Virus record (IMG/VR): IMGVR_UViG_3300016457_001358 | Coordinates: 1 to 63,208 of that record | DNA from: a virus | Strand: one strand, 5' to 3' | DNA length: 63,208 bases | Part shown: one piece after another, positions 1 to 63,208 of the stretch | Position numbering within the stretch: the stretch's first letter is position 1 | Layout: the number at the start of each line of letters is the position of its first letter | Notes under the pieces: model-generated | Database searches by the model: none | The model's input: the letters and a program-made list of their open reading frames with translations, nothing else | What the model was told of the DNA's origin: nothing | Position numbers and translations under genes: made by a program

Positions 1-936
1 AAGAGGATAACTGTTCCAGACGATTTATTAAGACAGGACTTGGGAGACATAAACTCGCTGGTGGAATCCATAAAACGGTGCGGCCTCGACAACCCCATAA
101 CAATCCAGCAGGTCGGCGACAAGATAATATTGCGGAAGGGAAGGCGCAGGCTGGAGGCGTTCAGGCGCATGCGAAAGTCCAAAATACCATACAAGCTTGA
201 GAGTGAGACCAAGAGCGACGAGAGCAGATTAATAGTCCTTATGAAGCAGGCCGCCGAGAACAGGGCGAGGAAGGACTTCACGCCGGCGGAGGATTTGCGG
301 GCGGTTCTGGAATTGACGAAAGAGGCGGTCGAATACATCGACAATGACAGCGATGCGGGGGCATACATCGTGAACCTGCACATGAAATTGTGGAAAAAGG
401 AAAAACTGTATTCAGACGAAAAGAAACTTGTGGACATCCTCAAAGGGGCTGGATACTCGAATTTCAACTTCCTGTCAAAGCTCATGAGACTGCGAAAGCT
501 CAGTAAAAATATCCTCGAAAGGGTTGAATACGGAAACAGCAACACGATTAACGATATTTTTGAAAAGAAGAAAATCTCCTTCGGCCACGCGATAGAGCTG
601 TCGACCCTGAAAGCCGAGAAGCAGGAGATGATGTTCGAGAGAATATTCAAGGAAAAGATGAAAATCGTGCAATTGAGAAAGGAAATCAAAAAAGAAAAGC
701 ACGGGAATGAAAAGCACAAGGTGTGTGGCGCTCGCGGGTATCGCCCGCGGAGAAGCGGGTTAAAGATATTGGAGGAGCAGATGAAGAAAAAGCAGGAGGC
801 GAAAAAAGAGAAAGACGAGAATGAGGATGCAGAAAAAATCATTTTCAGCGAAGGGACGGTGGTCATCTGCCCGCATTGTCTTGAAACTTTCGAGCTCGAT
901 GCCTTCGAGCAGCACGAGTTAAAGGTGAGGGGATGA
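1..936 (+). CDS. ParB-like partition/nuclease-domain protein with C-terminal zinc ribbon; 5' end lies at 63082 across the circular junction
   Basis: ParB box motifs GLDNPITIQQVGDKIILRKGRRRLEAFRRM; C-terminal CPHC..H; frame continuous with 63082..63208. Confidence 0.65.
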   Translation, partial: KRITVPDDLLRQDLGDINSLVESIKRCGLDNPITIQQVGDKIILRKGRRRLEAFRRMRKSKIPYKLESETKSDESRLIVLMKQAAENRARKDFTPAEDLRAVLELTKEAVEYIDNDSDAGAYIVNLHMKLWKKEKLYSDEKKLVDILKGAGYSNFNFLSKLMRLRKLSKNILERVEYGNSNTINDIFEKKKISFGHAIELSTLKAEKQEMMFERIFKEKMKIVQLRKEIKKEKHGNEKHKVCGARGYRPRRSGLKILEEQMKKKQEAKKEKDENEDAEKIIFSEGTVVICPHCLETFELDAFEQHELKVRG

Positions 937-1331
937 AGAAAATCGATTTTGTAGGGGTTGGGCTGGTTATACTAACCATGGTCATGTCCTCATTTCTCGT
1001 ATTTAGTATAGCAAATATATTTTCCGAGATGAATAAGAATAATAAAATAGTGAGTGTTTTCGATTTTGCTAACAATTTATCCGAGGTTCAGGATTTCAAA
1101 TCAGGTTTGGACAGCTGGAGCATCCAGTATGATTTTTATTCAAAGGATGAAGCGTTAGAAAAGCAGGAAAAATATCCCGTCGTTTTCAATTGCAGTCGTC
1201 TAAGTTGCGACGAAGGGTTACACAAGATATTATATTACTCAAAGGACGGCAAGGGGCTTTTGGTGGTAATCCAACCCGATTTCAAAGAATATATGAGTTT
1301 CAGCTGGGCGGGCATCCAAATTAACTTGTGA
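933..1331 (+). CDS. hypothetical membrane/secreted protein
   Basis: 132 aa ORF with hydrophobic N-terminus; start overlaps ParB stop. Confidence 0.35.
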   Translation: MKKIDFVGVGLVILTMVMSSFLVFSIANIFSEMNKNNKIVSVFDFANNLSEVQDFKSGLDSWSIQYDFYSKDEALEKQEKYPVVFNCSRLSCDEGLHKILYYSKDGKGLLVVIQPDFKEYMSFSWAGIQINL

Positions 1332-1380
1332 TAAAAACTTTATAAATGAGAAAACCCATACCATTTTTAGGTAGGTAGAT

Positions 1381-1653
1381 ATGTTGGAAACGGTATTGGC
1401 GAACCTGCCTTTAGCAGCGATTTTGGGAGTTGTAGCAGGACTTCTCAGGAACGTCGGCGGATTTTTAGAGAACGCCCTCAAGGACGGACGGATAGACAGT
1501 TACGAGTGGAAGCAACTCGTGGGAACGATAGTGAAGTATTTCGTTGGCATCCTGCTATTGAGCATGGGAATGCCGATTGAGACCGCTGTGGCAGGAACAT
1601 TCGTCATGGACGTGTCCGCGTCAGCCGTTAAGAAGGCGGGCAGGAGAAAGTAA
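1381..1653 (+). CDS. small membrane protein, two predicted TM helices (holin-like topology, unproven)
   Basis: 90 aa, two hydrophobic segments, basic C-terminus; BRE/TATA-like aaaactttataaat about 35 nt upstream. Confidence 0.4.
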   Translation: MLETVLANLPLAAILGVVAGLLRNVGGFLENALKDGRIDSYEWKQLVGTIVKYFVGILLLSMGMPIETAVAGTFVMDVSASAVKKAGRRK

Positions 1654-1817
1654 AAGACCAATCTTTTAGGGTTTGATTCTTTTGTTTTGATTATTTTGGG
1701 CGAGATTTCAAATGAACAAGGAAGAGAGGATTGAACTCCTTGAAAACAACATCGCCAAACTGAAAGCCAAAATCAAGAGGATGAGGATGAGAATCAGAAA
1801 ACTGAAGGAGGATTAGA

Positions 1818-2102
1818 ATGCTTGATGTGCACGAAATTTTGGACGAGAAGGACTTCATAGAGATAGCCAAGAAGCAGCGAGACGGCCTGAAGAAAAAGTT
1901 CGAGGCGACGCATGACCAAAATTATATGAAGGCATACAGGCAGTTGAGCGGCCTCGTCAGGGAGTATGCGAAAAGGAGGGAATACTGCGTCCCGTTCATC
2001 GGGAGCGACCGCGAGCTCGGATTCCACGAGTTCTCGAACATCGACGACGCGAAAACATACAGGCTGGACGCGAGAAAGGAGAGGCTGATGAACTATGTCT
2101 GA
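1818..2102 (+). CDS. hypothetical protein
   Basis: 94 aa ORF; stop overlaps next start. Confidence 0.4.
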   Translation: MLDVHEILDEKDFIEIAKKQRDGLKKKFEATHDQNYMKAYRQLSGLVREYAKRREYCVPFIGSDRELGFHEFSNIDDAKTYRLDARKERLMNYV

Positions 2103-2568
2103 CGAGCTTTCTCTTGAGAAGAGAATCAGGATGTTCTACACGGGAGAGGGGATAGTCGGCAAGTCGGCCCTCGAGCTCGGACTGGAGCAGTTGGAGCCCT
2201 TTGATAATCTTATAGAGCAATACGAGGAGCAGGGACTGTTCGAGCCAGACTTGTTCAGATTGCCTGTTGTTATAACAGAAGCCCTGTATAAAGTCATGGA
2301 CGAATACTATCATGGTTTTTATAATGAGCTGAAGAAAAAAGGAAACAAAGAGATGCTCGGCGAGCTAATAGCCTATCATCACGACGTCGTCAGCACGCTG
2401 ACGGAGGAAATCATCACAAGAAAGAAGAGATACTTCGAGGCGAGAGGAAAATATTTCAGAAGAAAGAAACGAAACCCAGACGATGTCTATGATACGATTG
2501 AGAGGATGCACAAGCAGGACAGGGAAATGTGGAAGGATGTCGTGGGTGATGGAGATGATGAGCGATAA
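2095..2568 (+). CDS. hypothetical protein
   Basis: 157 aa ORF, charged/helical composition. Confidence 0.45.
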   Translation: MSDELSLEKRIRMFYTGEGIVGKSALELGLEQLEPFDNLIEQYEEQGLFEPDLFRLPVVITEALYKVMDEYYHGFYNELKKKGNKEMLGELIAYHHDVVSTLTEEIITRKKRYFEARGKYFRRKKRNPDDVYDTIERMHKQDREMWKDVVGDGDDER

Positions 2569-2695
2569 AGAATACGCCTATTTCAAGAAGGATATTGAAG
2601 TGTTCATAAAGGAAGTCATGGAAAAGTATCACCTGGACTTCGAGACAGCAAAGCACAATATAGAAAGGGAAATAGGTCTGTATGAGATGATTTAG
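2555..2695 (+). CDS. hypothetical small protein
   Basis: 46 aa from ATG inside frame 2483..2695. Confidence 0.3.
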   Translation: MMSDKEYAYFKKDIEVFIKEVMEKYHLDFETAKHNIEREIGLYEMI

Positions 2696-2697
2696 AC

Positions 2698-3030
2698 ATG
2701 CGAGTAAATTTTGACGCAGAGGTCAGAATCAGGGTTATTTGCGAGAACATTTTCGCGGCAATCTACGATGAGTTCAAGAGAGGCATGTGGAGCGGGGACG
2801 ATGCCGTAGAGCTCCTCGACAAGTATAAGGACATTGCCCTCGAACTGGTTGACAGTTTGCCCGACGAAGAAAGGGATGAGAAAACCAGATACATCAAACT
2901 GTCTTACGACGGCGTCAGGAAACTGATAGAGGACGATGAGATGCCGATGATAATGGACGGAAGGGAGTTCCTGAGGGAAAACGGCTATTATGCTTATTAC
3001 AACGGCAAGTTCCACAAGGACGATGATTGA
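2698..3030 (+). CDS. hypothetical protein
   Basis: 110 aa acidic ORF. Confidence 0.4.
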   Translation: MRVNFDAEVRIRVICENIFAAIYDEFKRGMWSGDDAVELLDKYKDIALELVDSLPDEERDEKTRYIKLSYDGVRKLIEDDEMPMIMDGREFLRENGYYAYYNGKFHKDDD

Positions 3031-3031
3031 C

Positions 3032-3226
3032 ATGAAGACCCTCACGCAGTTCATAGTCTACATGGTCAAGTGGATTCTGGCACCCGTGACAATAACATAC
3101 ATTATGCTGCACGACATAATGCAGTGGGACATAGTCTCAGCGTTTCTCGTGGCGAACGTTTTCTGGGGCGTCGTATATTTTTTCATAGACAAATATTGGC
3201 TGTTCGGGCGTGAGAGGAATGGTTAA
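3032..3226 (+). CDS. small membrane protein
   Basis: ATG at 3032 in frame 2990..3226; two hydrophobic segments. Confidence 0.3.
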   Translation: MKTLTQFIVYMVKWILAPVTITYIMLHDIMQWDIVSAFLVANVFWGVVYFFIDKYWLFGRERNG

Positions 3227-4025
3227 ACTTACATTAATTCAGGGGGATTGTTTGAAAATTTTGTCTAAAATTCCAGACGAGAGTGTGGATACAGTTATCA
3301 CAGACCCGCCTTATAATATATCGGAAGAAACCATCCCCATATATGATACCAAAAAAGGTAAGAGAGTAATTCAGTTAAATGAAAGTTGGGATAAGTTCAC
3401 GGATGAAGAATTTTTGGATATGATATATAGATTTATAAACGAAGTAAAAAGAATTTTAAAGTCTTCGGGAACATTTATTTGCTTTACTTCAGATAAATAT
3501 TTAAGCTATTTAAGAACATACATAAGGAAAATTGGAATGGTTTATCGCCAAACATGTGTATGGATAAAGTCGAACCCCGTTCCACAAATGCGTAAGGTTA
3601 AATTTATGTACGCTACCGAACTGTTTTTTCTTGTCCATAAAAAAAAGGGTTATGATAGTTTTAGATGGGAAAATGGACAACATCCAAATGTCTTTTACTA
3701 TCCAATTGTTGGGGGGAAAGAAAGATGCCATCCAACTCAAAAACCATTATGGTTAATAAAAGAATTGATAATATATTCAACTAAAGAGGGAGATACAGTC
3801 CTTGACCCATTTCTCGGCTCTGGAACAACTATGAAAGCGTGTTTGGAGTTAAATCGAAACTGTATCGGAATTGAAATTTCAAAAGATTATTGCGAGAATA
3901 TTGTAATTCCGAGACTAAAACCGTTAATCGCACAGTCAACGCTCACGAATACGCATCACAAATTTACATATCTCAACTTCGGCGAGAGCAGATCTTTCGA
4001 TATTTTCAAAAAGGGAGAAACATGA
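3210..4025 (+). CDS. DNA methyltransferase (beta-class N6-adenine or N4-cytosine)
   Basis: Motif IV ITDPPYN precedes motif I DPFLGSGTT. Confidence 0.8.
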   Translation: MRGMVKLTLIQGDCLKILSKIPDESVDTVITDPPYNISEETIPIYDTKKGKRVIQLNESWDKFTDEEFLDMIYRFINEVKRILKSSGTFICFTSDKYLSYLRTYIRKIGMVYRQTCVWIKSNPVPQMRKVKFMYATELFFLVHKKKGYDSFRWENGQHPNVFYYPIVGGKERCHPTQKPLWLIKELIIYSTKEGDTVLDPFLGSGTTMKACLELNRNCIGIEISKDYCENIVIPRLKPLIAQSTLTNTHHKFTYLNFGESRSFDIFKKGET

Positions 4026-4157
4026 CAAAAAGAGAGGCAGAATATCTGGCAAGAACTGTCAGGCTGATTAAGGATATAGTAAGTGACCCAGAACTAACCG
4101 ACAAACAAAAGATACGATTGATAGGCACGATACTTTGACTATGACAAGGGTGAATCG

Positions 4158-5066
4158 ATGAGCAAAAAAAAGAACAAAAAAATCATAAACATACTCCGGG
4201 ACAATCCCCTGACGCTGGGCGAACTTGCCGCCGAATTGAAACAATCCAAAACACAATGCAAGAGGGATTTGAGAGACCTGAAAATTCTCGGCGTCTATGT
4301 CGCCAGGGAAAGGATAGACAACAAGACGAAGTATTACATCCCGCTCAAGATGCCGACAACAGAGCCAAGAAAGGTGGACACGGACTACTTTGCCCTGATA
4401 GGGGACACCCACCTCGGCAGCAAATACGCGGAGGAGGAGTGCCTCAACGATTTCTTCGACATTTGCGACGAGAGCGGAATCAAGGACGTGTTCCACGCGG
4501 GAGACATCGGGGACGGGGTTATGGTTTACGACGGGCAGATTAACGACCTGCTACCCGAGGCGCTGACGTTGCAGGACCAAATACAGTATATTATAGAGCA
4601 CTACCCGAGAAAGAAGAACATAAAGCAAAAGCTCGTCAGCGGAAACCATGATACCAAACAGTTCAAGAGGCAAGGCGTCGACATAGCGAAATCAGTTGCT
4701 GATAGAAGAAAGGACATCGAGCACATCGGCCAGTCGTACGGAAGGATAAGGCTGAAGGACGATGTTTTATTAGAGATAGCTCACCCGACGGGCACCTGCC
4801 CGTATGCGAAGGACTACCGCTTCAGGACATATCTCCGGGAGAGGCCGATAAACAACTACCCGGACATCCTGGCGTTGGGGCACCTGCACAGCTCGATATT
4901 CACGGACATCCAGGGAACGCAGTCGTACATGGTCGGCTGCTTCCTCGGGGACACGGAGTTCACGAGGAGAAGAGGCCTCAACCCGGCGATAGGCGGGTGG
5001 ATAGTCGATTTGGACATCGAGGACGGGAAAATAAAGAGGAACAGAAGCGAGTGGGTGAAGTATTGA
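4158..5066 (+). CDS. calcineurin-like metallophosphoesterase with N-terminal winged-helix-like segment
   Basis: Phosphoesterase motifs GDTHLG, GDIGDG, GNHD, GHLH. Confidence 0.7.
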   Translation: MSKKKNKKIINILRDNPLTLGELAAELKQSKTQCKRDLRDLKILGVYVARERIDNKTKYYIPLKMPTTEPRKVDTDYFALIGDTHLGSKYAEEECLNDFFDICDESGIKDVFHAGDIGDGVMVYDGQINDLLPEALTLQDQIQYIIEHYPRKKNIKQKLVSGNHDTKQFKRQGVDIAKSVADRRKDIEHIGQSYGRIRLKDDVLLEIAHPTGTCPYAKDYRFRTYLRERPINNYPDILALGHLHSSIFTDIQGTQSYMVGCFLGDTEFTRRRGLNPAIGGWIVDLDIEDGKIKRNRSEWVKY

Positions 5067-5206
5067 TGGTCGAGTTCAAGAAGTTCCAAGACGCATACAT
5101 GGAGTTGAGGGAGCGATACATCAAGGACTTGGGCATGGATTCGTATTCGGCTTCGGACTTGGCCTACAAGGAGGCGAGGAAGATATATGATAGAGAAACT
5201 GCTTGA
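5066..5206 (+). CDS. hypothetical small protein
   Basis: ATG at 5066 in frame 4997..5206. Confidence 0.3.
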   Translation: MVEFKKFQDAYMELRERYIKDLGMDSYSASDLAYKEARKIYDRETA

Positions 5207-5390
5207 CGGGAAGGTCGCCAAGTATCACCCCGAGGAGGACAAGGTGTTTGTCCACGACAGGCTGAACGACAGATGCGAGGACATAGTGATGACCTTCACG
5301 AAGGAGGAAATAGAAAAACTCTACAGAATGTTCCCGGAAAGAAAAAAAGGGCTGAAGGAGTATCTGCAGGCAATCTTCCCCGTGCTTTGA
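5187..5390 (+). CDS. hypothetical protein
   Basis: 67 aa ORF. Confidence 0.3.
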   Translation: MIEKLLDGKVAKYHPEEDKVFVHDRLNDRCEDIVMTFTKEEIEKLYRMFPERKKGLKEYLQAIFPVL

Positions 5391-5464
5391 GAAACCAGAC
5401 CAGAACGAAGCGGTTAGCGTCCCTCCTCTGCTCTGCTTCTTTAGGTCTGGCTCGAAAAAGGCGG

Positions 5465-5683
5465 ATGGTTGAAATGGGTCAAGCAGACATCATTATGGTT
5501 CTGAAAGAGGCGAAAAGACCCTTGACGGTGCGGGAAATAGCGAAAAAATTGAACATTACTACAAGTAGCGTAGGAAAGTCGCTGAGGGGGCTGGTGCGGT
5601 TCGGCGAGGTGGAGGTGGCGGGAACAATCAGCAGGAGCAAGCATGCCAAATGCGTTAAAATATACAGACTGGTGAGAAAATGA
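5465..5683 (+). CDS. winged-helix DNA-binding protein
   Basis: MVEMGQADIIMVLKEAKRPLTVREIAKKLN; paralogous N-terminus to 50846..51046. Confidence 0.45.
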   Translation: MVEMGQADIIMVLKEAKRPLTVREIAKKLNITTSSVGKSLRGLVRFGEVEVAGTISRSKHAKCVKIYRLVRK

Positions 5684-5901
5684 GCTGGTATAGTTCGAAT
5701 CCGTACCAATCCTTCTGGGACTGGGTCATGGCAAGATGGAAATGCCCGAAGTGCGGAACAACGTGGGAATGTGTGACCTTGTTCGACGACTGCGTCGAGA
5801 CGGAGACGACGGGAAGCACGAGAACATTCTTCGTCGAATGCCCCGACCTGAAATGCAGACACAGGGAAATCTTGAAGGTCGAGAGGTTGAAAAAGGCATG
5901 A
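5680..5901 (+). CDS. zinc-ribbon protein
   Basis: CPKCG..C and CPDLKC..H cysteine pairs. Confidence 0.4.
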   Translation: MSWYSSNPYQSFWDWVMARWKCPKCGTTWECVTLFDDCVETETTGSTRTFFVECPDLKCRHREILKVERLKKA

Positions 5902-6038
5902 TGATGAAACTAAACTGTCCCCGTTGCGGTCACGAGCTCGAGGAGTGGCACGAGTATTTGAGGTGCCCAAAGTGCGGATGGATGTTCGACGATTCCAAAC
6001 CGCGCTCGCATTTCGGTTTGCAAAAAAGATACGGATAA
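5898..6038 (+). CDS. zinc-ribbon protein
   Basis: CPRCG...CPKCG in a 46 aa ORF. Confidence 0.4.
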   Translation: MMMKLNCPRCGHELEEWHEYLRCPKCGWMFDDSKPRSHFGLQKRYG

Positions 6039-6143
6039 TTCTGACCGAAAACTATTTAAATGTTTAAAACAATAAATAAATATCCAGGCGCAGGAGAGAT
6101 TTCAGCAGAGCCCATAATGGCATTGTATCTCTCCTAATTTCCT

Positions 6144-7724
6144 GTGATATTTATGGAATTTGAAAAAGTTATGGAAGATTTTGCAAGAAGCTTTATAGAG
6201 AGAAGAGCTAAAAACGAAAACTTCGATATGTCGGAGCACTCGTTTTATACTCACAGTCCGGAGCAAGATTTTCTATCAGTACTGTTCACGGGATATATTC
6301 AAAATTTTTACTACATGAGTTCTGCCGAAGTTTTCTCCTATTCCGTGCCGTTGCACAAAGAAATCATCAAAAAAGATATTGACTTTTACATTCAAAGTCT
6401 CCATGTCGCCAGAGAAATATCCGCAATGAAAGATCAGGTTTTAATAGGTTTGTTATTGCTGTCCAAATGCGAAATGAGAGACGATCTTTTTGATCTGTTG
6501 GTAGATTTGCTATCAACATTTCCGCCAAACCAGGTGGTTAGAAAGTTCGTCAATACAAAAAGAAAAGACAGATCTCTGTTCGGTGGTTTCGGCTCTTTTG
6601 AAAAAAGATTGATAGCCAAAGTTTTTGAAACATGGAAAGAAAAAGGATTGCTTGACTATTATTTCGCAAAGTATAGAAGATATGTCCAACAATTAGTGAA
6701 CCTTTCGCATATAAAAATCGAAAAAGAATTATTCGGATGGTTGAGTAGCCCGACCCAGTATCAAGGCAAAGAGGGGTATCTGAACAAAATAAAAGAGTTT
6801 TATCGTTCCAAAAATATACATGATCTGCCCGACAAGGCTCCCTTTGAAATAGTGAGAAGCTTCATCAAAAAAGATGATTGGAAGCCCGAGTTGCTGGAAA
6901 AATGCGACATCACGGCCAACACGGTAGTTTTGCAGGCGACAAGCCTTTACTCCGCATTTAAAAATGAGATGCTGCCGTATGTGAAAAGAGCGGTGAACAA
7001 AAAGGTTACCGCAGATAAGATACTCAAAGCCTTGATAATGGCAGAAATAAAAGAGCACCACGAACTGGCCGCGGAATTAGCCAAAGCTTATGCAGAAAAG
7101 GTTAAAACAACATACAAAGATCTGCTATTGCCCTTGGACAACGCAAGCATTTGCGTCGTTCTCGATGCTTCGGGAAGTATGGAACCCGAATCGTTAAGAG
7201 GCATGTTTTTAAAAGGTTTGAGTTGCATCGCGCCGTTTTCTCCGATAATAAAATCGTTAATATTGTTCAGCGATGAAGCGGGAGATGCGGATGTCAGATT
7301 CCTTTCGACGTGGGAAGGTTTATTGAAACTCATGCAACTTGCTGACAATTCATACAATAACTCTACCAACATAGTCGCCGGATTGTCACGCGCACTCGAA
7401 AAAGCCAAACAAAAAGAAATAAACGCGGTTATTTTAGTTACCGATGAGCAGGCAAACGTGGTTTCTTCGAGCGACACCGAAATGGATTTAATTAAAAAAT
7501 TGCTGGATATGGGCATCCAAGTAATCGTAATTAATCCAACGCCGTATCCGGTGAAGATAACGGATATTTCAGACAAGAGGCTCATTTATATTCCTTCTCC
7601 AAATCCCGAAGCATTGAAGGGGGCGCTGAGATTGTCTCAAATTGTAAATGCAAAATTGCAAGCCAAACCGTTGCTTGAAAAAATCGCAAGCGGCGCAAAG
7701 AAAAAGAAGAAAGAAAATGAATAG
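6144..7724 (+). CDS. vWA-domain protein with Ro60-like (TROVE + vWA) architecture
   Basis: C-terminal vWA with MIDAS (VVLDASGSM..NSTN..VTDEQ); ~330 aa helical N-domain with KYRRYVQQLVNLSHIK resembling the Ro60 TROVE segment. Confidence 0.55.
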   Translation: MIFMEFEKVMEDFARSFIERRAKNENFDMSEHSFYTHSPEQDFLSVLFTGYIQNFYYMSSAEVFSYSVPLHKEIIKKDIDFYIQSLHVAREISAMKDQVLIGLLLLSKCEMRDDLFDLLVDLLSTFPPNQVVRKFVNTKRKDRSLFGGFGSFEKRLIAKVFETWKEKGLLDYYFAKYRRYVQQLVNLSHIKIEKELFGWLSSPTQYQGKEGYLNKIKEFYRSKNIHDLPDKAPFEIVRSFIKKDDWKPELLEKCDITANTVVLQATSLYSAFKNEMLPYVKRAVNKKVTADKILKALIMAEIKEHHELAAELAKAYAEKVKTTYKDLLLPLDNASICVVLDASGSMEPESLRGMFLKGLSCIAPFSPIIKSLILFSDEAGDADVRFLSTWEGLLKLMQLADNSYNNSTNIVAGLSRALEKAKQKEINAVILVTDEQANVVSSSDTEMDLIKKLLDMGIQVIVINPTPYPVKITDISDKRLIYIPSPNPEALKGALRLSQIVNAKLQAKPLLEKIASGAKKKKKENE

Positions 7725-7742
7725 AATCAAGGCGCTTGGAGT

Positions 7743-7874
7743 ATGCTAACAACTATTGACATCGAAAGATTGAAAGAACTCAAAAAAATAGCAATTGATA
7801 GGAACATGACTCTGCGGGATCTTGTAAACAAAATCATCAACGATTATTTGGAGCGTGAGCAATATGGCGCGTAA
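7743..7874 (+). CDS. small ribbon-helix-helix-like protein
   Basis: 43 aa hand-delimited ORF; helical DNA-binding-like composition. Confidence 0.3.
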   Translation: MLTTIDIERLKELKKIAIDRNMTLRDLVNKIINDYLEREQYGA

Positions 7875-7968
7875 AAGATGCCCATACTGCAAGGACGGAA
7901 GAATAGTGAGAAGCCATGAAAAGCACATTGCGTTTTGCTCGTTGTGCGGTCACGAGTTCAAGTATTGA
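7864..7968 (+). CDS. zinc-ribbon protein
   Basis: MARKRCPYC...CSLCGH; overlaps previous stop. Confidence 0.35.
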   Translation: MARKRCPYCKDGRIVRSHEKHIAFCSLCGHEFKY

Positions 7969-8105
7969 GAAACCGAGCCAGACATTCACGCACCTCTGAC
8001 GAGTGGGTCGTCCCCGAAAGGGATTACTGCCCGTGAGTCCCATTCAAGCGTTCACCGTATTGACCTCTTTATTTCTGGCTCGGCTCAAAATGCCCATGAG
8101 GTGAT
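7966..8105. ncRNA. candidate structured non-coding element X, copy 1
   Basis: GC-rich island; shares 5' gagaaaccgag and 3' ttggctcggctcaaaatgccc with 53942..54031; GNRA-type hairpin ccc-gaaa-ggg. Confidence 0.25.
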
Positions 8106-8108
8106 ATA

Positions 8109-8234
8109 ATGGCAGAATTTTATGGAAGATGCGAACGTTGCGGAATGGAAGTCGATTGGGACGATATAGCAGGAGAAATAGCGAACGTGGGTTTTGTCTG
8201 TAGATTGTGCTGGGAAGAATTTAGAGAAAGATAG
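8109..8234 (+). CDS. zinc-ribbon protein
   Basis: CERCG...CRLC in a 41 aa ORF. Confidence 0.35.
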   Translation: MAEFYGRCERCGMEVDWDDIAGEIANVGFVCRLCWEEFRER

Positions 8235-8388
8235 GCTCAAAATGCCTCAAACAGCCCGCCCAAGTAGGCTCCAGCCGATTGCGGAGGGACGCCTCCGCCA
8301 GAGGGCGAAAAAAGTCTGCCATTGCCCTCGCAAGAGGTTAAGGGCCTGTCTCCCACAATGGCAGGGGCTTGGGAGAGATGGTGATAAA
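8235..8388. ncRNA. candidate structured non-coding element Y, copy 1
   Basis: GC-rich; inverted repeats ctgccattg/caatggcag and ggaggg-acg-cctcc; homologous to 54017..54180. Confidence 0.2.
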
Positions 8389-8868
8389 ATGAAAGATAGT
8401 GAGTTTAAACCTATTATTGATGAAATTAAAAGACAATATGACCTACAAATGAAAATGGACGATTCTCATGATACTAAAATAGGCATCATGCTTGGTTTTA
8501 TTCTTATTGTTCTTGCCCAAATAACTCTAAGTGAAACGTTTTTAAATGAGATAATAAAAAATCAGATTTCGTTAATTATTTTTACTGTTGGTCTATTGAG
8601 TATATTATGCGCAACTTATTTTGGAATAAGAGCATATTTTATTAGAAAATATAATGTCGGACCGAAAATTTTTGATTTGGTTGAGCAATATAGAAAAGGA
8701 GAAAAAAGAGATTATAATAAAGTAATTTCAAGAAAAATTTACGATGCTTTTGTTGAAAACACCAGCATCTCTCAAAATAAAGCAAACCGTATTAAGAAAA
8801 TGTTTGTTTCGTTTTTTGTAGGGTTTGTGTTGATAACAGTCTCGAAAATTATTTCGATGGTGATTTAA
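8389..8868 (+). CDS. membrane protein
   Basis: ATG at 8389 in frame 8194..8868; several hydrophobic helices. Confidence 0.45.
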   Translation: MKDSEFKPIIDEIKRQYDLQMKMDDSHDTKIGIMLGFILIVLAQITLSETFLNEIIKNQISLIIFTVGLLSILCATYFGIRAYFIRKYNVGPKIFDLVEQYRKGEKRDYNKVISRKIYDAFVENTSISQNKANRIKKMFVSFFVGFVLITVSKIISMVI

Positions 8869-8891
8869 GATGTCAGACAGGATATGGAGAG

Positions 8892-9059
8892 ATGATGAGA
8901 ATGGAATGTTACATTTGCGGAAAAGAAATTGATGAAGCAGCAGAAGAAGGCATAGATTATTGGAAGTGCTATGACGGAAAGTCTGTAATTTACATGAAGT
9001 GTTTTGAAAAACCAGAGGCGGGTAAAAGCGTGTCGAAAAAATCTGCTATTGGTCTCTAA
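8892..9059 (+). CDS. small zinc-binding protein
   Basis: CYICG...CYDG..C. Confidence 0.3.
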   Translation: MMRMECYICGKEIDEAAEEGIDYWKCYDGKSVIYMKCFEKPEAGKSVSKKSAIGL

Positions 9060-9077
9060 CGAGGCTGAGGTGATGGC

Positions 9078-9248
9078 ATGAAATGCCCATACTGCGGAAA
9101 CAGGCTGAAAACTTTATTTTACTATACGACAAAGCCCAAACACAAAAAGAACAACACAAAATTTGCATACTGCGAAAAATGTGATAAAGTCTTCAGAATA
9201 ATTGTTGCGGATACAGAAACAACTGAGAGGGTGAAAGAAAATGAGTGA
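9078..9248 (+). CDS. zinc-ribbon protein
   Basis: MKCPYCG...CEKC. Confidence 0.35.
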   Translation: MKCPYCGNRLKTLFYYTTKPKHKKNNTKFAYCEKCDKVFRIIVADTETTERVKENE

Positions 9249-9537
9249 AGAAAAACCTTTGAAATTGGAAGAATTAATTAAATTGATAGAAGAAGAATTT
9301 ACAGAGAAAATACAAAAGATAGATGCAAATCACGAAATAAGATGGTTATGTATTGATTATTATAGGTGGCAGACAATCAAAGACAAAATCAAACAACAAA
9401 ACAGATTAGCAGTTCAGGGATTGCTTGAGGATATTGATGAAGTAGAATTAAAAAACAAAACTTTGTTAGACTTACATTATGAAATTAGACAAAAAATCAA
9501 AAAATGGTTTCCTGTTGAAGAAGGCGAGAGAAAATGA
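9241..9537 (+). CDS. hypothetical protein
   Basis: 98 aa charged ORF. Confidence 0.4.
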   Translation: MSEEKPLKLEELIKLIEEEFTEKIQKIDANHEIRWLCIDYYRWQTIKDKIKQQNRLAVQGLLEDIDEVELKNKTLLDLHYEIRQKIKKWFPVEEGERK

Positions 9538-9611
9538 TAGGAGATGACCCTTTGATAAGAGATTGGATAGAGAAGATAAAAGAGGATACAAATAAAGGTG
9601 AAAGAAAGTGA
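9534..9611 (+). CDS. mini-ORF (MIGDDPLIRDWIEKI...) with a near-identical copy at 55669
   Basis: ~45 nt identical at 9534..9580 and 55669..55715. Confidence 0.25.
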   Translation: MIGDDPLIRDWIEKIKEDTNKGERK

Positions 9612-9718
9612 GTGAAACCAATATAATCACGAAAAGATGCCCATACTGCGGAAAATTATTCGACTGCTATTATGACATCGGATTTGCGATTCATAAAGCA
9701 TGGTGTAAAAAAAGGTGA
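9608..9718 (+). CDS. zinc-ribbon protein (GTG start)
   Basis: KRCPYCG..C..C; same motif family as 7864 and 9078. Confidence 0.25.
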   Translation: MSETNIITKRCPYCGKLFDCYYDIGFAIHKAWCKKR

Positions 9719-9725
9719 AAAGAAA

Positions 9726-10001
9726 ATGAGCGAAAAGAAAACACTCAAATTCGTTCACACAGCCTTTTGCTTAGAAATTCTCACAGAGCTCTTAAAAAAT
9801 GATTCGGTGCATTTCAAGATTGTGAATCCGCTTCCCAAAGATGCGAAGTTTTTCGATTTGAAATACGATTCTTCGACAAGAACCCTTCATCTATTCTTCA
9901 CGTCAGAAAAAGGCTACGAGCGAAAGGAGGGAGAGCTTCTTTCCTCAGTTCCAGTCACGGATATTTTATTCAAAACGGTGAAAAGCCATGAATTTAGATA
10001 A
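9726..10001 (+). CDS. hypothetical protein
   Basis: ATG at 9726 in frame 9672..10001 preceded by aaggtga. Confidence 0.4.
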   Translation: MSEKKTLKFVHTAFCLEILTELLKNDSVHFKIVNPLPKDAKFFDLKYDSSTRTLHLFFTSEKGYERKEGELLSSVPVTDILFKTVKSHEFR

Positions 10002-10164
10002 ACTTGTCGAAATGTGTTTTTTCATAGGGCTTCTCAGCCTTTTGTTATTCGTTGTCGGGGCATTGCTTTCGTCCGAGACGCTGGCGCTCCTTTTCTTTTG
10101 CCTGTTCATTTTCGCGACGGCGGTCGAAGTGGTGCTGATGATTTTCATCACCGCTACGAATTGA
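9988..10164 (+). CDS. small membrane protein (paralogue at 56291)
   Basis: 58 aa, two TM-like segments; ~200 nt similar to 56288..56490. Confidence 0.4.
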   Translation: MNLDKLVEMCFFIGLLSLLLFVVGALLSSETLALLFFCLFIFATAVEVVLMIFITATN

Positions 10165-10184
10165 GATGCTGAAGGCGAGAGAAA

Positions 10185-10382
10185 ATGAGTGAAAAACCGA
10201 AAGGCATAGCTTGCTTGTTTTGCGGAAAAGAGGTTTGGACGACCGACCCAAGCAAAAGCCCGGACGAATTGGCGAAGCAATACAAGTGGTGGAAAGTCAA
10301 GATTTCCAACGAAACCGACTCGTTTTCCGGCTATTGTTGCCGGGATTGTTTCAAAAAATTCGATACTGACTTACTGACTTAA
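10185..10382 (+). CDS. zinc-binding protein
   Basis: CLFCG...CCRDC. Confidence 0.4.
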   Translation: MSEKPKGIACLFCGKEVWTTDPSKSPDELAKQYKWWKVKISNETDSFSGYCCRDCFKKFDTDLLT

Positions 10383-10395
10383 CGAGGCGAAAAAT

Positions 10396-10542
10396 ATGGT
10401 ATACCATTTTCCAAAATGTATTTGTGGTGGAACGCTGTATCCTACTAAGGAAGAATACAGAGATAGTAGCGGGACTGGTCGCTATTACAAATGCGATAAA
10501 TGCGGAGCAAAGGTGGGTATAATTGAGAGCGTTTACGCGTAA
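10396..10542 (+). CDS. zinc-ribbon protein
   Basis: CICGG...CDKCG. Confidence 0.35.
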   Translation: MVYHFPKCICGGTLYPTKEEYRDSSGTGRYYKCDKCGAKVGIIESVYA

Positions 10543-10888
10543 ATCAGTTGGCAGCAAGAAGCAAGCAGCAATCTCCATAATCATAGGCGCTATCATAGGC
10601 GTTGCAATTGATTATGCTGTTTTTTCATCACTCATATACACCGACGGCGATTCGATGGAGCCCGCTCTCTCGCCGGGGTGGCATATATGCATCAAACAGC
10701 CCGAATACCGTATCGGCGACATAGTCCGATACAAAAACACCAACCCAGAAATCAATTGCTCGCACATTTGCCACAGGATCGTCGATGAAAACGAATATTA
10801 TTATAAGATATGCGGCGACAATCCGAAATACCCCGACAACTGCGAGAAGGTCGAAAAAAACAGGGTCGTGTGCAAGATTATTTTCTGA
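10523..10888 (+). CDS. signal peptidase I-like serine peptidase (S26 family)
   Basis: TM anchor then box B GDSMEPAL, box D RIGDIVRY, box E GDNPKYPDN. Confidence 0.6.
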   Translation: MRAFTRKSVGSKKQAAISIIIGAIIGVAIDYAVFSSLIYTDGDSMEPALSPGWHICIKQPEYRIGDIVRYKNTNPEINCSHICHRIVDENEYYYKICGDNPKYPDNCEKVEKNRVVCKIIF

Positions 10889-11338
10889 TCACATTATGAC
10901 AAGCCATCCTTTGTATTTTTTATTATTCGGTTCGTATACGGCATCGCTTTGGGGTTCGACCAAATAGAATTTGCGTTCATTTGAGATAAAGCAATTCAGC
11001 GCATGAGAATAGTTCTTTCCCGTAATCCAAATGATTCCGAACGCAAGATCGGCGTTCCAGTCCTGTATGTACCCCATCAGCCTGTATGAAAAATTATCGC
11101 AATCGAATCTCTCCGCCTTGTACTTCATTTCGTCGGTTTTGTCCTGCGCCAAAAACTCTTTCAATTTGCCGACCGATATCAGTTTGTATTTTTGGTCGCT
11201 CAAATAGATTTTTGCTCTAGGGAAAACTCTGGACACTATATCATACACTTCATTGTGGCTTATCTCCGAATACTCTTTCGTTTGCCTTCGTTTTCCGAAG
11301 AGCAATTCGACTACGAATTCCAGTATTTTTTTGAGCAT
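10889..11338 (-). CDS. hypothetical protein (last gene of structural operon)
   Basis: 149 aa ORF. Confidence 0.4.
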   Translation of the reverse strand: MLKKILEFVVELLFGKRRQTKEYSEISHNEVYDIVSRVFPRAKIYLSDQKYKLISVGKLKEFLAQDKTDEMKYKAERFDCDNFSYRLMGYIQDWNADLAFGIIWITGKNYSHALNCFISNERKFYLVEPQSDAVYEPNNKKYKGWLVIM

Positions 11339-11350
11339 CGTCGTTTCACT

Positions 11351-11602
11351 TCAAAATTCTTTGCCCACTAACTTGTCTATTTCATTTATTTCTTTGCCTT
11401 CATTTTTTAGATTTTCTTCTCGCTCTTTTAATCTGTTTTTTATATTTGTTATAAACCTGGGTTCTCCATTTACTTTTTTCTCCCAACCTTGCCCTCTGGG
11501 AAATGTGAACCCTTCTCTTTTTAAGTTTGGATACTCCACCATCACGGTGAATGTATTATCTCCTTTCAAGATTTCTACTATTTTAAATTTCATTCCAATC
11601 AC
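11351..11602 (-). CDS. hypothetical protein
   Basis: 83 aa ORF. Confidence 0.35.
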   Translation of the reverse strand: MIGMKFKIVEILKGDNTFTVMVEYPNLKREGFTFPRGQGWEKKVNGEPRFITNIKNRLKEREENLKNEGKEINEIDKLVGKEF

Positions 11603-11607
11603 CTCAT

Positions 11608-13449
11608 TTAATGCGTATGACCAGCATCTACCGGGCTATGCTGATGACTTGCGGCATTGCCTTCGAGGGCTGGCGATACTTCCGACTCTGATGGGCTATG
11701 CTGATGACTTGCGGCATTGCCTTCGAGATTTGGCGCATTCGGAGTAGCAGACACATTAGCACTAGCATCTTCAGCTGTATTTGTATCAATATCGTGTGTA
11801 TGTCCCGTACTCCACCATGTTTTCAGATGATAGTTAAAGTCAGCGGTTCCTGTTCCGGTATATCTACATCTTAAATACAAAGTTTCTCCTTCGCTAGGTT
11901 TCATTGAAGATATTTCTTTCCAAATTGCTGTTGTACCCATATTGTCAAGGAATATCTTTCTAGTACCCAGTCCATAAGAGTAACTTTCAAGCTTGTATTC
12001 AAAATATTCAGGAGATGGGCATGAAGTAATAACAATCTCTACTTCGTGTACCAGTATTGTACTTCTTCTTTTTTGGTTTTCAGAATAACCGGATGTATCA
12101 ACAGTATAGCTCGCGATATCTGTCCAGTCACTTCCTAAACCTGAATATGATCCATCTGATGTGTGGTTAGTGTCAGTCATCCATGAATCTCCTTTTATAT
12201 TTGTCGTCGTTGCTGATACTGTATGGCTATGGGTAGATGTATAGGATGAATGATCGTGACTTGCGGCATTGCCTTCGAGGGCTGGTGATACTTCCGACTC
12301 TGATGGGCTATGCTGATGACTTGCGGCATTGCCTTCGAGGGCTGGCGCTATATCTGATTCCGATACATCGGCAGTCCCGGTGTCGGTTCCGTGTTTGTAG
12401 CTTCCCAAATCCTGTAACTGCTCCTCGTTTCTCGCCAACTTGTCCAAGAATGTCGTTACTCTGTTCGATAGCTCCAGCTCCAGCCTGTTGGGTTTGGTCG
12501 CGTTCAAAATCACCCTCTTTTTGACTATTTTATATTCACCCGACATGCCGCTTCTCGTATCGTTGACCGTCACATCGTCGCCGACCGAAAATGTATAATC
12601 CGTTTCGACCGGCAATATGGAGATTCTGTAAAAAGGCTTTGGCGTGCCGTCCGGATATGTTCCCTCGTATCCGCTGTAAGTATCCAAAATCTGGTCGGCG
12701 AGCCTTTGGGCCGATGTCACATCGGCGATCGTCCTGTCTATGAATATCGCTTCCTTGGTGATCCCGTAATAACTTTGCGAATCGGTATTCTCTCTCCAGC
12801 CGGAATCGATTTGCTGCGTTCCGTCGCCCATGCCCAGCACCTTCACCTTGTTTATCAATGCTTCTCTATCCACCATTTTTTTGATATCCCAGCAGTTTGC
12901 AAGGCTGCCTCCCGTGTTGAATGTGGCTTGAGACGTGTCGTTTCCCACTCTTTCGGCTATATTGAACTGGTCGTTGTCGCTGGCGTCTTGATTCACTTTC
13001 CATTCGTAACCTATTTGCCTCGCCAGCTTAGCCAGTCCCAGCAACCTGGATTCATGGACGCTGAAATCGACATTCCCGTAGTTCGTGTTCGTTCCGACAT
13101 TGATTACTCCGCTGCACAGATCGGATACTATGGTGCTCGTTGCCGTGGCGGACCACGATCCATCGTAGGTTTTTTCGAGCAATTTGACGCTCATATCGTA
13201 GCCGTAGCATTTGACGATGCCGGTATCGCTGTACTGGGGCTTCTCCAGCCTGCCTTTGAACACGGTCGTCGAATTGAGCTGAAATTTAACTATATTGCCC
13301 GCTTGAACATTTGGATCGTCGTGATCTATGTCAAACAGTTCCAGCTCAAATGTGAAAGGTTCGTTGAGCTTCTCCGTGAACTCGGCTTTCAAGTAGTTAT
13401 CCGAATAGTCAACGCCGTTTATCAACAATGTCCATGTCAATTTGATCAC
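11608..13449 (-). CDS. tail/baseplate-associated protein with internal peptide repeats
   Basis: 613 aa downstream of tape-measure-like gene; four copies of PALEGNAASHQHSP from 60-nt tandem repeats. Confidence 0.5.
   Translation of the reverse strand: MIKLTWTLLINGVDYSDNYLKAEFTEKLNEPFTFELELFDIDHDDPNVQAGNIVKFQLNSTTVFKGRLEKPQYSDTGIVKCYGYDMSVKLLEKTYDGSWSATATSTIVSDLCSGVINVGTNTNYGNVDFSVHESRLLGLAKLARQIGYEWKVNQDASDNDQFNIAERVGNDTSQATFNTGGSLANCWDIKKMVDREALINKVKVLGMGDGTQQIDSGWRENTDSQSYYGITKEAIFIDRTIADVTSAQRLADQILDTYSGYEGTYPDGTPKPFYRISILPVETDYTFSVGDDVTVNDTRSGMSGEYKIVKKRVILNATKPNRLELELSNRVTTFLDKLARNEEQLQDLGSYKHGTDTGTADVSESDIAPALEGNAASHQHSPSESEVSPALEGNAASHDHSSYTSTHSHTVSATTTNIKGDSWMTDTNHTSDGSYSGLGSDWTDIASYTVDTSGYSENQKRRSTILVHEVEIVITSCPSPEYFEYKLESYSYGLGTRKIFLDNMGTTAIWKEISSMKPSEGETLYLRCRYTGTGTADFNYHLKTWWSTGHTHDIDTNTAEDASANVSATPNAPNLEGNAASHQHSPSESEVSPALEGNAASHQHSPVDAGHTH
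11633..11727. repeat. 60-nt tandem coding repeat, two units
   Basis: gggctatgctgatgacttgcggcattgccttcgag repeated. Confidence 0.8.
12250..12350. repeat. second pair of the same ~60-nt coding repeat
   Basis: gacttgcggcattgccttcgagggctgg occurs twice. Confidence 0.8.
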
Positions 13450-14093
13450 CTGTGCGATGCCTCGATTAGACTAAGCATAACCCCGATCGTTTTCGGTCTC
13501 GTCGCTTCGTATGTCATGTTGAATTTGTTCATTTGAACGGTGTGCGTTGATTCCAAAGCGCTCCCCAATCCTTTATTAAATTTGAAAGTGATGTCTCCCC
13601 CCTTTTCCATAAATCTGCCCAGAATGTTTGCCTGATTGACCGCAGATTTATCATAGTTGTATGATATGGTGCAGTCCTTTTCGGCATACGCCGAATCGAG
13701 TATCTTCAGCCTCCCATTTGCGTAATCAATGCTGTAGTCGGTGTCTTTGACCAATGTAGTGTCCCCGTATTTGATCGTCACATTGCTCAAACCGGTGGCC
13801 GGCAATGGCGCCCATTCATTTAATCTTCCCGTTTTGAACGATTCGTCGCTGACCACTCCGTCGCTGGTCAGTTGCTTCACGATCGCCGCTATTTCCCATG
13901 TTACCGTGATTTTTAGCATATCGAGAGCGGACACTTTGTTTCCCCTGTTCCAATGGTTTTTTGATCTGGGCTCGTGAATGAATGTGATTTTTTTGTCATA
14001 CGTCTTTTTCACTCGCTGGACTTTCAAATATATCTCGTTTCCGCCTGCTACTCCCGTTTTCGACAAAGTCGCTATTTGCGCCATAAAAATCAC
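13446..14093 (-). CDS. putative distal tail protein
   Basis: 215 aa immediately after tape-measure-like gene; position only. Confidence 0.35.
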   Translation of the reverse strand: MIFMAQIATLSKTGVAGGNEIYLKVQRVKKTYDKKITFIHEPRSKNHWNRGNKVSALDMLKITVTWEIAAIVKQLTSDGVVSDESFKTGRLNEWAPLPATGLSNVTIKYGDTTLVKDTDYSIDYANGRLKILDSAYAEKDCTISYNYDKSAVNQANILGRFMEKGGDITFKFNKGLGSALESTHTVQMNKFNMTYEATRPKTIGVMLSLIEASHR

Positions 14094-15247
14094 ATAGATA
14101 GTTTCCCCACTAAAGCGGATTTGAAATACTCGCCTGCCGAATTGATGAAACTCTTGGGGTCTTCGACCCCGGTCATCTCCACATTCATATCGGCATCAAT
14201 ATTATATGTATTGAACTGGGTGCCGGTCGTCAAAGCGCCGGCCGCAGGAGGCGGTGCGGTTATACTTTCCTCGGTTGAACCAAATACTTTAAGCGCTGAG
14301 AGCGGACCCGGAAATAAGCGCAAGCGCCCAAACACGCGCCCCATTAACTCAAGCAAGGGCTTTAATAAATTGAACAATCGTATGATTCTGTCGGCGATGA
14401 AATCAATTATTGGATCGACAATGCTCCATAACCATCTGAATACTTTTGCCAAATCTTTTATTATCGGAATCAACGCATCGGCGATGGCATCAACGACATC
14501 CCATATCGAAATGCCCATCTTATCCATGACCCTTTTGATAACCAAACCGACAAATATTAATATGCCTATCACGGCATACAGATCCCATCCGGCCAGTCCC
14601 ATGAATTTCAATCCGGTTCCTCCCAGTATCGAGGCTGCCCTCACGGATGCTATCACCATTTGCACGCCCTTCAATCCGAGCGCCAACTGGGAAAACATAT
14701 ATACCAAAAATCCTACTGCCGCTGCCACCATCACCGCAGTTCCGATGTGTTTCTTTTGCTCGTCGGACAAATTGGCAACCCAATCACTGAGTTTTAGCAC
14801 CCAATCCAGCACCCTTTCTGCCACCGGCATGAACAAAGATGCCAGAGTATCCGAAATCAGTTCGGTAATGCCATAAAGTTTAAACGCGGGCGTTAGCAAA
14901 TTCGTCATTGCCCTTTGCAATGCCATGCCAGCGAACATTGTCGAAAGCCACTCCATGTGAAACCTTTGCTGGGCAAATGTCAATTTATTAACAGCCCTGT
15001 TATAGCTAACCGACTTCCCGGTCGTTGTATCGATGATTCTGCCCTGTCTATCTATTGCCATATTTACTCCAGACAACGCGCCTCTCAACCTATCCATACC
15101 TATGTGCGAATCCGCCGCCAGCCGCATAAGCGTTTCTCTGGCCGCGGTCGATACCCTTTTTACCCGGCGCCCGGCCGCGTGCAAAGGCGCCTTTGTCTGA
15201 TCTATTGCTCTCAATATTATTGTTATCGTTTCGGTTGGTCCCGGCAT
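14090..15247 (-). CDS. putative tape measure protein
   Basis: 385 aa, helical with hydrophobic stretches, between chaperone-sized ORFs and distal tail genes. Confidence 0.45.
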   Translation of the reverse strand: MPGPTETITIILRAIDQTKAPLHAAGRRVKRVSTAARETLMRLAADSHIGMDRLRGALSGVNMAIDRQGRIIDTTTGKSVSYNRAVNKLTFAQQRFHMEWLSTMFAGMALQRAMTNLLTPAFKLYGITELISDTLASLFMPVAERVLDWVLKLSDWVANLSDEQKKHIGTAVMVAAAVGFLVYMFSQLALGLKGVQMVIASVRAASILGGTGLKFMGLAGWDLYAVIGILIFVGLVIKRVMDKMGISIWDVVDAIADALIPIIKDLAKVFRWLWSIVDPIIDFIADRIIRLFNLLKPLLELMGRVFGRLRLFPGPLSALKVFGSTEESITAPPPAAGALTTGTQFNTYNIDADMNVEMTGVEDPKSFINSAGEYFKSALVGKLSM

Positions 15248-15253
15248 AATATT

Positions 15254-15499
15254 TCACCCCAAAGTTGCCTCGCTGAATTCGTCGGCGTATGCGGATTCCC
15301 GCTTCTCGTATTTTTCTTTCAAATACTGCACGATATAATTGTAAACAACCGCGTCGAGCTCCAGCACCTCTTCGATTTTCATATTCATTTCCTGGGCTAC
15401 GAATATGGTTTCGAATACTATGTTCTTTTCCATTTCCGCCCTTTCGGCCATCATCTTCATTTTGAGCCTGAACAGCTCCATCTGCTCTCGCGGACTCAT
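15254..15499 (-). CDS. putative tail assembly chaperone
   Basis: 81 aa acidic ORF upstream of tape-measure-like gene. Confidence 0.35.
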   Translation of the reverse strand: MSPREQMELFRLKMKMMAERAEMEKNIVFETIFVAQEMNMKIEEVLELDAVVYNYIVQYLKEKYEKRESAYADEFSEATLG

Positions 15500-15500
15500 G

Positions 15501-15827
15501 CTACTTTTTTTTTTGCTCTATTTGGTTCAAGTTTATTTCTTCGAATCCGAACAGCGGCGCAATTTTGGCGACCAAACTTCCAAAATGCTCGGTCACATAA
15601 GCTTCGATATCCTCTACGGCAGCGCCCGGATTGGCTCTTTGGATCATGTTTATGAAGATATCGAACACTTTTTTAGCGTCTTGCTCGGAGAAAGTGTCTC
15701 TGCTCAAAGTGCAGAATATCTCCACATCCTTTCGCTTCGGTTTGATTTTCAGGCTCTCCCCGTCTATCTCTATCTCTTTGATTTTTTTGCTCAATCCTTC
15801 GAATCTCACTTCATTCATTTGTATCAC
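15501..15827 (-). CDS. putative tail assembly chaperone
   Basis: 108 aa ORF; position. Confidence 0.35.
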   Translation of the reverse strand: MIQMNEVRFEGLSKKIKEIEIDGESLKIKPKRKDVEIFCTLSRDTFSEQDAKKVFDIFINMIQRANPGAAVEDIEAYVTEHFGSLVAKIAPLFGFEEINLNQIEQKKK

Positions 15828-15838
15828 CTCGCAATCTT

Positions 15839-16141
15839 TTATTTCGCTTCGCCTCCCAGCGTTCGAACGCTGTCTTTGGGCTTTCCTTCCAAACTTTCGA
15901 TTCGTTTGCCCAAATATTCTATTTCCCTGAACAAAAAGTTAAGAATCTGGAGGCTTTGCGAACTTAAATGATCATGCCACATCTTCATCCATCTACAGTC
16001 CCCAAACTGTTCTTTGCAGCTTTTGTCCCACTCCAACCATAAAGAAAACGGAAAATCTGCTACGGTAACACCAACGGTAATTTTTTTCCGGTCTTCCTTT
16101 CGGTTCGTTTCATTGTCTTTTTTTACATCCATTTCGATCAA
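15839..16141 (-). CDS. hypothetical protein
   Basis: 100 aa ORF. Confidence 0.35.
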   Translation of the reverse strand: MIEMDVKKDNETNRKEDRKKITVGVTVADFPFSLWLEWDKSCKEQFGDCRWMKMWHDHLSSQSLQILNFLFREIEYLGKRIESLEGKPKDSVRTLGGEAK

Positions 16142-16183
16142 CCTAAATACCGCTAATTCGAGCGTTTCAATTCAACCGCAAAC

Positions 16184-16750
16184 TTAGCTCAGCTTCTTCA
16201 GTTCTATGTAAAAGTCTTTCGGCAGGCATACGATCGTGAAATCTTGCTCCCAATGTCCGTCCGGACCCGATATCCTTCTGTCGCCCAGCTTGGTAACCTT
16301 TGCGTTATCCAATACTATGTTGACTTCGTTTGTTCCGTCGCTTAAGTTAACCAAAATAGCGCAATCGACCCGGGTTTTTCCCGACTCGCTGCTTCCGGCC
16401 TGAAATCGCGTGTGGGTGGTGCTGATCGCGGTTCCGGCTCCGAATGCGAAATGCTCCAAGATATCTCCCGACGACGGTTCTCCTCCGATCTGAACCAAGG
16501 TCCCTGATATGCTTGCCAATCCGTAAGGTTTTTCATCGAGCTCTGCGTTCTGGAAGTTCGAAGTTTCGCCCAGCAAATCTATCTTTTCCACCGCTCCTTC
16601 CGGCTCCACGATAGTTACATTTTTCGCATACGCCGTTATCGCTGTTCCGTTATTGAAGAAGGTATCGAGTGCGGCAGTATTATCAATCGAAACATCGGCC
16701 GCCGCGTCAATTTTTATCACGGTTTCTCGAGCTTTCCATACCTTTGTCAT
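16184..16750 (-). CDS. putative major tail protein
   Basis: 188 aa beta-rich ORF upstream of chaperone/tape-measure genes; position only. Confidence 0.35.
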   Translation of the reverse strand: MTKVWKARETVIKIDAAADVSIDNTAALDTFFNNGTAITAYAKNVTIVEPEGAVEKIDLLGETSNFQNAELDEKPYGLASISGTLVQIGGEPSSGDILEHFAFGAGTAISTTHTRFQAGSSESGKTRVDCAILVNLSDGTNEVNIVLDNAKVTKLGDRRISGPDGHWEQDFTIVCLPKDFYIELKKLS

Positions 16751-16756
16751 TTATTT

Positions 16757-16927
16757 TCACCTCTTGGATTTTTTCTTTTTCGAATCCTTTTCGTCTTTTA
16801 TTTCAGCTCCAAAGTCAAACACGCTGAACTTGCTAAAGTCATCCAATTCGACAACTTCGCCGGGCTTAATCTGCCTCTTCAATTCATCAACATAAATTTT
16901 CCTGTTTCCTATGTATCTTCGCTTCAT
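16757..16927 (-). CDS. hypothetical small protein
   Basis: 56 aa hand-delimited ORF filling the gap between 16750 and 16930. Confidence 0.3.
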   Translation of the reverse strand: MKRRYIGNRKIYVDELKRQIKPGEVVELDDFSKFSVFDFGAEIKDEKDSKKKKSKR

Positions 16928-16929
16928 AT

Positions 16930-17424
16930 TTATCTACCAAACGATTCTCTCGTCGTTCTAATAACATCGCAGTTTTGAAGCTCTGACCTGATTTTTTTTC
17001 TTGCGTTATTCAACGGTCTCCTCATCCAAGGGTGAGGTTTGACCTCGATTAGCGGGGGAATTTTGCGCGTATCATCCCATTTGGCAATTATCCACTCCAT
17101 CAGTTCGGGATGGAGATACGGGCTTACCACATGCTTTGCCATGTGTTCCAAGTAATGACCATAAATTTTCATCGGTATCTGATAAACGGGGCGCCTGCCC
17201 TTCTTTATACATTGCGCCTTGATGCTCTCATACAATGCGCCCAAATGCCACAGTTCTCCTCCTTTGCTGGCTCTCAATGCTATTTCTTCTTTTAACGCGT
17301 TTTCGTACAATTTGGCGACATTTTTCAGCGTAATGTCAAGCGATCTCGGAAGTTTGCTCATGTATCTGCCCAATTTATCTCGCAGTTCTATATCTCCTTT
17401 AATATCAGCTCGCATTGTTATCAT
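16930..17424 (-). CDS. hypothetical virion-module protein
   Basis: 164 aa ORF. Confidence 0.4.
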   Translation of the reverse strand: MITMRADIKGDIELRDKLGRYMSKLPRSLDITLKNVAKLYENALKEEIALRASKGGELWHLGALYESIKAQCIKKGRRPVYQIPMKIYGHYLEHMAKHVVSPYLHPELMEWIIAKWDDTRKIPPLIEVKPHPWMRRPLNNARKKIRSELQNCDVIRTTRESFGR

Positions 17425-17428
17425 ATTT

Positions 17429-17959
17429 TCATTCCTCGAAGTACGTGCTAGTGATCCTCACCGATTTGAAATGAACTTTGATTCTGCCCCGCATATACAC
17501 GGTTGCGCCGGGGGCCGTTGTATCGAATTTTATGCCCCTGAATCCGCCGTCTTTGAATGTGGTCGTTCTCCTGTCTTCTATCAGTTTTATAATATCGTTT
17601 ATCAAACTGTCCGCGTATTTGGCGCTCAGGTTCCCTGCCGTATATACGTCGCAGTTCATACTCACCTCGATGCTTTTTTTATTGAAAGTGAAATTATCGG
17701 TGTAAATATCAGGGGAGTTGCAGACTATGATCGGATAGTCGTCCCTGTCTCTCCCCAAATTTTCGGGAAATGCCGAAAATACCCAGTTATCGGTATCTCT
17801 CGCGGGCGATTGCGTGTCGGCTATATCCTGCTTGATGCTGATAATCACCAGATTGTAAAAATCTGTTATTATGCTTTGCAATGTGGCCGGGCCGAACCGG
17901 CGCGAATCGAATGTATCAAAGTCAAAGATGCAAATCGGCACTTGGCTCATCGCGAACAC
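17429..17959 (-). CDS. hypothetical virion-module protein
   Basis: 176 aa ORF. Confidence 0.4.
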   Translation of the reverse strand: MFAMSQVPICIFDFDTFDSRRFGPATLQSIITDFYNLVIISIKQDIADTQSPARDTDNWVFSAFPENLGRDRDDYPIIVCNSPDIYTDNFTFNKKSIEVSMNCDVYTAGNLSAKYADSLINDIIKLIEDRRTTTFKDGGFRGIKFDTTAPGATVYMRGRIKVHFKSVRITSTYFEE

Positions 17960-17962
17960 ACC

Positions 17963-18379
17963 TCACGGAAGTATTATCTCGCCCGCGCGGTTGAGCGTTC
18001 CTTTGCACTTTGAATAAGCATGCAAAGGAATTTGGCATTGCCAGCATCCGTCTTTTCCACACACCTCCGCATATTCGTTTTCATAGCTGGATTTCACTAT
18101 GTCATTTATGCTGACATTGTTCATGCTGGCATACGTTCGTATGTCCATCCAAGGCGCGTATGTTCTGCCGGATCTGCACTTGACCCCAATTTCGGTTCCG
18201 TTCGTGTCATAGTAGTATCCCGTTTTTCCGCTGCTCGAAAGCCTGTCGAAAAACCCAATTTCTTTCGTCAACGGGCATACGTAAGCTCTGTCAAGTTCCT
18301 GAACCTCGAGGTACTGCGTTCCGCCGAACCCTGCCAGCACCAGAGTTATTATCCCCAGCACTCCAAGTTTTTTATCCAT
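17963..18379 (-). CDS. secreted cysteine-containing protein
   Basis: N-terminal signal-like MDKKLGVLGIITLVLAGFGG; CWQC motif. Confidence 0.4.
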   Translation of the reverse strand: MDKKLGVLGIITLVLAGFGGTQYLEVQELDRAYVCPLTKEIGFFDRLSSSGKTGYYYDTNGTEIGVKCRSGRTYAPWMDIRTYASMNNVSINDIVKSSYENEYAEVCGKDGCWQCQIPLHAYSKCKGTLNRAGEIILP

Positions 18380-18389
18380 TCAATCCACC

Positions 18390-18560
18390 CTACATCTCCA
18401 ATTTTGCCCCGCAGGGGCAGTGCTTGTGGTAATACGAGTCGCCGTAACTTATCGTTCCGCTCATCTTGACTTTTGACAGGTCTCGCCCGCAAAACGGGCA
18501 CCTGTCGCCGAGCAACTCGAACCTTAAAAGGTAATAGATTTTCTTCATTTTCTCAAGCAT
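18390..18560 (-). CDS. small zinc-binding protein
   Basis: CPFCG...HKHCPCG. Confidence 0.3.
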   Translation of the reverse strand: MLEKMKKIYYLLRFELLGDRCPFCGRDLSKVKMSGTISYGDSYYHKHCPCGAKLEM

Positions 18561-18565
18561 GGCTA

Positions 18566-20743
18566 TCAACCCAAAACAACCCAATCGGTTGAGTTGCATC
18601 CCAAAAATTGCTTTGATGATGAGTTGTAAACTATGATGCCTTCGTAAGACGATGAGCATGCTGGATATGACGAAGACGTGACATTCAGATAATAATCTGT
18701 ATTAAGATTCCCGCTCATTGTATCCCCGGTCTTCTTGACATAGTTTCCGCTCGCATCGTGGCTCGCCAAGCCGAGCAGATACTCTGCCCTGATTTCCTGC
18801 GCCGTCAGGCTTCGGTTGAATATTTTGACCTCGTCTATTGTGCCGTTGAAATAACTACTATATCCGTCCCATCCTATATGTAAGGGAGCATTATTTGCCT
18901 GAATTTGAAGATTTGGAACCGATATTGTGTTTTTCAAATCCGCATCTCGATAAAACCTGATTTCGTCATTACTATTATCTGCTACACCAACAAGATATAT
19001 CCACTGTCCAGTAGGGGTTGTTTCGTTGTCACCAACTACCCACCAGTTTCCATCTTGTTGTCGTATTTGGAATAATGCTCTACCAGGATATCCGCCCTTC
19101 AATTCCCCGTAGCCATCATTAGTCCACGAACCTTGTAATGAATAACTCTCTGAATTAGGAGATGCTCCGTTTAATTTTTTACACACAATCCCATCATTAT
19201 CGATGGCATCATTCAATTTTACCCATGCTGAAACCGTAATCCCATCAGTGATATCCAAACTCGCTGAATCGGGCACTCTCACATAATCATCCACTCCATC
19301 AAAACTCAAAGCGGTTCCAAACCGCCCAGAAACCCATTGTGGCGGGGTGTTTCCGTCGGCGTTGGTCGAGTTGGCGTCGTAAAGTGTGCCGTCGTTTCCC
19401 TCTCTTGAACTGTCGTAAGCGGTTGTTCCTGTATTTTCGTCAAACGCCCAGTAACCGACCAGACCCTCGCCGTTTGATTGAAGGGTGTTGTTGAAGCCGA
19501 GAATGGCGGAATCGAATGTCCAACTGCCCGTGATGGTCTCGCTCGCCGACTTGTCAACCAAATTTGTGGCGGCAATGCCGTCGACGGTTGACGATGAATC
19601 TAAGGTGAGGGTGTCGGCCACCTCGTCATCGGTCCAGTCAAACCCCAATGTTCCGGTGTTTGCCAGCGCTCCTTTGTCGACGGATGAACTTGAGTTAAGG
19701 GTTAAGGCGTCGGGAATGTCATCATCGGCGAGTGCCGAGCATTGAAGCGTGTCATTTACGCCTGTTACGAAATAGTGTGCGGAACAATATGCAGGGTAAT
19801 TTGTTAGTGCCGTGAAATCTACCGAACCTGTGTTATCTATAGTGAGACTATTGGAGATGTTGCCATCGTTGATCGGGTTCGTCATGTAAATATAATCTAT
19901 CCAGGCGCTGTTTATGTTCGTGAAGTTCGAATCCGACCAATCAAACACCGAGTTGGCAACTGCCGTGTCGCCGTCCACATCTATAAATGTATTCACATCT
20001 CCCTCGACATCCGACTTATCCACATCTCCCGTAAGTTTCGTTGCGCTTATCAAATTGGCTCCTGTTATATTATAATCATTCATATTCAGATTTCCGCTCA
20101 TCGTATCTCCAGAGACATCCACATAGTTATCATCCAAGAGAGCGGTCAGGTCCGACTCGGAATCAAAATATTGATCGTCCAGCGCATTGTCATCTATAAT
20201 AATATTGTTATAGGTTCCGGAAACCTCTCCGCCAAATGACGTGCCGGCGTCGAGAACCTTGTTTCCGTTTTGGTAAACATTCGTCGCATTGAGGTCCGTT
20301 ATGTTGATCAGGTTTGACAAAGCCCAGTTGAAAAGGGAGCCTGCCGAGACTGTGTCGCCGCCTTCGTCTATGAACTTATCGTTCAGGTTTGTCCCGTCGT
20401 CGTAAAAGTTCGATGCGTTGATGTTCTCCGCCACAATATCGTATCCCGTTCCGTCAAGGTTGGTTTCAAGATTTGTGGCATACAAATTGGTTGTATGAAC
20501 ATTGGTTGTGTTTACATTTGTTACATTAAAAACGTCTCTTTGCAACATGTTCAGAGAATCATTCAGGCTCATATTACCGTAAACGGTAAAACCATCCGAA
20601 TCGGTTATGTTTAGAATATTTTTGATGCCGTACCAGTTTTGTAAATCGATATCGGCCCCCGGTCTGAAATCGGTCAGAGCGTAAACTATGCTGCTCAAAG
20701 CCCACATTCCCAATAAAATAGTAAGTAGTTTTTTCACATCCAT
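18566..20743 (-). CDS. secreted LamG/ConA-like domain protein (fibre or surface adhesin)
   Basis: Signal peptide MDVKKLLTILLGMWALSSIVYA; Asn/Thr-rich repeats; LamG-type FDGVDDYVRVPDSASLDITDGITVSAWVKL and LTAQEIRAEY; many N-x-S/T sequons. Confidence 0.6.
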   Translation of the reverse strand: MDVKKLLTILLGMWALSSIVYALTDFRPGADIDLQNWYGIKNILNITDSDGFTVYGNMSLNDSLNMLQRDVFNVTNVNTTNVHTTNLYATNLETNLDGTGYDIVAENINASNFYDDGTNLNDKFIDEGGDTVSAGSLFNWALSNLINITDLNATNVYQNGNKVLDAGTSFGGEVSGTYNNIIIDDNALDDQYFDSESDLTALLDDNYVDVSGDTMSGNLNMNDYNITGANLISATKLTGDVDKSDVEGDVNTFIDVDGDTAVANSVFDWSDSNFTNINSAWIDYIYMTNPINDGNISNSLTIDNTGSVDFTALTNYPAYCSAHYFVTGVNDTLQCSALADDDIPDALTLNSSSSVDKGALANTGTLGFDWTDDEVADTLTLDSSSTVDGIAATNLVDKSASETITGSWTFDSAILGFNNTLQSNGEGLVGYWAFDENTGTTAYDSSREGNDGTLYDANSTNADGNTPPQWVSGRFGTALSFDGVDDYVRVPDSASLDITDGITVSAWVKLNDAIDNDGIVCKKLNGASPNSESYSLQGSWTNDGYGELKGGYPGRALFQIRQQDGNWWVVGDNETTPTGQWIYLVGVADNSNDEIRFYRDADLKNTISVPNLQIQANNAPLHIGWDGYSSYFNGTIDEVKIFNRSLTAQEIRAEYLLGLASHDASGNYVKKTGDTMSGNLNTDYYLNVTSSSYPACSSSYEGIIVYNSSSKQFLGCNSTDWVVLG

Positions 20744-21129
20744 AGCATCACTTCCAAATCCGAATCGTCCGCCAGCTTGCCCAAAAATGTGATGGTTGTC
20801 GGGGGACCGTGCGACACGGTATAGTCCTTGTCCTCGAGCAAAACGACCCTGTCTTTTATGACCATTACCATGGTCGAAGCGTGCGAAGTGTTGTCGCAGG
20901 TAAGCACCCTGTTTGTATCTCCGTCGCTTCCCGAGCAATCCGCTCCGGTTTTGTTTTTAACCTTGTGTGGATAAATGCCCGCTCCGCCGGAAGAAAAATC
21001 CAGCTCATCGCTTCCGCCGGGATTGTGCCTGGCGCTGTGATTTTTCAAGTCCGCAACCAGGTCATTCCAGTCAGACGATAACACAAGATTGGTGCTGTCT
21101 TTCGTATCATCAAACGCCATAGAAAACAC
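20734..21129 (-). CDS. hypothetical protein
   Basis: 131 aa ORF. Confidence 0.35.
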   Translation of the reverse strand: MFSMAFDDTKDSTNLVLSSDWNDLVADLKNHSARHNPGGSDELDFSSGGAGIYPHKVKNKTGADCSGSDGDTNRVLTCDNTSHASTMVMVIKDRVVLLEDKDYTVSHGPPTTITFLGKLADDSDLEVMLWM

Positions 21130-21213
21130 GCCCTTTACAAAGACGCAATTACGACCTTGGCACCGCCAAGCATCTGATTATTAGTTAGGATTATCGAACT
21201 TATATATTAATTA

Positions 21214-21585
21214 TTACTTGATTCGTTGCCCCCTCACTTCGAAGTGCGACCAAGTGTCTCCCGGATTCACGCCTTTCTCTTTGATGATGTCAACTATTTT
21301 GTATTCCGATCCGTTATAAACGAACCGGTTGTTGAGCTTGACATAGTCGATGTTTGCGTCGCTGGGACTGACATACAAAATCGCATCCCCTACGCTCAGC
21401 ACCCCCTCTTTCACTTCATCGCTCTCCGCATTCATGATCAGAACCAGCCCGGTAACAGTATGGCTTGTCGTCGATTCGGTTGGATGACCGTAATCATCAA
21501 AGCTTATCGAAATGTCCTTTACGGTGATCGTTTCTCCATGCTCCTCCAATATGCTGTTAATATCTTCGTTTGCCATAGAGATCAA
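21214..21585 (-). CDS. putative head-tail connector protein
   Basis: 123 aa; position between capsid and tail genes. Confidence 0.35.
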   Translation of the reverse strand: MISMANEDINSILEEHGETITVKDISISFDDYGHPTESTTSHTVTGLVLIMNAESDEVKEGVLSVGDAILYVSPSDANIDYVKLNNRFVYNGSEYKIVDIIKEKGVNPGDTWSHFEVRGQRIK

Positions 21586-22250
21586 AACGGCTTCATTATA
21601 TCGGTCACGGGCTCGCCTTTAACCATTGTGAGCGGTTTGTTTCGTATTTGGTTCACTATCTCTTTGTATTTGTCGTAGAATATTTTGAATCCTTGGGACT
21701 GCTGAGTGATTTTCAGCTTTCCTATCGAGTATTTCTGTATTTTTTTGACATCGATCTTGGTGAAGGCGTACGCGGCAGCCAGATACGCATTGGCGAGAGC
21801 AAGCAGATTGTCCGGGGTGGCAATTCTCACGGGAGAGTACACGTAAGTTACATACAATTTCGTCCCCGCGGCGGGAGCGCTCGACAGCACGAACTTGCAA
21901 TCGTCGTCATCAATCGAACTGACCGTGGCCGTTGTTTCTGTGCCGTCGGGATCCACCAAATACACGATTATATCATCCGTACCGACATCGCTATCGTCAT
22001 CCAGATCGCCGAGATAGTGTCCCTTCCAATTCTGGCAGTAAAAAGTTGTATTCGATCCGTTTATCAGGTTGCGTCTGGTATTGTCGATGTATTTGACCCG
22101 CTCCCTGACCACTTTGATTTGAATATCGTGGTTCAATTGATAAGCCGCCATGCTGATCAAAGTGTTCAAATCATCATCGGAAATATTGCTGGTTGTGAGC
22201 CCCGAGACTGCTCTAACCTGAGAAACGCTACAATAGCTAATAATGATCAC
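21582..22250 (-). CDS. putative head-tail adaptor protein
   Basis: 222 aa; position only. Confidence 0.35.
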   Translation of the reverse strand: MIIISYCSVSQVRAVSGLTTSNISDDDLNTLISMAAYQLNHDIQIKVVRERVKYIDNTRRNLINGSNTTFYCQNWKGHYLGDLDDDSDVGTDDIIVYLVDPDGTETTATVSSIDDDDCKFVLSSAPAAGTKLYVTYVYSPVRIATPDNLLALANAYLAAAYAFTKIDVKKIQKYSIGKLKITQQSQGFKIFYDKYKEIVNQIRNKPLTMVKGEPVTDIMKPF

Positions 22251-22281
22251 CTTTGCTTGGCTCGAAACATGGAGGGCTTTT

Positions 22282-22551
22282 TCACCAGAATGTTAACAGA
22301 TCCAGTTTGAGATACATCTTTTTTGACAGATTTTTTCGCCTCACAGCATTGTTATTGCACGCAGCCTCCCTTGAAAGCTCTTTGAAAAACGCCAACCCCG
22401 CTTGGATCGAAGCAACGAATACCGACACGCTTATTATCAATTTAATATCCAAACCACTCGAAACAACCGCTTCATAGCTCAACATCCCAGACAGCGTCGA
22501 AAAAAACGCCACTCCCGCGTTTCCAATCAATTTCAGCCAGTTGACGCACAT
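22282..22551 (-). CDS. small membrane protein
   Basis: 89 aa, two hydrophobic helices. Confidence 0.3.
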   Translation of the reverse strand: MCVNWLKLIGNAGVAFFSTLSGMLSYEAVVSSGLDIKLIISVSVFVASIQAGLAFFKELSREAACNNNAVRRKNLSKKMYLKLDLLTFW

Positions 22552-22557
22552 TCAGTT

Positions 22558-22962
22558 TCACCTTTTCTGAGCGTTCAAGATGTCGTTGATCAGCCCCGAT
22601 ATGCTTCGCCCGGTAACATGGAATGTTTTTTTAGCCCACCGTCTGAACTCTTTGAATCCCATCGAAGAAGCTTTGCTTTCGAGCTCTTCTTTGGTAAGCA
22701 CAGAACCGTTCTTTCGGGATGGTTCCTGCGCCGGTGAACCTTTGACCGGCTTCGGATGCTTGGTTAGGTCTATCGAGTCGATGAACTTTTGATCCACCGT
22801 TTTTCCATCTATTTTTATTCCGGGCAGAATGCCTTTGCGTCCCTCTGCCAGCACTTTGTCTTTGGCTGCGAGCCTGTCCGCGATCTTTTCCCTTACATCT
22901 TCGGGCAAATTGGCAAACCTGAACGGCTTGCCTCCCATTTTTATTCTAAAAGCCATTGACAC
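22558..22962 (-). CDS. hypothetical protein
   Basis: 134 aa basic ORF. Confidence 0.4.
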   Translation of the reverse strand: MSMAFRIKMGGKPFRFANLPEDVREKIADRLAAKDKVLAEGRKGILPGIKIDGKTVDQKFIDSIDLTKHPKPVKGSPAQEPSRKNGSVLTKEELESKASSMGFKEFRRWAKKTFHVTGRSISGLINDILNAQKR

Positions 22963-22966
22963 TCAC

Positions 22967-23167
22967 CTATGTTAAACTTACCGACTTTATGGTCCCTTCT
23001 TTGTTGATTTTGATTTTGTTATTTGTTACATCGAACCAAATCTCGCCGTCCATCGGTTTTGCAGGCGCGTTTGCGTATCTTGGTATGATCAAATGAGCGC
23101 ATTCAAACCTTCCTCCAGGACCTTTCTTTAAATCGGTATGCTTTGTCGTGTTTGCGATTTCTATCAC
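22967..23167 (-). CDS. hypothetical small protein
   Basis: 66 aa ORF. Confidence 0.3.
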   Translation of the reverse strand: MIEIANTTKHTDLKKGPGGRFECAHLIIPRYANAPAKPMDGEIWFDVTNNKIKINKEGTIKSVSLT

Positions 23168-23230
23168 CTCATGCCATCAGATATTTGGCTGGCCGAACGA
23201 AATATTTGTTTCGAATTTCGGCTTGAAGTA

Positions 23231-23581
23231 TCACTCCTGTTTGGCGTTCATGAACTCTTCTATCGCTTTCGAAATGTTGGGATTGAGCCCCCATGTTGAA
23301 GGGATTTCCTTTTCTATGCTGGATCGCAGGAACTCGTAATCGCCTTCTTCCAGCTCCAGAACCCCTGTTCGATCCGCTTTTTCGAAGGCTTTGCTGAGTC
23401 TGTTGAACAATCTGAACTTATCCAACCCTCTTGGAATCTGCTCCGGTCTTTTATTGGCTATAAGCACATTCAAAACCATGAGCAGATCCTCGTCTTGCAT
23501 CTTGAAATCTCCCGTGAACTCTCCCTTCTCATTTTTTATGGGCACCTTGCTTTTCCATCTTTCAATCTTTATTCTTCTCAT
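23231..23581 (-). CDS. hypothetical protein
   Basis: 116 aa ORF. Confidence 0.4.
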   Translation of the reverse strand: MRRIKIERWKSKVPIKNEKGEFTGDFKMQDEDLLMVLNVLIANKRPEQIPRGLDKFRLFNRLSKAFEKADRTGVLELEEGDYEFLRSSIEKEIPSTWGLNPNISKAIEEFMNAKQE

Positions 23582-23646
23582 TCTCCTTCACCGAAAATAA
23601 TGCTATTTACGGCTTCCTTTAACGAACCAAAATACAAATATTACAT

Positions 23647-24675
23647 TTATGCAACCGTTCCTACATGAATGTATCTCGTTCCGACTCCGTCGATGTTGAT
23701 CGCAATTTTATGCGTGGGCGTTAAACTTCCCGGTGTGTCGGATATGCATCCCTCGACTGCGTCGAAACTGAGCAAGTAAGTTCCGGCGCCCTCGATTCTA
23801 AGGGCAGCAGTTTGAGTTCCGCCTAACAGCACCCCGTTGGTAACATTTCCGCTGACATTAATGGCATTCGTACACGCCCCGATCTCTATTGCATCCGTAA
23901 CAGTTCCGCCAGATATCTTTATCCCGTCTGTGGCGTCTCCAGCAATGCTTATTCCGGTGGTCACCGCGCCAGAAAGACTTATACCGGTAGTGCATGCTCC
24001 GATTTCTATACCAGTATCTATGTATCTCATGTAAATACCGGTGCCTATGGATACCGAGCTCGTTCCCTCGATGTACGCGCCGTAACTGTTGGTTATGGTT
24101 CCGCTGTTATTGAGATTTGCGTGAATAAGAGCCGCCGTTGTTATCGTTCCTCCGCTGCTGACATCGATCGACGCTTCGATTCCGTACGCCGTTGTGACAG
24201 TAGCGTTTTTTGCATCGGCATTGCCGACCACTCCTTTGAGCAATCCCACAGTATAAGAGTTGTCGGTCGTGTGCCTCGCCTTGATCTCTGCTCCGATGAC
24301 GCTGTTGGTGGTGTTCGCCGAACCGTTGAAAGTTGATCGTATTTCAAGGCACGTCGCCCCTCCGCCACTCATATCGCCGGTGAGGGTGAATCGCCAGTAG
24401 TTCAATCTGCCTGGATTGGTGCTGGAGCTTGAAACATTCTCATTTATGGCCGCTCCGCATGTTCCGTCTATGTTAATAGCGGATGTGCTGTATGTTCCTC
24501 CCATATCAATGCCTATGGCGCTCGTTGTTCCCGACATATCTATTCCGCCAGTCACTCCCAACACTCCGGCGGAAACATCGCTGAATACTATATCATCTTG
24601 AATGTAAAGGTCTCCTTCCGCTTTGATATCTCGGCAAAGCAGCGTTCCGCTGTGCCAGCCAAATCGTCTTGACAT
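23647..24675 (-). CDS. Gly/Thr/Ile-rich beta-helix-like repeat protein (possible head fibre or decoration)
   Basis: Repeats TGISLSGAVTTGISIAGDATDGIKISGG; immediately downstream of putative capsid gene. Confidence 0.45.
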   Translation of the reverse strand: MSRRFGWHSGTLLCRDIKAEGDLYIQDDIVFSDVSAGVLGVTGGIDMSGTTSAIGIDMGGTYSTSAINIDGTCGAAINENVSSSSTNPGRLNYWRFTLTGDMSGGGATCLEIRSTFNGSANTTNSVIGAEIKARHTTDNSYTVGLLKGVVGNADAKNATVTTAYGIEASIDVSSGGTITTAALIHANLNNSGTITNSYGAYIEGTSSVSIGTGIYMRYIDTGIEIGACTTGISLSGAVTTGISIAGDATDGIKISGGTVTDAIEIGACTNAINVSGNVTNGVLLGGTQTAALRIEGAGTYLLSFDAVEGCISDTPGSLTPTHKIAINIDGVGTRYIHVGTVA

Positions 24676-24843
24676 TTAAATTATTCACCTCGCTCGTGAA
24701 AATTTAGGTAACAAAATAAAAATTTAGTTACCACCGCGAACCGAGTTTATCAACTGCGGTCGCGGATTAGGACTCTGGCGAGTCCCCTAACTAAATTATA
24801 GTGGAAACTAAAAAAATGCCGTTTCCAACCAAAAAATTAAATC

Positions 24844-26010
24844 TTACTCATCAGCTACTACGAGCCGGACAATTGCGTCTGGATGAACCGCCTTGGCCTC
24901 GTATGCGAGACTGAGTTTCATTCTTATTTGGTCTGCGTTAGGCCAGTCAAACACTTTGACCGTTGCTTGTCGTCCCCAAACTATCGCTCCGCACTTCTTT
25001 GCTTTTACCAGTCCGCAAATGTGACCGTTAACATCGGTGCTGACATTTGCTCCCTGTACTCTTATTACGCCCGCATTCGAAAATGCTGGAACTTTTGAGG
25101 TACAGACCACTTTAACTCCCAGGTATTGCCCTATTTCTCCATGCAATACCACTTCATCTGAACCGTATTCCGACGCATTGACGAACTGAGAATCGTCTTG
25201 CAATGCTTGTCTTTGCTCAGGCGCTATGAACAAAACAAACGGTTCGTCTGGCGTTGGTTCCCAAGCATTTTTGGTTACCGCTGATTTGGTGAATGTGTTG
25301 CTGCTCCAATAGTAACCGATATTGGAAGTCAGCAATCTGATCGCTTTCGAAATCATGCTCGTTGTCAGAATATCGCCTGCATCCAAAGAGTCGTCTGCAT
25401 TCGTTGCGTCTCCGCCGAATATTGTTTGCGCGCCGTTCACGGTATTGCTCATTGGCGTTGGTTCGGATGCGTCTTCTCCGCTCGCATCCGTTTTAAATGT
25501 TCCGAGCAATGCGTCTCTGATCGCGCTGTCGACGGAGTTTTCGTATTTGTAAGATAACTCCTCTCTACAGTATGTCACTTGATCCAGCGCATTGGTCATT
25601 ATTGCTTTGTTGGAAATTGCGACGCCGTAGTTGTAGTATGTTGGCGTGAACTGAACCGAATCGGCGGTGTCTATTTGCGTCCATGAAATCTCGCTGCCCG
25701 CCGAGTATTCTTCTGAACTCGATTCCCAGCTTGAATCAGCCAGGTATTTCTTTCTTTTAGCCATGAAGTAGTCTTTTGCTCTCTCTGCTAACTGAACCTG
25801 AGTAACCACGTCCAAGAATCTTAATCTCTCTCTCGCAGCATCAACGGCCTTTTTGGCATAAATCGCCGGAGTAAGACCGTAGATGTTGGTTCCCGCGCTA
25901 CCCTGAACGCTGGATACAGTAGTTACTGTGCTTGACAGTTCGAATGTCTTGAAGCCAAGTTTATCCATTCGCGGTACCATCGACAATTTATATGTTATTC
26001 CATTTTCCAT
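24844..26010 (-). CDS. putative major capsid protein
   Basis: 388 aa directly after scaffold-like gene in terminase-portal-scaffold order; no motif verified. Confidence 0.5.
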   Translation of the reverse strand: MENGITYKLSMVPRMDKLGFKTFELSSTVTTVSSVQGSAGTNIYGLTPAIYAKKAVDAARERLRFLDVVTQVQLAERAKDYFMAKRKKYLADSSWESSSEEYSAGSEISWTQIDTADSVQFTPTYYNYGVAISNKAIMTNALDQVTYCREELSYKYENSVDSAIRDALLGTFKTDASGEDASEPTPMSNTVNGAQTIFGGDATNADDSLDAGDILTTSMISKAIRLLTSNIGYYWSSNTFTKSAVTKNAWEPTPDEPFVLFIAPEQRQALQDDSQFVNASEYGSDEVVLHGEIGQYLGVKVVCTSKVPAFSNAGVIRVQGANVSTDVNGHICGLVKAKKCGAIVWGRQATVKVFDWPNADQIRMKLSLAYEAKAVHPDAIVRLVVADE

Positions 26011-26015
26011 TTAAA

Positions 26016-27221
26016 TCACCCGATTGGCAATCCCAAAAAGTTTTTCTGTATGAACTGAGCCATAGCTTCATCAACGTCTTCGATTTTCTCCTCGTTTAAT
26101 TCTGCCTTAACGCTGAGTCTTTCAGGCTTTGCCGACAGTTCGAATCTCTCGGCTTTCAATGCCTCGATTTCTTCTCTTAGTTCGGACAATTTTTCTTCCG
26201 CGGTCATGGATTTTTCCTTTTTCCATGCCTTGGCCGCGTCCGATATCGTCTTTCCTGGGTTCTTTTTGAGGAATTTCTTGATGAATTCGGTGTATTCGCT
26301 CAGTTCTTTTTCCTTCGCTTCCTCAAGATCCTGTTTTGAAATAGCCTTCATTTCCTGTTCGGTTAGTTTTTCAGGATAAGGATATTTCTTCTTTTTCATT
26401 TCTTCGTCTTCAGGATACGGATACTTTTTGTCTTTCTCTTTTGCCTTTTCGGTTTCAGGATAAGGATACTTTTTCTTTTTCAAAGCCTGCTCAACGGATT
26501 TCGCTATTATTTCTTCGAGCTCCTGTTTTGTCAGCGTTATTTTTTCTTCGAGGTTCTCCTCTTTTTGGTCTTTGCTTTGCTCCTCCGAAGAGCTCTGCTC
26601 TCCAGAAGATTCTGCTTTTGCTGGTTCAGCGTTTTCCGGTTCGTTTTCCGGCTGCTTATCTTCGTCTGCCATAGACTCACCTTTCACTCGTGAATCAACG
26701 GAATCAGCTACGCTGGTTCCGCTCTCATTAAGAGTATAAAACTGATTGGGGAACAAATACTTGCCATCATCCGAAGCATTGCTTCGATTGAGATAGGTGG
26801 TTTTGCATGCGGGATTGGTAACAAATGAGAAATTCTTATATACTATGTCTCTGACGCTGTTGCCAACCTGCCTTCCCACTATTTTCGGACTGATGCCCCA
26901 CTTCACGCCGACCAGCAGCGATTTCTGGGCTTTGTCGTCAACCACGTATAAATCTCCGACCAGGTTATTTTTTTCTATGCGAATGTTTTTAGCCATTCCC
27001 GCCCATTGCCACGCGGCGTCATCGTTGTGATCCCAGTAAAGATAAGTGTTCGTTTCATCGTCCCAATCGGTATTTATGTACCCTTGTTTGATGGTTTCGC
27101 TGTCATAGTAAAGGTTGTTCCAGATACCAGGGCTCATCAGTTTGCAGTCTTTGATAACCAATGTTTTCACACCATTTATATTTTTGAATTCAAATCTGGT
27201 ATTTTTGATGTTAGAATTCAT
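26016..27221 (-). CDS. putative scaffolding protein
   Basis: Acidic coiled-coil C-half with three KKYPYPE repeats; between large virion protein and capsid gene. Confidence 0.5.
   Translation of the reverse strand: MNSNIKNTRFEFKNINGVKTLVIKDCKLMSPGIWNNLYYDSETIKQGYINTDWDDETNTYLYWDHNDDAAWQWAGMAKNIRIEKNNLVGDLYVVDDKAQKSLLVGVKWGISPKIVGRQVGNSVRDIVYKNFSFVTNPACKTTYLNRSNASDDGKYLFPNQFYTLNESGTSVADSVDSRVKGESMADEDKQPENEPENAEPAKAESSGEQSSSEEQSKDQKEENLEEKITLTKQELEEIIAKSVEQALKKKKYPYPETEKAKEKDKKYPYPEDEEMKKKKYPYPEKLTEQEMKAISKQDLEEAKEKELSEYTEFIKKFLKKNPGKTISDAAKAWKKEKSMTAEEKLSELREEIEALKAERFELSAKPERLSVKAELNEEKIEDVDEAMAQFIQKNFLGLPIG
26370..26481. repeat. three ~27-nt tandem units inside the scaffold gene
   Basis: tcaggataaggatatttcttctttttc-like unit x3. 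Confidence 0.7.
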
Positions 27222-27267
27222 AATTTAGTTATTGGATTATCGAACTTATATATTAATTATTATGCTT

Positions 27268-30200
27268 TCAAATGAGTTTGAGAATCTTTTGATACCGATA
27301 CACGGTGTTTTTTGACAGTCCAGTCGCCAGACTGATGCTTCTTCTGGATTCGTTTTTTGCCGTGAGCTCGATTATCTGCTTCAATATTTTGCCCGTAACC
27401 TTCACGGGCTGACCGGCTTTTTTGATTTTGTCGAAAAGCATGATCCACGTTTGAGGCCCGATGTGCGCGATGTGGAATGAATACTCGCCCGTCATATCGA
27501 TCAGCTTCTTTGGCGGTTTAACCAGCACTGGAGCTCCCTCTTTTTTCGCCATTTGCAAAGGCTTCAGGTTAACATCGCCCTTGTCCGATCTGAACTCTAT
27601 TCTTATTTTGTGATCGGTCACTTCGTGGATGGTGTACACGCCTCTGGAAATTATGATAAAGACCCCGGGATAGCGCGTTTTAGCCGTGCCGATCTTATGC
27701 GTGACCCCGTCGAAGAACAGCCAGTCCACCGGCTCCGTCAGCTTGATCGTTCCTCTGACATGCGAACTGTCGGCATAGTTCGATTCTTCCACCGTTGCGG
27801 GAGTGAACAGCGTTATCCCTTCGAGGCAACCCTTGAGTTTGCCTTTTTTGAACAATGCCAGCGCGTCATCGTAGGTCAAGACTTTGCAAGTTACTTCGTC
27901 GGGAACAAACAACCTGACATCCCGGTGCGTTTTTCGCCCTATGCTGTGCAGGTGGATGACATAAGGCATCCACAGATTGTTGTTCATGATTTTTTTGAAA
28001 TTTCTCTGCATTCTCTCCGGGAAGTCCCTGATTATTTTGACTTCTTTGGCTTCCTCCGGCTCTTTTTTCAACTCTTCGTGCTTCACCGCAACGCCGATCG
28101 CGGTGACTATGTCCTCGAGTTCGTCTATTGTCGAAGTTTCCTTTTTTTCCGTAATATGATTGACCCTTGGCTTGTGAATCGAGTACCACCTGCCTTTGTC
28201 CGATTCGTGCCTCCAAACCTCTTCGACCAAAATGCTCAGTATGGCTCCCTCTTCGTATTTTTCGGATGTGTTGAACGTTTTGCCGAGAACCAGCACCTTT
28301 TTTCCTTTGAAATCGGTTATCTTGTCGGGGTTGATGCCGGCGTCCTTTTCCCTCAGATAGACTCCCACGAGATAGTTGTAAAGATTCTTTTCCTTGGGAA
28401 TTCGGTCCAGTATCACCACATCTATATCGACGAGGTTGCGAAATTTCAGCCACGACTTATGCTCTCCGAAATGATACTTTGCCGACAGGTCTTTGATCAC
28501 GGCCCCTTCCGAGTAAGGCAGATTCTTTGCCCACTCTATCGCCTTTCTGACTTCATCGACCCCTTTCGCAAACTTTCTCTGAATGAGCAAGGTTCTGGGA
28601 CCGAAGTTCAATTTATTCAAATATTTGATGCGCTCGTGTAAGCTCAGGTTCGTGATATCATTATCGAAGTAAACGATGTCCCATATAAATATCTTAATGT
28701 TTTTGTCGTCCACCTTTTTTCCGCTTTCGATCGCTCCTATGAATTTCATCAATGTGTTTCTTCCGAGCTGCTTGCCGTCGTCGAAAGGAACTATCTCGCC
28801 GTCCACTATGAAATTAGCATCGCTCATCTTCGATATCGCATCGCACAGAGTCGGAAACGCAAACGTCAGCTCTTTTTTTTGCTCTGAAAATATCTTCACT
28901 TCGCTTCCCTTTTTGTGGCAGCACACGTGAAATCCGTTTATCTTTTTCTCTACGGAGTATTCGATATCATTCCTGATCTTTGCCATTATGTCATCGATTT
29001 TGTAATAAGCCGAGCCCAGCGGTTTTTGAGGAAGATAAGGCTCGAACAGCCGAACCGAATCTCCGAGAATTATTTCGTTCATTTCCACTATTTTGGTCGG
29101 TTTGATGCGCTCCAGTTTCAAATCGTAAAGCGGAATGAATGAGTCGTGGCTGCCCTCCGCATCTCCCCATATCATGTGAATCTTCGGTATCAACTCGGCG
29201 TAGCCGTTTTCTTCGAGCATTTTCAGCAGCCTGACTTCGATCGCCCTTCTTATATACGAGTTCTTCTCCGCTCGCAATCTGATTTGCAAGTCCACATCGT
29301 TCGGTATGTGACCCTTTGGTCTTTTCACGGTAGAACCGACCAGAGAAATGCAGTCCTTGACTATTTTGAAGTCCTTGAATGCGTCCAGAAAATCGAGATT
29401 CGTCAAATCAACTTTCTTGTGTATCATCTCCTTTTCTCCGGTTATTCGCTTATACAGATCCAATGACCATTTCTTGTAGGTTTCCGGGTGAAACTCAATG
29501 CCCCTTTTCTTGAGCTCCTCGTATATCATTTTGGCGAGATTGACGAGAGTTTCTTCCGAATACGGTGTTTTCTCTCCTCTTTTCAGCTTGCTGTAATGGG
29601 CGCACACCAGTCTGTAATCGTCCTTCAAAACATCCGTGCTCAACTTTTTGGGATCATACGTCTCCGGGTTCTGTATCAAATTCGCTTCGACGTTCTGGAA
29701 CTCAAATTTTTCCAACACGCTTTCGATTTTTTCGGCGAGCGAATCCCACCAGCTTTCCCAACCTTTCTCGCCGTACCACACTTTGCCCGCAACGACCACT
29801 CTTGGTCTGTTCTCGGCGCCGATGTCGCATTTGGAATACAAGCCGTCCTGCTTGTCCAGCTCTTTGCTGATATCTTCGGCTTTGTCATCGTCGGCCGGGT
29901 TCGCCATCCTGAACACTATGAAGGCGACCCTCTCGGGCGACTTTCCCTCGTCGCTCGCCCTTATCTCTATCTCCTTGATCCCGTTCAGTTGCTCGAGCCA
30001 CTCGTCCTTTATATGAACATCGATATCGTTGAAACCGTTCCACGACTTCTTCGGACCGTCCGTGCGGCCGCTCAACCAGCCTCCCGGCGGCAATTTGTTG
30101 TATACCGCGTAGTATGCGAATGTGGGCGAATTCATTTTCGGCGTGTAATCCGCATTCAAAAATTCGATATCCTTCACGAATGTTTGCGTGCCTTTTTTAA

Positions 30201-32106
30201 ACTTCCACCTTCGCGGAGCTGAAAACTTCGTGATCCATTCAAACGAGAATTCGTAAAAATGCTTTTTGTCTTTCCATCCCCATTTTTCAATCTCGCTCTC
30301 GCTGATCAAATGAAGATTCGCCCTCTCGTCGAACTGCTTTTTCGTGATTTTGTTTGGCGCATGAAGCCTGATAACGCCGTAAACAAACTCTTTGTCCACG
30401 ACATAAAGAGCTTTGTCCACCATCTCGGGATAAGGTCTCGTCTTTATTATCAGCGATTTTTTTCCGCCCCATAACCATCTGGCGTGAGGCGACGGCAAAT
30501 AAATTCCCTCTCTCTGCTCGAACAGTTGCAACTCCACCAACTTCTGACTCGCGTCAATTGAATCGGGATCGTAGTTGCTGAATACCAGCTCGTATTCGGG
30601 CTTGTCGTTCTTGGCGAAGGTTCTTTTGTGGAGCATCTTTTTCATGTAAAAATCTTTGAACAAATCCCTTATCCAGTCGGCATCATTCAATGTTAAAAGA
30701 AACTTTCCCTTCACCGATTTCAAAATGTCGCGGAGCTCCCGCAGGTTTTCTTTCGTGAATTTCAAACCGTTTTTTTCGAACTTCCACTCGTCGGGATAAG
30801 GGGGATCGACAAAGAAAAACGTCTGCGAGGAGTCGAACCTCTTTATGATCGATTTGTAGTCCTGGTTGTATATCTTCACGCCCTTCAATCTGTTCCTCAG
30901 CGCGTCCCATCTGTTCAAAATCCCGAGCAACTTTTCTTTGTTGAACCAGCCGTATGTTTCTCTGTCTATTCCGTAAGAGTATCTCGTGAGATACAAAAAT
31001 TTGGCGAATCTCTCGGCATCGTTCTTCGGCTTCAATTCTTTGATCCTGAAAAAAGTCGGTTTGTCGTTTTTCCATGCGTATTGCCTGAGCCTTTGGGCAT
31101 CTTCGGCGCTCGTGCTTTGTATGAATTTGTACGCGAACGCGATCTCTGGATCGAGATCGTTTAAAACCTCGATTTCGCTCGGGCTCTTTCTCCAGAACAC
31201 CGCAGCTCCGCCGGCGAACGGCTCGCAGTAAATTTTGTGCTGTGGCATCATCTTGATCAATTTTTCCGCGACCCTGCTCTTGCCGCCCGGGCTGCCGAAC
31301 GCCTGTTGCATGAGTTCATGATCTTTGTATAGCACCATGCCGTCGTAAGACAAAATGATTTCGCTGCTCGATTTCCCCTTTATCTGGTTCCAGTATCGCC
31401 GAATCTGTTTTTCGGCCTCGTGATGGTCGGGATACGAGCGCCCCGCTTGTATCAGCACGAATTTGTCTGGATTGTATGCTTGAGCGTATGCCAGCGAATT
31501 GGCGACATTCAGATGCCCTCTCAACATCTTGCCCGTGGCAACTATCTCGCCTCCCCTTTCTTCCAAATTGTAAATGGCCGCATCCAGAATCATTATGTCC
31601 GCGTTTTTGAGATAGCGCTCGTTTTCTGCGGGGACCGATTCCATGTCCTCGGCATAAACCAAGCCGTCGATCCTGTACCCGTAGCAGGGAAATTTCTTGC
31701 CGGTCGGAAACGCCTCCGCGTGAATCACCCTGAAAGGAATTATCTTGAATCCCATTATTTCGTTCGTCTGGCGAGGAGTTATCGGTTTGAGAACGATGTT
31801 TTTGAACTTCTTTTGTAGCCTTTCGTTCGCCAGCACATCCGGGGGAGCGTAAACGTTTATGGGCTCGGTCAGCCACTTGTCCAGATCGGGCAGACCGCCA
31901 ATGCAGTCGGCGTGAGCGTGCGTCAGCAGGCAGAAGTCTATTTTCTCGATGCCGTTCTTCTCCGCTTGCTCCCTGAAGTGCTTGGTGACATCGATTATGA
32001 AGGATTTTCCGCCCTTTTCTACATAGATGGAGCTATTGGTGCGCCTGTTTTTTCCTCTTCCTTCAACTAACTGAGTCGGACCCGAGCCCAGCACAACTAT
32101 TTTCAT
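27268..32106 (-). CDS. giant multi-domain (polyvalent-type) virion-module protein: MBL-fold hydrolase + Dam-like N6-adenine MTase + ligase-like nucleotidyltransferase
   Basis: LLTHAHADCIGG; GGKSRVAEKL..YCEPFAGGAAVF..FFFVDPPYPDEW; EKKINGFHV..FIVDGEIV..SWLKFRN; likely start MKIVVLGSG at 32106. Confidence 0.75.
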   Translation of the reverse strand: MKIVVLGSGPTQLVEGRGKNRRTNSSIYVEKGGKSFIIDVTKHFREQAEKNGIEKIDFCLLTHAHADCIGGLPDLDKWLTEPINVYAPPDVLANERLQKKFKNIVLKPITPRQTNEIMGFKIIPFRVIHAEAFPTGKKFPCYGYRIDGLVYAEDMESVPAENERYLKNADIMILDAAIYNLEERGGEIVATGKMLRGHLNVANSLAYAQAYNPDKFVLIQAGRSYPDHHEAEKQIRRYWNQIKGKSSSEIILSYDGMVLYKDHELMQQAFGSPGGKSRVAEKLIKMMPQHKIYCEPFAGGAAVFWRKSPSEIEVLNDLDPEIAFAYKFIQSTSAEDAQRLRQYAWKNDKPTFFRIKELKPKNDAERFAKFLYLTRYSYGIDRETYGWFNKEKLLGILNRWDALRNRLKGVKIYNQDYKSIIKRFDSSQTFFFVDPPYPDEWKFEKNGLKFTKENLRELRDILKSVKGKFLLTLNDADWIRDLFKDFYMKKMLHKRTFAKNDKPEYELVFSNYDPDSIDASQKLVELQLFEQREGIYLPSPHARWLWGGKKSLIIKTRPYPEMVDKALYVVDKEFVYGVIRLHAPNKITKKQFDERANLHLISESEIEKWGWKDKKHFYEFSFEWITKFSAPRRWKFKKGTQTFVKDIEFLNADYTPKMNSPTFAYYAVYNKLPPGGWLSGRTDGPKKSWNGFNDIDVHIKDEWLEQLNGIKEIEIRASDEGKSPERVAFIVFRMANPADDDKAEDISKELDKQDGLYSKCDIGAENRPRVVVAGKVWYGEKGWESWWDSLAEKIESVLEKFEFQNVEANLIQNPETYDPKKLSTDVLKDDYRLVCAHYSKLKRGEKTPYSEETLVNLAKMIYEELKKRGIEFHPETYKKWSLDLYKRITGEKEMIHKKVDLTNLDFLDAFKDFKIVKDCISLVGSTVKRPKGHIPNDVDLQIRLRAEKNSYIRRAIEVRLLKMLEENGYAELIPKIHMIWGDAEGSHDSFIPLYDLKLERIKPTKIVEMNEIILGDSVRLFEPYLPQKPLGSAYYKIDDIMAKIRNDIEYSVEKKINGFHVCCHKKGSEVKIFSEQKKELTFAFPTLCDAISKMSDANFIVDGEIVPFDDGKQLGRNTLMKFIGAIESGKKVDDKNIKIFIWDIVYFDNDITNLSLHERIKYLNKLNFGPRTLLIQRKFAKGVDEVRKAIEWAKNLPYSEGAVIKDLSAKYHFGEHKSWLKFRNLVDIDVVILDRIPKEKNLYNYLVGVYLREKDAGINPDKITDFKGKKVLVLGKTFNTSEKYEEGAILSILVEEVWRHESDKGRWYSIHKPRVNHITEKKETSTIDELEDIVTAIGVAVKHEELKKEPEEAKEVKIIRDFPERMQRNFKKIMNNNLWMPYVIHLHSIGRKTHRDVRLFVPDEVTCKVLTYDDALALFKKGKLKGCLEGITLFTPATVEESNYADSSHVRGTIKLTEPVDWLFFDGVTHKIGTAKTRYPGVFIIISRGVYTIHEVTDHKIRIEFRSDKGDVNLKPLQMAKKEGAPVLVKPPKKLIDMTGEYSFHIAHIGPQTWIMLFDKIKKAGQPVKVTGKILKQIIELTAKNESRRSISLATGLSKNTVYRYQKILKLI

Positions 32107-33380
32107 TCGCGATCTCCATGAATTTTGGGCATGCCCTCTATCTCCCTGATGTAATCCTCGGTTTCCGGATTGGGAGTTATCAAACCATGCTTCGCGCATC
32201 TCGCTATTCTCTCCATCTTCGAATCGAGCTCCTCCAGAGAAATCTCCCCCCACTGTATTTTCACGGGCGGAACGCGGTTAACCTGGGAAATCCTTCTTAT
32301 CACTTTGGATTCGAGAACTCCCACCGTTCTCTCTATTATGTCCTTGAGCCTTATCTTGAAAATGTACTCCTGCCTGTTGAGAGTGGATCGGTTGGTCGTT
32401 TCTCCGAGCCCCGTCGCGAACGCTTTGGGTATGCCCATGCCGGTGATCATGACATCCATCCAGTAGTCGAGAAAGTTTCTTATTTTGGCGGACTGCCTCG
32501 ATTCCAGCAGACCGATCTTCAACCAGCTGGGATGGGAGAACGCGGTCAGGCTGTTGATGTCCTTCAGCTGCTCCGCAACCTTGGTTATCTGCTCCGGCGT
32601 GGCATCGTGAGTTTCGTCGCCCACCGACGCGTCGATCAGCGGAAAGCCGACCCTGTAGCTGGCGTTGGCGAAACCGTCCTCGACCGCCAGCTGCCTGAGA
32701 TACGACTTGTAAATCGGCTCGATCAATCCGATTCCGTAGAAGCCGTCCCCGACCTCGTACAGCTTGAAATGGGCGACCCTTTCCGGTGGCAGAAATATCT
32801 TGTTGCCCTGCAAAGAAACCTGGGGCGGGGGAGCGATTTTGTTGTTCACCCTTTCCATCGACGGAACCGACTGCGTGTATCCGACCGGGTTCCCGTAATC
32901 ATCCAGAGCGATTCTGTCCGAGCTGTCCTTCGCGTAGTCGAACCTTTTCGGATCTATGATGTCCAGATCGACTATCGCGCTCTTTTTCAAGCTCCCCTTC
33001 TCGATCGTGCCGTAGATTATCTCCCAAGGGCAGAACCCGTAGATGAACTGGTACTGAAATGTTTTTGTGAGAATGTTCCGCCAGTTCGTTTCTCCGCCCG
33101 TGTATCCGACATTGTCGAAAAACTCCGAAAAGTATTCGACGGCCTCTTTGCTGCCCTTCAAAGAGTACCCGGCGCTCATGATGATCTGGGTCAGCACGTT
33201 GATCGAGTTGTGTATTATTCCGTTTTTCGTGTAGCATTGCTCGAGCTCCTTCAGCTGGCCGGGAACCATCCTTTCCAATTCCGGCGTCGCTTTCTTGGCG
33301 ACGGGGACCGGCGAAATCTTCGAAACGGCCGAAGCCAGATTGAAGGACCTTCTGCCTCCGAACAAATCCGACAGCAGCAT
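32103..33380 (-). CDS. putative portal protein
   Basis: 425 aa immediately downstream of terminase large subunit; position and size only. Confidence 0.5.
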   Translation of the reverse strand: MLLSDLFGGRRSFNLASAVSKISPVPVAKKATPELERMVPGQLKELEQCYTKNGIIHNSINVLTQIIMSAGYSLKGSKEAVEYFSEFFDNVGYTGGETNWRNILTKTFQYQFIYGFCPWEIIYGTIEKGSLKKSAIVDLDIIDPKRFDYAKDSSDRIALDDYGNPVGYTQSVPSMERVNNKIAPPPQVSLQGNKIFLPPERVAHFKLYEVGDGFYGIGLIEPIYKSYLRQLAVEDGFANASYRVGFPLIDASVGDETHDATPEQITKVAEQLKDINSLTAFSHPSWLKIGLLESRQSAKIRNFLDYWMDVMITGMGIPKAFATGLGETTNRSTLNRQEYIFKIRLKDIIERTVGVLESKVIRRISQVNRVPPVKIQWGEISLEELDSKMERIARCAKHGLITPNPETEDYIREIEGMPKIHGDRE

Positions 33381-33389
33381 TCAACCACC

Positions 33390-33626
33390 TTATTTCTGCC
33401 TCATCTTCTTTACCAGCGCTGGAAATTCCTCGAAGCAAAGATAGTATAAGAATCCGCACGCGAACACGCTCACGATGTCGAACCTGAAATCGGCAAACGC
33501 CGAAAGTATCACGTTCAAAATGAAACCGTACGCCAAGGAATACAGAATGAAATTTTTGATGACGCCGAGCGATTCCGAAACCGATTTCCGCTTCAAAAAC
33601 CTGCGCAAAGAATCGAGCATTTTCAT
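33390..33626 (-). CDS. small membrane protein
   Basis: 78 aa, two hydrophobic segments. Confidence 0.3.
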   Translation of the reverse strand: MKMLDSLRRFLKRKSVSESLGVIKNFILYSLAYGFILNVILSAFADFRFDIVSVFACGFLYYLCFEEFPALVKKMRQK

Positions 33627-33628
33627 AA

Positions 33629-35149
33629 TTATAATATTATCGCTTTAGTATTTAAAGTTTTGTTTTCGATCGCTTTAGTGTTTAAAGTTTTGTCTTCGGG
33701 CTTGCTCTCCCTCTTGGTCCCGATCAACAGATCGCCCTTGGCATGCACCTTCACGGGAACTGCGCTGACGGCTAAAGCGAGCGCCATCACCATGTCGTCG
33801 TGGGCCGCGCTCGACTGGTAGCTCGTGATTCCCGACTGGGTCTTGACCTTTCTCATCGCCGTGAGCTCCTTGTAGAGCTCGTCCGTCAAATGCTCCGCGC
33901 GCGAGCCGGGCTTGTGAGGAAATATGATCTTCCTCTCCTCTATTATCCTCCTCAGGTTCATGAGATAGTTGATTCTCCTCTTGTAATCGAACCTGCAGCC
34001 GACGGCCCGAAGCCCCTGCATCCTCAGATCCTGTATGAAGTTCGACCCGAACAGGCTCTCGTCGATGAGAACCGCCTTCGGATGAAACGTTTCGCTCAAC
34101 TTTATCAGCTCCTTTCTCTGAATCGGGATTGCAACCCCCCTCATCCTCACGATCCTCCTCACCACGGCCGCCGCGCCCACATTGTCAACGACGACGAAAA
34201 CCGTGTAGTCGGCATCCTTGCCGGTCGAGTACGCCAGGTCGCAGCCGATGTAGCACGCCCCCTCCACATTGTCCGAGAAATCTATTTTGTCGTCCCAGCA
34301 GTTCAGCACCATGTTCGGGGGGAACAGCGCGTCCTCGACCGCGAGCGTATCCACCATGTACTCCCTGTCGAACTTTATGCTCCCCATCGATTCCCTTATT
34401 TCGGCAAGCCTTTCCGGGGGATAAAGCTCGGGAAATATCGACTCCCCGTACTTCATTCTCTTGTAAATCGGGCTGTCGAACCCCTTCCTCCCCTCGTACT
34501 TCCTGCTCTTCATCGCGGGATAGAACCGCGTGACGAACTGCTTGTTCTCCAGAAGCTTGTGGGGGATGTCGGTCTCCGATTCCGGCGTCGTTATTCCCAC
34601 GAGCTTGCCCCTCTCCGCCGTGACCCTGGTCAAAACATACCTGAAAAAGATGTCGTGGTTCGCGTAAGACGCCAGCTCGTCCGCCACGACGTAGTTCAAG
34701 TGAAACCCCTTTATGCTCTCCGTGTAAGGCCGGCAAAACAGCCTCGATCCGTTCGCCGTCTCGATCTTGGTCTTAGTCCACGTGACCTTGAGCCTCTCCT
34801 CGGGCTCAAGCTCCCTCAGCAGCTCGTTCTTCAGTATCATGTCCTTGTTTCTCTCGAGCAGCTTGGTCGCGTGCTCCATGATCTTCGATATGACCAGAAC
34901 CTCGGACCCCGGCTTGTAGTACAGTATCCACAGCGGAATCCCGACCCCGAATATGCACGTCTTTCCGAAGCCCGTCGGCGCAACTATGCAAACCCTGTCG
35001 TGCCTGCGCCACAGATCTATCCACTCCCTGTGGCACGGCTTGATGTGCCAGCCAAACACCCTCTCTATCCAGAATGCGGGATCCTTTTTGCCGCGCAGAT
35101 AAAACGCGTCGATGCTATCCCCCTTCAGTATTTGCTCCATCGTCCTCAT
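33629..35149 (-). CDS. terminase large subunit
   Basis: Walker A IVAPTGFGKT, Walker B YVVADE, C-terminal nuclease-like IGCDLAYSTGKDADYTVFVVVD. Confidence 0.85.
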   Translation of the reverse strand: MRTMEQILKGDSIDAFYLRGKKDPAFWIERVFGWHIKPCHREWIDLWRRHDRVCIVAPTGFGKTCIFGVGIPLWILYYKPGSEVLVISKIMEHATKLLERNKDMILKNELLRELEPEERLKVTWTKTKIETANGSRLFCRPYTESIKGFHLNYVVADELASYANHDIFFRYVLTRVTAERGKLVGITTPESETDIPHKLLENKQFVTRFYPAMKSRKYEGRKGFDSPIYKRMKYGESIFPELYPPERLAEIRESMGSIKFDREYMVDTLAVEDALFPPNMVLNCWDDKIDFSDNVEGACYIGCDLAYSTGKDADYTVFVVVDNVGAAAVVRRIVRMRGVAIPIQRKELIKLSETFHPKAVLIDESLFGSNFIQDLRMQGLRAVGCRFDYKRRINYLMNLRRIIEERKIIFPHKPGSRAEHLTDELYKELTAMRKVKTQSGITSYQSSAAHDDMVMALALAVSAVPVKVHAKGDLLIGTKRESKPEDKTLNTKAIENKTLNTKAIIL

Positions 35150-35429
35150 AATCGGTCACCAACCCAAGCCTCTCTTTCAAATAGCCGAGAATCATCTCAT
35201 CGCTGACCTCGATGATGGCGTAATCGTCGTGGAATCCCTTTCCCAAATAAACCAACCCGAGCCTGCAGCGATACACCTTTCTCTCGACCCACTCATCGCC
35301 GACCTTGACCTTCACGCGCTTCCCTATGAAGTACCCGGGCAAATTCACGGTCTTGACGATCAGCCTCTTTACTCTTCCCTTGCTCGTCCAAATAACCTCC
35401 CTTTCGGTAACTCTTCTTTTTATATACAT
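35115..35429 (-). CDS. small basic protein upstream of terminase (possible small terminase subunit)
   Basis: 104 aa; position only. Confidence 0.3.
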   Translation of the reverse strand: MYIKRRVTEREVIWTSKGRVKRLIVKTVNLPGYFIGKRVKVKVGDEWVERKVYRCRLGLVYLGKGFHDDYAIIEVSDEMILGYLKERLGLVTDYEDDGANTEGG

Positions 35430-36174
35430 ACTATAAAAATACGCTCAAAAATATAAAAACCTTGCGATGACACACCAGCGCCCAAAATGTCTTACTCTAC
35501 AGATACCGCTAAGGCAGTTCATTAAGATTACGGTAAGGAAGAACGCTTCGGTGCGGATTCGACATTCTCCCATCCCGCATGTCAGAGATATCCATTTTAC
35601 TTATGTTATTTGAATTCATAAGGAAGCGCTCAATTTCCAACAGACGCACAAAGTTGGATGTGCGAGGCCGATACCGGCAATTTTATCTCATTCACCGCCG
35701 CTTACCATCGATTCACAAAGCGGGCGGCAGTTTTGTAAAATCCTTGCGAGCTCAATCTCATTTTTTGCCCGGTCCCGTTGCAACAGCTCATCATCAGCAT
35801 CTCGCCAGTACAGCAAACAAATATTCGCGCGGGGATAAATGCGGTCGCTTTGGTAGCAAATGCGATATTTATGCAATATTGTTTTACAAACAGCAAATAT
35901 GCTATTCAGAACTAACGGATGCAATATCTATTTTGTAGGATATATGTTTTCGACTGTAAAATTTTGGGGAAAATAGCGAGGGCTGGCACTATACCCATTT
36001 ATCAAAAAATTTCTCGTGAATCCAAAATTCCGATATACAAATGCTTATATTACTATTGTGGCATATAAAACCAGATATAGATTATATTATAACAATACAG
36101 ACATATAAAATAGAAATTGCGACATAAAAATAAGAAAATGAAAAATAAAGAATATAAAAAAGAAAATAAAAAAA

Positions 36175-36894
36175 TCAAATATACATTTTTGCTAATGCTT
36201 GTATTTTCTGCATATCAATATGCTTTATTGTTGTTTGTGTTCTGTTTCTGTTTGTTTGTGTTTTCTGTTGTTTCTGATAAACAAATTTGTATATGTAAAA
36301 TATCTTTTGTCTCTGTAATTTCGCTATCTTCTCTCTCATCCATGCTAATAATATTTTTCTTCTTCTCTCATATTCTCTGTATTCTGTTATGCTCATATTC
36401 ATTTCTTTTGCTTCTGTGTGTTCTGTTATTCTTCTATGCTTCATTATTATGTTTCTAATATCAAAGAGATAATTGCTATTCAATTCATCGATCAATTTTT
36501 TTATTTCTCTGTTTATTCTGTTTATTCTTGATATTCTTGATTTGTAATTGTATATTGTTCTTATGTCATTATTTTTCTTCATTTCTTTTATTGTCGCATT
36601 TATTTGCTTGATTCTATGTAATGCTAATGTATAAATTCTGTCTGATGTTGTTGTTTTTTTTGCGATTTTTTGGCATTCTCGTCTTTCTTTCAATAATTGA
36701 TAATATTTGTTGTTTTGCTCTAAATCTCTTAATAATGTTGCTCTTATGTCTATGATTTCTTTATATTTTTCTGTTATCTCTATTATTCTTTTTGCTATTA
36801 ATAAATTTCTGTAATCTCTTGACATTCCATATCTGTTTTTTGCTGTTTCTTTTATTTCTCCAATTAACTCCTGATATGTTGCCATATTCATCAA
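36175..36894 (-). CDS. hypothetical K/R/I/N-rich protein in AT-rich island
   Basis: 239 aa; purine-rich coding strand; composition unlike the rest of the replicon. Confidence 0.3.
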   Translation of the reverse strand: MMNMATYQELIGEIKETAKNRYGMSRDYRNLLIAKRIIEITEKYKEIIDIRATLLRDLEQNNKYYQLLKERRECQKIAKKTTTSDRIYTLALHRIKQINATIKEMKKNNDIRTIYNYKSRISRINRINREIKKLIDELNSNYLFDIRNIIMKHRRITEHTEAKEMNMSITEYREYERRRKILLAWMREKIAKLQRQKIFYIYKFVYQKQQKTQTNRNRTQTTIKHIDMQKIQALAKMYI

Positions 36895-37140
36895 ATATTA
36901 TTATGCATTATGTATATAAAAAGATTATTGCCATTCTTTTATCATTATATAATATAAGCATCCAAAAATCTTAATTTGTTTCTCCAAAATATAAATTCTA
37001 ATCGCCAAATTGTAAAATATGAGATCAAATCGCTATTTATGATGGACCTGATTATAATCGCTATGATGCAACAAATATATTGATGAATATAATTGATGTA
37101 TGCTATTTTTACAATATATATAGAAACAATAAAAAGAGTG

Positions 37141-37350
37141 ATGCAAATGGACATAAACAAATTAATAGAACAAGCAAAGAATACAAGCACAAAAAGAGTC
37201 TCAAAAGATAAATATTTGTGCTTGTATTGGAATAAAGAGAAAGAACCCGAAAACTACAGAGTTGTGAAAGAATTCATGAAAAAACATGATTTGACACCCA
37301 CAGAATTGAAATTATTCCTTATTCAGATAATAAAGAGTAAAAACAATTGA
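37141..37350 (+). CDS. hypothetical small protein
   Basis: ATG at 37141 in frame 37093..37350. Confidence 0.3.
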   Translation: MQMDINKLIEQAKNTSTKRVSKDKYLCLYWNKEKEPENYRVVKEFMKKHDLTPTELKLFLIQIIKSKNN

Positions 37351-37359
37351 TTGCGGGTT

Positions 37360-37450
37360 CTTTCTTTTTGATTTGTTTGTTTTTGCTTTTTTTTATATTC
37401 TTTTATTTTTACTGTTTTAAAAGCGTTTAAAGGTTTTTAAGGGTGCTTGT
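37360..37450. promoter_or_regulatory. AT-rich upstream repeat, copy 1 of 3
   Basis: ttttaaaagcgtttaaaggtttttaagggt recurs at ~37735 and ~38050, each before a small ORF. Confidence 0.4.
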
Positions 37451-37684
37451 ATGAAGGAGAAAATTGAATGGAAAGAGTTTGAAATCGCGGGTAGCAAGTT
37501 CTATGCGGCAGTTGTGGGTATGGCGGTCATCGGAAACGAAACTCAAGTCATCGTTAGCGATGAAATTCATGCCATCAAGGGGGTCGCTTTTATACACGCC
37601 GACGGCAGCTTCACTTGGTTGAACCCGCCAGACAACTTCAAAGCCGATGTTGAAAAGAAGTTGCTCGAGTTGTATCCGCGATAG
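37451..37684 (+). CDS. hypothetical small protein
   Basis: 77 aa ORF behind repeat copy 1. Confidence 0.35.
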   Translation: MKEKIEWKEFEIAGSKFYAAVVGMAVIGNETQVIVSDEIHAIKGVAFIHADGSFTWLNPPDNFKADVEKKLLELYPR

Positions 37685-37799
37685 GATCTCTTTTTAATTT
37701 ATTTGTTTTTATTTATATTTTTTTATATTCATCATTTTAAAAGCGGTTTTTAAATGGGTCGTATATCGTTCATTTTAAATCTTTAAAAGTGTTGAAAAA

Positions 37800-37922
37800 T
37801 GACAAAAGAAACAAAATTCTTGGTAAGAGTGAATACAGGAGATACAAAGGTAGTATCTGAAAAAGAGATTGAAGAACTCGCTAAAAGCATTGAGTATAGT
37901 GTACTGGATGTCTATTTTTAGA
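37800..37922 (+). CDS. hypothetical small protein
   Basis: ~40 aa ORF behind repeat copy 2. Confidence 0.25.
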
Positions 37923-37952
37923 GTGGTTTAAGGATCGGACCCTTACCACTCT
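37918..37952. repeat. conserved hairpin after cassette ORF
   Basis: agagtggtttaaggatcggacccttaccactct; near-identical copy at 38268..38300. Confidence 0.5.
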
Positions 37953-38087
37953 CTGGGTGGGTCATACGGGTGGGGAGTTGATTACTAGAAGCGGTCAATT
38001 CCGCTTTAATTTTATTTTTATATTTTTATTTATATTTTTATATTTCTATTTTTAAACGATTTTAAATGGGTCACATAGGTGAATTAA

Positions 38088-47587: not shown

Positions 47588-47606
47588 ATGATGAGGTGAA
47601 TATAAG

Positions 47607-47753
47607 ATGAACTGGGACAAAGTGAGCGATTGGGATATGGAAAACGGCGAAGTCAGGTTTTTTGACGACGAAGGCAAATTGATAAATACCGCTTGGCTTG
47701 ACGACATAATAGACAGTTACATAGAACATATGAAAGAATTGGATAGGCGATGA
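47607..47753 (+). CDS. hypothetical small protein
   Basis: 48 aa hand-delimited ORF. Confidence 0.25.
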   Translation: MNWDKVSDWDMENGEVRFFDDEGKLINTAWLDDIIDSYIEHMKELDRR

Positions 47754-47755
47754 AA

Positions 47756-47881
47756 ATGTCATACTTTAGTTGCGATTGCGGTTGCGATGACTGGAAGTTA
47801 AAAGAGGACGGTAACAAACTGATTGTGGTGTGTAAGAATTGTGGAGAAGTATTTGACGAAAATTTGTTTGTTTATAAGTGA
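47756..47881 (+). CDS. zinc-ribbon protein
   Basis: CDCGC...CKNCG. Confidence 0.3.
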   Translation: MSYFSCDCGCDDWKLKEDGNKLIVVCKNCGEVFDENLFVYK

Positions 47882-47960
47882 TGTATATACAATAAAAACG
47901 AAACTAATCTAAAGAAGAATCACGGCTTTGTCGGTTGCGATGTGCCGACAGGTGGTAAAA

Positions 47961-48182
47961 ATGGTGGAAAATTTAGATGTATTGTTGGGCATGTTGGAAA
48001 AACTGAAATACAATATTGAGGAAGCAATTGACGAGGTAATAAATGAAGAATTGGATAAAATAACAAATTATGACATACAAGTACAGCTGAATTCTGTAAG
48101 ACACAAACTCGTAAGCAAACTGAAAGACATTGAAACTATGAAAGAAATAGAGGAATTTTTAATGGAGAGACCTGTTTTGTGA
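47961..48182 (+). CDS. hypothetical protein
   Basis: ATG preceded by aggtggtaaaa in frame 47928..48182. Confidence 0.35.
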   Translation: MVENLDVLLGMLEKLKYNIEEAIDEVINEELDKITNYDIQVQLNSVRHKLVSKLKDIETMKEIEEFLMERPVL

Positions 48183-48237
48183 ATGTTTTTTTGTTGTTTT
48201 ATTAAATTGATTCAGATGAAATTGGGGTGGTTAGGAG

Positions 48238-48474
48238 ATGGCAACCCATGTAGAGATAATTATTAAACTTAAAAGGAAAAAACTCAGATTTACAGTCAAT
48301 GCATTAAATATCACCAAATTTTTTAATAATAAAAAACGCAATATTAACGATACTCTTCTTGAGATAGAGAAAGCGTTTGTAGATGCTTATGAGAGAGGAA
48401 CTGCGATATGGATTATAGCGGATGATATGAAATTGGTAGGACCTTGTAGAAAAAAGAAGAAAAATTTATTATGA
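48238..48474 (+). CDS. hypothetical protein
   Basis: 78 aa ORF. Confidence 0.35.
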   Translation: MATHVEIIIKLKRKKLRFTVNALNITKFFNNKKRNINDTLLEIEKAFVDAYERGTAIWIIADDMKLVGPCRKKKKNLL

Positions 48475-48491
48475 CAGGCAGTAGAAGGTGA

Positions 48492-48806
48492 TTGAAAATG
48501 ACAACCCATGTTGGTGTAGTAGTTAGGACTTCAGATGATAAGGTGTTAAAGAAAACATTTTACGTAGATGACTTCAGTGAAATATTCGCTAAATTCAAGG
48601 ATGAAAGGGACTTTTTAAGAAGATTTAGAACAACAAGGGAAGGAAGACCATGGGATTGGATAGATGGATACACCGTTATAGATTTCAAAGGAAAATTGAT
48701 GACTACATTCAAAAATGCTTTATGGTGGGATTGGCAGGAAGTAATCGACAAAATGACTGTGATGAAAGAAAGGGGTTGGAAAATAATTTTACAATATTCA
48801 CCATAG
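48492..48806 (+). CDS. hypothetical protein
   Basis: 104 aa ORF. Confidence 0.4.
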   Translation: MKMTTHVGVVVRTSDDKVLKKTFYVDDFSEIFAKFKDERDFLRRFRTTREGRPWDWIDGYTVIDFKGKLMTTFKNALWWDWQEVIDKMTVMKERGWKIILQYSP

Positions 48807-48877
48807 TAAGATTTTGTCTCTACAGCAAAAATTAAATTGATGATTTGTATTCAAGGTGATGAAATATAAGGAAAGTA

Positions 48878-49108
48878 TTGAAACCAGTTAGATTCTCTTC
48901 GACTGGAGAGTTTGTATTTAAGGATTTGGATGATAAAAGGTATTATGCGGTGATATGTGCCAACCAAAAAACCAAAAAGAGTTTTATTTGGAATAGTTGG
49001 AGAGTTTACATTCCAGTAAAAATATTAAAAAGAGGAAAAGAGGGGGCGAAGATAATTTTACCATATGAAAAATTTTCAATAAACTTTTCTGTTTTTAAGA
49101 GGATTTAA
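48878..49108 (+). CDS. hypothetical protein
   Basis: 76 aa ORF. Confidence 0.3.
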   Translation: MKPVRFSSTGEFVFKDLDDKRYYAVICANQKTKKSFIWNSWRVYIPVKILKRGKEGAKIILPYEKFSINFSVFKRI

Positions 49109-49117
49109 GGTGACTGT

Positions 49118-49435
49118 ATGACATCTGAAATGCCAAAAAGGAAAACGAAAACAAAAGCGCCGAAAATAAAAGAAAAATATCTCAACACATACGAGGATAT
49201 ACCTTTGGTAGAAGATGGCGGTCTGGAGGCGTATTGGTGCGGGTCGTATAAAGAAATTAGAGTTATCCGCAGAGTTTCAGTTGGGATCGATTCTGTAGTG
49301 GCTACTTATGATCCCAATATAAATAACAAATTTTTTTCGAGAGTATCAATACACGCCAATACACTGTCAGACGCCGAAAGAATTGTAAAATTACTGAAGC
49401 GGGCGTGTAACAAGGTATTGGAAAAGTATTCATAA
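49118..49435 (+). CDS. hypothetical protein
   Basis: 105 aa ORF. Confidence 0.4.
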   Translation: MTSEMPKRKTKTKAPKIKEKYLNTYEDIPLVEDGGLEAYWCGSYKEIRVIRRVSVGIDSVVATYDPNINNKFFSRVSIHANTLSDAERIVKLLKRACNKVLEKYS

Positions 49436-49450
49436 AAACAAGAATGCGAA

Positions 49451-49846
49451 GTGAACCGGGTGAGAGGTATGAAGAAAAGATGGGATAAAGGAAATAAGAT
49501 TTATTGGGTAGTTGTCGACGAGGACGGAGTGGTGGCAGGAATTTTTACAAAGGCGCTAGGAGACGGATACGGAAACGGCTATGGAACGCAGCACATAGTA
49601 GATTTGAGCATAAACAGCAAAAAATATGCAAGCGTTAAAGTAAACTGTTACAACTCCTCATGGGCGTGCAGAGGACATGGAATGAACGATGAGTGGATAG
49701 AAGCAGAAGACAATATTGGAAAAGAAGAAGCGATTGAATTCGTGAATGAAATTAAAAGAGAACTTGAAGATGCAGAAGACGAAACAAAAGATGTAGAGGA
49801 GTTATATGAAAAAATCAAAGAGTTTGTAGAAGAGAATTTGAGGTGA
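49451..49846 (+). CDS. hypothetical protein
   Basis: 131 aa ORF. Confidence 0.4.
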   Translation: MNRVRGMKKRWDKGNKIYWVVVDEDGVVAGIFTKALGDGYGNGYGTQHIVDLSINSKKYASVKVNCYNSSWACRGHGMNDEWIEAEDNIGKEEAIEFVNEIKRELEDAEDETKDVEELYEKIKEFVEENLR

Positions 49847-50253
49847 GAGCGATGGAAGTCGATTTCAGCTTGAATTTTCCTGAAATAAGAACAGGCTGGT
49901 ATACCGCTGAGTTCAGCAACCCTTCAGAAGTCAAGTATAGCATCGGTGAAATCGAAAGAATCCAGCAGTTGTTTACCGATGCTGAATTTCTCAAGAACGC
50001 CATTCAGTATTCACTTGCCCCGAGATATGACAGGAACAAAATCAAAAATATTATCAATACGTTCCTTATTATCAGTAACCTGACAAAGACGCCTATTAAA
50101 TCGGCGTGTCTCAAGTTGCTGCTCCAGTGGTATTTCGGATATGTTAGTAATCGCTATAGGTCAAGAATTAACATTGATGAAGTGCTGGTCTTCGACCTGA
50201 CAGGCGAAGACGCAAAGGTCTACACAAAACTTTCATCAATGGCTGATCAGTAA
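49843..50253 (+). CDS. hypothetical protein
   Basis: 136 aa ORF, start overlaps previous stop. Confidence 0.4.
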   Translation: MRAMEVDFSLNFPEIRTGWYTAEFSNPSEVKYSIGEIERIQQLFTDAEFLKNAIQYSLAPRYDRNKIKNIINTFLIISNLTKTPIKSACLKLLLQWYFGYVSNRYRSRINIDEVLVFDLTGEDAKVYTKLSSMADQ

Positions 50254-50288
50254 CTTCGAGAGCCTTTCGATGACGAGCGTCAAATCAG

Positions 50289-50591
50289 GTGAGGAAGATG
50301 GGAAAAAATCTTGAAAGATTTATAGAAATGTTGCTCAATACGCAACGCAATTGGAGAGAAACGGCTTTAACTGACAGTATTGGAAACCAAACCATAGATA
50401 CATGCTACGCCCCCGACACTCAAAAATGGGAGACGGGAATTGAAAGAGATGGTAAATGGATTATCGTTGAGCAATATGGAGATGAAGAAGAAGCCAGAAA
50501 GGGACATAATAAATGGGTCAAAAAGATCAAGCATAGCCCCAAAATGCCGCTCAAAGAATGCCAAACGGCCGAAGAGTGGTTTTTTGGTTAG
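50289..50591 (+). CDS. hypothetical protein
   Basis: 100 aa ORF. Confidence 0.4.
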   Translation: MRKMGKNLERFIEMLLNTQRNWRETALTDSIGNQTIDTCYAPDTQKWETGIERDGKWIIVEQYGDEEEARKGHNKWVKKIKHSPKMPLKECQTAEEWFFG

Positions 50592-50834
50592 ATGGGTGTT
50601 TTTATGAGTTACAGCGTATGGATAGTTATTAAAAAATGCAAAAATAATGAATATAAGAACATTTTGGCGGAGAAAATAGCGGAATTTGAGAGCGAAAGGA
50701 TGGCGTTGAATTACGCAAAAAAGGCAATCAATTCAAAGAACCAGACGGAGGACAAATGGCTTAGCGTGGAGCAAGTCACGGAATTGCTGGAAAACACATT
50801 GCTCGAACGCGCATTTGATCTGAAAGCGAATTAA
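50592..50834 (+). CDS. hypothetical protein
   Basis: 80 aa ORF. Confidence 0.35.
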   Translation: MGVFMSYSVWIVIKKCKNNEYKNILAEKIAEFESERMALNYAKKAINSKNQTEDKWLSVEQVTELLENTLLERAFDLKAN

Positions 50835-50845
50835 AGGTCGATGCT

Positions 50846-51046
50846 ATGGGTCAAGCAGACGTTTTGAAGATAGTGAAAAAGCATCCGGACAAGTGGTTTA
50901 GCGTGAGCGCGTTGGCAAACGCGCTCGGCGTTTCGCCGGCCAGGATCAAGATATGGGTCACCAAACTTTACAGGCATTGGGACCTGATCGAGGTCAGGCG
51001 GGACAGAGCGGTTCCAGAAACATTCGTAAAATACAAGCAAAAATGA
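50846..51046 (+). CDS. winged-helix DNA-binding protein
   Basis: MGQADVLKIVKKHPDKWFSVSALANALGVSPARIK; paralogue of 5465..5683. Confidence 0.45.
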   Translation: MGQADVLKIVKKHPDKWFSVSALANALGVSPARIKIWVTKLYRHWDLIEVRRDRAVPETFVKYKQK

Positions 51047-51052
51047 TGCGGT

Positions 51053-51241
51053 ATGGTTGGAGAATTTTTGAAAGTCAGGTGCAAAGCGTGCAAAAACGAG
51101 CAAATAATCTTTGGGAGAGCCACTTCGGTGGTCAGATGCCTCGTTTGCGGAAACATTCTGGCGGTCCCGACGGGAGGAAAATGCAAAATTATTTCCGCCA
51201 GGCTGAAAAAGGTTATTCCGAACGATGATGATGCTTCTTGA
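51053..51241 (+). CDS. ribosomal protein S27e (eS27) homologue
   Basis: [42 protein letters not shown] matches the eS27 C4 zinc-finger signature. Confidence 0.7.
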
Positions 51242-51265
51242 TTGTAAATCAGATACATTTATCTA

Positions 51266-51345
51266 ACAGAATATATATGTTTCATCAAACAATTGGTGTA
51301 TACCATTCTTCTATATATAATGTAGAGAATTTGGCGATATGCTAT
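51266..51345. promoter_or_regulatory. conserved promoter/operator region, copy 2 (upstream of wHTH and P-loop genes)
   Basis: cagaatatatatgtttcatcaaacaattggtgtataccattcttctatatataatgtagagaatttggcgat. Confidence 0.5.
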
Positions 51346-51631
51346 GGAAACAGTAAAAGACTACATAAGCAGAGTGGCGCTGTTCAAAATAGCGGTTTAC
51401 CTTCATCGCAATCAAGGACGGCGCTTGAATATCACGACCATATCCAAGAGGTGCGATATAACATTCGCACACACGGTGAAAATGATAAGATTGATGCACG
51501 CGAACGGATTCGTAGTTATGGCAAGGCGTGGAAGGGAAGTGGCGGTGTTTCTGACCGACGATGGAAAGGAATTCGTGGAGTGCGTCGCAAATATGTTCAG
51601 GATTCTCAACATAGACTCGGAATCGGCGTGA
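51344..51631 (+). CDS. winged-helix transcription regulator
   Basis: 95 aa, wHTH-like core ISKRCDITFAHTVKMIRLMHANGFVVMARRGREV. Confidence 0.5.
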   Translation: METVKDYISRVALFKIAVYLHRNQGRRLNITTISKRCDITFAHTVKMIRLMHANGFVVMARRGREVAVFLTDDGKEFVECVANMFRILNIDSESA

Positions 51632-51640
51632 GACACTCTT

Positions 51641-52543
51641 TTGAGTGTGATTTCTATGGCGATAGCGGGCAGACGATATTACCAGCAACTGATCAGAGGC
51701 GTTGAATACCTAATCAGGGGAGATTTCAACAGCCTCTGGGTCCTGGGTCCGGGCGGAATCGGAAAATCTATGGTGATCGACAGCGTTTTGGACGAAAACA
51801 AATTGAAAGAGGGCAGAGACTACACCATATTCAGGGGAAACATATCCGATGCTTATTTGTATGAGTTCATCTATAACAACAGGGACAGGATTATAATTTT
51901 CAGGGATGTTGCCAAACTGATACGCAGGTTGAACACGATCGACACGTTCAAAAGTTTGACCGAGGAAAGGGGCAGAAGGATCATCAGCAACAAAACTTAC
52001 GCCGAGCACGATGTCCCGGACACATTCGAATTCACCGGAAGGATCATTTTTGAAATCAACGACATCATGAAGAAATACGAAGCGGATCTGAAGGCGCTGT
52101 TCAGCAGGGGATTGTTCGTTGAAATAATACTCTCCTACGATGACATCAAAAACATTATGTACGAAAGATGCGACACCGAAGTCAAAAAGCAGATAACAAA
52201 AATGCTGATAAGCAACTTCAACTACCTTGGAAGGAGCGGGTTCAATCTGCGAACCCAAAATATATGTTTCAAAATATACGAGGCGTGCATCCGGGACAAA
52301 AAAGACTGGAAGCGGGAGATCGACATGTTTCTCAAAAGTCAGATGAGCGAGCCCAGAAAACTGCTGTACGAATGCGCCGGGTTCAAGCCGGTCAAGCGGA
52401 TGGATTTCGTCAAATTCTTGATGAGCCGGAAGGGATACTCTTATTCAAGTTGCCAGAGAAGAATCAAGGACTATCTCATAATGGGAGAGATATTCAGCAA
52501 CGGTTTGAAAAAGCAGTCCCTCTTGAAATTGACCCCGTTTTGA
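51641..52543 (+). CDS. P-loop NTPase
   Basis: Walker A GPGGIGKS; Walker B-like RIIIFRDV. Confidence 0.55.
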   Translation: MSVISMAIAGRRYYQQLIRGVEYLIRGDFNSLWVLGPGGIGKSMVIDSVLDENKLKEGRDYTIFRGNISDAYLYEFIYNNRDRIIIFRDVAKLIRRLNTIDTFKSLTEERGRRIISNKTYAEHDVPDTFEFTGRIIFEINDIMKKYEADLKALFSRGLFVEIILSYDDIKNIMYERCDTEVKKQITKMLISNFNYLGRSGFNLRTQNICFKIYEACIRDKKDWKREIDMFLKSQMSEPRKLLYECAGFKPVKRMDFVKFLMSRKGYSYSSCQRRIKDYLIMGEIFSNGLKKQSLLKLTPF

Positions 52544-52614
52544 GCAATCGAATCTCTGAATTCGAGCATGGAAAAATGGGTCAAATGTATCAAATATTCG
52601 CATACAATATCTCG

Positions 52615-53301
52615 ATGATTGCTATGGAATACGAGATTGGAATAGACGAAACGGCAAGGTGCCCGTGCTTGGGTCCGCTGTATATACTGGGGTTGATGGC
52701 CCCGAAAACCAAATTGAAAGAGATGCAAAAGCATCTGGTGATAAAGGATTCCAAAATCACCACCTCGGCACAAAGAGAAAGGGCGTTCAACTGCGTCATA
52801 GATGATTCGGATTTCACGGTCAAATTGATTGAAATATGGCCGCCGGTGATAGACATGGCAGTAACTCGCCAGATGAAATGGAATTTGAACGACTTGGAAG
52901 CCATATTTTTTGCCAAAATAATATTATCTATGTTATCTATGTTGGATAAAAAAAGCGCGGCGGTTTATGTCAATAACTTTGAGAGAAAAAGATCGCAGTT
53001 AATTGAAAGATGGAAGCGAATAGGTTGCTGGGAATCGCTCAAAGATGCGGAGATCCACATCACGCACAGATACAACGCCGTTGTCGGACTCGCGTCGATG
53101 CTGTGCAAGTACATCGAGGACGCGGAAACATGGTTGTGGAAAAATGTTGTTTACGGGTTTGACTTTGGTTCAAAGAATCCAAACGATGCCAAAACCCAAG
53201 AATTCGTGAGAAAGCGCCCCGACAGCCAACTTATCCGCAGAAATTGGGGCACCGTCGTGCCTCGGATTTTGTTTGCCGGAAGATTCGGCGCAAAGTATTA
53301 A
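52615..53301 (+). CDS. rnhB: ribonuclease HII
   Basis: GIDETARCPCLGPL; KDSKITTSAQRERAF; ASMLCKYIED; start at ATG inside frame 52168..53301. Confidence 0.75.
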   Translation: MIAMEYEIGIDETARCPCLGPLYILGLMAPKTKLKEMQKHLVIKDSKITTSAQRERAFNCVIDDSDFTVKLIEIWPPVIDMAVTRQMKWNLNDLEAIFFAKIILSMLSMLDKKSAAVYVNNFERKRSQLIERWKRIGCWESLKDAEIHITHRYNAVVGLASMLCKYIEDAETWLWKNVVYGFDFGSKNPNDAKTQEFVRKRPDSQLIRRNWGTVVPRILFAGRFGAKY

Positions 53302-53325
53302 TATTTTTCTACTATAAATAAATAT

Positions 53326-53511
53326 ATGAACGACATAACAACCATAGTCATTGAGAGAGAAACGAGAGATAAATTAAAAAAGATCGGCAAAAAGGGAGAA
53401 ACCTACAACGATATAATAAAAAGGCTGATCGAAAACAATGAGACCAAACAATACTACAGAAACGGATTTTGGATTGAAACAGATGCTGCACCTCCATTGA
53501 TGCGTGATTGA
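53326..53511 (+). CDS. ribbon-helix-helix-like small protein
   Basis: ITTIVIERETRDKLKKIGKKGETYNDIIKRLIE. Confidence 0.35.
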   Translation: MNDITTIVIERETRDKLKKIGKKGETYNDIIKRLIENNETKQYYRNGFWIETDAAPPLMRD

Positions 53512-53929
53512 AATGAGCGAAGTTAAAACCATACAAGGAAAGGTTATCGCAAGCACCTTTAAAGGCGAAAACAAGTGGGTAATAAAGATAGGCGACATTT
53601 TTATATGGGGATTCGGAAAGAAGCCGGAAGTGGGGCAGAAAATAGAAATGAAATACATCGAGAAACCGAAGAACGGAATGGTATGGAACAATGCCAAGGA
53701 ATGGAAAGTGGTAAATGAGCAAGAAAAGAGCGTGGAACCGCGACTGAAGCAGGCGTCGGATATAAAGGAAATCGAGATACTCGAGCATCAAAAATTGCTG
53801 GAGATACGAAGAATGAGCAGTATAAAGTCGGCAATCGCTTTTTTGGAAGTGAAAGGCAGCGACATAACAGTTGATACGATGATAAGTATAGCGAAACGCA
53901 TAGAGCAGTATTTATCGACCGGCGATTGA
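53504..53929 (+). CDS. hypothetical protein
   Basis: 141 aa ORF. Confidence 0.4.
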   Translation: MIEMSEVKTIQGKVIASTFKGENKWVIKIGDIFIWGFGKKPEVGQKIEMKYIEKPKNGMVWNNAKEWKVVNEQEKSVEPRLKQASDIKEIEILEHQKLLEIRRMSSIKSAIAFLEVKGSDITVDTMISIAKRIEQYLSTGD

Positions 53930-53941
53930 TACATGCTGGTA

Positions 53942-54180
53942 TGAGAAACCGAGTCAAATATCCATCTACAAGCGGGAAAGTCCTAGCCTCTCACCTACAT
54001 CACCTTTTCTTGCTTGGCTCGGCTCAAAATGCCCTAAACAGTTCGCCATAGAGTATGCGGGTTCGATTCCCGCTGCAAAGGAATGGTGACCACTATGGCG
54101 AATCGCGGCGATCTCCTGCTTCCTGCCGGACGCGCCAGAGAAGCTCGCCGCGAGGCTGGGGGAGAGAAGTAAAGCCGGTG
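53942..54180. ncRNA. candidate structured non-coding element (X+Y fused copy) with tRNA T-arm-like hairpin
   Basis: GC-rich island; gcggg-ttcgatt-cccgc hairpin; 8-bp stem cgcggcga/tcgccgcg; homologous to 7966..8105 and 8235..8388. Confidence 0.3.
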
Positions 54181-54185
54181 GTTAT

Positions 54186-54464
54186 GTGGCAAAAAGAAAA
54201 AAATTAGAAAAAAAATACAAGGAGCGCGAAGTTCTTGAACGCGAATTAAAGCGATTGGTTATACCTAACAAAAAATTGAAACAAGAAGCAGAAAGCGTAG
54301 GATTGGAATGGAGAAGCGGACAATATGAAGGTGTCGTGGGTACGTTTACAGACAAAGAGTTTTTCATGAAGAAATTTGGAGAACAAGCCATGCTTGCTAC
54401 AGTTTTGAAACTAATCGAGGAATGGAAAAACAAAATAGAAAAAATAGAGAAGCAAACAAAATAA
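54186..54464 (+). CDS. hypothetical protein
   Basis: 92 aa K/E-rich ORF, GTG start. Confidence 0.4.
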   Translation: MAKRKKLEKKYKEREVLERELKRLVIPNKKLKQEAESVGLEWRSGQYEGVVGTFTDKEFFMKKFGEQAMLATVLKLIEEWKNKIEKIEKQTK

Positions 54465-54491
54465 TTAAAAAAAGAAATTATGGACATCAAT

Positions 54492-54563
54492 AGGCGGTTG
54501 GTGAAATCAGGCATCATAATAGGCTCATAACCTATTGTTTCGGTTCAAATCCGAAACCGCCTA
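54492..54563 (+). tRNA. tRNA with anticodon CAU (Met or Ile2)
   Basis: Hand-folded cloverleaf: 7-bp acceptor aggcggt/accgcct, D-loop with GG, anticodon loop cuCAUaa, T-arm ttcgg-ttcaaat-ccgaa; no encoded CCA. Confidence 0.55.
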
Positions 54564-54573
54564 TGGTAATGGA

Positions 54574-54693
54574 ATGGAAGAATACAAAAAGGTTCAATGT
54601 AAAATTTGCGGTGAAATATTACTTAATGAGAGCATATCCGAGCATAGGGTCGCAACAGGACATGAAGAATTTGAAAGCATCTCGGAGAGGTGA
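54574..54693 (+). CDS. C2H2-type zinc-finger mini-protein
   Basis: MEEYKKVQCKICGEILLNESISEHRVATGH (C-x2-C-x12-H-x5-H). Confidence 0.4.
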   Translation: MEEYKKVQCKICGEILLNESISEHRVATGHEEFESISER

Positions 54694-54782
54694 GAACATA
54701 GAAGAAAACAAGAATCTGATAATAAGCAAATACAAATGCGGAAGGCAATGGACATATCGCATAGTTATAGAACCGTTAGATT

Positions 54783-55031
54783 TTGCTATTCTGCTATCAG
54801 ACAATCAACTTCGCAAGATTCGTAAAGAGAAAAGAGGAAGATTACATATTGATTTTGAACCTGCTGTGGAATGAGCCGCACCGCAGAGGCTGCATGGGGA
54901 AGATGATAAAAATGGAAGGCGAAATATTAGACATTAAACAGTTCGGTAAATATCTCATAATCTCTTATAAGGGGGCATGGGGGATTTCATTTCAACAAAT
55001 CAGGCTCGATGACGGAAAGCTCAAAAAATGA
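54783..55031 (+). CDS. hypothetical protein
   Basis: 82 aa ORF. Confidence 0.3.
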   Translation: MLFCYQTINFARFVKRKEEDYILILNLLWNEPHRRGCMGKMIKMEGEILDIKQFGKYLIISYKGAWGISFQQIRLDDGKLKK

Positions 55032-55034
55032 CAT

Positions 55035-55185
55035 GCGTGGGTAGTCTAAGGCAGGACGCCCCAAAGCGATGCCGTGAGGGTGGCAGGGGAGTGCGAGCGT
55101 CGTGTTAGTGGGGCGATGCGGGTGAAAATCCCGCCCCGCGCTTGGTGATGAGAAATGACCGCGCTCAACTGGCCGAGGTGAGGAG
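55035..55185. ncRNA. candidate structured RNA in GC-rich island
   Basis: Much higher GC than flanks; hairpin gcggg-tgaaaat-cccgc; no convincing ORF on either strand. Confidence 0.2.
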
Positions 55186-55187
55186 AA

Positions 55188-55478
55188 GTGAGTAAGAGCA
55201 GGACTATAGTTTTCCAAATGACAGGACTTCAATTAGCCGGCATTTGGCTAAAGGCACGGATAGCTGGCATCCAACTCAATGAAGCTATCGTCTGTGAGTT
55301 TGCTGATTTGATTCGAAAAAGAACAAATGCTGAAAGAATAATTCCAAAAATTTCCGGTGTCTCTCAACTCATAGCAGAAACCATTGTTGGGGCGAACTTA
55401 GACGAATATTTCGTAAGCAATCCAGCCAGATATATGCGGATAGATGTGCGACCTCCTCGTCGGAAAAATGAATGGTGA
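55188..55478 (+). CDS. hypothetical protein
   Basis: 96 aa ORF, GTG start. Confidence 0.35.
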   Translation: MSKSRTIVFQMTGLQLAGIWLKARIAGIQLNEAIVCEFADLIRKRTNAERIIPKISGVSQLIAETIVGANLDEYFVSNPARYMRIDVRPPRRKNEW

Positions 55479-55484
55479 AAGAAA

Positions 55485-55676
55485 ATGAAGAAAATTAAAT
55501 CCGGACTCGAAAAACATTTCAAAATTGAGACTTGGGTCGAGAAAAATCAATATGGCTATCTGATAAAGCAAAAACATGAATCAGAAGATTACCCCAATCT
55601 TTTCGTGGAAGAAACAGTCATTCTAACTCCGAGAGTCATTAAAAAACTAAAAGTGAAAGAAAATGATAGGAGATGA
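55485..55676 (+). CDS. hypothetical protein
   Basis: 63 aa ORF preceded by ggtgaaagaaaatg. Confidence 0.35.
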   Translation: MKKIKSGLEKHFKIETWVEKNQYGYLIKQKHESEDYPNLFVEETVILTPRVIKKLKVKENDRR

Positions 55677-55740
55677 CCCTTTGATAAGAGATTGGATAGA
55701 GAAGATAAACGAAACCACAGGAAATTAAAGGCGATGAAGA

Positions 55741-55956
55741 ATGGAATTCAGCTTAAACCTTGCTTGTATTTTAGAAAAGATGGGAAACGAATTTGATGAG
55801 ACATTAGAAGATTTGGGAGTAGGGTGGAGAAAAGTTGCAGAGATGATAGTTAAAGGAGAGATGGAGTTAAGAATAAAATCTACTCCGATTGGAGATTATC
55901 TTGTGATAGAAGTTCCAGATAAGTTTATTAATGCTCAAAGTGAAAGAAATGAATGA
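55741..55956 (+). CDS. hypothetical protein
   Basis: 71 aa ORF. Confidence 0.3.
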   Translation: MEFSLNLACILEKMGNEFDETLEDLGVGWRKVAEMIVKGEMELRIKSTPIGDYLVIEVPDKFINAQSERNE

Positions 55957-56206
55957 ACCAAAGCCTCTTAGTTTGGATAAAGAGAGTCCATATCCAGAGG
56001 ATATATTTCCAGAAATAACAAAAGAGGAATGGGAGAGAATAGATAAACTGCTGAAAAAGGAGATGGGCTTTTCACTCGACAGAGTTGCTGGAAACATAAA
56101 CAGAAAGATGTGGAATAATATGAAGGAATGGTTTACGGAACGCATCAAATCCGCAGTCCAGGGATTGAAACAGGATATCGAAAAGAGGAAAGGAGATAAC
56201 TGCTGA
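55931..56206 (+). CDS. hypothetical protein
   Basis: 91 aa ORF. Confidence 0.3.
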   Translation: MLKVKEMNEPKPLSLDKESPYPEDIFPEITKEEWERIDKLLKKEMGFSLDRVAGNINRKMWNNMKEWFTERIKSAVQGLKQDIEKRKGDNC

Positions 56207-56290
56207 TGAAGGCAAAAGATACACATACGATTATTGTATTCATTTAATCAAAAAATGGTTTCCTGATGCTCTTGGAGACGGTGAAAAGCC

Positions 56291-56476
56291 ATGAATTTAG
56301 ATAAAATTGTCGAAATCTGTTTTCTCATAGGGTTTCTCAGTCTTCTGTTATTCGTTGTCGGGGGCATCGCTTTCGTTCCAGACGCTGACGGTCCTTTCAT
56401 TCTGCTTATTCATTTTTGTAACAGCAGTCGTTATAGTGCTGATGATTTTCATCACCGCTACGAATTGAGATGCTGA
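56291..56476 (+). CDS. small membrane protein, diverged paralogue of 9988..10164 (3' end in a different frame; possibly decayed)
   Basis: N-terminal MNLDKIVEICFLIGFLSLLLFVVGG nearly identical to first copy. Confidence 0.3.
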   Translation: MNLDKIVEICFLIGFLSLLLFVVGGIAFVPDADGPFILLIHFCNSSRYSADDFHHRYELRC

Positions 56477-56488
56477 AGGTGAAAAAAA

Positions 56489-56857
56489 ATGGAATGTAAA
56501 GCAAAATTCGATTCAAAAGAAATAAAGAACCAATTGGTGCTGGCTGCTGGAACATATAACGGAGAGCTATATTTTCCACCCGAAACAATCAAAAAAACAG
56601 TTTCACTTACAAAACGAATACCCGTTTATTTGAATTCCACACAAGACAACAAACATTTAGTAGGTGCGGCAACAAATTTCAGATTAAAAAATAACAAAAT
56701 GTATTGTGATGTAAAAATTGAACCTGAATATTTTGAATCATTTGCCTTAGATTTAAAAAACGGAGAATCTAACGGCGCAACAATAAAAAGGATTGAAATT
56801 GCAGGTTTAAGCATAATACCGAACAAAAAAGTAATTAAGAAAGAGCGAGCGAAATGA
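56489..56857 (+). CDS. hypothetical protein
   Basis: 122 aa ORF. Confidence 0.4.
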   Translation: MECKAKFDSKEIKNQLVLAAGTYNGELYFPPETIKKTVSLTKRIPVYLNSTQDNKHLVGAATNFRLKNNKMYCDVKIEPEYFESFALDLKNGESNGATIKRIEIAGLSIIPNKKVIKKERAK

Positions 56858-56925
56858 TGAAAGAAAGAAACGCTTATACAGGAAGTTCGTTTGCCGTTTT
56901 TGGTTCATGATGTGGTGAGAAAAAA

Positions 56926-57108
56926 ATGGTTAAATCAACCCAAAGACATTTCAGACTTGAACCGGGAGAGTATATAATAACACCAGACCATCCGGACGCA
57001 CGAGATTACAAAGTGCTGTTCAAAGGAAAAGATGTGGGTAGGACCACAACCGCAATTGTCAGAATAAATATTGAAGCATTAAAAAAGCGACAAAAAAGTA
57101 AAAATTGA
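56926..57108 (+). CDS. hypothetical protein
   Basis: 60 aa ORF. Confidence 0.3.
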   Translation: MVKSTQRHFRLEPGEYIITPDHPDARDYKVLFKGKDVGRTTTAIVRINIEALKKRQKSKN

Positions 57109-57120
57109 CGCTCGATTGAA

Positions 57121-57477
57121 ATGAGGAAAATAAACAAGAACAGAAAGGGGCTGTATGCCGAGAACCAGGTCAGGGAGCATCTGGAGGCGCGGGGATATCT
57201 GGTATGGAAGCCCAGCAGGAGCAGGTTCAACTCCAACGACATCTTCGGGCTCTTCGACATGCTCGCCGTGCATCCGGCCAGAAAAACACTCTGGATACAG
57301 GTAAAGCACAAGAGTTCATACTCCTCCAAAGTCAAGGAAAGTATCCAGAGATTCGCGGACGAATACATGTCGCCGTATGATATCGCGGAAATATGGGTGA
57401 AGAACCGTCCCAAGACATTCATCGTCCGCAGATACTATCCCCATACCGTATGGGAAAGCATGCTGATAGCGGTCTGA
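57121..57477 (+). CDS. PD-(D/E)xK-fold nuclease, Holliday-junction-resolvase (Hjc)-like
   Basis: KGLYAENQVREHLEARGYLV ... DIFGLFDMLAV ... LWIQVKHKS (E / D / Q-x-K layout). Confidence 0.5.
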   Translation: MRKINKNRKGLYAENQVREHLEARGYLVWKPSRSRFNSNDIFGLFDMLAVHPARKTLWIQVKHKSSYSSKVKESIQRFADEYMSPYDIAEIWVKNRPKTFIVRRYYPHTVWESMLIAV

Positions 57478-57659
57478 AGAGGTGAATAAAAAATGACCAG
57501 GAAGAAAAAAATTAAAGTAGAAGATGCTCCAACAATGAAGCCCGGAAGTATCCGCGATGGTGGAAGAGTCTTTGCTGTTTTGTGTATCATACTATGGGGT
57601 TTCATTTTGTGCGGCTTGATCATGCTTGTGACAAAATAAGAATCGAGAGGTGAGATTGT

Positions 57660-57887
57660 ATGAAACAACTCAAAAAAATCGTAACCAAACCGGTGAGATA
57701 TTGCGAAAAACACAAAATCCACTATAAAAAGGGGGAAGAATGTCCGAAATGCAAAGAGGAACGAGAAGCAACCAAGACAACCATTGTACTGGGTCCGGAT
57801 GTTATGAAGAAATTGCTTGCCATTATGAAGAGAAAGGGATTCAAAACAAAAGAAGAAGCGATCAAAGAGACCATTATGAGATACTGA
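57660..57887 (+). CDS. zinc-ribbon protein
   Basis: CEKHKIHYKKGEECPKCKEE. Confidence 0.35.
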   Translation: MKQLKKIVTKPVRYCEKHKIHYKKGEECPKCKEEREATKTTIVLGPDVMKKLLAIMKRKGFKTKEEAIKETIMRY

Positions 57888-57992
57888 TGCGGTACAAATC
57901 ATCATAACCCCCCCCCCAAGTCAAAAGTTTGAGTTGCGGCTTTCATAGGTTGGCAATCCAACCAACACTTTACATTTGGATTACAGCATTCT

Positions 57993-58241
57993 TTGGTGGT
58001 ACAGATGAAACCGGTAGATTGGAACGAAATGGACAAAAAAGAAAAAGAGGCGTTGGCGTTAAAGTTATTACATAGCGTAAGAGGCGAATATATAATAAGT
58101 CAAGCACTTGTGAAGGCAATCGAAGCGATGCAATCGGAAAAATATCCCGAAACAAGCAATATACAGGATATGGAAATGCTGCTCGAACTGTTTCCGATAT
58201 ATAAACTAGTTCAAGCAGCGAACAAAAAGCGATTGAAATGA
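57993..58241 (+). CDS. hypothetical protein
   Basis: 82 aa ORF. Confidence 0.35.
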   Translation: MVVQMKPVDWNEMDKKEKEALALKLLHSVRGEYIISQALVKAIEAMQSEKYPETSNIQDMEMLLELFPIYKLVQAANKKRLK

Positions 58242-58339
58242 AATGCCCTGTTTGCGGATCTACCAGAATCAAAGGAAATAAAAACAAATGGAAGTGCATG
58301 AGATGCGGTTTCAAACACATAGGAATCAAATCATTGTGA
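58238..58339 (+). CDS. zinc-ribbon protein
   Basis: MKCPVCG...CMRCG. Confidence 0.3.
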   Translation: MKCPVCGSTRIKGNKNKWKCMRCGFKHIGIKSL

Positions 58340-58351
58340 GGGGAGAAGATT

Positions 58352-58498
58352 ATGCCGCGATTAACAAAAAGGCAGAAAGTGATTCCGCAAGAACATGGCT
58401 ATTACAAATGTCCGTACTGTAACCATATCTGGAAAAGCAAGCTGAAAAGCAGGAAACCCAAAGAGTGCCCGTTTTGCCGCAAATATTTTATACCGTGA
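58352..58498 (+). CDS. zinc-ribbon protein
   Basis: CPYC...CPFC. Confidence 0.3.
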   Translation: MPRLTKRQKVIPQEHGYYKCPYCNHIWKSKLKSRKPKECPFCRKYFIP

Positions 58499-58501
58499 TG
58501 T

Positions 58502-59074
58502 GTGATGATCAAGGCGCAAATAGATGGCAAATCATTGGGCAATCCCGGACGAGCATACTGGATAGCATTATTTGACCGAAAACTGGGAGAGTCCAACAGA
58601 TATTACGGCGAAGGCGACGACCTCACCAACAACGAGGCGGAGTATAACGGTTTGATATTGGCTTTGGAAAAAGCGCCCGAAAACTGCGAGCTCGAAATCG
58701 AAACCGACAGCAAATTGCTGGTCGGCCAGATGACGCAAAACTGGAGAATAAACTACCCCCATCTGTACGAGCTCAATCAAAGAGCGAACGATCTGATCAG
58801 ACGCAAGTGCATCAAATTGAATCTCAAATGGATTCCGCGCGAGAAAAATATATCGGATTTGGTGCTTAACAGGCACCTTCGAAAGACGGGGATACTGGAA
58901 ATAAGGTGCCCGCTGTGCGGAGGAAATGGTTATTTCAAACAGGAAAAGTGGTTGACGGATTTCAAATGTTTCCTTTCGAAAAGGGAACGCGACATAGCAT
59001 CTTCCGAAGATTATAAAGATCTCAGAGGCATTTTTGTCAAAATCTTCGGAAGAGAGCCAAAAAAAGGTGGTTGA
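58502..59074 (+). CDS. ribonuclease HI-like protein with C-terminal zinc ribbon
   Basis: IDGKSLGNPG, NNEAEYNGLILAL, ETDSKLLVGQ, WIPREKNISDLVLNRH; C-terminal CPLCGG. Confidence 0.7.
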   Translation: MMIKAQIDGKSLGNPGRAYWIALFDRKLGESNRYYGEGDDLTNNEAEYNGLILALEKAPENCELEIETDSKLLVGQMTQNWRINYPHLYELNQRANDLIRRKCIKLNLKWIPREKNISDLVLNRHLRKTGILEIRCPLCGGNGYFKQEKWLTDFKCFLSKRERDIASSEDYKDLRGIFVKIFGREPKKGG

Positions 59075-59075
59075 T

Positions 59076-59273
59076 ATGAACGTAAACGCGATGCTGGACA
59101 AAATGCTTTGGCTGTGTGAGGTATTGGCTTTGGATTTGAAAATGATGGTGGAGCTGAAGCAATTGAACGACGCGAGAGTGGATGAAATACTGGCAAAGTA
59201 TGCGGAAAAGCAGGAGGCACTAAACTCTTCGTTTGGCTTTGATTTGAATAAATTGGTTCGCGATTCGAGGTGA
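59076..59273 (+). CDS. hypothetical protein
   Basis: ATG preceded by aaggtggttga in frame 59034..59273. Confidence 0.3.
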   Translation: MNVNAMLDKMLWLCEVLALDLKMMVELKQLNDARVDEILAKYAEKQEALNSSFGFDLNKLVRDSR

Positions 59274-59506
59274 TCGCGGTGCCTTATCGAAGGGAATGGT
59301 CGAACAACGAGCAAAAAATATTGGATGCGCTACGCGGGGATGCGTATGGAAAAACATTCACGGAAATTGCTTCAAAAACGAATATTAAAACAATTGCTTT
59401 GAAATATGCACTCGAATTGCTGATCAAACAAGGCAAAGTGGAATGTCGCATGATTTCCGCAACAATCAAATTATACAGAATAAAGCAGAAACAGCGCCCG
59501 CGCTAA
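59270..59506 (+). CDS. winged-helix DNA-binding protein
   Basis: GKTFTEIASKTNIKTIALKYALELLIKQGKVE. Confidence 0.4.
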   Translation: MIAVPYRREWSNNEQKILDALRGDAYGKTFTEIASKTNIKTIALKYALELLIKQGKVECRMISATIKLYRIKQKQRPR

Positions 59507-60195
59507 AAGGTTTCTCTGAGTATCTCGACCTCCCCTTCCTTTTCCTTTTCTTCGATGAGCTTTTGGAACGCTTCAGTTTTTGGTTTGATAAACATAAATC
59601 CGTATCTTTTTTCCATATCGCTGACTATTTTAATCGCGTTCATGTTGATCTGCAGCACCTTTTGCTCTTTGATTTCGGCCGGTTGTTGGTCCCTGAACAA
59701 CAATCTTGAATAGAATTCCATATTTTTCAGCATCGTATTGTTGAAAGATTCCAGAATGGCAACGCTTTTTTCAAGGGACCCTTTTATTGCGTCTATGTCT
59801 CTGATGTCTATTTTGTTTTTGTCGAGTCTTTGATAGTAGTTCAAAGTGTCGTTTTCAAGCACCTCTATCCATTTGAATACCTTGTCTTTGTAAGCGTTCA
59901 GCCTTTTGTTTATTTCCCGGAGGCTGTCATGCAGTATCATTATTTCGTTTTTCATTTTTTCAACTATCATCTTTGTCGTTTGGTCTTTGTCCACCAGCAA
60001 ATCCTTGTTATCGAAACTCATATTGTATTTTGCTATTTCGTTCTTGATCACATTGTTGATCGTTGCATAATTGGCTTTGATGCCAAACTCCTTGCTGATC
60101 GTTTCGGCAATTTTGCTGATCGGATACTGCTGAATCTTAAGTTGCAGCATTCTTTTTACCACTTCGGGTTGTCTCAATTCAAAATTTACAGCCAT
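59503..60195 (-). CDS. hypothetical protein
   Basis: 230 aa ORF convergent with + block. Confidence 0.4.
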   Translation of the reverse strand: MAVNFELRQPEVVKRMLQLKIQQYPISKIAETISKEFGIKANYATINNVIKNEIAKYNMSFDNKDLLVDKDQTTKMIVEKMKNEIMILHDSLREINKRLNAYKDKVFKWIEVLENDTLNYYQRLDKNKIDIRDIDAIKGSLEKSVAILESFNNTMLKNMEFYSRLLFRDQQPAEIKEQKVLQINMNAIKIVSDMEKRYGFMFIKPKTEAFQKLIEEKEKEGEVEILRETF

Positions 60196-60356
60196 ATGCC
60201 ATCATCTTCGTAAATCTTTTTCAAACCGAGTTTGGCATCGATCTCTTCCAGCTCGGTTCTTATTTTTCTAACTTCGCTGAGTTTGCTTTTCAAGGATTTA
60301 TCCAAATAGGCTCGTCTCGCAATGAGATGAGATGTTTCATCGTTTTGCATCCATAA

Positions 60357-60767
60357 TCACCCCACTATCTCGAATATTTCGCCTTTTTTTGAATGAGGCT
60401 TTATCAGTCCGCTCTTGATGAACTCTTTGAACCATTTCTTAACGGTTCTCTTGTCGTTGCCCCTAACGCTTTCTATGGCTTTTTTAATGTGGAAGGAGTG
60501 CGACTGCATCTCTATGCCGTATTCGCTCTTAAGGTATTCCTTCACAGATCTGAACACCATGTTGACTTTGAGGTTGGGATTTCTCTTAAAAACATGCTCG
60601 CTTTGTGCATGTTGTGCTATCCAGCTCTTGATGGCCGATTCGACCTCGAAGGACAGAAAAGAGTGCTTATTGCCGTATTTTTTAGTTACTAAATCCGTCA
60701 ATCGTCGATAAGTTTCGTCTTCGAGGCGGAAATGTCTGACTTTCCTTGCCATGAGGAGCTTCACCAT
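60357..60767 (-). CDS. ribbon-helix-helix-like regulator
   Basis: N-terminal KVRHFRLEDETYRRLTDLV; start abuts iteron region. Confidence 0.4.
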   Translation of the reverse strand: MVKLLMARKVRHFRLEDETYRRLTDLVTKKYGNKHSFLSFEVESAIKSWIAQHAQSEHVFKRNPNLKVNMVFRSVKEYLKSEYGIEMQSHSFHIKKAIESVRGNDKRTVKKWFKEFIKSGLIKPHSKKGEIFEIVG

Positions 60768-60785
60768 GCAAAAGACATTAGCATC

Positions 60786-60818
60786 TGTGTATCAAATGTG
60801 TATCAATCGTGTATCAAG
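60786..60818. repeat. three direct GTGTATCAA repeats at 10-11 nt spacing (iteron/operator-like)
   Basis: tgtgtatcaa atgtgtatcaa tcgtgtatcaag. Confidence 0.7.
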
Positions 60819-60866
60819 TTTTGCATATATACATATTTATTGTAAAAATATTTAAATTTATCTTCA

Positions 60867-60893
60867 TCTACTCCAACATTTAATTGGAGTAGA
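60867..60893. promoter_or_regulatory. perfect 10-nt inverted repeat with 7-nt spacer
   Basis: tctactccaa-catttaa-ttggagtaga. Confidence 0.7.
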
Positions 60894-60932
60894 GAGGCAT
60901 TTTTTAATAGCAACGTGTGTCAATCCTCGCCG

Positions 60933-60950
60933 CGCACAAAGTGCACAAAG
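60933..60950. repeat. tandem direct repeat gcacaaagt x2
   Basis: gcacaaagtgcacaaagt followed by BRE/TATA-like gaaaactatttaaat. Confidence 0.6.
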
Positions 60951-61011
60951 TCGACACGAATTTGACGGAAAACTATTTAAATACCAAAAACAATATATAT
61001 ATTTGATAGAA

Positions 61012-61182
61012 ATGACTGTTACGAAATCGAAAAAAGGCAGATGGATAGTGCTTGTGAGCGATGCGTCGTCCGCGTCAGCCGTTGCACAGGATTTGGCCGA
61101 CGCATTGAACGATGAAGATGTGCCTCTTTCGCAATTTGTTTTGTTCGATGTCACAAACAAGATCGCGGTTTTTAAAAGATAG
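61012..61182 (+). CDS. hypothetical small protein
   Basis: 56 aa hand-delimited ORF; gaaaactatttaaat upstream (also at ~6047). Confidence 0.3.
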   Translation: MTVTKSKKGRWIVLVSDASSASAVAQDLADALNDEDVPLSQFVLFDVTNKIAVFKR

Positions 61183-61191
61183 GTAGTTTGA

Positions 61192-61608
61192 ATGGCACTC
61201 ACTCGCTTTGTCGTGGACATGAGGACATATCAAATAGACGAGTCGTTGTCGTCAACCCCCGAAACATTCAGGGAAACCCAGATAAAGCACAAAATCTCAT
61301 CCTTGTCGGACGGCTCCCACACGGAAACAATCACATTGTCAAAGGGAACATACCGTGCGGTAACCGAGGTGGGAGTGTCGGTTGGCTCGAACGGAAATGA
61401 GTGGGGCAGCGACGGATACATCGAAATCCACAGAACGGACGACACGCCAGACAGCTCTTCCAAAATTGCGGAGGGCTACCTGAATGTTTCGAGCGTTGTC
61501 CTGATAGACGAGATTCTGTTCTCCAAAAAGAAATTGAAGATAGTCATAGACCACAATGCGGGGACGGCGAAGGACGTGCATTTGAACATCAGATACAAAT
61601 ATTTTTAA
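61192..61608 (+). CDS. hypothetical protein
   Basis: 138 aa ORF. Confidence 0.4.
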   Translation: MALTRFVVDMRTYQIDESLSSTPETFRETQIKHKISSLSDGSHTETITLSKGTYRAVTEVGVSVGSNGNEWGSDGYIEIHRTDDTPDSSSKIAEGYLNVSSVVLIDEILFSKKKLKIVIDHNAGTAKDVHLNIRYKYF

Positions 61609-61623
61609 TCTGCGTGAGACGCA

Positions 61624-63078
61624 ATGAAGGTCTTCTTGGAGGCAACGGCGTTCGTTTTGATATTGCTTGCATGCTGTGTTGTTTTTGCCGATGCCGTGTC
61701 CCAGCACAGCGGAGAGCACTTTAACATGAACCTGACAATATCCACGAGGCCGCCCCTCACGGCTCCGGCGAACTTCACCCACACGAACAAGAACGCCTCG
61801 ACGAACTTCACGTGGAACGCGTCGAGCCACCACATCAGCGATGCCGGTTTCTACGGATACTTCAAACTGCAATTGGACAACGACACCGACTTCAGCTCCC
61901 CGGTATTTAACATAACCATTAATGGGACGGATTCTTGCTCGAACGGCGTCTGTAACTACACATACGAGCCAGAGTTGCCAGACAGCTGGTATTACTGGAG
62001 AGTCGCCCATCTCGAGAGATACAACTGCAGCGACGTGAACTGCTCCCGCGTGGCGGACTACAGAGGGGAGCCGGAGTTCGTGGAGGGAGACTTCAGCTAC
62101 TGGGGGACGGGGGTGAACAACGATACCGACTGGTCGACGCGGACGCTGGTAATCGACACGGTGAACCCCATACCATACTGCTATCTGCCGTCCTACATGC
62201 ACCCGCACACGTGCGACGAGAACATAACGGAATTCGACAGGAGATGGTATCTGAACCTCTCGTGCAACGATTACAATCTGTATGGAATGTTCGTGAACAT
62301 AACGAGTTCTAACGGAACGCAGAAGTTCACCTACTCGAAGGAGGGCATCTCCGGGAACGAGTACAACTACGTACACGGCGTCAACACGGGAAAGTGGCCG
62401 GAGGGCGAGTATTTCCTGAAACTGGTCTGCAGCGACGACCACACGGCGATGAAAATCGCGGACATACCCTACAGGACGTGGGGAAACAAGGTCATATTCA
62501 ACATAACGCCGAAGCACGGAAAAAGAGACGTCTCATTCTCGATAACGCCGATGCTCCCCGTGAGCAAGGAGGACGTGACGGTGAGCAGGAACATATATCC
62601 GAACATCGTGAAGAAAAAATACAAGTATGAGATAGGATACAACTTCAGCGAGGTCGTCGACCCGAAAGAAAAACTGCACGAGTATAAATTCATCATCCTG
62701 TCGGACTACAAAATCCGCTACAGGGAAAAGTCGAAATACAAAGGGCACTTCGTCATCGGCAGGCATTGCTACGACGAGGGCTCGAACTGCAAGTGGCTGG
62801 ACTTCCACAAGGAGGCGGAAGGCGGAGCCATGATAAAGGTTCAGAAGCTCGACAAAAAGTCGGGATACGCATACGAAGTGACCCTAATCACGAACAGGAC
62901 ATACATAGACCCCGAAATCGGCGGTTTGAACTACGCGACAAAATACTGGAAGGTGAGAATCAAGCACAAGCAAACGCCCCTCGGCTCGAAAAAACTGCTT
63001 GTTCTGGCGGGAGCGATTACAACCGGGATAGGGGTTTATGCTTATTACAGGCGAAGGAGGAGACGCAGGCGGCGATGA
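61624..63078 (+). CDS. membrane-anchored, sequon-rich glycoprotein with poly-Arg tail
   Basis: Signal peptide MKVFLEATAFVLILLACCVVFADA; at least 14 N-x-S/T sequons; C-terminal TM helix then RRRRRRRRR. Confidence 0.55.
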   Translation: MKVFLEATAFVLILLACCVVFADAVSQHSGEHFNMNLTISTRPPLTAPANFTHTNKNASTNFTWNASSHHISDAGFYGYFKLQLDNDTDFSSPVFNITINGTDSCSNGVCNYTYEPELPDSWYYWRVAHLERYNCSDVNCSRVADYRGEPEFVEGDFSYWGTGVNNDTDWSTRTLVIDTVNPIPYCYLPSYMHPHTCDENITEFDRRWYLNLSCNDYNLYGMFVNITSSNGTQKFTYSKEGISGNEYNYVHGVNTGKWPEGEYFLKLVCSDDHTAMKIADIPYRTWGNKVIFNITPKHGKRDVSFSITPMLPVSKEDVTVSRNIYPNIVKKKYKYEIGYNFSEVVDPKEKLHEYKFIILSDYKIRYREKSKYKGHFVIGRHCYDEGSNCKWLDFHKEAEGGAMIKVQKLDKKSGYAYEVTLITNRTYIDPEIGGLNYATKYWKVRIKHKQTPLGSKKLLVLAGAITTGIGVYAYYRRRRRRRRR

Positions 63079-63081
63079 AGC

Positions 63082-63208
63082 ATGAAAAAACTGAAACCTT
63101 TCGGCGAAATCGAAATCAAGAGGATAACTGTTCCAGACGATTTATTAAGACAGGACTTGGGAGACATAAACTCGCTGGTGGAATCCATAAAACGGTGCGG
63201 CCTCGACA
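63082..63208 (+). CDS. 5' portion of the ParB-like gene (continues at position 1)
   Basis: ATG at 63082 followed by MKKLKPFGEIEIKRITVPDDLLRQDLGDINSLVESIKRCGLD in frame with 40..936. Confidence 0.6.
   Translation, partial: MKKLKPFGEIEIKRITVPDDLLRQDLGDINSLVESIKRCGLD
63118..63208. repeat. terminal redundancy: identical to 1..91 (circular closure)
   Basis: 91/91 nt identity with the window start. Confidence 0.9.

What the first reader, a model, noticed from the sequence alone, without database searches (positions are those of the whole stretch)
53942..54180. Repeated structured element with a tRNA T-arm mimic but no cloverleaf
This ~240 nt GC-rich island contains a perfect T-arm-like hairpin (gcggg-ttcgatt-cccgc) followed by an 8-bp GC stem (cgcggcga ... 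tcgccgcg) enclosing further helices. I could not build an acceptor stem or anticodon arm around the T-arm, so it is not a canonical tRNA. Its 5' part matches 7966..8105 and its 3' part matches 8235..8388; at that locus the two halves are separated by a zinc-ribbon gene (8109..8234). It could be a tRNA-like regulatory RNA, a Y-RNA-like molecule, or an attachment-site remnant.
Basis: seen in the sequence. Interest (0 to 1): 0.6.

Follow-up and report, generated by a model that had tools for sequence, protein, structure and literature searches.

The report
Bulged-stem RNA modules beside viral Ro60
The "tRNA-like" island is one copy of a family of structured non-coding RNA modules in an archaeal tailed virus; their conserved base has the shape cut by the archaeal RNA-splicing endonuclease, and two of three copies flank the virus's Ro60 gene, so they may be the first candidate Y-RNA-like partners of an archaeal-virus Ro60.

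Summary
The window is a circular 63.1-kb archaeal tailed-virus genome.

- **What is repeated.** It is an 80-120-nt hairpin ("module 1"), not the T-arm hairpin. Its base reads outer helix / UGAG / AAA bulge / inner helix ... inner helix / CUCR / AAA bulge / outer helix.
- **What that shape is.** A 4-bp helix flanked by two 3-nt bulges on opposite strands is the archaeal bulge-helix-bulge (BHB) motif.
- **Copies.** There are three in the window (5385-5460, 7962-8094, 53938-54033) and one at the orthologous site of a related virus. Compensatory changes occur in the inner and outer helices.
- **The T-arm hairpin.** It sits in a second, variable module closed by YYCGCC/GGCG. Full-length versions of that module (~190 nt) keep a second strict BHB in a related virus and in an unrelated archaeal element, where it lies next to a Ro60 homologue.
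- **The neighbouring gene.** The 523-aa gene between two window copies is predicted to fold like Ro60 (TROVE + vWA).

Best reading: BHB-delimited structured RNAs cut from polycistronic transcripts, probably linked to Ro60 (Y-RNA-like). Cleavage and Ro60 binding are inferred, not shown. It is not a tRNA, and no evidence supports an attachment-site remnant.

The parts
53938..54033 (+). Copy B, module 1: BHB-type hairpin. Outer helix 53938-41/54030-33 (GGUA/UGCC); central helix 53942-45/54023-26 (UGAG/CUCA); bulges AAA at 53946-48 and 54027-29; inner helix 53949-57/54014-22. The segment predicted to be excised is 53948-54028 (81 nt).
   Evidence: the unconstrained MFE reproduces the motif; covariation.
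54034..54103 (+). Copy B, reduced module 2: conserved linker CTAAACAG (54034-41); 10-bp closing stem TTCGCCATAG/CTATGGCGAA (54042-51/54093-102); T-arm-like hairpin 54057-54073.
   Evidence: Homology of the closing stem to module 2 of L025 and L140.
54104..54152 (+). Copy B, GC-rich hairpin closed by the 8-bp stem CGCGGCGA/TCGCCGCG. Lineage-specific; absent from copy A.
54153..54185 (+). Purine-rich tail AGGCTGGGGGAGAGAAG...GGTGGT, the ribosome-binding region of the gene starting with GTG at 54186. Strain variants swap the downstream gene exactly after GGCTGGGGGAGA.
   Evidence: L034, L035.
7962..8094 (+). Copy A, module 1: UGAG 7966-69 (its UGA is the stop codon of ORF 7855-7968); AAA 7970-72; inner helix CCGAGCCAGA/UCUGGCUCGG; CUCA 8084-87; AAA 8088-90. 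The outer helix is out of register (5-bp central helix plus a 2-nt bulge in the MFE). Predicted excised segment 7972-8089.
8082..8246 (+). 13-nt direct repeats GGCTCAAAATGCC (8082-8094 and 8234-8246) flanking an inserted 41-aa zinc-ribbon ORF (8109-8234) that has its own GAGGTGAT ribosome-binding site.
8247..8388 (+). Copy A, short module 2 (TCAAACAG 8247-54; closing stem CGCCC 8257-61 / GGGCG 8303-07, followed by AAAAAA) and a GC-rich 3' leader ending in GGGAGAGATGGTGAT before the ATG at 8389.
   Evidence: (A3 vs L025 z=4.0).
5385..5460 (+). Copy C, module 1 only: CUU-UGAG-AAA-CCAGACC ... GGUCUGG-CUCG-AAA-AAG. The UGA of UGAG is the stop codon of ORF 5187-5390. Predicted excised segment 5394-5456 (63 nt). 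The next gene starts at 5465.
6153..7724 (+). Gene predicted to fold like Ro60 (alpha-helical TROVE-type ring plus C-terminal vWA). It lies between copy C (about 700 nt upstream) and copy A (about 240 nt downstream).
   Evidence: pLDDT 87.7, pTM 0.83; the top 13 PDB hits are all Ro60, E 1e-10 to 3e-8, about 520-545 aligned columns.

Best explanation
The island is one copy of a composite, structured non-coding RNA encoded on the coding strand between genes of an archaeal tailed virus.

**Module 1 (the truly repeated part).** This is a long hairpin whose base has the geometry of an archaeal bulge-helix-bulge (BHB) motif. It starts at, or in frame with, the stop codon of the upstream gene.

**Module 2.** It is closed by a YYCGCC/GGCG stem and preceded by YYAAACAG. 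It is variable:
- About 190 nt with its own strict BHB in a related virus and in an unrelated archaeal element.
- Reduced to a 62-nt stem-loop carrying the T-arm-like hairpin in this copy.

**Most likely mechanism.** The viral polycistronic transcript folds these junctions. The host tRNA-splicing endonuclease (EndA) cuts between the 2nd and 3rd nucleotide of each bulge. An RNA ligase (host RtcB, or the virus's Rnl1-type ligase) then joins the exons and/or circularises the released 63-190-nt RNAs.

Two of the three window copies flank the virus's Ro60-like gene, and a full module 2 lies beside a Ro60 homologue elsewhere. The released RNAs are therefore plausibly the Y-RNA-like partners of that Ro60.

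**Shown:**
- The family and its copies.
- The helices, with covariation and strand-specific G-U pairs.
- The BHB geometry.
- The Ro60-like fold prediction and the neighbourhood.

**Inferred:**
- Transcription as RNA.
- EndA cleavage and ligation.
- Ro60 binding.
For: 1. **Exact geometry.** Copies B, C and the L025 orthologue all show a 4-bp helix, two 3-nt bulges on opposite strands, and flanking helices of 3-5 and 7-9 bp. The unconstrained MFE of copy B reproduces it. This matches the published definition of BHB (PMC4090602; PMC7714728).
2. **Covariation.** Among four copies, 86.8% of cells are paired. Six pairs show changes on both sides. 0/500 shuffles reach the observed pairing or covariation score, and slid controls give 20-50% paired. 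For example, CCGAGCC/GGCUCGG becomes CCAGACC/GGUCUGG, and GGUA/UGCC becomes AGGUG/CGUUU or CUU/AAG. Several G-U pairs exist only on the + strand.
3. **Boundaries.** Similarity between copies starts at UGAG and ends at CUCRAAA, that is, at the predicted splice sites.
4. **A second BHB.** The related virus carries one immediately downstream, with the highest score seen (50; maxima over shuffled versions of the window were 35-44). Its homologue in an unrelated 74-kb contig is about 70% identical over about 190 nt. It keeps the geometry through compensatory changes: GUUG/CGGU becomes AUUG/CAAU, GGUAU/AUACC becomes GGCAU/AUGCC, the outer helices are unrelated, and the bulges are AAA/ACU in both.
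5. **Negative control.** 34 IMG/VR sequences match the primary-sequence pattern, and none has the helices.
6. **Ro60 link.** See for the fold, and for the neighbourhood. Other archaeal Ro60-homologue loci also carry GC-rich RNAs, some with T-arms, directly beside the gene. Bacterial and phage Y RNAs are encoded next to Ro60, and some mimic tRNA (PMC4201824).
7. **Precedent.** BHB introns outside tRNA and rRNA are known from cbf5 mRNA and from the HVO_1309 5' UTR.
Against: - BHB-like geometry on its own is not rare: 30 hits in the window against about 32 in shuffles. Copy B's score of 41 is within the range of shuffle maxima. The case therefore rests on only 4-5 related sequences.
- Copy A's outer helix is out of register.
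- The fold z-scores are modest, -1.0 to -2.6.
- Excision would have no effect on coding, because the stop codon stays in exon 1.
- There is no RNA evidence of any kind.
- Ro60 link: copy B and its L025 orthologue are not next to a Ro60 gene, and the roughly 45 kb known of that related virus shows none.
- Loci around two closer Ro60 homologues (L005, L007) carry no copy of this element family. At least four Ro60-homologue loci (L007, L009, L139, L141) carry a different RNA motif, GGGGNUUCAGCR, that the window lacks.
- There is no Rfam Y_RNA or YrlA hit and no GNCGAAN0-1G motif.
- No further family members were found in IMG/VR, JGI metagenomes or GTDB genomes.
Confidence: 0.5

Rival explanations
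1. Y-RNA-like ligand only. The bulged stem is the docking site of the viral Ro60, as the bulged helix of Y RNAs is. The variable apical parts, including the T-arm mimic, tether other factors. The resemblance to a BHB is coincidental and no splicing endonuclease is involved.
For: - A gene predicted to fold like Ro60 lies between copies C and A.
- A module 2 homologue lies 230 nt downstream of a Ro60 homologue in L140.
- Y RNAs are 80-130 nt with a long 5'/3' stem and are encoded beside Ro60. YrlA carries T- and D-arm mimics (PMC4201824).
- T-arm-bearing GC-rich RNAs lie directly upstream of another archaeal Ro60 homologue.
Against: - No Rfam Y_RNA or YrlA match. No GGUCCGA or GNCGAAN0-1G motif.
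- Copy B and the L025 orthologue are not near a Ro60 gene.
- Other archaeal Ro60-homologue loci have a different RNA family.
- From my own recollection of vertebrate Y RNA sequences (not checked with the tools here), the Y-RNA stem has a 1-nt and a 3-nt bulge separated by 5 bp. That differs from the conserved 3/4/3 spacing seen in two unrelated modules here.
Confidence: 0.2
2. Purely cis-acting intercistronic elements. These would be hairpins that end, stabilise or translationally couple neighbouring cistrons, or structured 5' leaders of the downstream gene. At the DNA level they would double as boundary sequences where gene cassettes are exchanged. No trans-acting RNA product would be made.
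For: - All copies sit between co-directional genes.
- The upstream stop codon lies in the central helix, and the next ribosome-binding site follows within 6-20 nt in copies A and C.
- Pyrimidine-rich tracts occur inside the hairpins.
- Strain variants swap the downstream gene right after the element, an ORF is inserted with a 13-nt duplication, and several contigs break inside the elements.
Against: - A generic hairpin does not explain the conserved 3-nt/4-bp/3-nt junction, kept across copies and in a second, unrelated-sequence module in two different mobile elements.
- Module 2 is about 190 nt with many conserved internal blocks, which is typical of a folded RNA gene.
- Downstream genes differ between copies, so it is not a gene-specific leader.
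Confidence: 0.15
3. Decayed tRNA gene or attachment-site remnant. The T-arm would be what is left of a tRNA gene or of an attP core copied from a host tRNA.
For: - A perfect canonical T-arm at 54057-54073.
- Real tRNA-type genes lie nearby: tRNA-Met at 54491-54564, and a tRNA-shaped gene at 55035-55142.
- Relaxed ARAGORN draws a weak cloverleaf at 54007-54082.
Against: - That cloverleaf has a mismatched acceptor stem, a 3-bp D stem and an arbitrary 5-nt 'intron'.
- The Rfam tRNA model gives no hit on the + strand even at E<=10.
- No integrase was found among the scanned ORFs.
- The T-arm plus 3' flank has no exact match in 185,579 genomes.
- The T-arm is absent from copies A and C, so it cannot explain the repeat.
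Confidence: 0.03

Closest known systems
Archaeal bulge-helix-bulge (BHB) introns and processing sites cut by the splicing endonuclease EndA. Known sites: tRNA introns, 16S/23S processing stems, the cbf5 mRNA intron, and the 46-nt intron in the 5' UTR of Haloferax HVO_1309.
   Same: - A 4-bp helix flanked by two 3-nt bulges on opposite strands, with flanking helices.
- An excisable hairpin of 63-190 nt.
- Location in an untranslated part of an mRNA, as for HVO_1309.
   Different: - Encoded by a virus.
- Located in intergenic spacers directly after stop codons.
- Forms a sequence family with several copies per genome, sharing UGAG/CUCR and AAA bulges.
- No cleavage data.
Y RNAs and bacterial/phage YrlA RNAs, the partners of Ro60 (Rsr).
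   Same: - Encoded close to a gene predicted to fold like Ro60.
- Long stem formed by the two ends, with bulges.
- A variable apical part that in one copy carries a T-arm mimic with the T-arm placed first, as in YrlA.
   Different: - No sequence or covariance-model similarity, and no Ro-binding motif.
- Embedded between protein genes rather than being a separate small gene.
- One copy is far from the Ro60 gene.
- The host is archaeal.
Ro60 genes noted in Asgard-archaeal 'Nidhogg' viruses from hydrothermal sediments (bioRxiv 10.1101/2021.07.29.454249).
   Same: An archaeal virus from hydrothermal sediment that encodes a TROVE + vWA Ro60 and an RNA ligase.
   Different: That work names the protein only and proposes no RNA partner. 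Whether this virus is related to Nidhogg viruses was not tested.
Transposed tRNA introns and split-tRNA leaders of Thermoproteales and related archaea (sequence-related BHB introns at several sites).
   Same: Several sequence-related BHB-bounded inserts in one genome, with similarity ending at the splice sites.
   Different: Here the inserts are not in tRNA genes. The comparison rests on my recollection of that literature and was not tested.

Membership tests
Archaeal BHB motif / EndA substrate | 4-bp central helix flanked by two 3-nt bulges on opposite strands (5' strand: outer-central-bulge-inner; 3' strand: inner-central-bulge-outer). | tested here: met
   Met in copies B, C, L025 module 1, L025 module 2 and L140 module 2. 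Copy A deviates, with a 5-bp helix and a 2-nt bulge in the MFE.
Archaeal BHB motif / EndA substrate | Flanking helices h and h' that hold the junction. | tested here: met
   Outer/inner helix lengths in bp are 4/9 (B), 3/7 (C), 5/9 and 10/10 (L025), and 4/8 (L140). Covariation is shown.
Archaeal BHB motif / EndA substrate | More frequent or stronger than chance. | tested here: inconclusive
   Genome-wide counts equal those in shuffles. Only the 44541 hairpin in the window (47) and L025 module 2 (50) score above the maxima (35-44) over shuffled versions of the window. Support comes from conservation, not from enrichment.
Archaeal BHB motif / EndA substrate | Cleavage in the bulges and ligation (spliced exons, circular intron). 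| not testable with these tools
   No transcript data are available.
Archaeal BHB motif / EndA substrate | Archaeal host with EndA. | tested here: inconclusive
   The genome carries archaeal-type genes: PCNA, a PolD small-subunit-like protein, TFIIB-type zinc ribbons and DUF7557. The relative's contig was binned with a Hydrothermarchaeota MAG. The host is not identified.
tRNA | Cloverleaf with acceptor, D, anticodon and T arms. | tested here: not met
   No call from ARAGORN at default settings or from the Rfam tRNA model, even at E<=10. Only a poor model appears at relaxed settings. The T-arm alone is present.
Y RNA / YrlA | Match to the Rfam Y_RNA or YrlA models, or to the Ro-binding motif GGUCCGA / GNCGAAN0-1G. 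| tested here: not met
   No Rfam hits. The motif was not found by eye in copies A, B, C or L025.
Y RNA / YrlA | Encoded next to a Ro60 (TROVE + vWA) gene. | tested here: met
   Met for copies A and C in the window and for module 2 in L140. Not met for copy B or for L025.
Y RNA / YrlA | Bound by Ro60. | not testable with these tools
   Needs immunoprecipitation or in-vitro binding.
Ro60 (for ORF 6153-7724) | Ring of HEAT-like repeats (TROVE) followed by a vWA domain. | tested here: met
   AlphaFold model with pLDDT 87.7. The top 13 Foldseek hits are all Ro60 over about 520-545 columns, TM 0.44-0.67. Sequence and profile searches did not detect TROVE.
Integrative-element attachment site | Identity to a host tRNA 3' part, plus an integrase. 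| tested here: not met
   No exact match in 185,579 genomes. No integrase among the scanned ORFs, although that scan was not exhaustive.

The most novel reading that the evidence does not exclude
Archaeal viruses carry a previously undescribed class of Ro60-associated RNAs. These RNAs would be embedded between genes and released, and probably circularised, by the host tRNA-splicing endonuclease at BHB junctions. Module 1 would be a multi-copy, intron-like unit that spreads to UGAGAA|A sites just after stop codons. That would give viral circular RNAs that act as Y-RNA analogues, linking archaeal splicing machinery with Ro60 RNA surveillance.
Probability: 0.2. Interest if true: 0.85.

Novelty: new variant of a known kind. 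Interest (0 to 1): 0.68.

Why it matters
- **BHB substrates.** Outside tRNA and rRNA, the literature I read names only two BHB introns: cbf5 mRNA and one haloarchaeal 5' UTR. A virus-encoded, multi-copy family of BHB-type elements in intergenic mRNA would widen the known substrate range of the archaeal splicing endonuclease. It would also predict virus-derived circular RNAs.
- **Ro60 partners.** Ro60 genes have been noted in archaeal viruses, but no RNA partner has been proposed. These modules, and the different T-arm-bearing RNAs beside other archaeal Ro60 homologues, are concrete candidates. They could be tested by pull-down and by in-vitro cleavage.
- **Caution for tRNA mimicry.** The T-arm that drew attention lies in the variable part of the element, not in its defining part.

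Tried and rejected
- **Known RNA families.** Rfam at gathering and at permissive thresholds found nothing on copy B, copy A or the L025 element.
- **Hammerhead, C/D box, K-turn and RNase P motifs.** I checked these by eye; they were not consistent between copies.
- **tRNA with introns, split tRNA or permuted tRNA.** In-silico removal of the predicted intron from copy B does not give a cloverleaf. The relaxed ARAGORN model is poor.
- **More family members.**
  - Exact and degenerate motif scans of IMG/VR found nothing relevant.
  - A JGI metagenome scan returned 7 chance hits.
  - A gapped BHB pattern in IMG/VR returned 34 chance hits, which I used as a negative control.
  - A GTDB genome scan found only the L025 contig.
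- **Strain contigs.** They carry copies A, B and C unchanged, so they add no covariation. No intron-less alleles were found.
- **Protein-coding intron at 44547-44618.** The idea was that it fuses the ATP-grasp gene in frame to the next ORF. Homologues of the downstream ORF are stand-alone proteins of 116-127 aa. The orthologue in L025 also changes the bulge length. Not supported.
- **Cloverleaf in L025 9085-9160 with a bulged acceptor stem.** I drew it by hand; the MFE does not reproduce it.
- **Ro60 by sequence.** Pfam, NCBIfam, phmmer and a 26-sequence profile against PDB all missed it. Only the structure comparison found it.

Full report
**Context**

The window's first 91 bases repeat at its end, so it is a circular 63,117-bp genome. 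It encodes a large terminase, a Mu-type portal and tail proteins. It also encodes a 1,661-aa protein that fuses a metallo-beta-lactamase fold, a Dam methylase and an ATP-dependent DNA ligase. Other genes include an Rnl1-type RNA ligase, RNase HII, PCNA, a PolD-small-subunit-like phosphoesterase and ParB. The gene content is that of an archaeal tailed virus.

No isolated phage is close. Near-identical contigs come from hydrothermal-sediment metagenomes. A virus about 90% identical is represented by IMG/VR contig 3300013103_000041 (L001, L004) and by CAZSVW010000015.1 (L025). The latter was binned with a Hydrothermarchaeota MAG.

**Checking the observation**

The T-arm-like hairpin (54057-54073) and the 8-bp GC stem (54104-11 / 54145-52) are present. 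ARAGORN at default settings and Rfam find only tRNA-Met at 54491-54564. Rfam gives nothing meaningful on either locus even at E<=10.

The 5' part does recur at 7966-8095 (local-alignment z = 6.4). The 3' parts share only about 27 nt at their start plus a purine-rich ribosome-binding tail. Their interiors, including the T-arm and the GC stem, are not alignable.

The 41-aa zinc-ribbon ORF between the two halves at the second locus is flanked by a 13-nt direct repeat, GGCTCAAAATGCC.

**A longer version in a relative**

The protein encoded just upstream of copy B has an 89%-identical homologue. Its contigs (L025-L028) carry a 600-nt version of the element at the same position:

- The same 5' domain.
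- Then a stem-closed insert of about 190 nt.
- Then CACCTCAAACAG-CCCGCC....
- Then a second GGCTCAAAA followed by a small hairpin and TGCACCTCAAACAG.

Strain variants of the window's own virus keep copy B but swap the downstream gene exactly after GGCTGGGGGAGA. Several contigs also break inside the elements.

**The conserved core is a BHB-type junction**

In copy B the flanks pair as GGUA-UGAG-AAA-CCGAGUCAA ... UUGGCUCGG-CUCA-AAA-UGCC. That is an outer helix, a 4-bp helix and an inner helix, with one 3-nt bulge on each strand. The strand order is that of archaeal hBHBh' motifs. The unconstrained MFE reproduces it. The definition (a 4-bp helix flanked by two 3-nt bulges) is taken from PMC4090602 and PMC7714728.

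A search for the motif found a third copy at 5385-5460: CUU-UGAG-AAA-CCAGACC ... GGUCUGG-CUCG-AAA-AAG. It lies in the 74-nt spacer between two genes.

Position relative to the upstream gene:

- In copies A and C, the UGA of UGAG is the stop codon of the upstream gene.
- In copy B and in L025, it is an in-frame second stop 15 nt after the first.

On a register-true alignment of the four versions, 86.8% of cells pair. Six pairs change on both sides, and 0 of 500 shuffles reach the observed pairing or covariation score. Sliding the partners drops pairing to 20-50%. Several pairs are G-U, which would be A-C on the other strand. The structure is therefore specific to the + strand, the strand of the flanking genes.

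Similarity between copies begins at UGAG and ends at CUCRAAA, which is at the predicted cleavage sites. Copy A is imperfect: its outer helix is shifted.

**How strong is this?**

BHB-like geometry alone is not rare. With G-U pairs allowed, the window has 30 hits against about 32 in dinucleotide shuffles. On a weighted score, copy B (41) and copy C (35) lie within the range of shuffle maxima, 35-44. The argument therefore rests on conservation with covariation, and it is helped by three further results:

1. In L025, a second strict BHB follows the first directly. Its parts are outer UUUUUUCGUU/AACGAAAAAA, central GUUG/CGGU, bulges AAA and ACU, and inner GAAGGUAUUU/GAAUACCUUC. Its score of 50 is above every shuffle maximum.
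2. This "module 2" has a homologue in an unrelated AT-rich 74-kb contig (L140), about 70% identical over about 190 nt. It keeps the same geometry through compensatory changes: central AUUG/CAAU, inner GAAGGCAU/AUGCCUUU, an unrelated outer helix CGCC/GGCG, and the same bulges.
3. 34 IMG/VR sequences match the primary-sequence pattern TGAGAAACC-N45-75-GGCTCRAAA, and none has the helices.

The shared block YYAAACAG-YYCGCC and the downstream GGCG-AAAAAA form the closing stem of module 2. Copy B carries a reduced module 2 (54042-54102) that holds the T-arm-like hairpin. Copy A carries an even shorter one (8257-8307). L025 and L140 carry the full form of about 190 nt.

The T-arm therefore lies in the variable interior. 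A different T-arm-like hairpin, ACGGTTCAAATCCGT, occurs elsewhere in the L025 element. A cloverleaf I drew around it by hand is not supported by folding.

**The neighbouring gene is Ro60-like**

ORF 6153-7724 has a C-terminal vWA domain. Sequence methods gave nothing for its N-terminal 330 residues. It has 34 homologues in archaeal mobile elements.

An AlphaFold model built from 26 of these sequences is confident (pLDDT 87.7, pTM 0.83). Its top 13 matches in the PDB are all Ro60, over the full length, with E from 1e-10 to 3e-8. They include Xenopus and human Ro60, Deinococcus Rsr, the Ro60 of Thermus phage phiLo and a TROVE domain. The next hits cover the vWA domain only.

Copy C lies about 700 nt upstream of this gene and copy A about 240 nt downstream. 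In L140, module 2 lies 230 nt downstream of a Ro60 homologue.

Bacterial and phage Y RNAs are encoded beside Ro60, are 80-130 nt long, have a long terminal stem, and in YrlA mimic tRNA T and D arms (PMC4201824).

Other archaeal Ro60-homologue loci also carry GC-rich RNAs directly beside the gene:

- L009 has two perfect T-arms. One lies in a mascRNA-like tRNA mimic, E = 0.0076.
- L009, L139, L141 and L007 share a GGGGNUUCAGCR stem motif that the window lacks.

A preprint on Asgard viruses notes a Ro60 and an RNA ligase in "Nidhogg" viruses but proposes no RNA partner.

**Weighing the readings**

That these are RNA-level structured elements is well supported. That the junction is a substrate of the splicing endonuclease is the best single explanation of a 3/4/3 spacing conserved in two modules of unrelated sequence. 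There is precedent for BHB introns in mRNA untranslated regions. It remains an inference.

The Ro60 link is suggestive. It holds in two independent Ro60 loci but is incomplete:

- Copy B and L025 are not beside a Ro60 gene.
- Loci around two closer Ro60 homologues (L005, L007) carry no copy of this element family.
- No Y-RNA motif or model matches.

The two ideas are compatible: the RNAs could be released from the polycistronic transcript at the BHB junction and then act with Ro60.

The main rivals are a Ro60 docking stem without endonuclease cleavage, or purely cis-acting intercistronic hairpins and recombination boundaries. A tRNA or attachment-site origin is effectively excluded as the explanation for the repeat.

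**Limits**

- Only four or five distinct sequences support each module.
- No transcript data exist.
- The host is unknown.
- All collection scans for further members came back empty.

Noticed in passing
window 55035-55142 (+): A GC-rich tRNA-shaped gene missed at default settings. It has acceptor GCGUGGG/CCCGCGC, a D arm and a T arm with the odd loop UGAAAAU. Relaxed ARAGORN reads a 38-nt insert in the anticodon-loop region as tRNA-Asn(GUU). The MFE is a cloverleaf. The element is 88% conserved in L004, with compensatory changes in the anticodon and T stems, but the 'anticodon' there is GUC.
   Followed up: partly
window 44535-44625 (+): The highest-scoring strict BHB-type hairpin in the genome: UUUUAA-GGCA-AGA-GAGCGGAAUG ... 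CGUUCCGCUC-UGCC-AUU-UUAAAG. Its score is 47, above all shuffle maxima, and its fold z-score is -3.5. It lies at the end of the ATP-grasp gene. Removing the 72-nt segment would fuse that gene in frame to ORF 44626-44985. However, homologues of the downstream ORF are stand-alone, and the L025 orthologue changes the bulge length.
   Followed up: yes
L009 9590-9965; L139 2905-2995; L141 4650-4725; L007 10045-10120: A different family of GC-rich stem RNAs sharing GGGG(N)UUCAGCR lies directly beside Ro60 homologues in four other archaeal mobile elements. In L009 it is accompanied by two tRNA-like units with perfect T-arms. In L139 a T-arm-like stem seems to have its loop split by a BHB-like insert.
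   Followed up: partly
window 9228-10187 vs 55650-56491: Two collinear paralogous segments, 83-94% identical, each lie 1.3-1.7 kb downstream of an element copy. The roughly 17 kb between them (56.5 kb, through the origin, to 10.2 kb) is absent from the related virus L004/L025. This stretch holds ParB, methylases, the PolD-like gene, copy C, the Ro60-like gene and copy A. That pattern suggests gain or loss by recombination between the paralogous segments.
   Followed up: partly
window 54042-54102 vs L025 9010-9045: Copy B's stem-loop looks like a circular permutation of the 3' hairpin of module 2. Module 2 reads CUAUGGC-GUGAUGGUGA-GCCAUAG-AAUACC; copy B reads GCCAUAG-AGUAU...AAUGGUGACCA-CUAUGGC. 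This is unexplained.
   Followed up: no
L016, L017 (end near window 7995); L033 (54054); L036 (54029): Independent metagenome contigs end inside the elements. One ends exactly at GGCTCAAAA, where the relative's sequence diverges. This suggests population heterogeneity at these points.
   Followed up: no
window 27268-32253 (-): A single 1,661-aa ORF combines a metallo-beta-lactamase-fold nuclease domain, a D12-class adenine methyltransferase and an ATP-dependent DNA ligase domain.
   Followed up: no
window 46234-46296 and 51257-51319: An AT-rich 63-nt repeat, 84% identical, containing TATATA runs. The second copy has a counterpart in L025, and a loose T-arm-like hairpin follows at 51378 in the window and at 4873 in L025. 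Possibly promoter or origin repeats.
   Followed up: no
L025 9568-10212: The related virus encodes an RlaP-family (RNA-repair-associated nucleotidyltransferase) protein about 200 nt downstream of its 600-nt element. The window's virus instead has an Rnl1-type RNA ligase at 39700-40746.
   Followed up: no

Follow-up and report, generated by a model that had tools for sequence, protein, structure and literature searches.

A CAU-anticodon tRNA gene in the genome of an uncultured archaeal tailed virus

A structurally complete tRNA gene with a CAU anticodon sits in the genome of an archaeal virus. This gene (hereafter tRNA(CAU); 54492–54563, plus strand, anticodon at 54526–54528) is 72 nt long and lies in a stretch of 63,208 nt, positions 1 to 63,208 of IMG/VR record IMGVR_UViG_3300016457_001358 and hereafter the window, which is the complete genome of the virus. 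Judged by its sequence features, tRNA(CAU) may be a methionine-accepting, initiator-like tRNA, a reading that we favour, tentatively, among several that are weighed below.

An intact tRNA gene with a CAU anticodon

The sequence-only reading had proposed an element-encoded tRNA with a CAU anticodon and had named a call by a tRNA predictor as the check on it; two independent predictors, ARAGORN and Rfam, bear this out. At default thresholds and over the whole window, ARAGORN makes a single call, tRNA-Met(cat) at 54491–54564 on the plus strand, while the Rfam tRNA family RF00005 matches 54492–54563 of the same strand at 55.1 bits (E 3.8e-9, model positions 1–71 of 71) against a gathering score of 29 bits. 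No Rfam family besides RF00005 scores above threshold anywhere in the 63 kb, and a permissive scan of 50–60 kb yields nothing further that is credible; tRNA(CAU) is the only standard tRNA in the window.

The cloverleaf begins with a 7-bp acceptor stem (AGGCGGU/ACCGCCU), opened by an A1:U72 pair (A54492 with U54562) and followed by discriminator A73; a 3′ CCA is not encoded. Between these lie a D stem GUGA/UCAU with the D loop AAUCAGGCA, which includes G18 and G19, an anticodon stem AUAGG/CCUAU with the loop CU-CAU-AA, and a T arm UUCGG-UUCAAAU-CCGAA, with U8 and A26 in place. The stems thus follow the 7/4/5/5-bp plan, and the conserved U8, A14, G18G19, A21, U33, U54U55C56, A58 and C61 are all there, as are all the nucleotides of the tertiary core (U8-A14, A15-U48, G18-U55, G19-C56, U54-A58, G53-C61 and A21). 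The one departure is the variable loop, of 3 nt (UGU) rather than the 4–5 nt of class I tRNAs, which amounts to one deletion relative to RF00005 and still allows the A15:U48 Levitt pair. Every part of the cloverleaf that had earlier been folded by hand, from the stems and loops to U8, A1:U72 and the 3-nt variable loop, recurs in the RF00005 alignment and in the ARAGORN drawing.

Folded on its own, the bare 72 nt adopts the cloverleaf as its minimum free energy structure (−25.5 kcal/mol, z = −4.4), a stability that not one shuffle out of 200 attains. The stems are GC-poor, with G:C in 11 of 21 pairs and 44% GC for the whole gene, and in the model an unmodified transcript loses most of its stability on heating, with −25.5 kcal/mol at 37 °C, −6.8 at 70 °C and −2.1 at 80 °C, a profile that fits a mesophilic to moderately thermophilic host. 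The low GC agrees with the observation that viral tRNAs are generally lower in GC than host tRNAs (PMC13532342).

The virus and the surroundings of the gene

The two ends of the window (1–92 and 63117–63208) overlap by ~91 nt, and another assembly reads the window end into position 93, so that the ~63.1-kb genome is either circular or terminally redundant. The same virus occurs base for base in several SPET22-1 assemblies (SAMN18353074-78) and in JGI 3300017593, and one assembly has a 1-nt indel near 57.9 kb. We take the SPET22-1 label to be that of the Speth 2022 study of Auka/Pescadero hydrothermal sediment, and the samples that hold the virus are probably hydrothermal sediment. The tRNA(CAU) sequence is identical in contigs of at least three other assemblies; over 1.4 kb the public copies of the region agree at 100% of positions, which leaves no differences for a covariation analysis.

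By its gene content the element is an archaeal tailed virus. It encodes a large terminase (TerL), a Mu-type portal and a 1612-aa polyvalent protein, with the tail module on the minus strand. The archaeal context suspected in the sequence-only reading stood up, in the form of an archaeal PCNA (sliding clamp; full-length match to NF002222, E 3e-40), an archaeal-type RNase HII (TIGR00729) and GGTG(A) ribosome-binding sites at −16 to −7 upstream of 53 of the 114 genes. S27e-like and DUF7557 matches among its genes point the same way, the former in a 57-aa ORF at 51068–51241 (plus strand), for which a public gene call carries a precomputed Pfam match to the ribosomal protein S27e zinc-ribbon family. 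The virus has no near isolate: a megablast search against INPHARED returned no match, the best TerL match to any INPHARED virus is 22% identical, and the sole archaeal-virus match of the capsid protein is to an Altiarchaeum virus. Among the uncultured relatives with a TerL 51% identical (L016–L021), those labelled L019–L021 carry an intein with Hint and LAGLIDADG domains in the TerL gene (802 aa vs 506 aa here), and one of these three has a TnpB/Cas12f-like gene.

Several other genes may be mentioned for their own sake. The polyvalent protein (27268–32106, minus strand) follows directly after the portal gene, contains metallo-beta-lactamase or anti-Pycsar Apyc1-like, Dam methyltransferase and ATP-dependent DNA ligase domains, and is conserved in the relatives at 1185–1467 aa. 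At 42132–44562 (plus strand) an amidoligase (phrog_2443), a class-II glutamine amidotransferase and an ATP-grasp (RimK/MptN-like) ligase form a three-gene cluster, which looks like a peptide or metabolite modification module.

Upstream of tRNA(CAU), a TATA-like, A/T-rich box read from the sequence (ATAATTAAAA, 54461–54470, plus strand) lies at −31 to −22 from the 5′ end of the tRNA, where an archaeal TATA box is expected, and overlaps the stop codon of the preceding 92-aa ORF. Boxes resembling TTTATATA also precede other genes or operon starts of the virus, a further archaeal trait, and the box at tRNA(CAU) is a possible archaeal promoter. Elsewhere on the plus strand, a near-identical motif, AATTG(A/G)TGTATACCATTCTTC(C/T)ATATATA, occurs at ~46260–46300 and ~51290–51330; it precedes the PCNA gene (46311) and a gene at 51344, which probably share this TATA-containing promoter. 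Predicted sigma-70 promoters and intrinsic terminators exceed shuffles by 1.6 sd and 2.4 sd, respectively, with no site tied to tRNA(CAU).

Downstream, the ORF listing gives a C2H2 zinc-finger mini-ORF of 39 aa (54574–54693, plus strand; C-x2-C-x11-H-x5-H), which starts exactly 10 nt after A73, just as had been read earlier from the letters, and is annotated as a gene in one public assembly (L010). Family searches with this and the other ORFs adjoining tRNA(CAU) found no match. A T-run is absent after tRNA(CAU), so that the tRNA and the mini-ORF are possibly co-transcribed.

The gene is also flanked by two GC-rich intergenic islands, 53930–54185 (54% GC) and 55032–55217 (59% GC); all other intergenic stretches of at least 80 nt have 21–48% GC. 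The downstream island holds a GC-rich, tRNA-shaped element (55035–55142, plus strand), found by ARAGORN with introns allowed at -ps90 and starting 470 nt downstream of tRNA(CAU). It reads GCGUGGG-UA-GUCU-AAGGCA-GGAC-G-CCCCA, then a 38-nt insert (55064–55101), then GUGUUAG-UGGGG-CGAU-GCGGG-UGAAAAU-CCCGC-CCCGCGC-U; in cloverleaf terms, the acceptor stem has 7 bp, the D arm contains GG, the 5-bp anticodon stem is split by the insert, the ‘anticodon’ is GUU, the T loop (UGAAAAU) is non-standard and the discriminator is U73. With the insert removed, the element is called tRNA-Asn(gtt) by ARAGORN at default settings, an outcome that the same deletion scan gave in none of 60 shuffles and none of 59 other windows of the genome. 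The fold is a cloverleaf whether the insert is kept or taken out, and in the latter case the element has 65.7% GC, far above the 44% of tRNA(CAU). A search of the element for a clean archaeal bulge-helix-bulge splice motif found none. Such motifs around the islands were rejected as evidence because they arise too readily by chance, with 162 on one strand and ~80 in shuffles; this includes a strong-looking one at 53938–54033, which is not significant against background. The upstream island contains a perfect T arm (GCGGG-TTCGATT-CCCGC, 54057–54073) enclosed by a 7-bp helix (54046–52 with 54093–99), and gives only a poor tRNA-like fold (54007–54082, after deletion of 5 nt).

Which codon tRNA(CAU) would read

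A CAU tRNA may belong to one of three classes: initiator tRNA-Met, elongator tRNA-Met, or tRNA-Ile2, which reads AUA after modification of C34 (PMC8450103). By itself the sequence of tRNA(CAU) is compatible with the reading of AUG (as methionine, possibly as a start tRNA) and with that of AUA (as isoleucine). Overall similarity is no guide to the isotype: identities to the E. coli fMet (metZ), Met and Ile2 tRNAs are 0.64, 0.61 and 0.62, values that discriminate nothing, and the body of tRNA(CAU) appears unlike that of any reference tRNA.

Features of an initiator are combined in tRNA(CAU) with features that are not. An A1-U72 pair is present in all archaeal initiator tRNAs, with G-C at this position in most elongators (PMC5393177), and tRNA(CAU) has A1:U72. 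The anticodon arm core GGCUCAUAACC is also that of E. coli tRNAfMet, and 14 of the 17 T-arm positions agree as well; tRNAfMet is itself 83% identical to the archaeal initiator consensus (PMC5393177). The three consecutive G:C pairs at 29-31:39-41 of initiators are ‘almost universally conserved’ (PMC7531240), and here only two of them are found (G30:C40 and G31:C39) because 29:41 is A:U. Archaeal initiators are highly conserved in sequence, and their acceptor stem is identical to that of E. coli tRNAfMet except for the A1-U72 variant (PMC5393177), and AGGCGGU in tRNA(CAU) differs from this conserved AGCGGGG. Finally, U11:A24 is elongator-like.

Similar CAU tRNAs in other viruses bear on the same question. 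A search of IMG/VR with the D arm and anticodon arm found the contig 3300028581_000003 (L034/L112), a 50-kb AT-rich virus that encodes an ATP-dependent DNA ligase, an integrase and a PolB closest to the PolBs of haloarchaeal tailed viruses. Its lone CAU tRNA (9007–9079) is 73% identical to tRNA(CAU) and shares A1:U72, the D-arm type, GGCUCAUAACC, UUCAAAU, the 3-nt variable loop and the lack of an encoded CCA. On the other hand, its acceptor and T stems are imperfect, its genome has the integrase, and no proteins common to the two viruses were detectable. A 1:72 mismatch is the hallmark of bacterial initiators, and the same search found CAU tRNAs with such mismatches in three phage tRNA arrays, each with a further CAU tRNA as its neighbour; this neighbour is elongator-type in L111 and L113, and in L110 it nearly duplicates the first. 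Together these look-alikes are suggestive of a start-type tRNA. Two controls weaken the suggestion: viral tRNA-Leu and tRNA-Gln commonly have the shared D-arm type as well, and weak 1:72 pairs occur in 40 of the 169 non-CAU viral tRNAs fetched (13 A:U, 27 U:A). Both features being common in viral elongators, we downgraded the argument for initiator identity from a shared scaffold.

In sum, A1:U72, A73, GGCUCAUAACC, the T loop UUCAAAU and the look-alikes in L034/L112 and the phage arrays count for an initiator-like tRNA, while A29:U41, the divergent acceptor stem, U11:A24 and the frequency of weak 1:72 pairs in viral elongators count against it. MetRS requires little beyond a CAU anticodon and A73, and these are the only strong synthetase determinants of tRNA(CAU), so that by default the host MetRS would charge it with methionine and it would read AUG. 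We infer the following course of events: the intact gene of this apparently lytic-type virus, with the TATA-like box before it, would probably be transcribed on its own, its transcript would be matured by host RNase P, RNase Z and CCA addition, and the tRNA would then be used to translate the viral genes. Moreover, the weak A1:U72, the pairs G30:C40 and G31:C39 under CUCAUAA, and the UUCAAAU loop are initiator-like, and for this reason tRNA(CAU) could follow the aIF2 route, in which initiator Met-tRNA is bound by aIF2 and kept out of elongation, and give the infected cell more start tRNA.

The same CAU anticodon and A73 would also suit an ordinary elongator tRNA-Met, one that helps to decode internal AUG codons, as would U11:A24 and T54-Psi55-C56, which are standard elongator features, and the missing initiator G:C pair. 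This we consider unlikely: AUG makes up just 20.6 per 1000 codons in the 114 genes and leaves no synonymous choice, so that any benefit is doubtful, and A1:U72 is unusual among archaeal elongators (PMC5393177).

A more serious competitor, possible but in our judgement still improbable, is an analogue of tRNA-Ile2, in which the host TiaS would make agmatidine at C34, IleRS would charge the tRNA, and the reading of AUA would boost decoding of the commonest isoleucine codon of the virus. The frequency of ATA codons, remarked on in the earlier reading, is real: ATA accounts for 646 of the 1430 isoleucine codons (45%), or 36.1 per 1000 codons vs 20.6 for ATG, and on viral codon usage alone the demand for AUA decoding is high. 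AUA is normally decoded by a single dedicated CAU tRNA that needs agmatidine (PMC8450103; PMC3919564). The preference for ATA is uniform across structural and non-structural genes, and ATA supplies 54% of isoleucine codons even in the 55%-GC terminase gene; such uniformity can be counted for the Ile2 reading, but it also looks like host-adapted usage, and therefore no gap in supply is shown. Five phage CAU tRNAs in IMG/VR have the same acceptor stem as tRNA(CAU), and two of them (L030, L032) have a body like that of E. coli ileX, a resemblance that is biased because this stem was the search criterion. Against the analogue, tRNA(CAU) is not known to resemble archaeal isoleucine tRNAs. TiaS is said to recognise the acceptor arm and the anticodon stem (PMC10424219).

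Origin, a possible link to tRNA repair, and relation to known systems

To look beyond viruses, 185,579 species genomes were scanned for CAU tRNAs with the acceptor stem of tRNA(CAU). Of seven matches one is a true tRNA, in a bacterial tRNA array of Acidiphilium, and none is an archaeal CAU tRNA; nothing thus points to recent capture from a cell or to an attachment-site copy. Nor does the exact tRNA(CAU) sequence have a match in IMG/VR, the 17-mer GCGGGTGAAAATCCCGC has 64 matches there of which none shows extended similarity, an RNase HII-anchored scan of IMG/VR found no homologous tRNA, and the flanks examined in the relatives L016–L021 contain no tRNA.

These comparisons bear on whether tRNA(CAU) might be an integration-site copy (attP) or a decaying pseudogene that has no role in translation. 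Archaeal proviruses often integrate into tRNA genes (PMC8651126), and with its GC-poor stems the unmodified transcript would be only marginally stable at 70–80 °C; the samples are probably hydrothermal. Yet the gene has its full length and lacks none of the conserved nucleotides, its acceptor stem is found in no archaeal tRNA(CAU) of the genomes scanned, and no integrase family match is on record for any called gene. The joint signature of an attachment site, an integrase together with identity to a host tRNA gene, is thus not seen, and we regard this origin as very improbable.

The virus also carries an enzyme of the tRNA-repair type: an RNA ligase of the T4 RnlA (Rnl1) family is encoded at 39700–40746 (plus strand; PF09511, E 1.6e-23; TIGR02308, E 7.6e-38; T4 RNA ligase 1 in the PDB, E 1e-22), and a calcineurin-type metallophosphoesterase at 4158–5066 (plus strand). 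In phage T4, Rnl1 repairs tRNA that has been cut by an anticodon nuclease. In bacteria, PIN/VapC toxins cut initiator tRNA, and single phage tRNAs are known that neutralise tRNA-cutting defences. tRNA(CAU) could serve counter-defence if an anticodon nuclease of the host cuts a host CAU tRNA during infection: it would replace that tRNA or act as its decoy, with the Rnl1-type ligase repairing in parallel. The presence of the ligase and the metallophosphoesterase in the same genome fits such a role, as does a tRNA body unlike any cellular tRNA found, and the anti-Pycsar-like domain of the polyvalent protein indicates investment in counter-defence. However, the host is not known to have such a nuclease target, CUCAUAA is the usual anticodon loop and shows no obvious change that would confer resistance, and the ligase gene lies 14 kb from tRNA(CAU); all in all we think a counter-defence role distinctly improbable. 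A related speculation, to which we give hardly more credence, merges this role with that of a start tRNA: a hybrid start-type tRNA, with A1:U72 and two of the three G:C pairs, might keep initiation going when the host initiator or methionine tRNA is cut or withheld as a defence, together with the Rnl1-type repair ligase, and the tRNA-shaped element with the 38-nt insert could belong to the same toolkit.

Taken by itself, the presence of a tRNA gene is no surprise, since bacteriophages and haloarchaeal tailed viruses are both well known to encode tRNAs: the virus is unusual, but tRNA(CAU) is a feature of an ordinary kind. What it adds is a record from archaeal tailed viruses of an uncultured lineage that is not halophilic and probably comes from hydrothermal sediment; the virome papers examined on ANME-1 and Thermococcales viruses from comparable sites make no mention of a tRNA. 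The joining of the initiator hallmark A1:U72 with non-initiator features makes tRNA(CAU) a small case for asking how much of the initiator signature archaeal translation needs. It likewise raises the question whether archaeal viruses, as some phages do, use spare tRNAs against tRNA-cutting defences.

Among known systems, archaeal initiator tRNA(Met) shares with tRNA(CAU) the A1:U72 pair, A73, CUCAUAA over G31:C39 and G30:C40, and the T loop UUCAAAU, and differs in that tRNA(CAU) has A29:U41, AGGCGGU in place of AGCGGGG, a 3-nt variable loop and ~31 differences from the E. coli tRNAfMet that served as proxy. The phage T4 tRNA-Ile with a CAU anticodon reads AUA with lysidine, and here, as in T4, a lone virus-borne CAU tRNA accompanies an ATA-rich genome; the AUA reading of the T4 tRNA and of cellular tRNA-Ile2 needs a host-specific modification of C34 (in archaea, agmatidine made by TiaS). 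Both tRNA genes and RNA ligases are already known in archaeal tailed viruses, of which tRNA(CAU) and its virus are a further example: HGTV-1 and several members of the Hafunaviridae and Druskaviridae are archaeal Caudoviricetes that carry both (PMC8651126; PMC13532342), with 34–36 tRNAs in HGTV-1. Those, however, are haloarchaeal viruses with Rnl2 or RtcB ligases, the only families listed in a survey of archaeal viruses (PMC8651126), whereas the virus described here represents a sediment lineage that pairs one tRNA with an Rnl1-type ligase.

Follow-up and report, generated by a model that had tools for sequence, protein, structure and literature searches.

Introduction

What is known of how archaeal viruses control transcription comes from a few factors of Sulfolobus viruses, and to our knowledge nothing has been described for the uncultured tailed viruses of deep-sea metagenomes. 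Among the described factors, F55 of SSV1 is an RHH repressor of an archaeal virus, which binds 11-nt tandem repeats lying over the transcription start site and the BRE (PMC5569661). The sites of F55 are found at its own promoter and at early promoters, have the consensus ATAGATAGAGT and are bound in a concentration-dependent manner (PMC5569661).

In this study, we analysed a stretch of viral DNA of 63,208 nt, hereafter called the window, with a focus on a 244-bp intergenic gap at positions 60768-61011. This gap is most likely the on/off switch of the adjoining gene, which encodes a small two-domain DNA-binding protein that is previously undescribed. The likeness to F55 is that the protein is predicted to be an archaeal-virus RHH protein and that three repeats, spaced with a period of 11 bp, separate a TATA box from its own start codon.

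Results

The virus genome and the comparison set

The window is a circular assembly, in which positions 1-91 are identical to 63118-63208, and is the genome of an archaeal-type tailed virus with a tailed-virus gene set including terminase and portal. Among the ORFs scanned, which are a subset of the ORFs, PCNA, ligase and RNase H domains were present, no polymerase, primase or helicase domain was found and no integrase or plasmid-maintenance gene was recognised. Another 10 small ORFs from the replication arm were compared with Pfam, without a match. No close relatives were found in IMG/VR with the two-domain protein, the pattern of its upstream repeats (iterons) or two family alignments as queries, and the GTDB species genomes gave no match. 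GenBank records of phages and archaeal viruses gave no match by blastn or tblastn. All loci used for comparison (L001 and so on) are metagenome contigs.

A sequence-only reading of the window had listed several repeats and promoter-like sequences at 60770-61010. All of them are present, and their positions agree within 1 nt with those found here.

The adjoining gene encodes an RHH and winged-helix protein

The gene that adjoins the gap (60357-60752, minus strand) encodes a protein of 131 aa. According to a structure model built on a 34-sequence alignment, its product starts with a domain of RHH fold (about residues 3-51), followed by a linker and a C-terminal winged helix (about residues 61-129); an earlier model built on 4 sequences was unusable (pLDDT 50.8). 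The strand, the divergent orientation and the modelled fold agree with the RHH-like gene of the sequence-only reading. In an hhalign comparison with CopG, which was a weak match with a probability of 8%, H7 and R9 align with the base-contacting T6 and T8. The curated RHH families of Pfam gave only sub-threshold matches, RHH_6 in 6 and RHH_1 in 3 of 56 members of the family; the best of these had E-values of 0.017-0.039, and the protein of the window itself had no RHH match. Repeated sites suited to an RHH dimer adjoin the gene, and dimerisation and binding are predicted.

In the winged helix, R97, G98, D100, R102, T103, K106 and W107 are invariant or nearly so across family members that are about 30% identical. 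The family comprises about 200 clusters, for which Pfam, NCBIfam and PHROG have no model. The genes that follow the regulator gene, one of 54 aa and one encoding a coiled-coil protein of 230 aa, are not conserved across the family, and the neighbours of the family gene vary from lineage to lineage.

The true start of the gene is probably the ATG at 60752, not that at 60767, since a Shine-Dalgarno-like GGTGA (60761-60765, minus strand) lies 8 nt upstream of the former in the window and a GGTGA-like sequence precedes the matching ATG in L001 and L003. L001 lacks the upstream ATG. In L002, only GGGAAG is found before the corresponding ATG.

Putative leftward promoter and iterons

A putative leftward TATA box with its flanks (60845-60862, minus strand) reads ATAAATTTAAATATTTTT on the gene strand. 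This block is identical at 18 of 18 nt in the window, L003 and L002, and a similar AWATATTTTTACA core is found in L006 and L014. The box is held in an AT-rich stretch (60819-60866) that reaches 88% AT in a 50-nt segment. There are 79 segments of 50 nt with this or a higher AT content in the genome, and 73 of the 79 lie within 35.9-38.2 kb. The usual archaeal distance from TATA box to start is about 26 nt, from which we infer a leftward transcription start near 60826.

The iterons begin 32 nt downstream of the TATA block. They are three copies of TTGATACAC on the gene strand, that is GTGTATCAA on the plus strand, at 60787-60817 with a period of 11, which bears out the three direct repeats at one-turn spacing that had been noticed upstream of the RHH gene. 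The 63-kb window has no copies of GTGTATCAA apart from these three tandem ones, at 60787, 60798 and 60809. The array is the sole triple tandem 9-mer with a period of 9-12 in the genome, and no such array arose in 100 genomes simulated with a first-order Markov model. With a start near 60826, the iterons would lie at about +9 to +39. Such a position is further downstream than that of most archaeal operators. A degenerate fourth iteron, GTGTGTCAA at 60915, is not kept in L003, L005 or L002 and was rejected as probably a chance match.

The same array was found in the close relatives at the same place, between the TATA box and the start codon, with three copies in L001 and four each in L003 and L005. 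Relatives that share the iteron have the same or nearly the same strand in the protein (KVRHFRLED or RVRHFRIED). In L002, the most diverged relative, the iterons are replaced at the same place by three copies of TTAATATCT with a period of 10, and the strand carries the changes R9L and E11G, at or beside the base-contacting positions of the RHH domain; this covariation is a single swap event, that is, one independent change. Despite the swap, L002 keeps the TATA box, the palindrome and a TTTGTG-type array.

Other lineages of the family have their own short repeats, with at least three copies of an 8-mer within 300 nt upstream of the gene. These lineage repeats include ATAGTACT, TTAGTACT, ATGGTACT and CAAAGTTT, and L014 has two to three copies of ACTAGT upstream of the family gene. 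The repeats of L006 and L014 come directly after the TATA box. Those of L009-L011 do not cover the start site but are found 90-170 nt before the gene, so their role there cannot be that of the same simple roadblock.

TTTGTG arrays upstream of and inside the gene

The upstream TTTGTG array lies at 60934-60951 (minus strand) and reads CTTTGTGC-A-CTTTGTGC on the gene strand, which corresponds to the tandem GCACAAAGT x2 that had been placed, with an offset of 1 nt, at 60933-60950. The window has one match to TTTGTG-N2-6-TTTGTG, with 0.07 expected. Each of the loci examined has a tandem TTTGTG(C/T) array 170-270 nt before the family gene, and a tandem TTTGTG pair is present in 8 of 10 distinct relative loci. 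TTTGTG was counted 23 times in the regions from -300 to -100 (2,010 nt) and 26 times in the other 95,954 nt, an enrichment of about 42-fold upstream of the family gene.

An inverted partner of this array, CTTTGTGCATGTTGTGC, lies inside the gene (60601-60617, plus strand); its 17 nt are 88% complementary to 60934-60950. On the gene strand, the partner reads GCA CAA CAT GCA CAA AG at codons 46-51, which encode the end of RHH helix B and the linker. Sense-strand CACAA(A/C) was found at gene nt 137-196 in 11 of the 11 loci of the comparison, where it falls in three reading frames and encodes differing amino acids, as was also checked at the peptide level. L014 has two copies of CACAAG inside the gene. 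Synonymous change over the intragenic array in four close relatives affects one of five codons versus 61% overall, a suppression that is only suggestive (binomial p about 0.08).

We propose that the TTTGTG arrays are sites of the near-invariant winged helix and that they possibly form a loop, because the two conserved features occur together. In a search for covariation between TTTGTG and the winged helix, none was found. Alternatively, the protein that binds the arrays could be a host factor or the ParB-like protein described below. Two other ideas about the arrays were rejected. An invertible promoter formed by the inverted arrays is unlikely, since the repeats are short and degenerate and the gene would be split; no recombinase was seen near them. 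A small RNA that begins at the array and is driven by the palindromic TATA box at 60974-60983 is contradicted by L002, which keeps the array without an upstream TATA box.

Palindrome

A perfect inverted repeat at 60867-60893, TCTACTCCAA-N7-TTGGAGTAGA, has the arms of 10 nt and the 7-nt spacer that had been reported. It is unique in the window, and its centre lies about 27 bp from the leftward TATA box, on the upstream side. L003, L005 and L002 keep both the core ACTCCAA-N7-YTGGAGT and the sequence of the loop. Compensatory changes are absent: where the arms of L002 and L003 differ, pairs are lost and the loop sequence stays as it is. A T6 run (60900-60905, plus strand) follows 7 nt after the palindrome, and an A/T run of 5-6 is kept in the relatives. 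From its sequence, the palindrome is a candidate site for a dimeric factor.

Putative rightward promoter and rightward unit

A putative rightward promoter (60963-61002, plus strand) contains the BRE/TATA-like sequence GAAAACTATTTAAATA at 60968-60983. Its first part, GAAAACTATTTAAAT (60968-60982), occurs a second time at 6047-6061, where a copy had been pointed out. The 40 nt at 6042-6081 and 60963-61002 are 83% identical, and both precede a plus-strand gene. As a genome-wide motif, the 15-mer GAAAACTATTTAAAT was rejected: 7 matches with at most 3 mismatches were obtained versus 5.9 expected, and among these only the copies at 6047 and 60968 are related. Rightward transcription may start near 61005, which would give a near-leaderless mRNA for the ORF at 61012. 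L003 and L005 keep the rightward promoter, and L002 lacks it.

The first gene of the rightward unit is a divergent ORF of 56 aa (61012-61182, plus strand), which was called on the plus strand and kept in L003 and L005 and had no protein family match. It is followed by an ORF of 138 aa, a predicted membrane glycoprotein of 484 aa and a ParB-like gene of 323 aa. The ParB-like gene starts at 63082 on the plus strand, which agrees with the ParB gene placed about 2 kb downstream of the region, runs to 63208 and crosses the circular junction to position 936. Its product has weak matches to Pfam HTH_ParB and ParB_N and matches to ParB-like PHROGs down to an E-value of 5e-9, and includes the arginine patch GRRRLEA as well as a C-terminal CxxC motif.

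Three classes of conservation

Every main element of the gap is kept in relatives, and the spacer around the elements diverges. The sequence-only reading had treated the elements as one unit. The relatives split them into three classes: the iterons are lineage-specific, the palindrome is clade-specific and the TTTGTG array is family-wide.

Discussion

The placement of the iterons and the swap of the repeats in L002 together with R9L and E11G form the pattern expected of the operator of an adjacent repressor. Of the functions proposed earlier for this region, a candidate operator is well supported for the iterons by their location between the TATA box and the start codon, their retention in relatives and the swap in L002. 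We consider, with a probability of roughly 60%, that 60768-61011 is a divergent promoter/operator whose main role would be autoregulation of the gene of the 131-aa RHH and winged-helix regulator.

The following mechanism is plausible. Host TBP and TFB would bind the TATA box at about 60849-60857 and direct leftward transcription from about 60826. Dimers of the regulator would put the beta-ribbon of the RHH domain into successive major grooves of the three iterons, which the 11-bp period would set on one face of the helix. Cooperative binding of the dimers would block recruitment of RNA polymerase or promoter escape, resulting in negative autoregulation. The recognition helix of the winged helix (RTxxKW) may bind the TTTGTG(C) arrays, of which one lies about 125 bp upstream and the other, inverted, inside the gene, and these contacts would tie the complex into a loop or a wrapped structure. 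Protein bound at the upstream array would be 17 bp from the rightward BRE/TATA-like sequence and may couple both promoters. The palindrome, located upstream of the leftward TATA box, may be bound by a dimeric factor.

A further-reaching proposal, which we find possible but doubtful, is that the locus is a self-contained cassette present in many uncultured archaeal-type viruses, in which a looped or wrapped complex does more than autorepression. In this cassette, the promoter, the lineage-specific iterons and the AT-rich stretch would be enclosed by the two inverted TTTGTG arrays, one of them written into the linker-coding part of the gene itself. The complex, assembled by the protein, might serve, for example, as a small replication origin of the virus that has a specificity module of its own, or might switch between lysis and a carrier state; the conserved DNA-reading domain would then go with the conserved sites and the variable domain with the variable sites.

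It is unlikely that the region is a replication origin, which had also been proposed from the sequence. The RHH and winged-helix protein would then be an origin-binding protein that recruits host replication factors, and the inverted TTTGTG boxes, one of them in the linker-coding region, would flank an AT-rich unwinding stretch and the iterons. Iteron plasmids have autoregulated Rep proteins, archaeal oriC adjoins orc1 and has a DUE flanked by inverted ORB boxes, and in phage lambda the origin with its iterons lies within the linker-coding part of O, the initiator's own gene. Here, the direct repeats adjoin the only strongly AT-rich 50-nt stretch outside 36-38 kb, and the inverted conserved boxes lie 320-450 bp apart around the AT-rich stretch in every family locus examined. 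The occurrence of the intragenic motif in three reading frames argues for a function at the DNA level. No polymerase, primase or helicase domain was found in the scanned ORFs, so the virus may need a recruiter of the host machinery, and the winged-helix fold matches the winged-helix domains of Cdc6, ORC and MCM, although these matches are generic. On the other hand, the cumulative GC skew has its minimum at 37,006 and its detrended maximum at 10,561, that is at 37.0 and 10.6 kb, and a flat plateau across 59-63 kb, and neither GC nor AT skew has an extreme at 60768-61011; skew is weak evidence either way, because it follows gene orientation in this genome. The AT-rich, repeat-dense region at 35.9-38.2 kb is larger and a better candidate. 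The iterons are short (9 bp) and few (3-4), lie within the predicted 5' UTR and are not the family-conserved element. The protein is small and has no ATPase, helicase-loading or recognisable initiator domain, and the neighbouring genes vary by lineage.

Function as a partition site, another of the earlier proposals, is very unlikely. The RHH protein would coat the iterons in the manner of ParR, ParG or omega, and together with the ParB-like protein encoded 2 kb away it would segregate a plasmid-like carrier-state genome. The genome does encode a ParB-like protein with a GRRR arginine patch, and two loci that are closely related to each other, L009 and L010, have a ParB-like gene at most 2 kb away from the family gene. 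However, no deviant Walker A motif of the ParA type (KGGxxGK[ST]) was found in six frames of the circularised genome, nor was an actin- or tubulin-like partner found among the ORFs scanned. The downstream genes of 54 and 230 aa have no NTPase match and are not family-conserved. There are only 3-4 iterons, and they adjoin the RHH gene, not the ParB-like gene, which lies in the opposite transcription unit. The motifs of the region do not recur near the ParB-like gene or elsewhere in the genome. The tailed-virus gene set and the lack of a recognised integrase or plasmid-maintenance gene among the ORFs scanned also speak against segregation of a carrier-state genome. The region is probably neither a replication origin nor a partition site.

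Very unlikely as well is an element acting at the RNA level, in which the palindrome and the T6 run would form a terminator or insulator hairpin or be part of a small non-coding RNA. As RNA, the palindrome would form a stable hairpin (-16.8 kcal/mol, z = -5.9), followed on the plus strand after 7-10 nt by a run of 5-6 T in the window, L003 and L002, and oligo-T tracts terminate archaeal transcription. However, no plus-strand gene ends upstream of the hairpin, and transcription from the nearest plus-strand TATA-like sequence would start inside it. The broken arms with a kept loop, without compensatory substitutions, suggest conservation for protein binding. A simple terminator scan did not call the hairpin, and the best Rfam 15 matches in 60600-61200 scored 15-22 bits against gathering scores of 40-60.

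That the elements are chance repeats of an AT-rich intergenic spacer without specific function is scarcely credible: two-copy short repeats are common in such DNA, and the repeat at 60915 probably belongs to them, as do several two-copy families, but the absence of a triple exact 9-mer from the simulations, the retention of the main elements while the spacer diverges and the family-wide enrichment of TTTGTG contradict it.

With autorepression as the preferred reading, the locus offers a directly testable pair of protein and DNA and a natural swap of specificity, TTGATACAC with the strand VRHFRLE versus TTAATATCT with VRHILIG. It also brings to light a family that is uncharacterised and comprises about 200 clusters, and whose gene has a DNA motif kept upstream of it and, inverted, inside it. 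If this motif marks a loop or an origin, the locus would provide a compact cis/trans module for annotation of archaeal viruses and possibly for vectors. If the protein is an autorepressor only, the locus would be an ordinary but clean example.

Comparison with known systems

F55 is a single RHH domain of 55 aa, whereas the protein of the window is predicted to add a conserved winged helix. The sites of F55 are found at several promoters; the iteron of the window is found at one place in the genome, and its binding is predicted. No sequence match between the two proteins was found: none of the GenBank records of phages and archaeal viruses was matched. SvtR of SIRV1 and ORF56 of pRN1 are also archaeal RHH autorepressors, but they have a single domain, and their sites are imperfect inverted repeats and not tandem iterons.

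Omega of pSM19035, Arc, Mnt, CopG, ParR and ParG are RHH repressors of bacteria and plasmids that act cooperatively on direct repeats. They have neither a C-terminal winged helix nor a second, family-wide class of sites. The operators of ParR, ParG and omega serve as centromeres too and act together with an NTPase, of which no counterpart was found here by the search for the ParA motif or among the ORFs scanned.

The copy of the motif inside the gene has analogies elsewhere. LacI loops between O1, O2 and O3, with an auxiliary operator inside a coding region, and the intragenic motif copy may be seen as its counterpart. In lambda, the iterons of the origin lie in the linker-coding part of the initiator O, and in the window the linker-coding stretch of the putative regulator's own gene contains the inverted copy of TTTGTG. 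The difference from both LacI and lambda is that the intragenic motif is here the family-wide one and not the lineage-specific one.

Proposed control region and regulator gene

The regulator gene and the rightward 56-aa ORF starting at 61012 (+) are separated by an intergenic region (60768-61011), the candidate control region. All features named by the sequence-only reading were found. Three direct repeats (iterons) of GTGTATCAA begin at 60787, 60798 and 60809, with a period of 11. These tandem copies are the only three in the window, and the genome has no other triple tandem 9-mer; 100 simulated genomes contained 0. The perfect palindrome TCTACTCCAA-N7-TTGGAGTAGA at 60867-60893 is unique. The tandem gcacaaagt pair (GCACAAAGT twice), which had been placed 1 nt off, occupies 60934-60951. 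The BRE/TATA-like sequence noticed to recur near 6047 is GAAAACTATTTAAAT at 60968-60982 and 6047-6061; its two copies sit in a 40-nt stretch with 83% identity (6042-6081 and 60963-61002), both upstream of plus-strand genes.

The minus-strand ORF was originally listed from the ATG at 60767. We took 60357-60752 as the regulator gene because GGTGA lies 8 nt upstream of the ATG at 60752, a GGTGA-like sequence precedes the corresponding ATG in the close-relative metagenome loci L001 and L003 (L002 has only GGGAAG), L001 lacks the upstream ATG, and homologues are called at 131 aa. The protein matched no curated family; a full HMMER search gave a family of 203 representative clusters (E up to 1e-3), almost all members of which are 130-145 aa and matched along the full length. 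The AlphaFold model from a 34-sequence alignment (pLDDT 85.5) has an extended N-terminus, helices at 12-26 and 32-51, a low-confidence linker (52-55) and a C-terminal helix-strand-helix-helix-wing domain. RHH proteins were four of the top five matches of the family profile to PDB sequences, with marginal E-values. The label RHH-like given to this gene was correct, and the protein has a second DNA-binding-type domain besides, a winged helix with a nearly invariant recognition-helix motif (R97-G98-x-D100-x-R102-T103-x-x-K106-W107). A 54-aa ORF (60186-60350, -) and a 230-aa coiled-coil protein (59503-60195, -), whose N-terminus resembles a helix-turn-helix by eye, appear co-transcribed with the regulator. 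Neither matched a family, and both are kept in L003 and L005, not family-wide.

Conservation of the DNA elements

The intergenic elements were compared, read on the gene strand, among close-relative lineages with protein identities of 86% (L001), about 80% (L003 and L005) and 73% (L002). The TATA block ATAAATTTAAATATTTTT is identical in the three lineages covering it, and the iterons start about 30 nt downstream of it in every lineage. The iteron TTGATACAC is present in three copies in the window and L001 and in four in L003 and L005, where the fourth is TCGATACAC. In L002 its position is occupied by three copies of TTAATATCT with a period of 10, a repeat that has lost the G:C pairs of the iteron, and the protein is altered precisely in the RHH strand (VRHILIG versus VRHFRLE). 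An hhalign alignment with CopG, weak but in register, sets H7 and R9 at the base-contacting T6 and T8 and places F8 and L10 in the core; therefore, R9L would fall at a base-reading position and E11G just past the last one. The joint change, a single event, is suggestive, not statistical, evidence of an operator/repressor pair with shifted specificity. A 15-nt direct repeat, ACAAACAAAATTAAT, on both sides of the replaced iterons (L002 895-945) hints that the new array arose through local duplication. The palindrome core ACTCCAA-N7-YTGGAGT and its loop sequence are kept in three of three lineages without compensatory change, which speaks for a protein site rather than an RNA hairpin; no Rfam family was matched in the region.

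More distant family loci (L006 and L008-L014; 30-38% identity) were also fetched. Upstream on the gene's sense strand they carry a tandem TTTGTG(C/T) array with a period of 9-10, such as GTTTGTGCAAGTTTGTGCACG (L012 and L013) and GTTTGTGTGTCTTTGTGTGTTTGTGCGCC (L009); in L008 there is just one copy. TTTGTG occurs 23 times in the -300 to -100 windows (2,010 nt) versus 26 times in the other 95,954 nt, a 42-fold enrichment that represents about six independent lineages and a window picked after seeing the data. Within the 63-kb genome the tandem pattern is confined to one place, the gcacaaagt pair, and a tandem pair is found at the homologous place in eight of ten distinct relative loci. By this enrichment and recurrence, no other cis element of the region is as widely conserved, among the sequences compared, as the gcacaaagt pair. 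Near the promoter are lineage-specific short repeats (ATAGTACTAT, TTAGTACTA, ATGGTACTAT, CAAAGTTT or ACTAGT); in L006 and L014 the repeat comes immediately behind a TATA box whose tail, TTTTTACA, matches that of the window's TATA box. L009 carries, at 1800-2010 and upstream of its family gene, a tRNA-like sequence, GGGGTGGCCCAGCCGG ... GGTTCAAATCCGGCCCCCGTAACCA, with a long internal insert. It received no ARAGORN call and may represent an archaeal tRNA with an intron or what is left of an attachment site.

The rightward promoter and the 56-aa ORF are both kept in L003 and L005. L002 lacks the rightward promoter, and its cassette comes after a gene homologous to the zinc-ribbon gene of the window (5900-6038); the module from TTTGTG array to gene therefore travels with the RHH gene. 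In the window, the zinc-ribbon gene precedes the 6042 copy of the 40-nt promoter block. The two copies of the block lie at two module boundaries (compare L002 480-620), which suggests that modules are shuffled at this sequence.

A mirror copy of the array lies within the regulator gene, where 60601-60617 forms an inverted repeat (17 nt, 88%) with 60934-60950. CACAA(A/C) is found on the sense strand at nt 137-196 of the gene in 11 of 11 loci examined, as two copies 9-10 nt apart in eight and one copy in three; L014 has CACAAG twice instead. The motif maps to where RHH helix B ends and to the linker region between the two domains. Across L001-L003, L006 and L008-L014 it occurs in all three reading frames and encodes different peptides (AQHAQS, AHTNSHK, QQSTNN, ITQIHA and FHTNSHK). 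Just two of the 20 CACAA(A/C) hexamers in these genes fall outside the 70-nt stretch. In a set of 148 family proteins, an underlying CACAAA could encode 86% of the linkers versus 41% after per-linker shuffling, a difference in which a recurrent H-T-K/N or A-Q-x protein motif is not fully separable from the CACAAA effect. The linker has an 11-fold higher density of CACAAA-compatible peptides than is seen elsewhere, and the four close relatives show little synonymous change across the intragenic array, with weak significance. The intragenic array is likely under DNA-level constraint. The inverted TTTGTG arrays are 320-450 bp apart, with the promoter, the lineage repeats, the AT-rich stretch and the RHH-coding part between them.

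Genome context

Positions 1-91 are an exact copy of 63118-63208 (91 nt); therefore, the contig represents a genome of 63,117 bp that is circular (or terminally redundant). It contains genes for a large terminase subunit, a Mu-like portal, a tail protein, PCNA, RNase HII, RNase H and a DNA methylase. The BRE/TATA-type promoter-like sequences and PCNA point to an archaeon-infecting tailed virus. No resembling GenBank phage or archaeal-virus record was found, and the relatives are from deep-sea and other metagenomes. One tRNA-Met gene (CAT anticodon) is located at 54491-54564 (+). In the structural arm, one 1,661-aa ORF (27268-32253, -) unites an MBL-fold hydrolase, a D12 N6-adenine methyltransferase and an ATP-dependent DNA ligase, an unusual combination. 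The gene for a 613-aa tail protein (Prophage_tail match) contains 99-nt direct repeats, 93% identical, and a partial copy (11638-12408, -). Several 63-131-nt segments, 83-94% identical, are shared by two distant small-gene clusters (9228-10187 and 55650-56491) and look like paralogous small-ORF cassettes including start regions with GGTGA-type ribosome-binding sites.

Discussion

An operator, a replication origin or a partition site had been proposed for this region; our analysis supports the operator, and the other two are unsupported. The usual archaeal TATA-to-start spacing is about 26 nt, so leftward transcription from the conserved TATA box would start near 60826, which would put the iterons at about +9 to +39. 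RHH dimers seated on three consecutive turns of the helix could block polymerase recruitment or escape, resulting in autorepression. We infer that the RHH domain binds the iterons and the winged helix binds the arrays, the latter because its recognition helix is near-invariant and TTTGTG is alone among the DNA motifs in being invariant; the result would be a looped or wrapped complex. Since the upstream array stops 17 bp short of the rightward BRE/TATA, protein bound there could also control the rightward unit (56-aa ORF, 138-aa ORF, membrane glycoprotein and ParB-like gene). The 484-aa ORF of this unit (61624-63078, +) is likely a glycosylated membrane or receptor-binding protein: it is rich in N-x-S/T sequons, begins with a hydrophobic segment and has, at its C-terminus, a membrane anchor that ends in RRRRRRRR.

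That replication starts at the regulator locus is improbable. Inverted conserved boxes do flank an AT-rich stretch beside the winged-helix protein gene, and a few of the 79 most AT-rich 50-nt windows lie at 60.82-60.87 kb, but 73 of the 79 lie at 35.9-38.2 kb (about 29-35% GC), a better origin candidate. The GC-skew check speaks weakly against the locus: the cumulative curve on the circle is flat over 59-63 kb, with its minimum at 37.0 kb (37,006) and its detrended maximum at 10.6 kb, and both extremes coincide with gene-orientation switches. We regard 35900-38200 as the genome's best candidate for an origin or a major divergent promoter. T/A-rich repeats, both tandem and inverted, crowd this stretch, and it is here that leftward structural genes give way to rightward enzyme genes. 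A partition site is very unlikely: the ParB gene that had been noticed is present (a ParB-like ORF with a GRRRLEA arginine patch begins at 63082, spans the junction and stops at 936) and L009 and L010 have ParB-like genes no more than 2 kb from the family gene, which may be synteny, but no ParA-type Walker A motif was found, the genes that follow the regulator lack conservation, and none of the motifs recurs near the ParB-like gene.

F55, an archaeal-virus RHH repressor, has 11-nt tandem repeats that overlap the start site and BRE (PMC5569661). As an operator and its repressor, the iteron/RHH pair would resemble F55 and SvtR, archaeal-virus RHH repressors acting on their own promoters, and would be a new case of a familiar kind. 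The two-domain protein, taken together with its variable and invariant site classes and the intragenic mirror site, would be a new variation on that kind and worth a bench test. Archaeal origins have inverted boxes around an AT-rich stretch beside a winged-helix protein gene, and in ori-lambda a motif lies in the linker-coding part of a gene. The arrangement of boxes, AT-rich stretch and winged-helix gene recalls the former, and the motif within the linker-coding part of the regulator gene recalls the latter.
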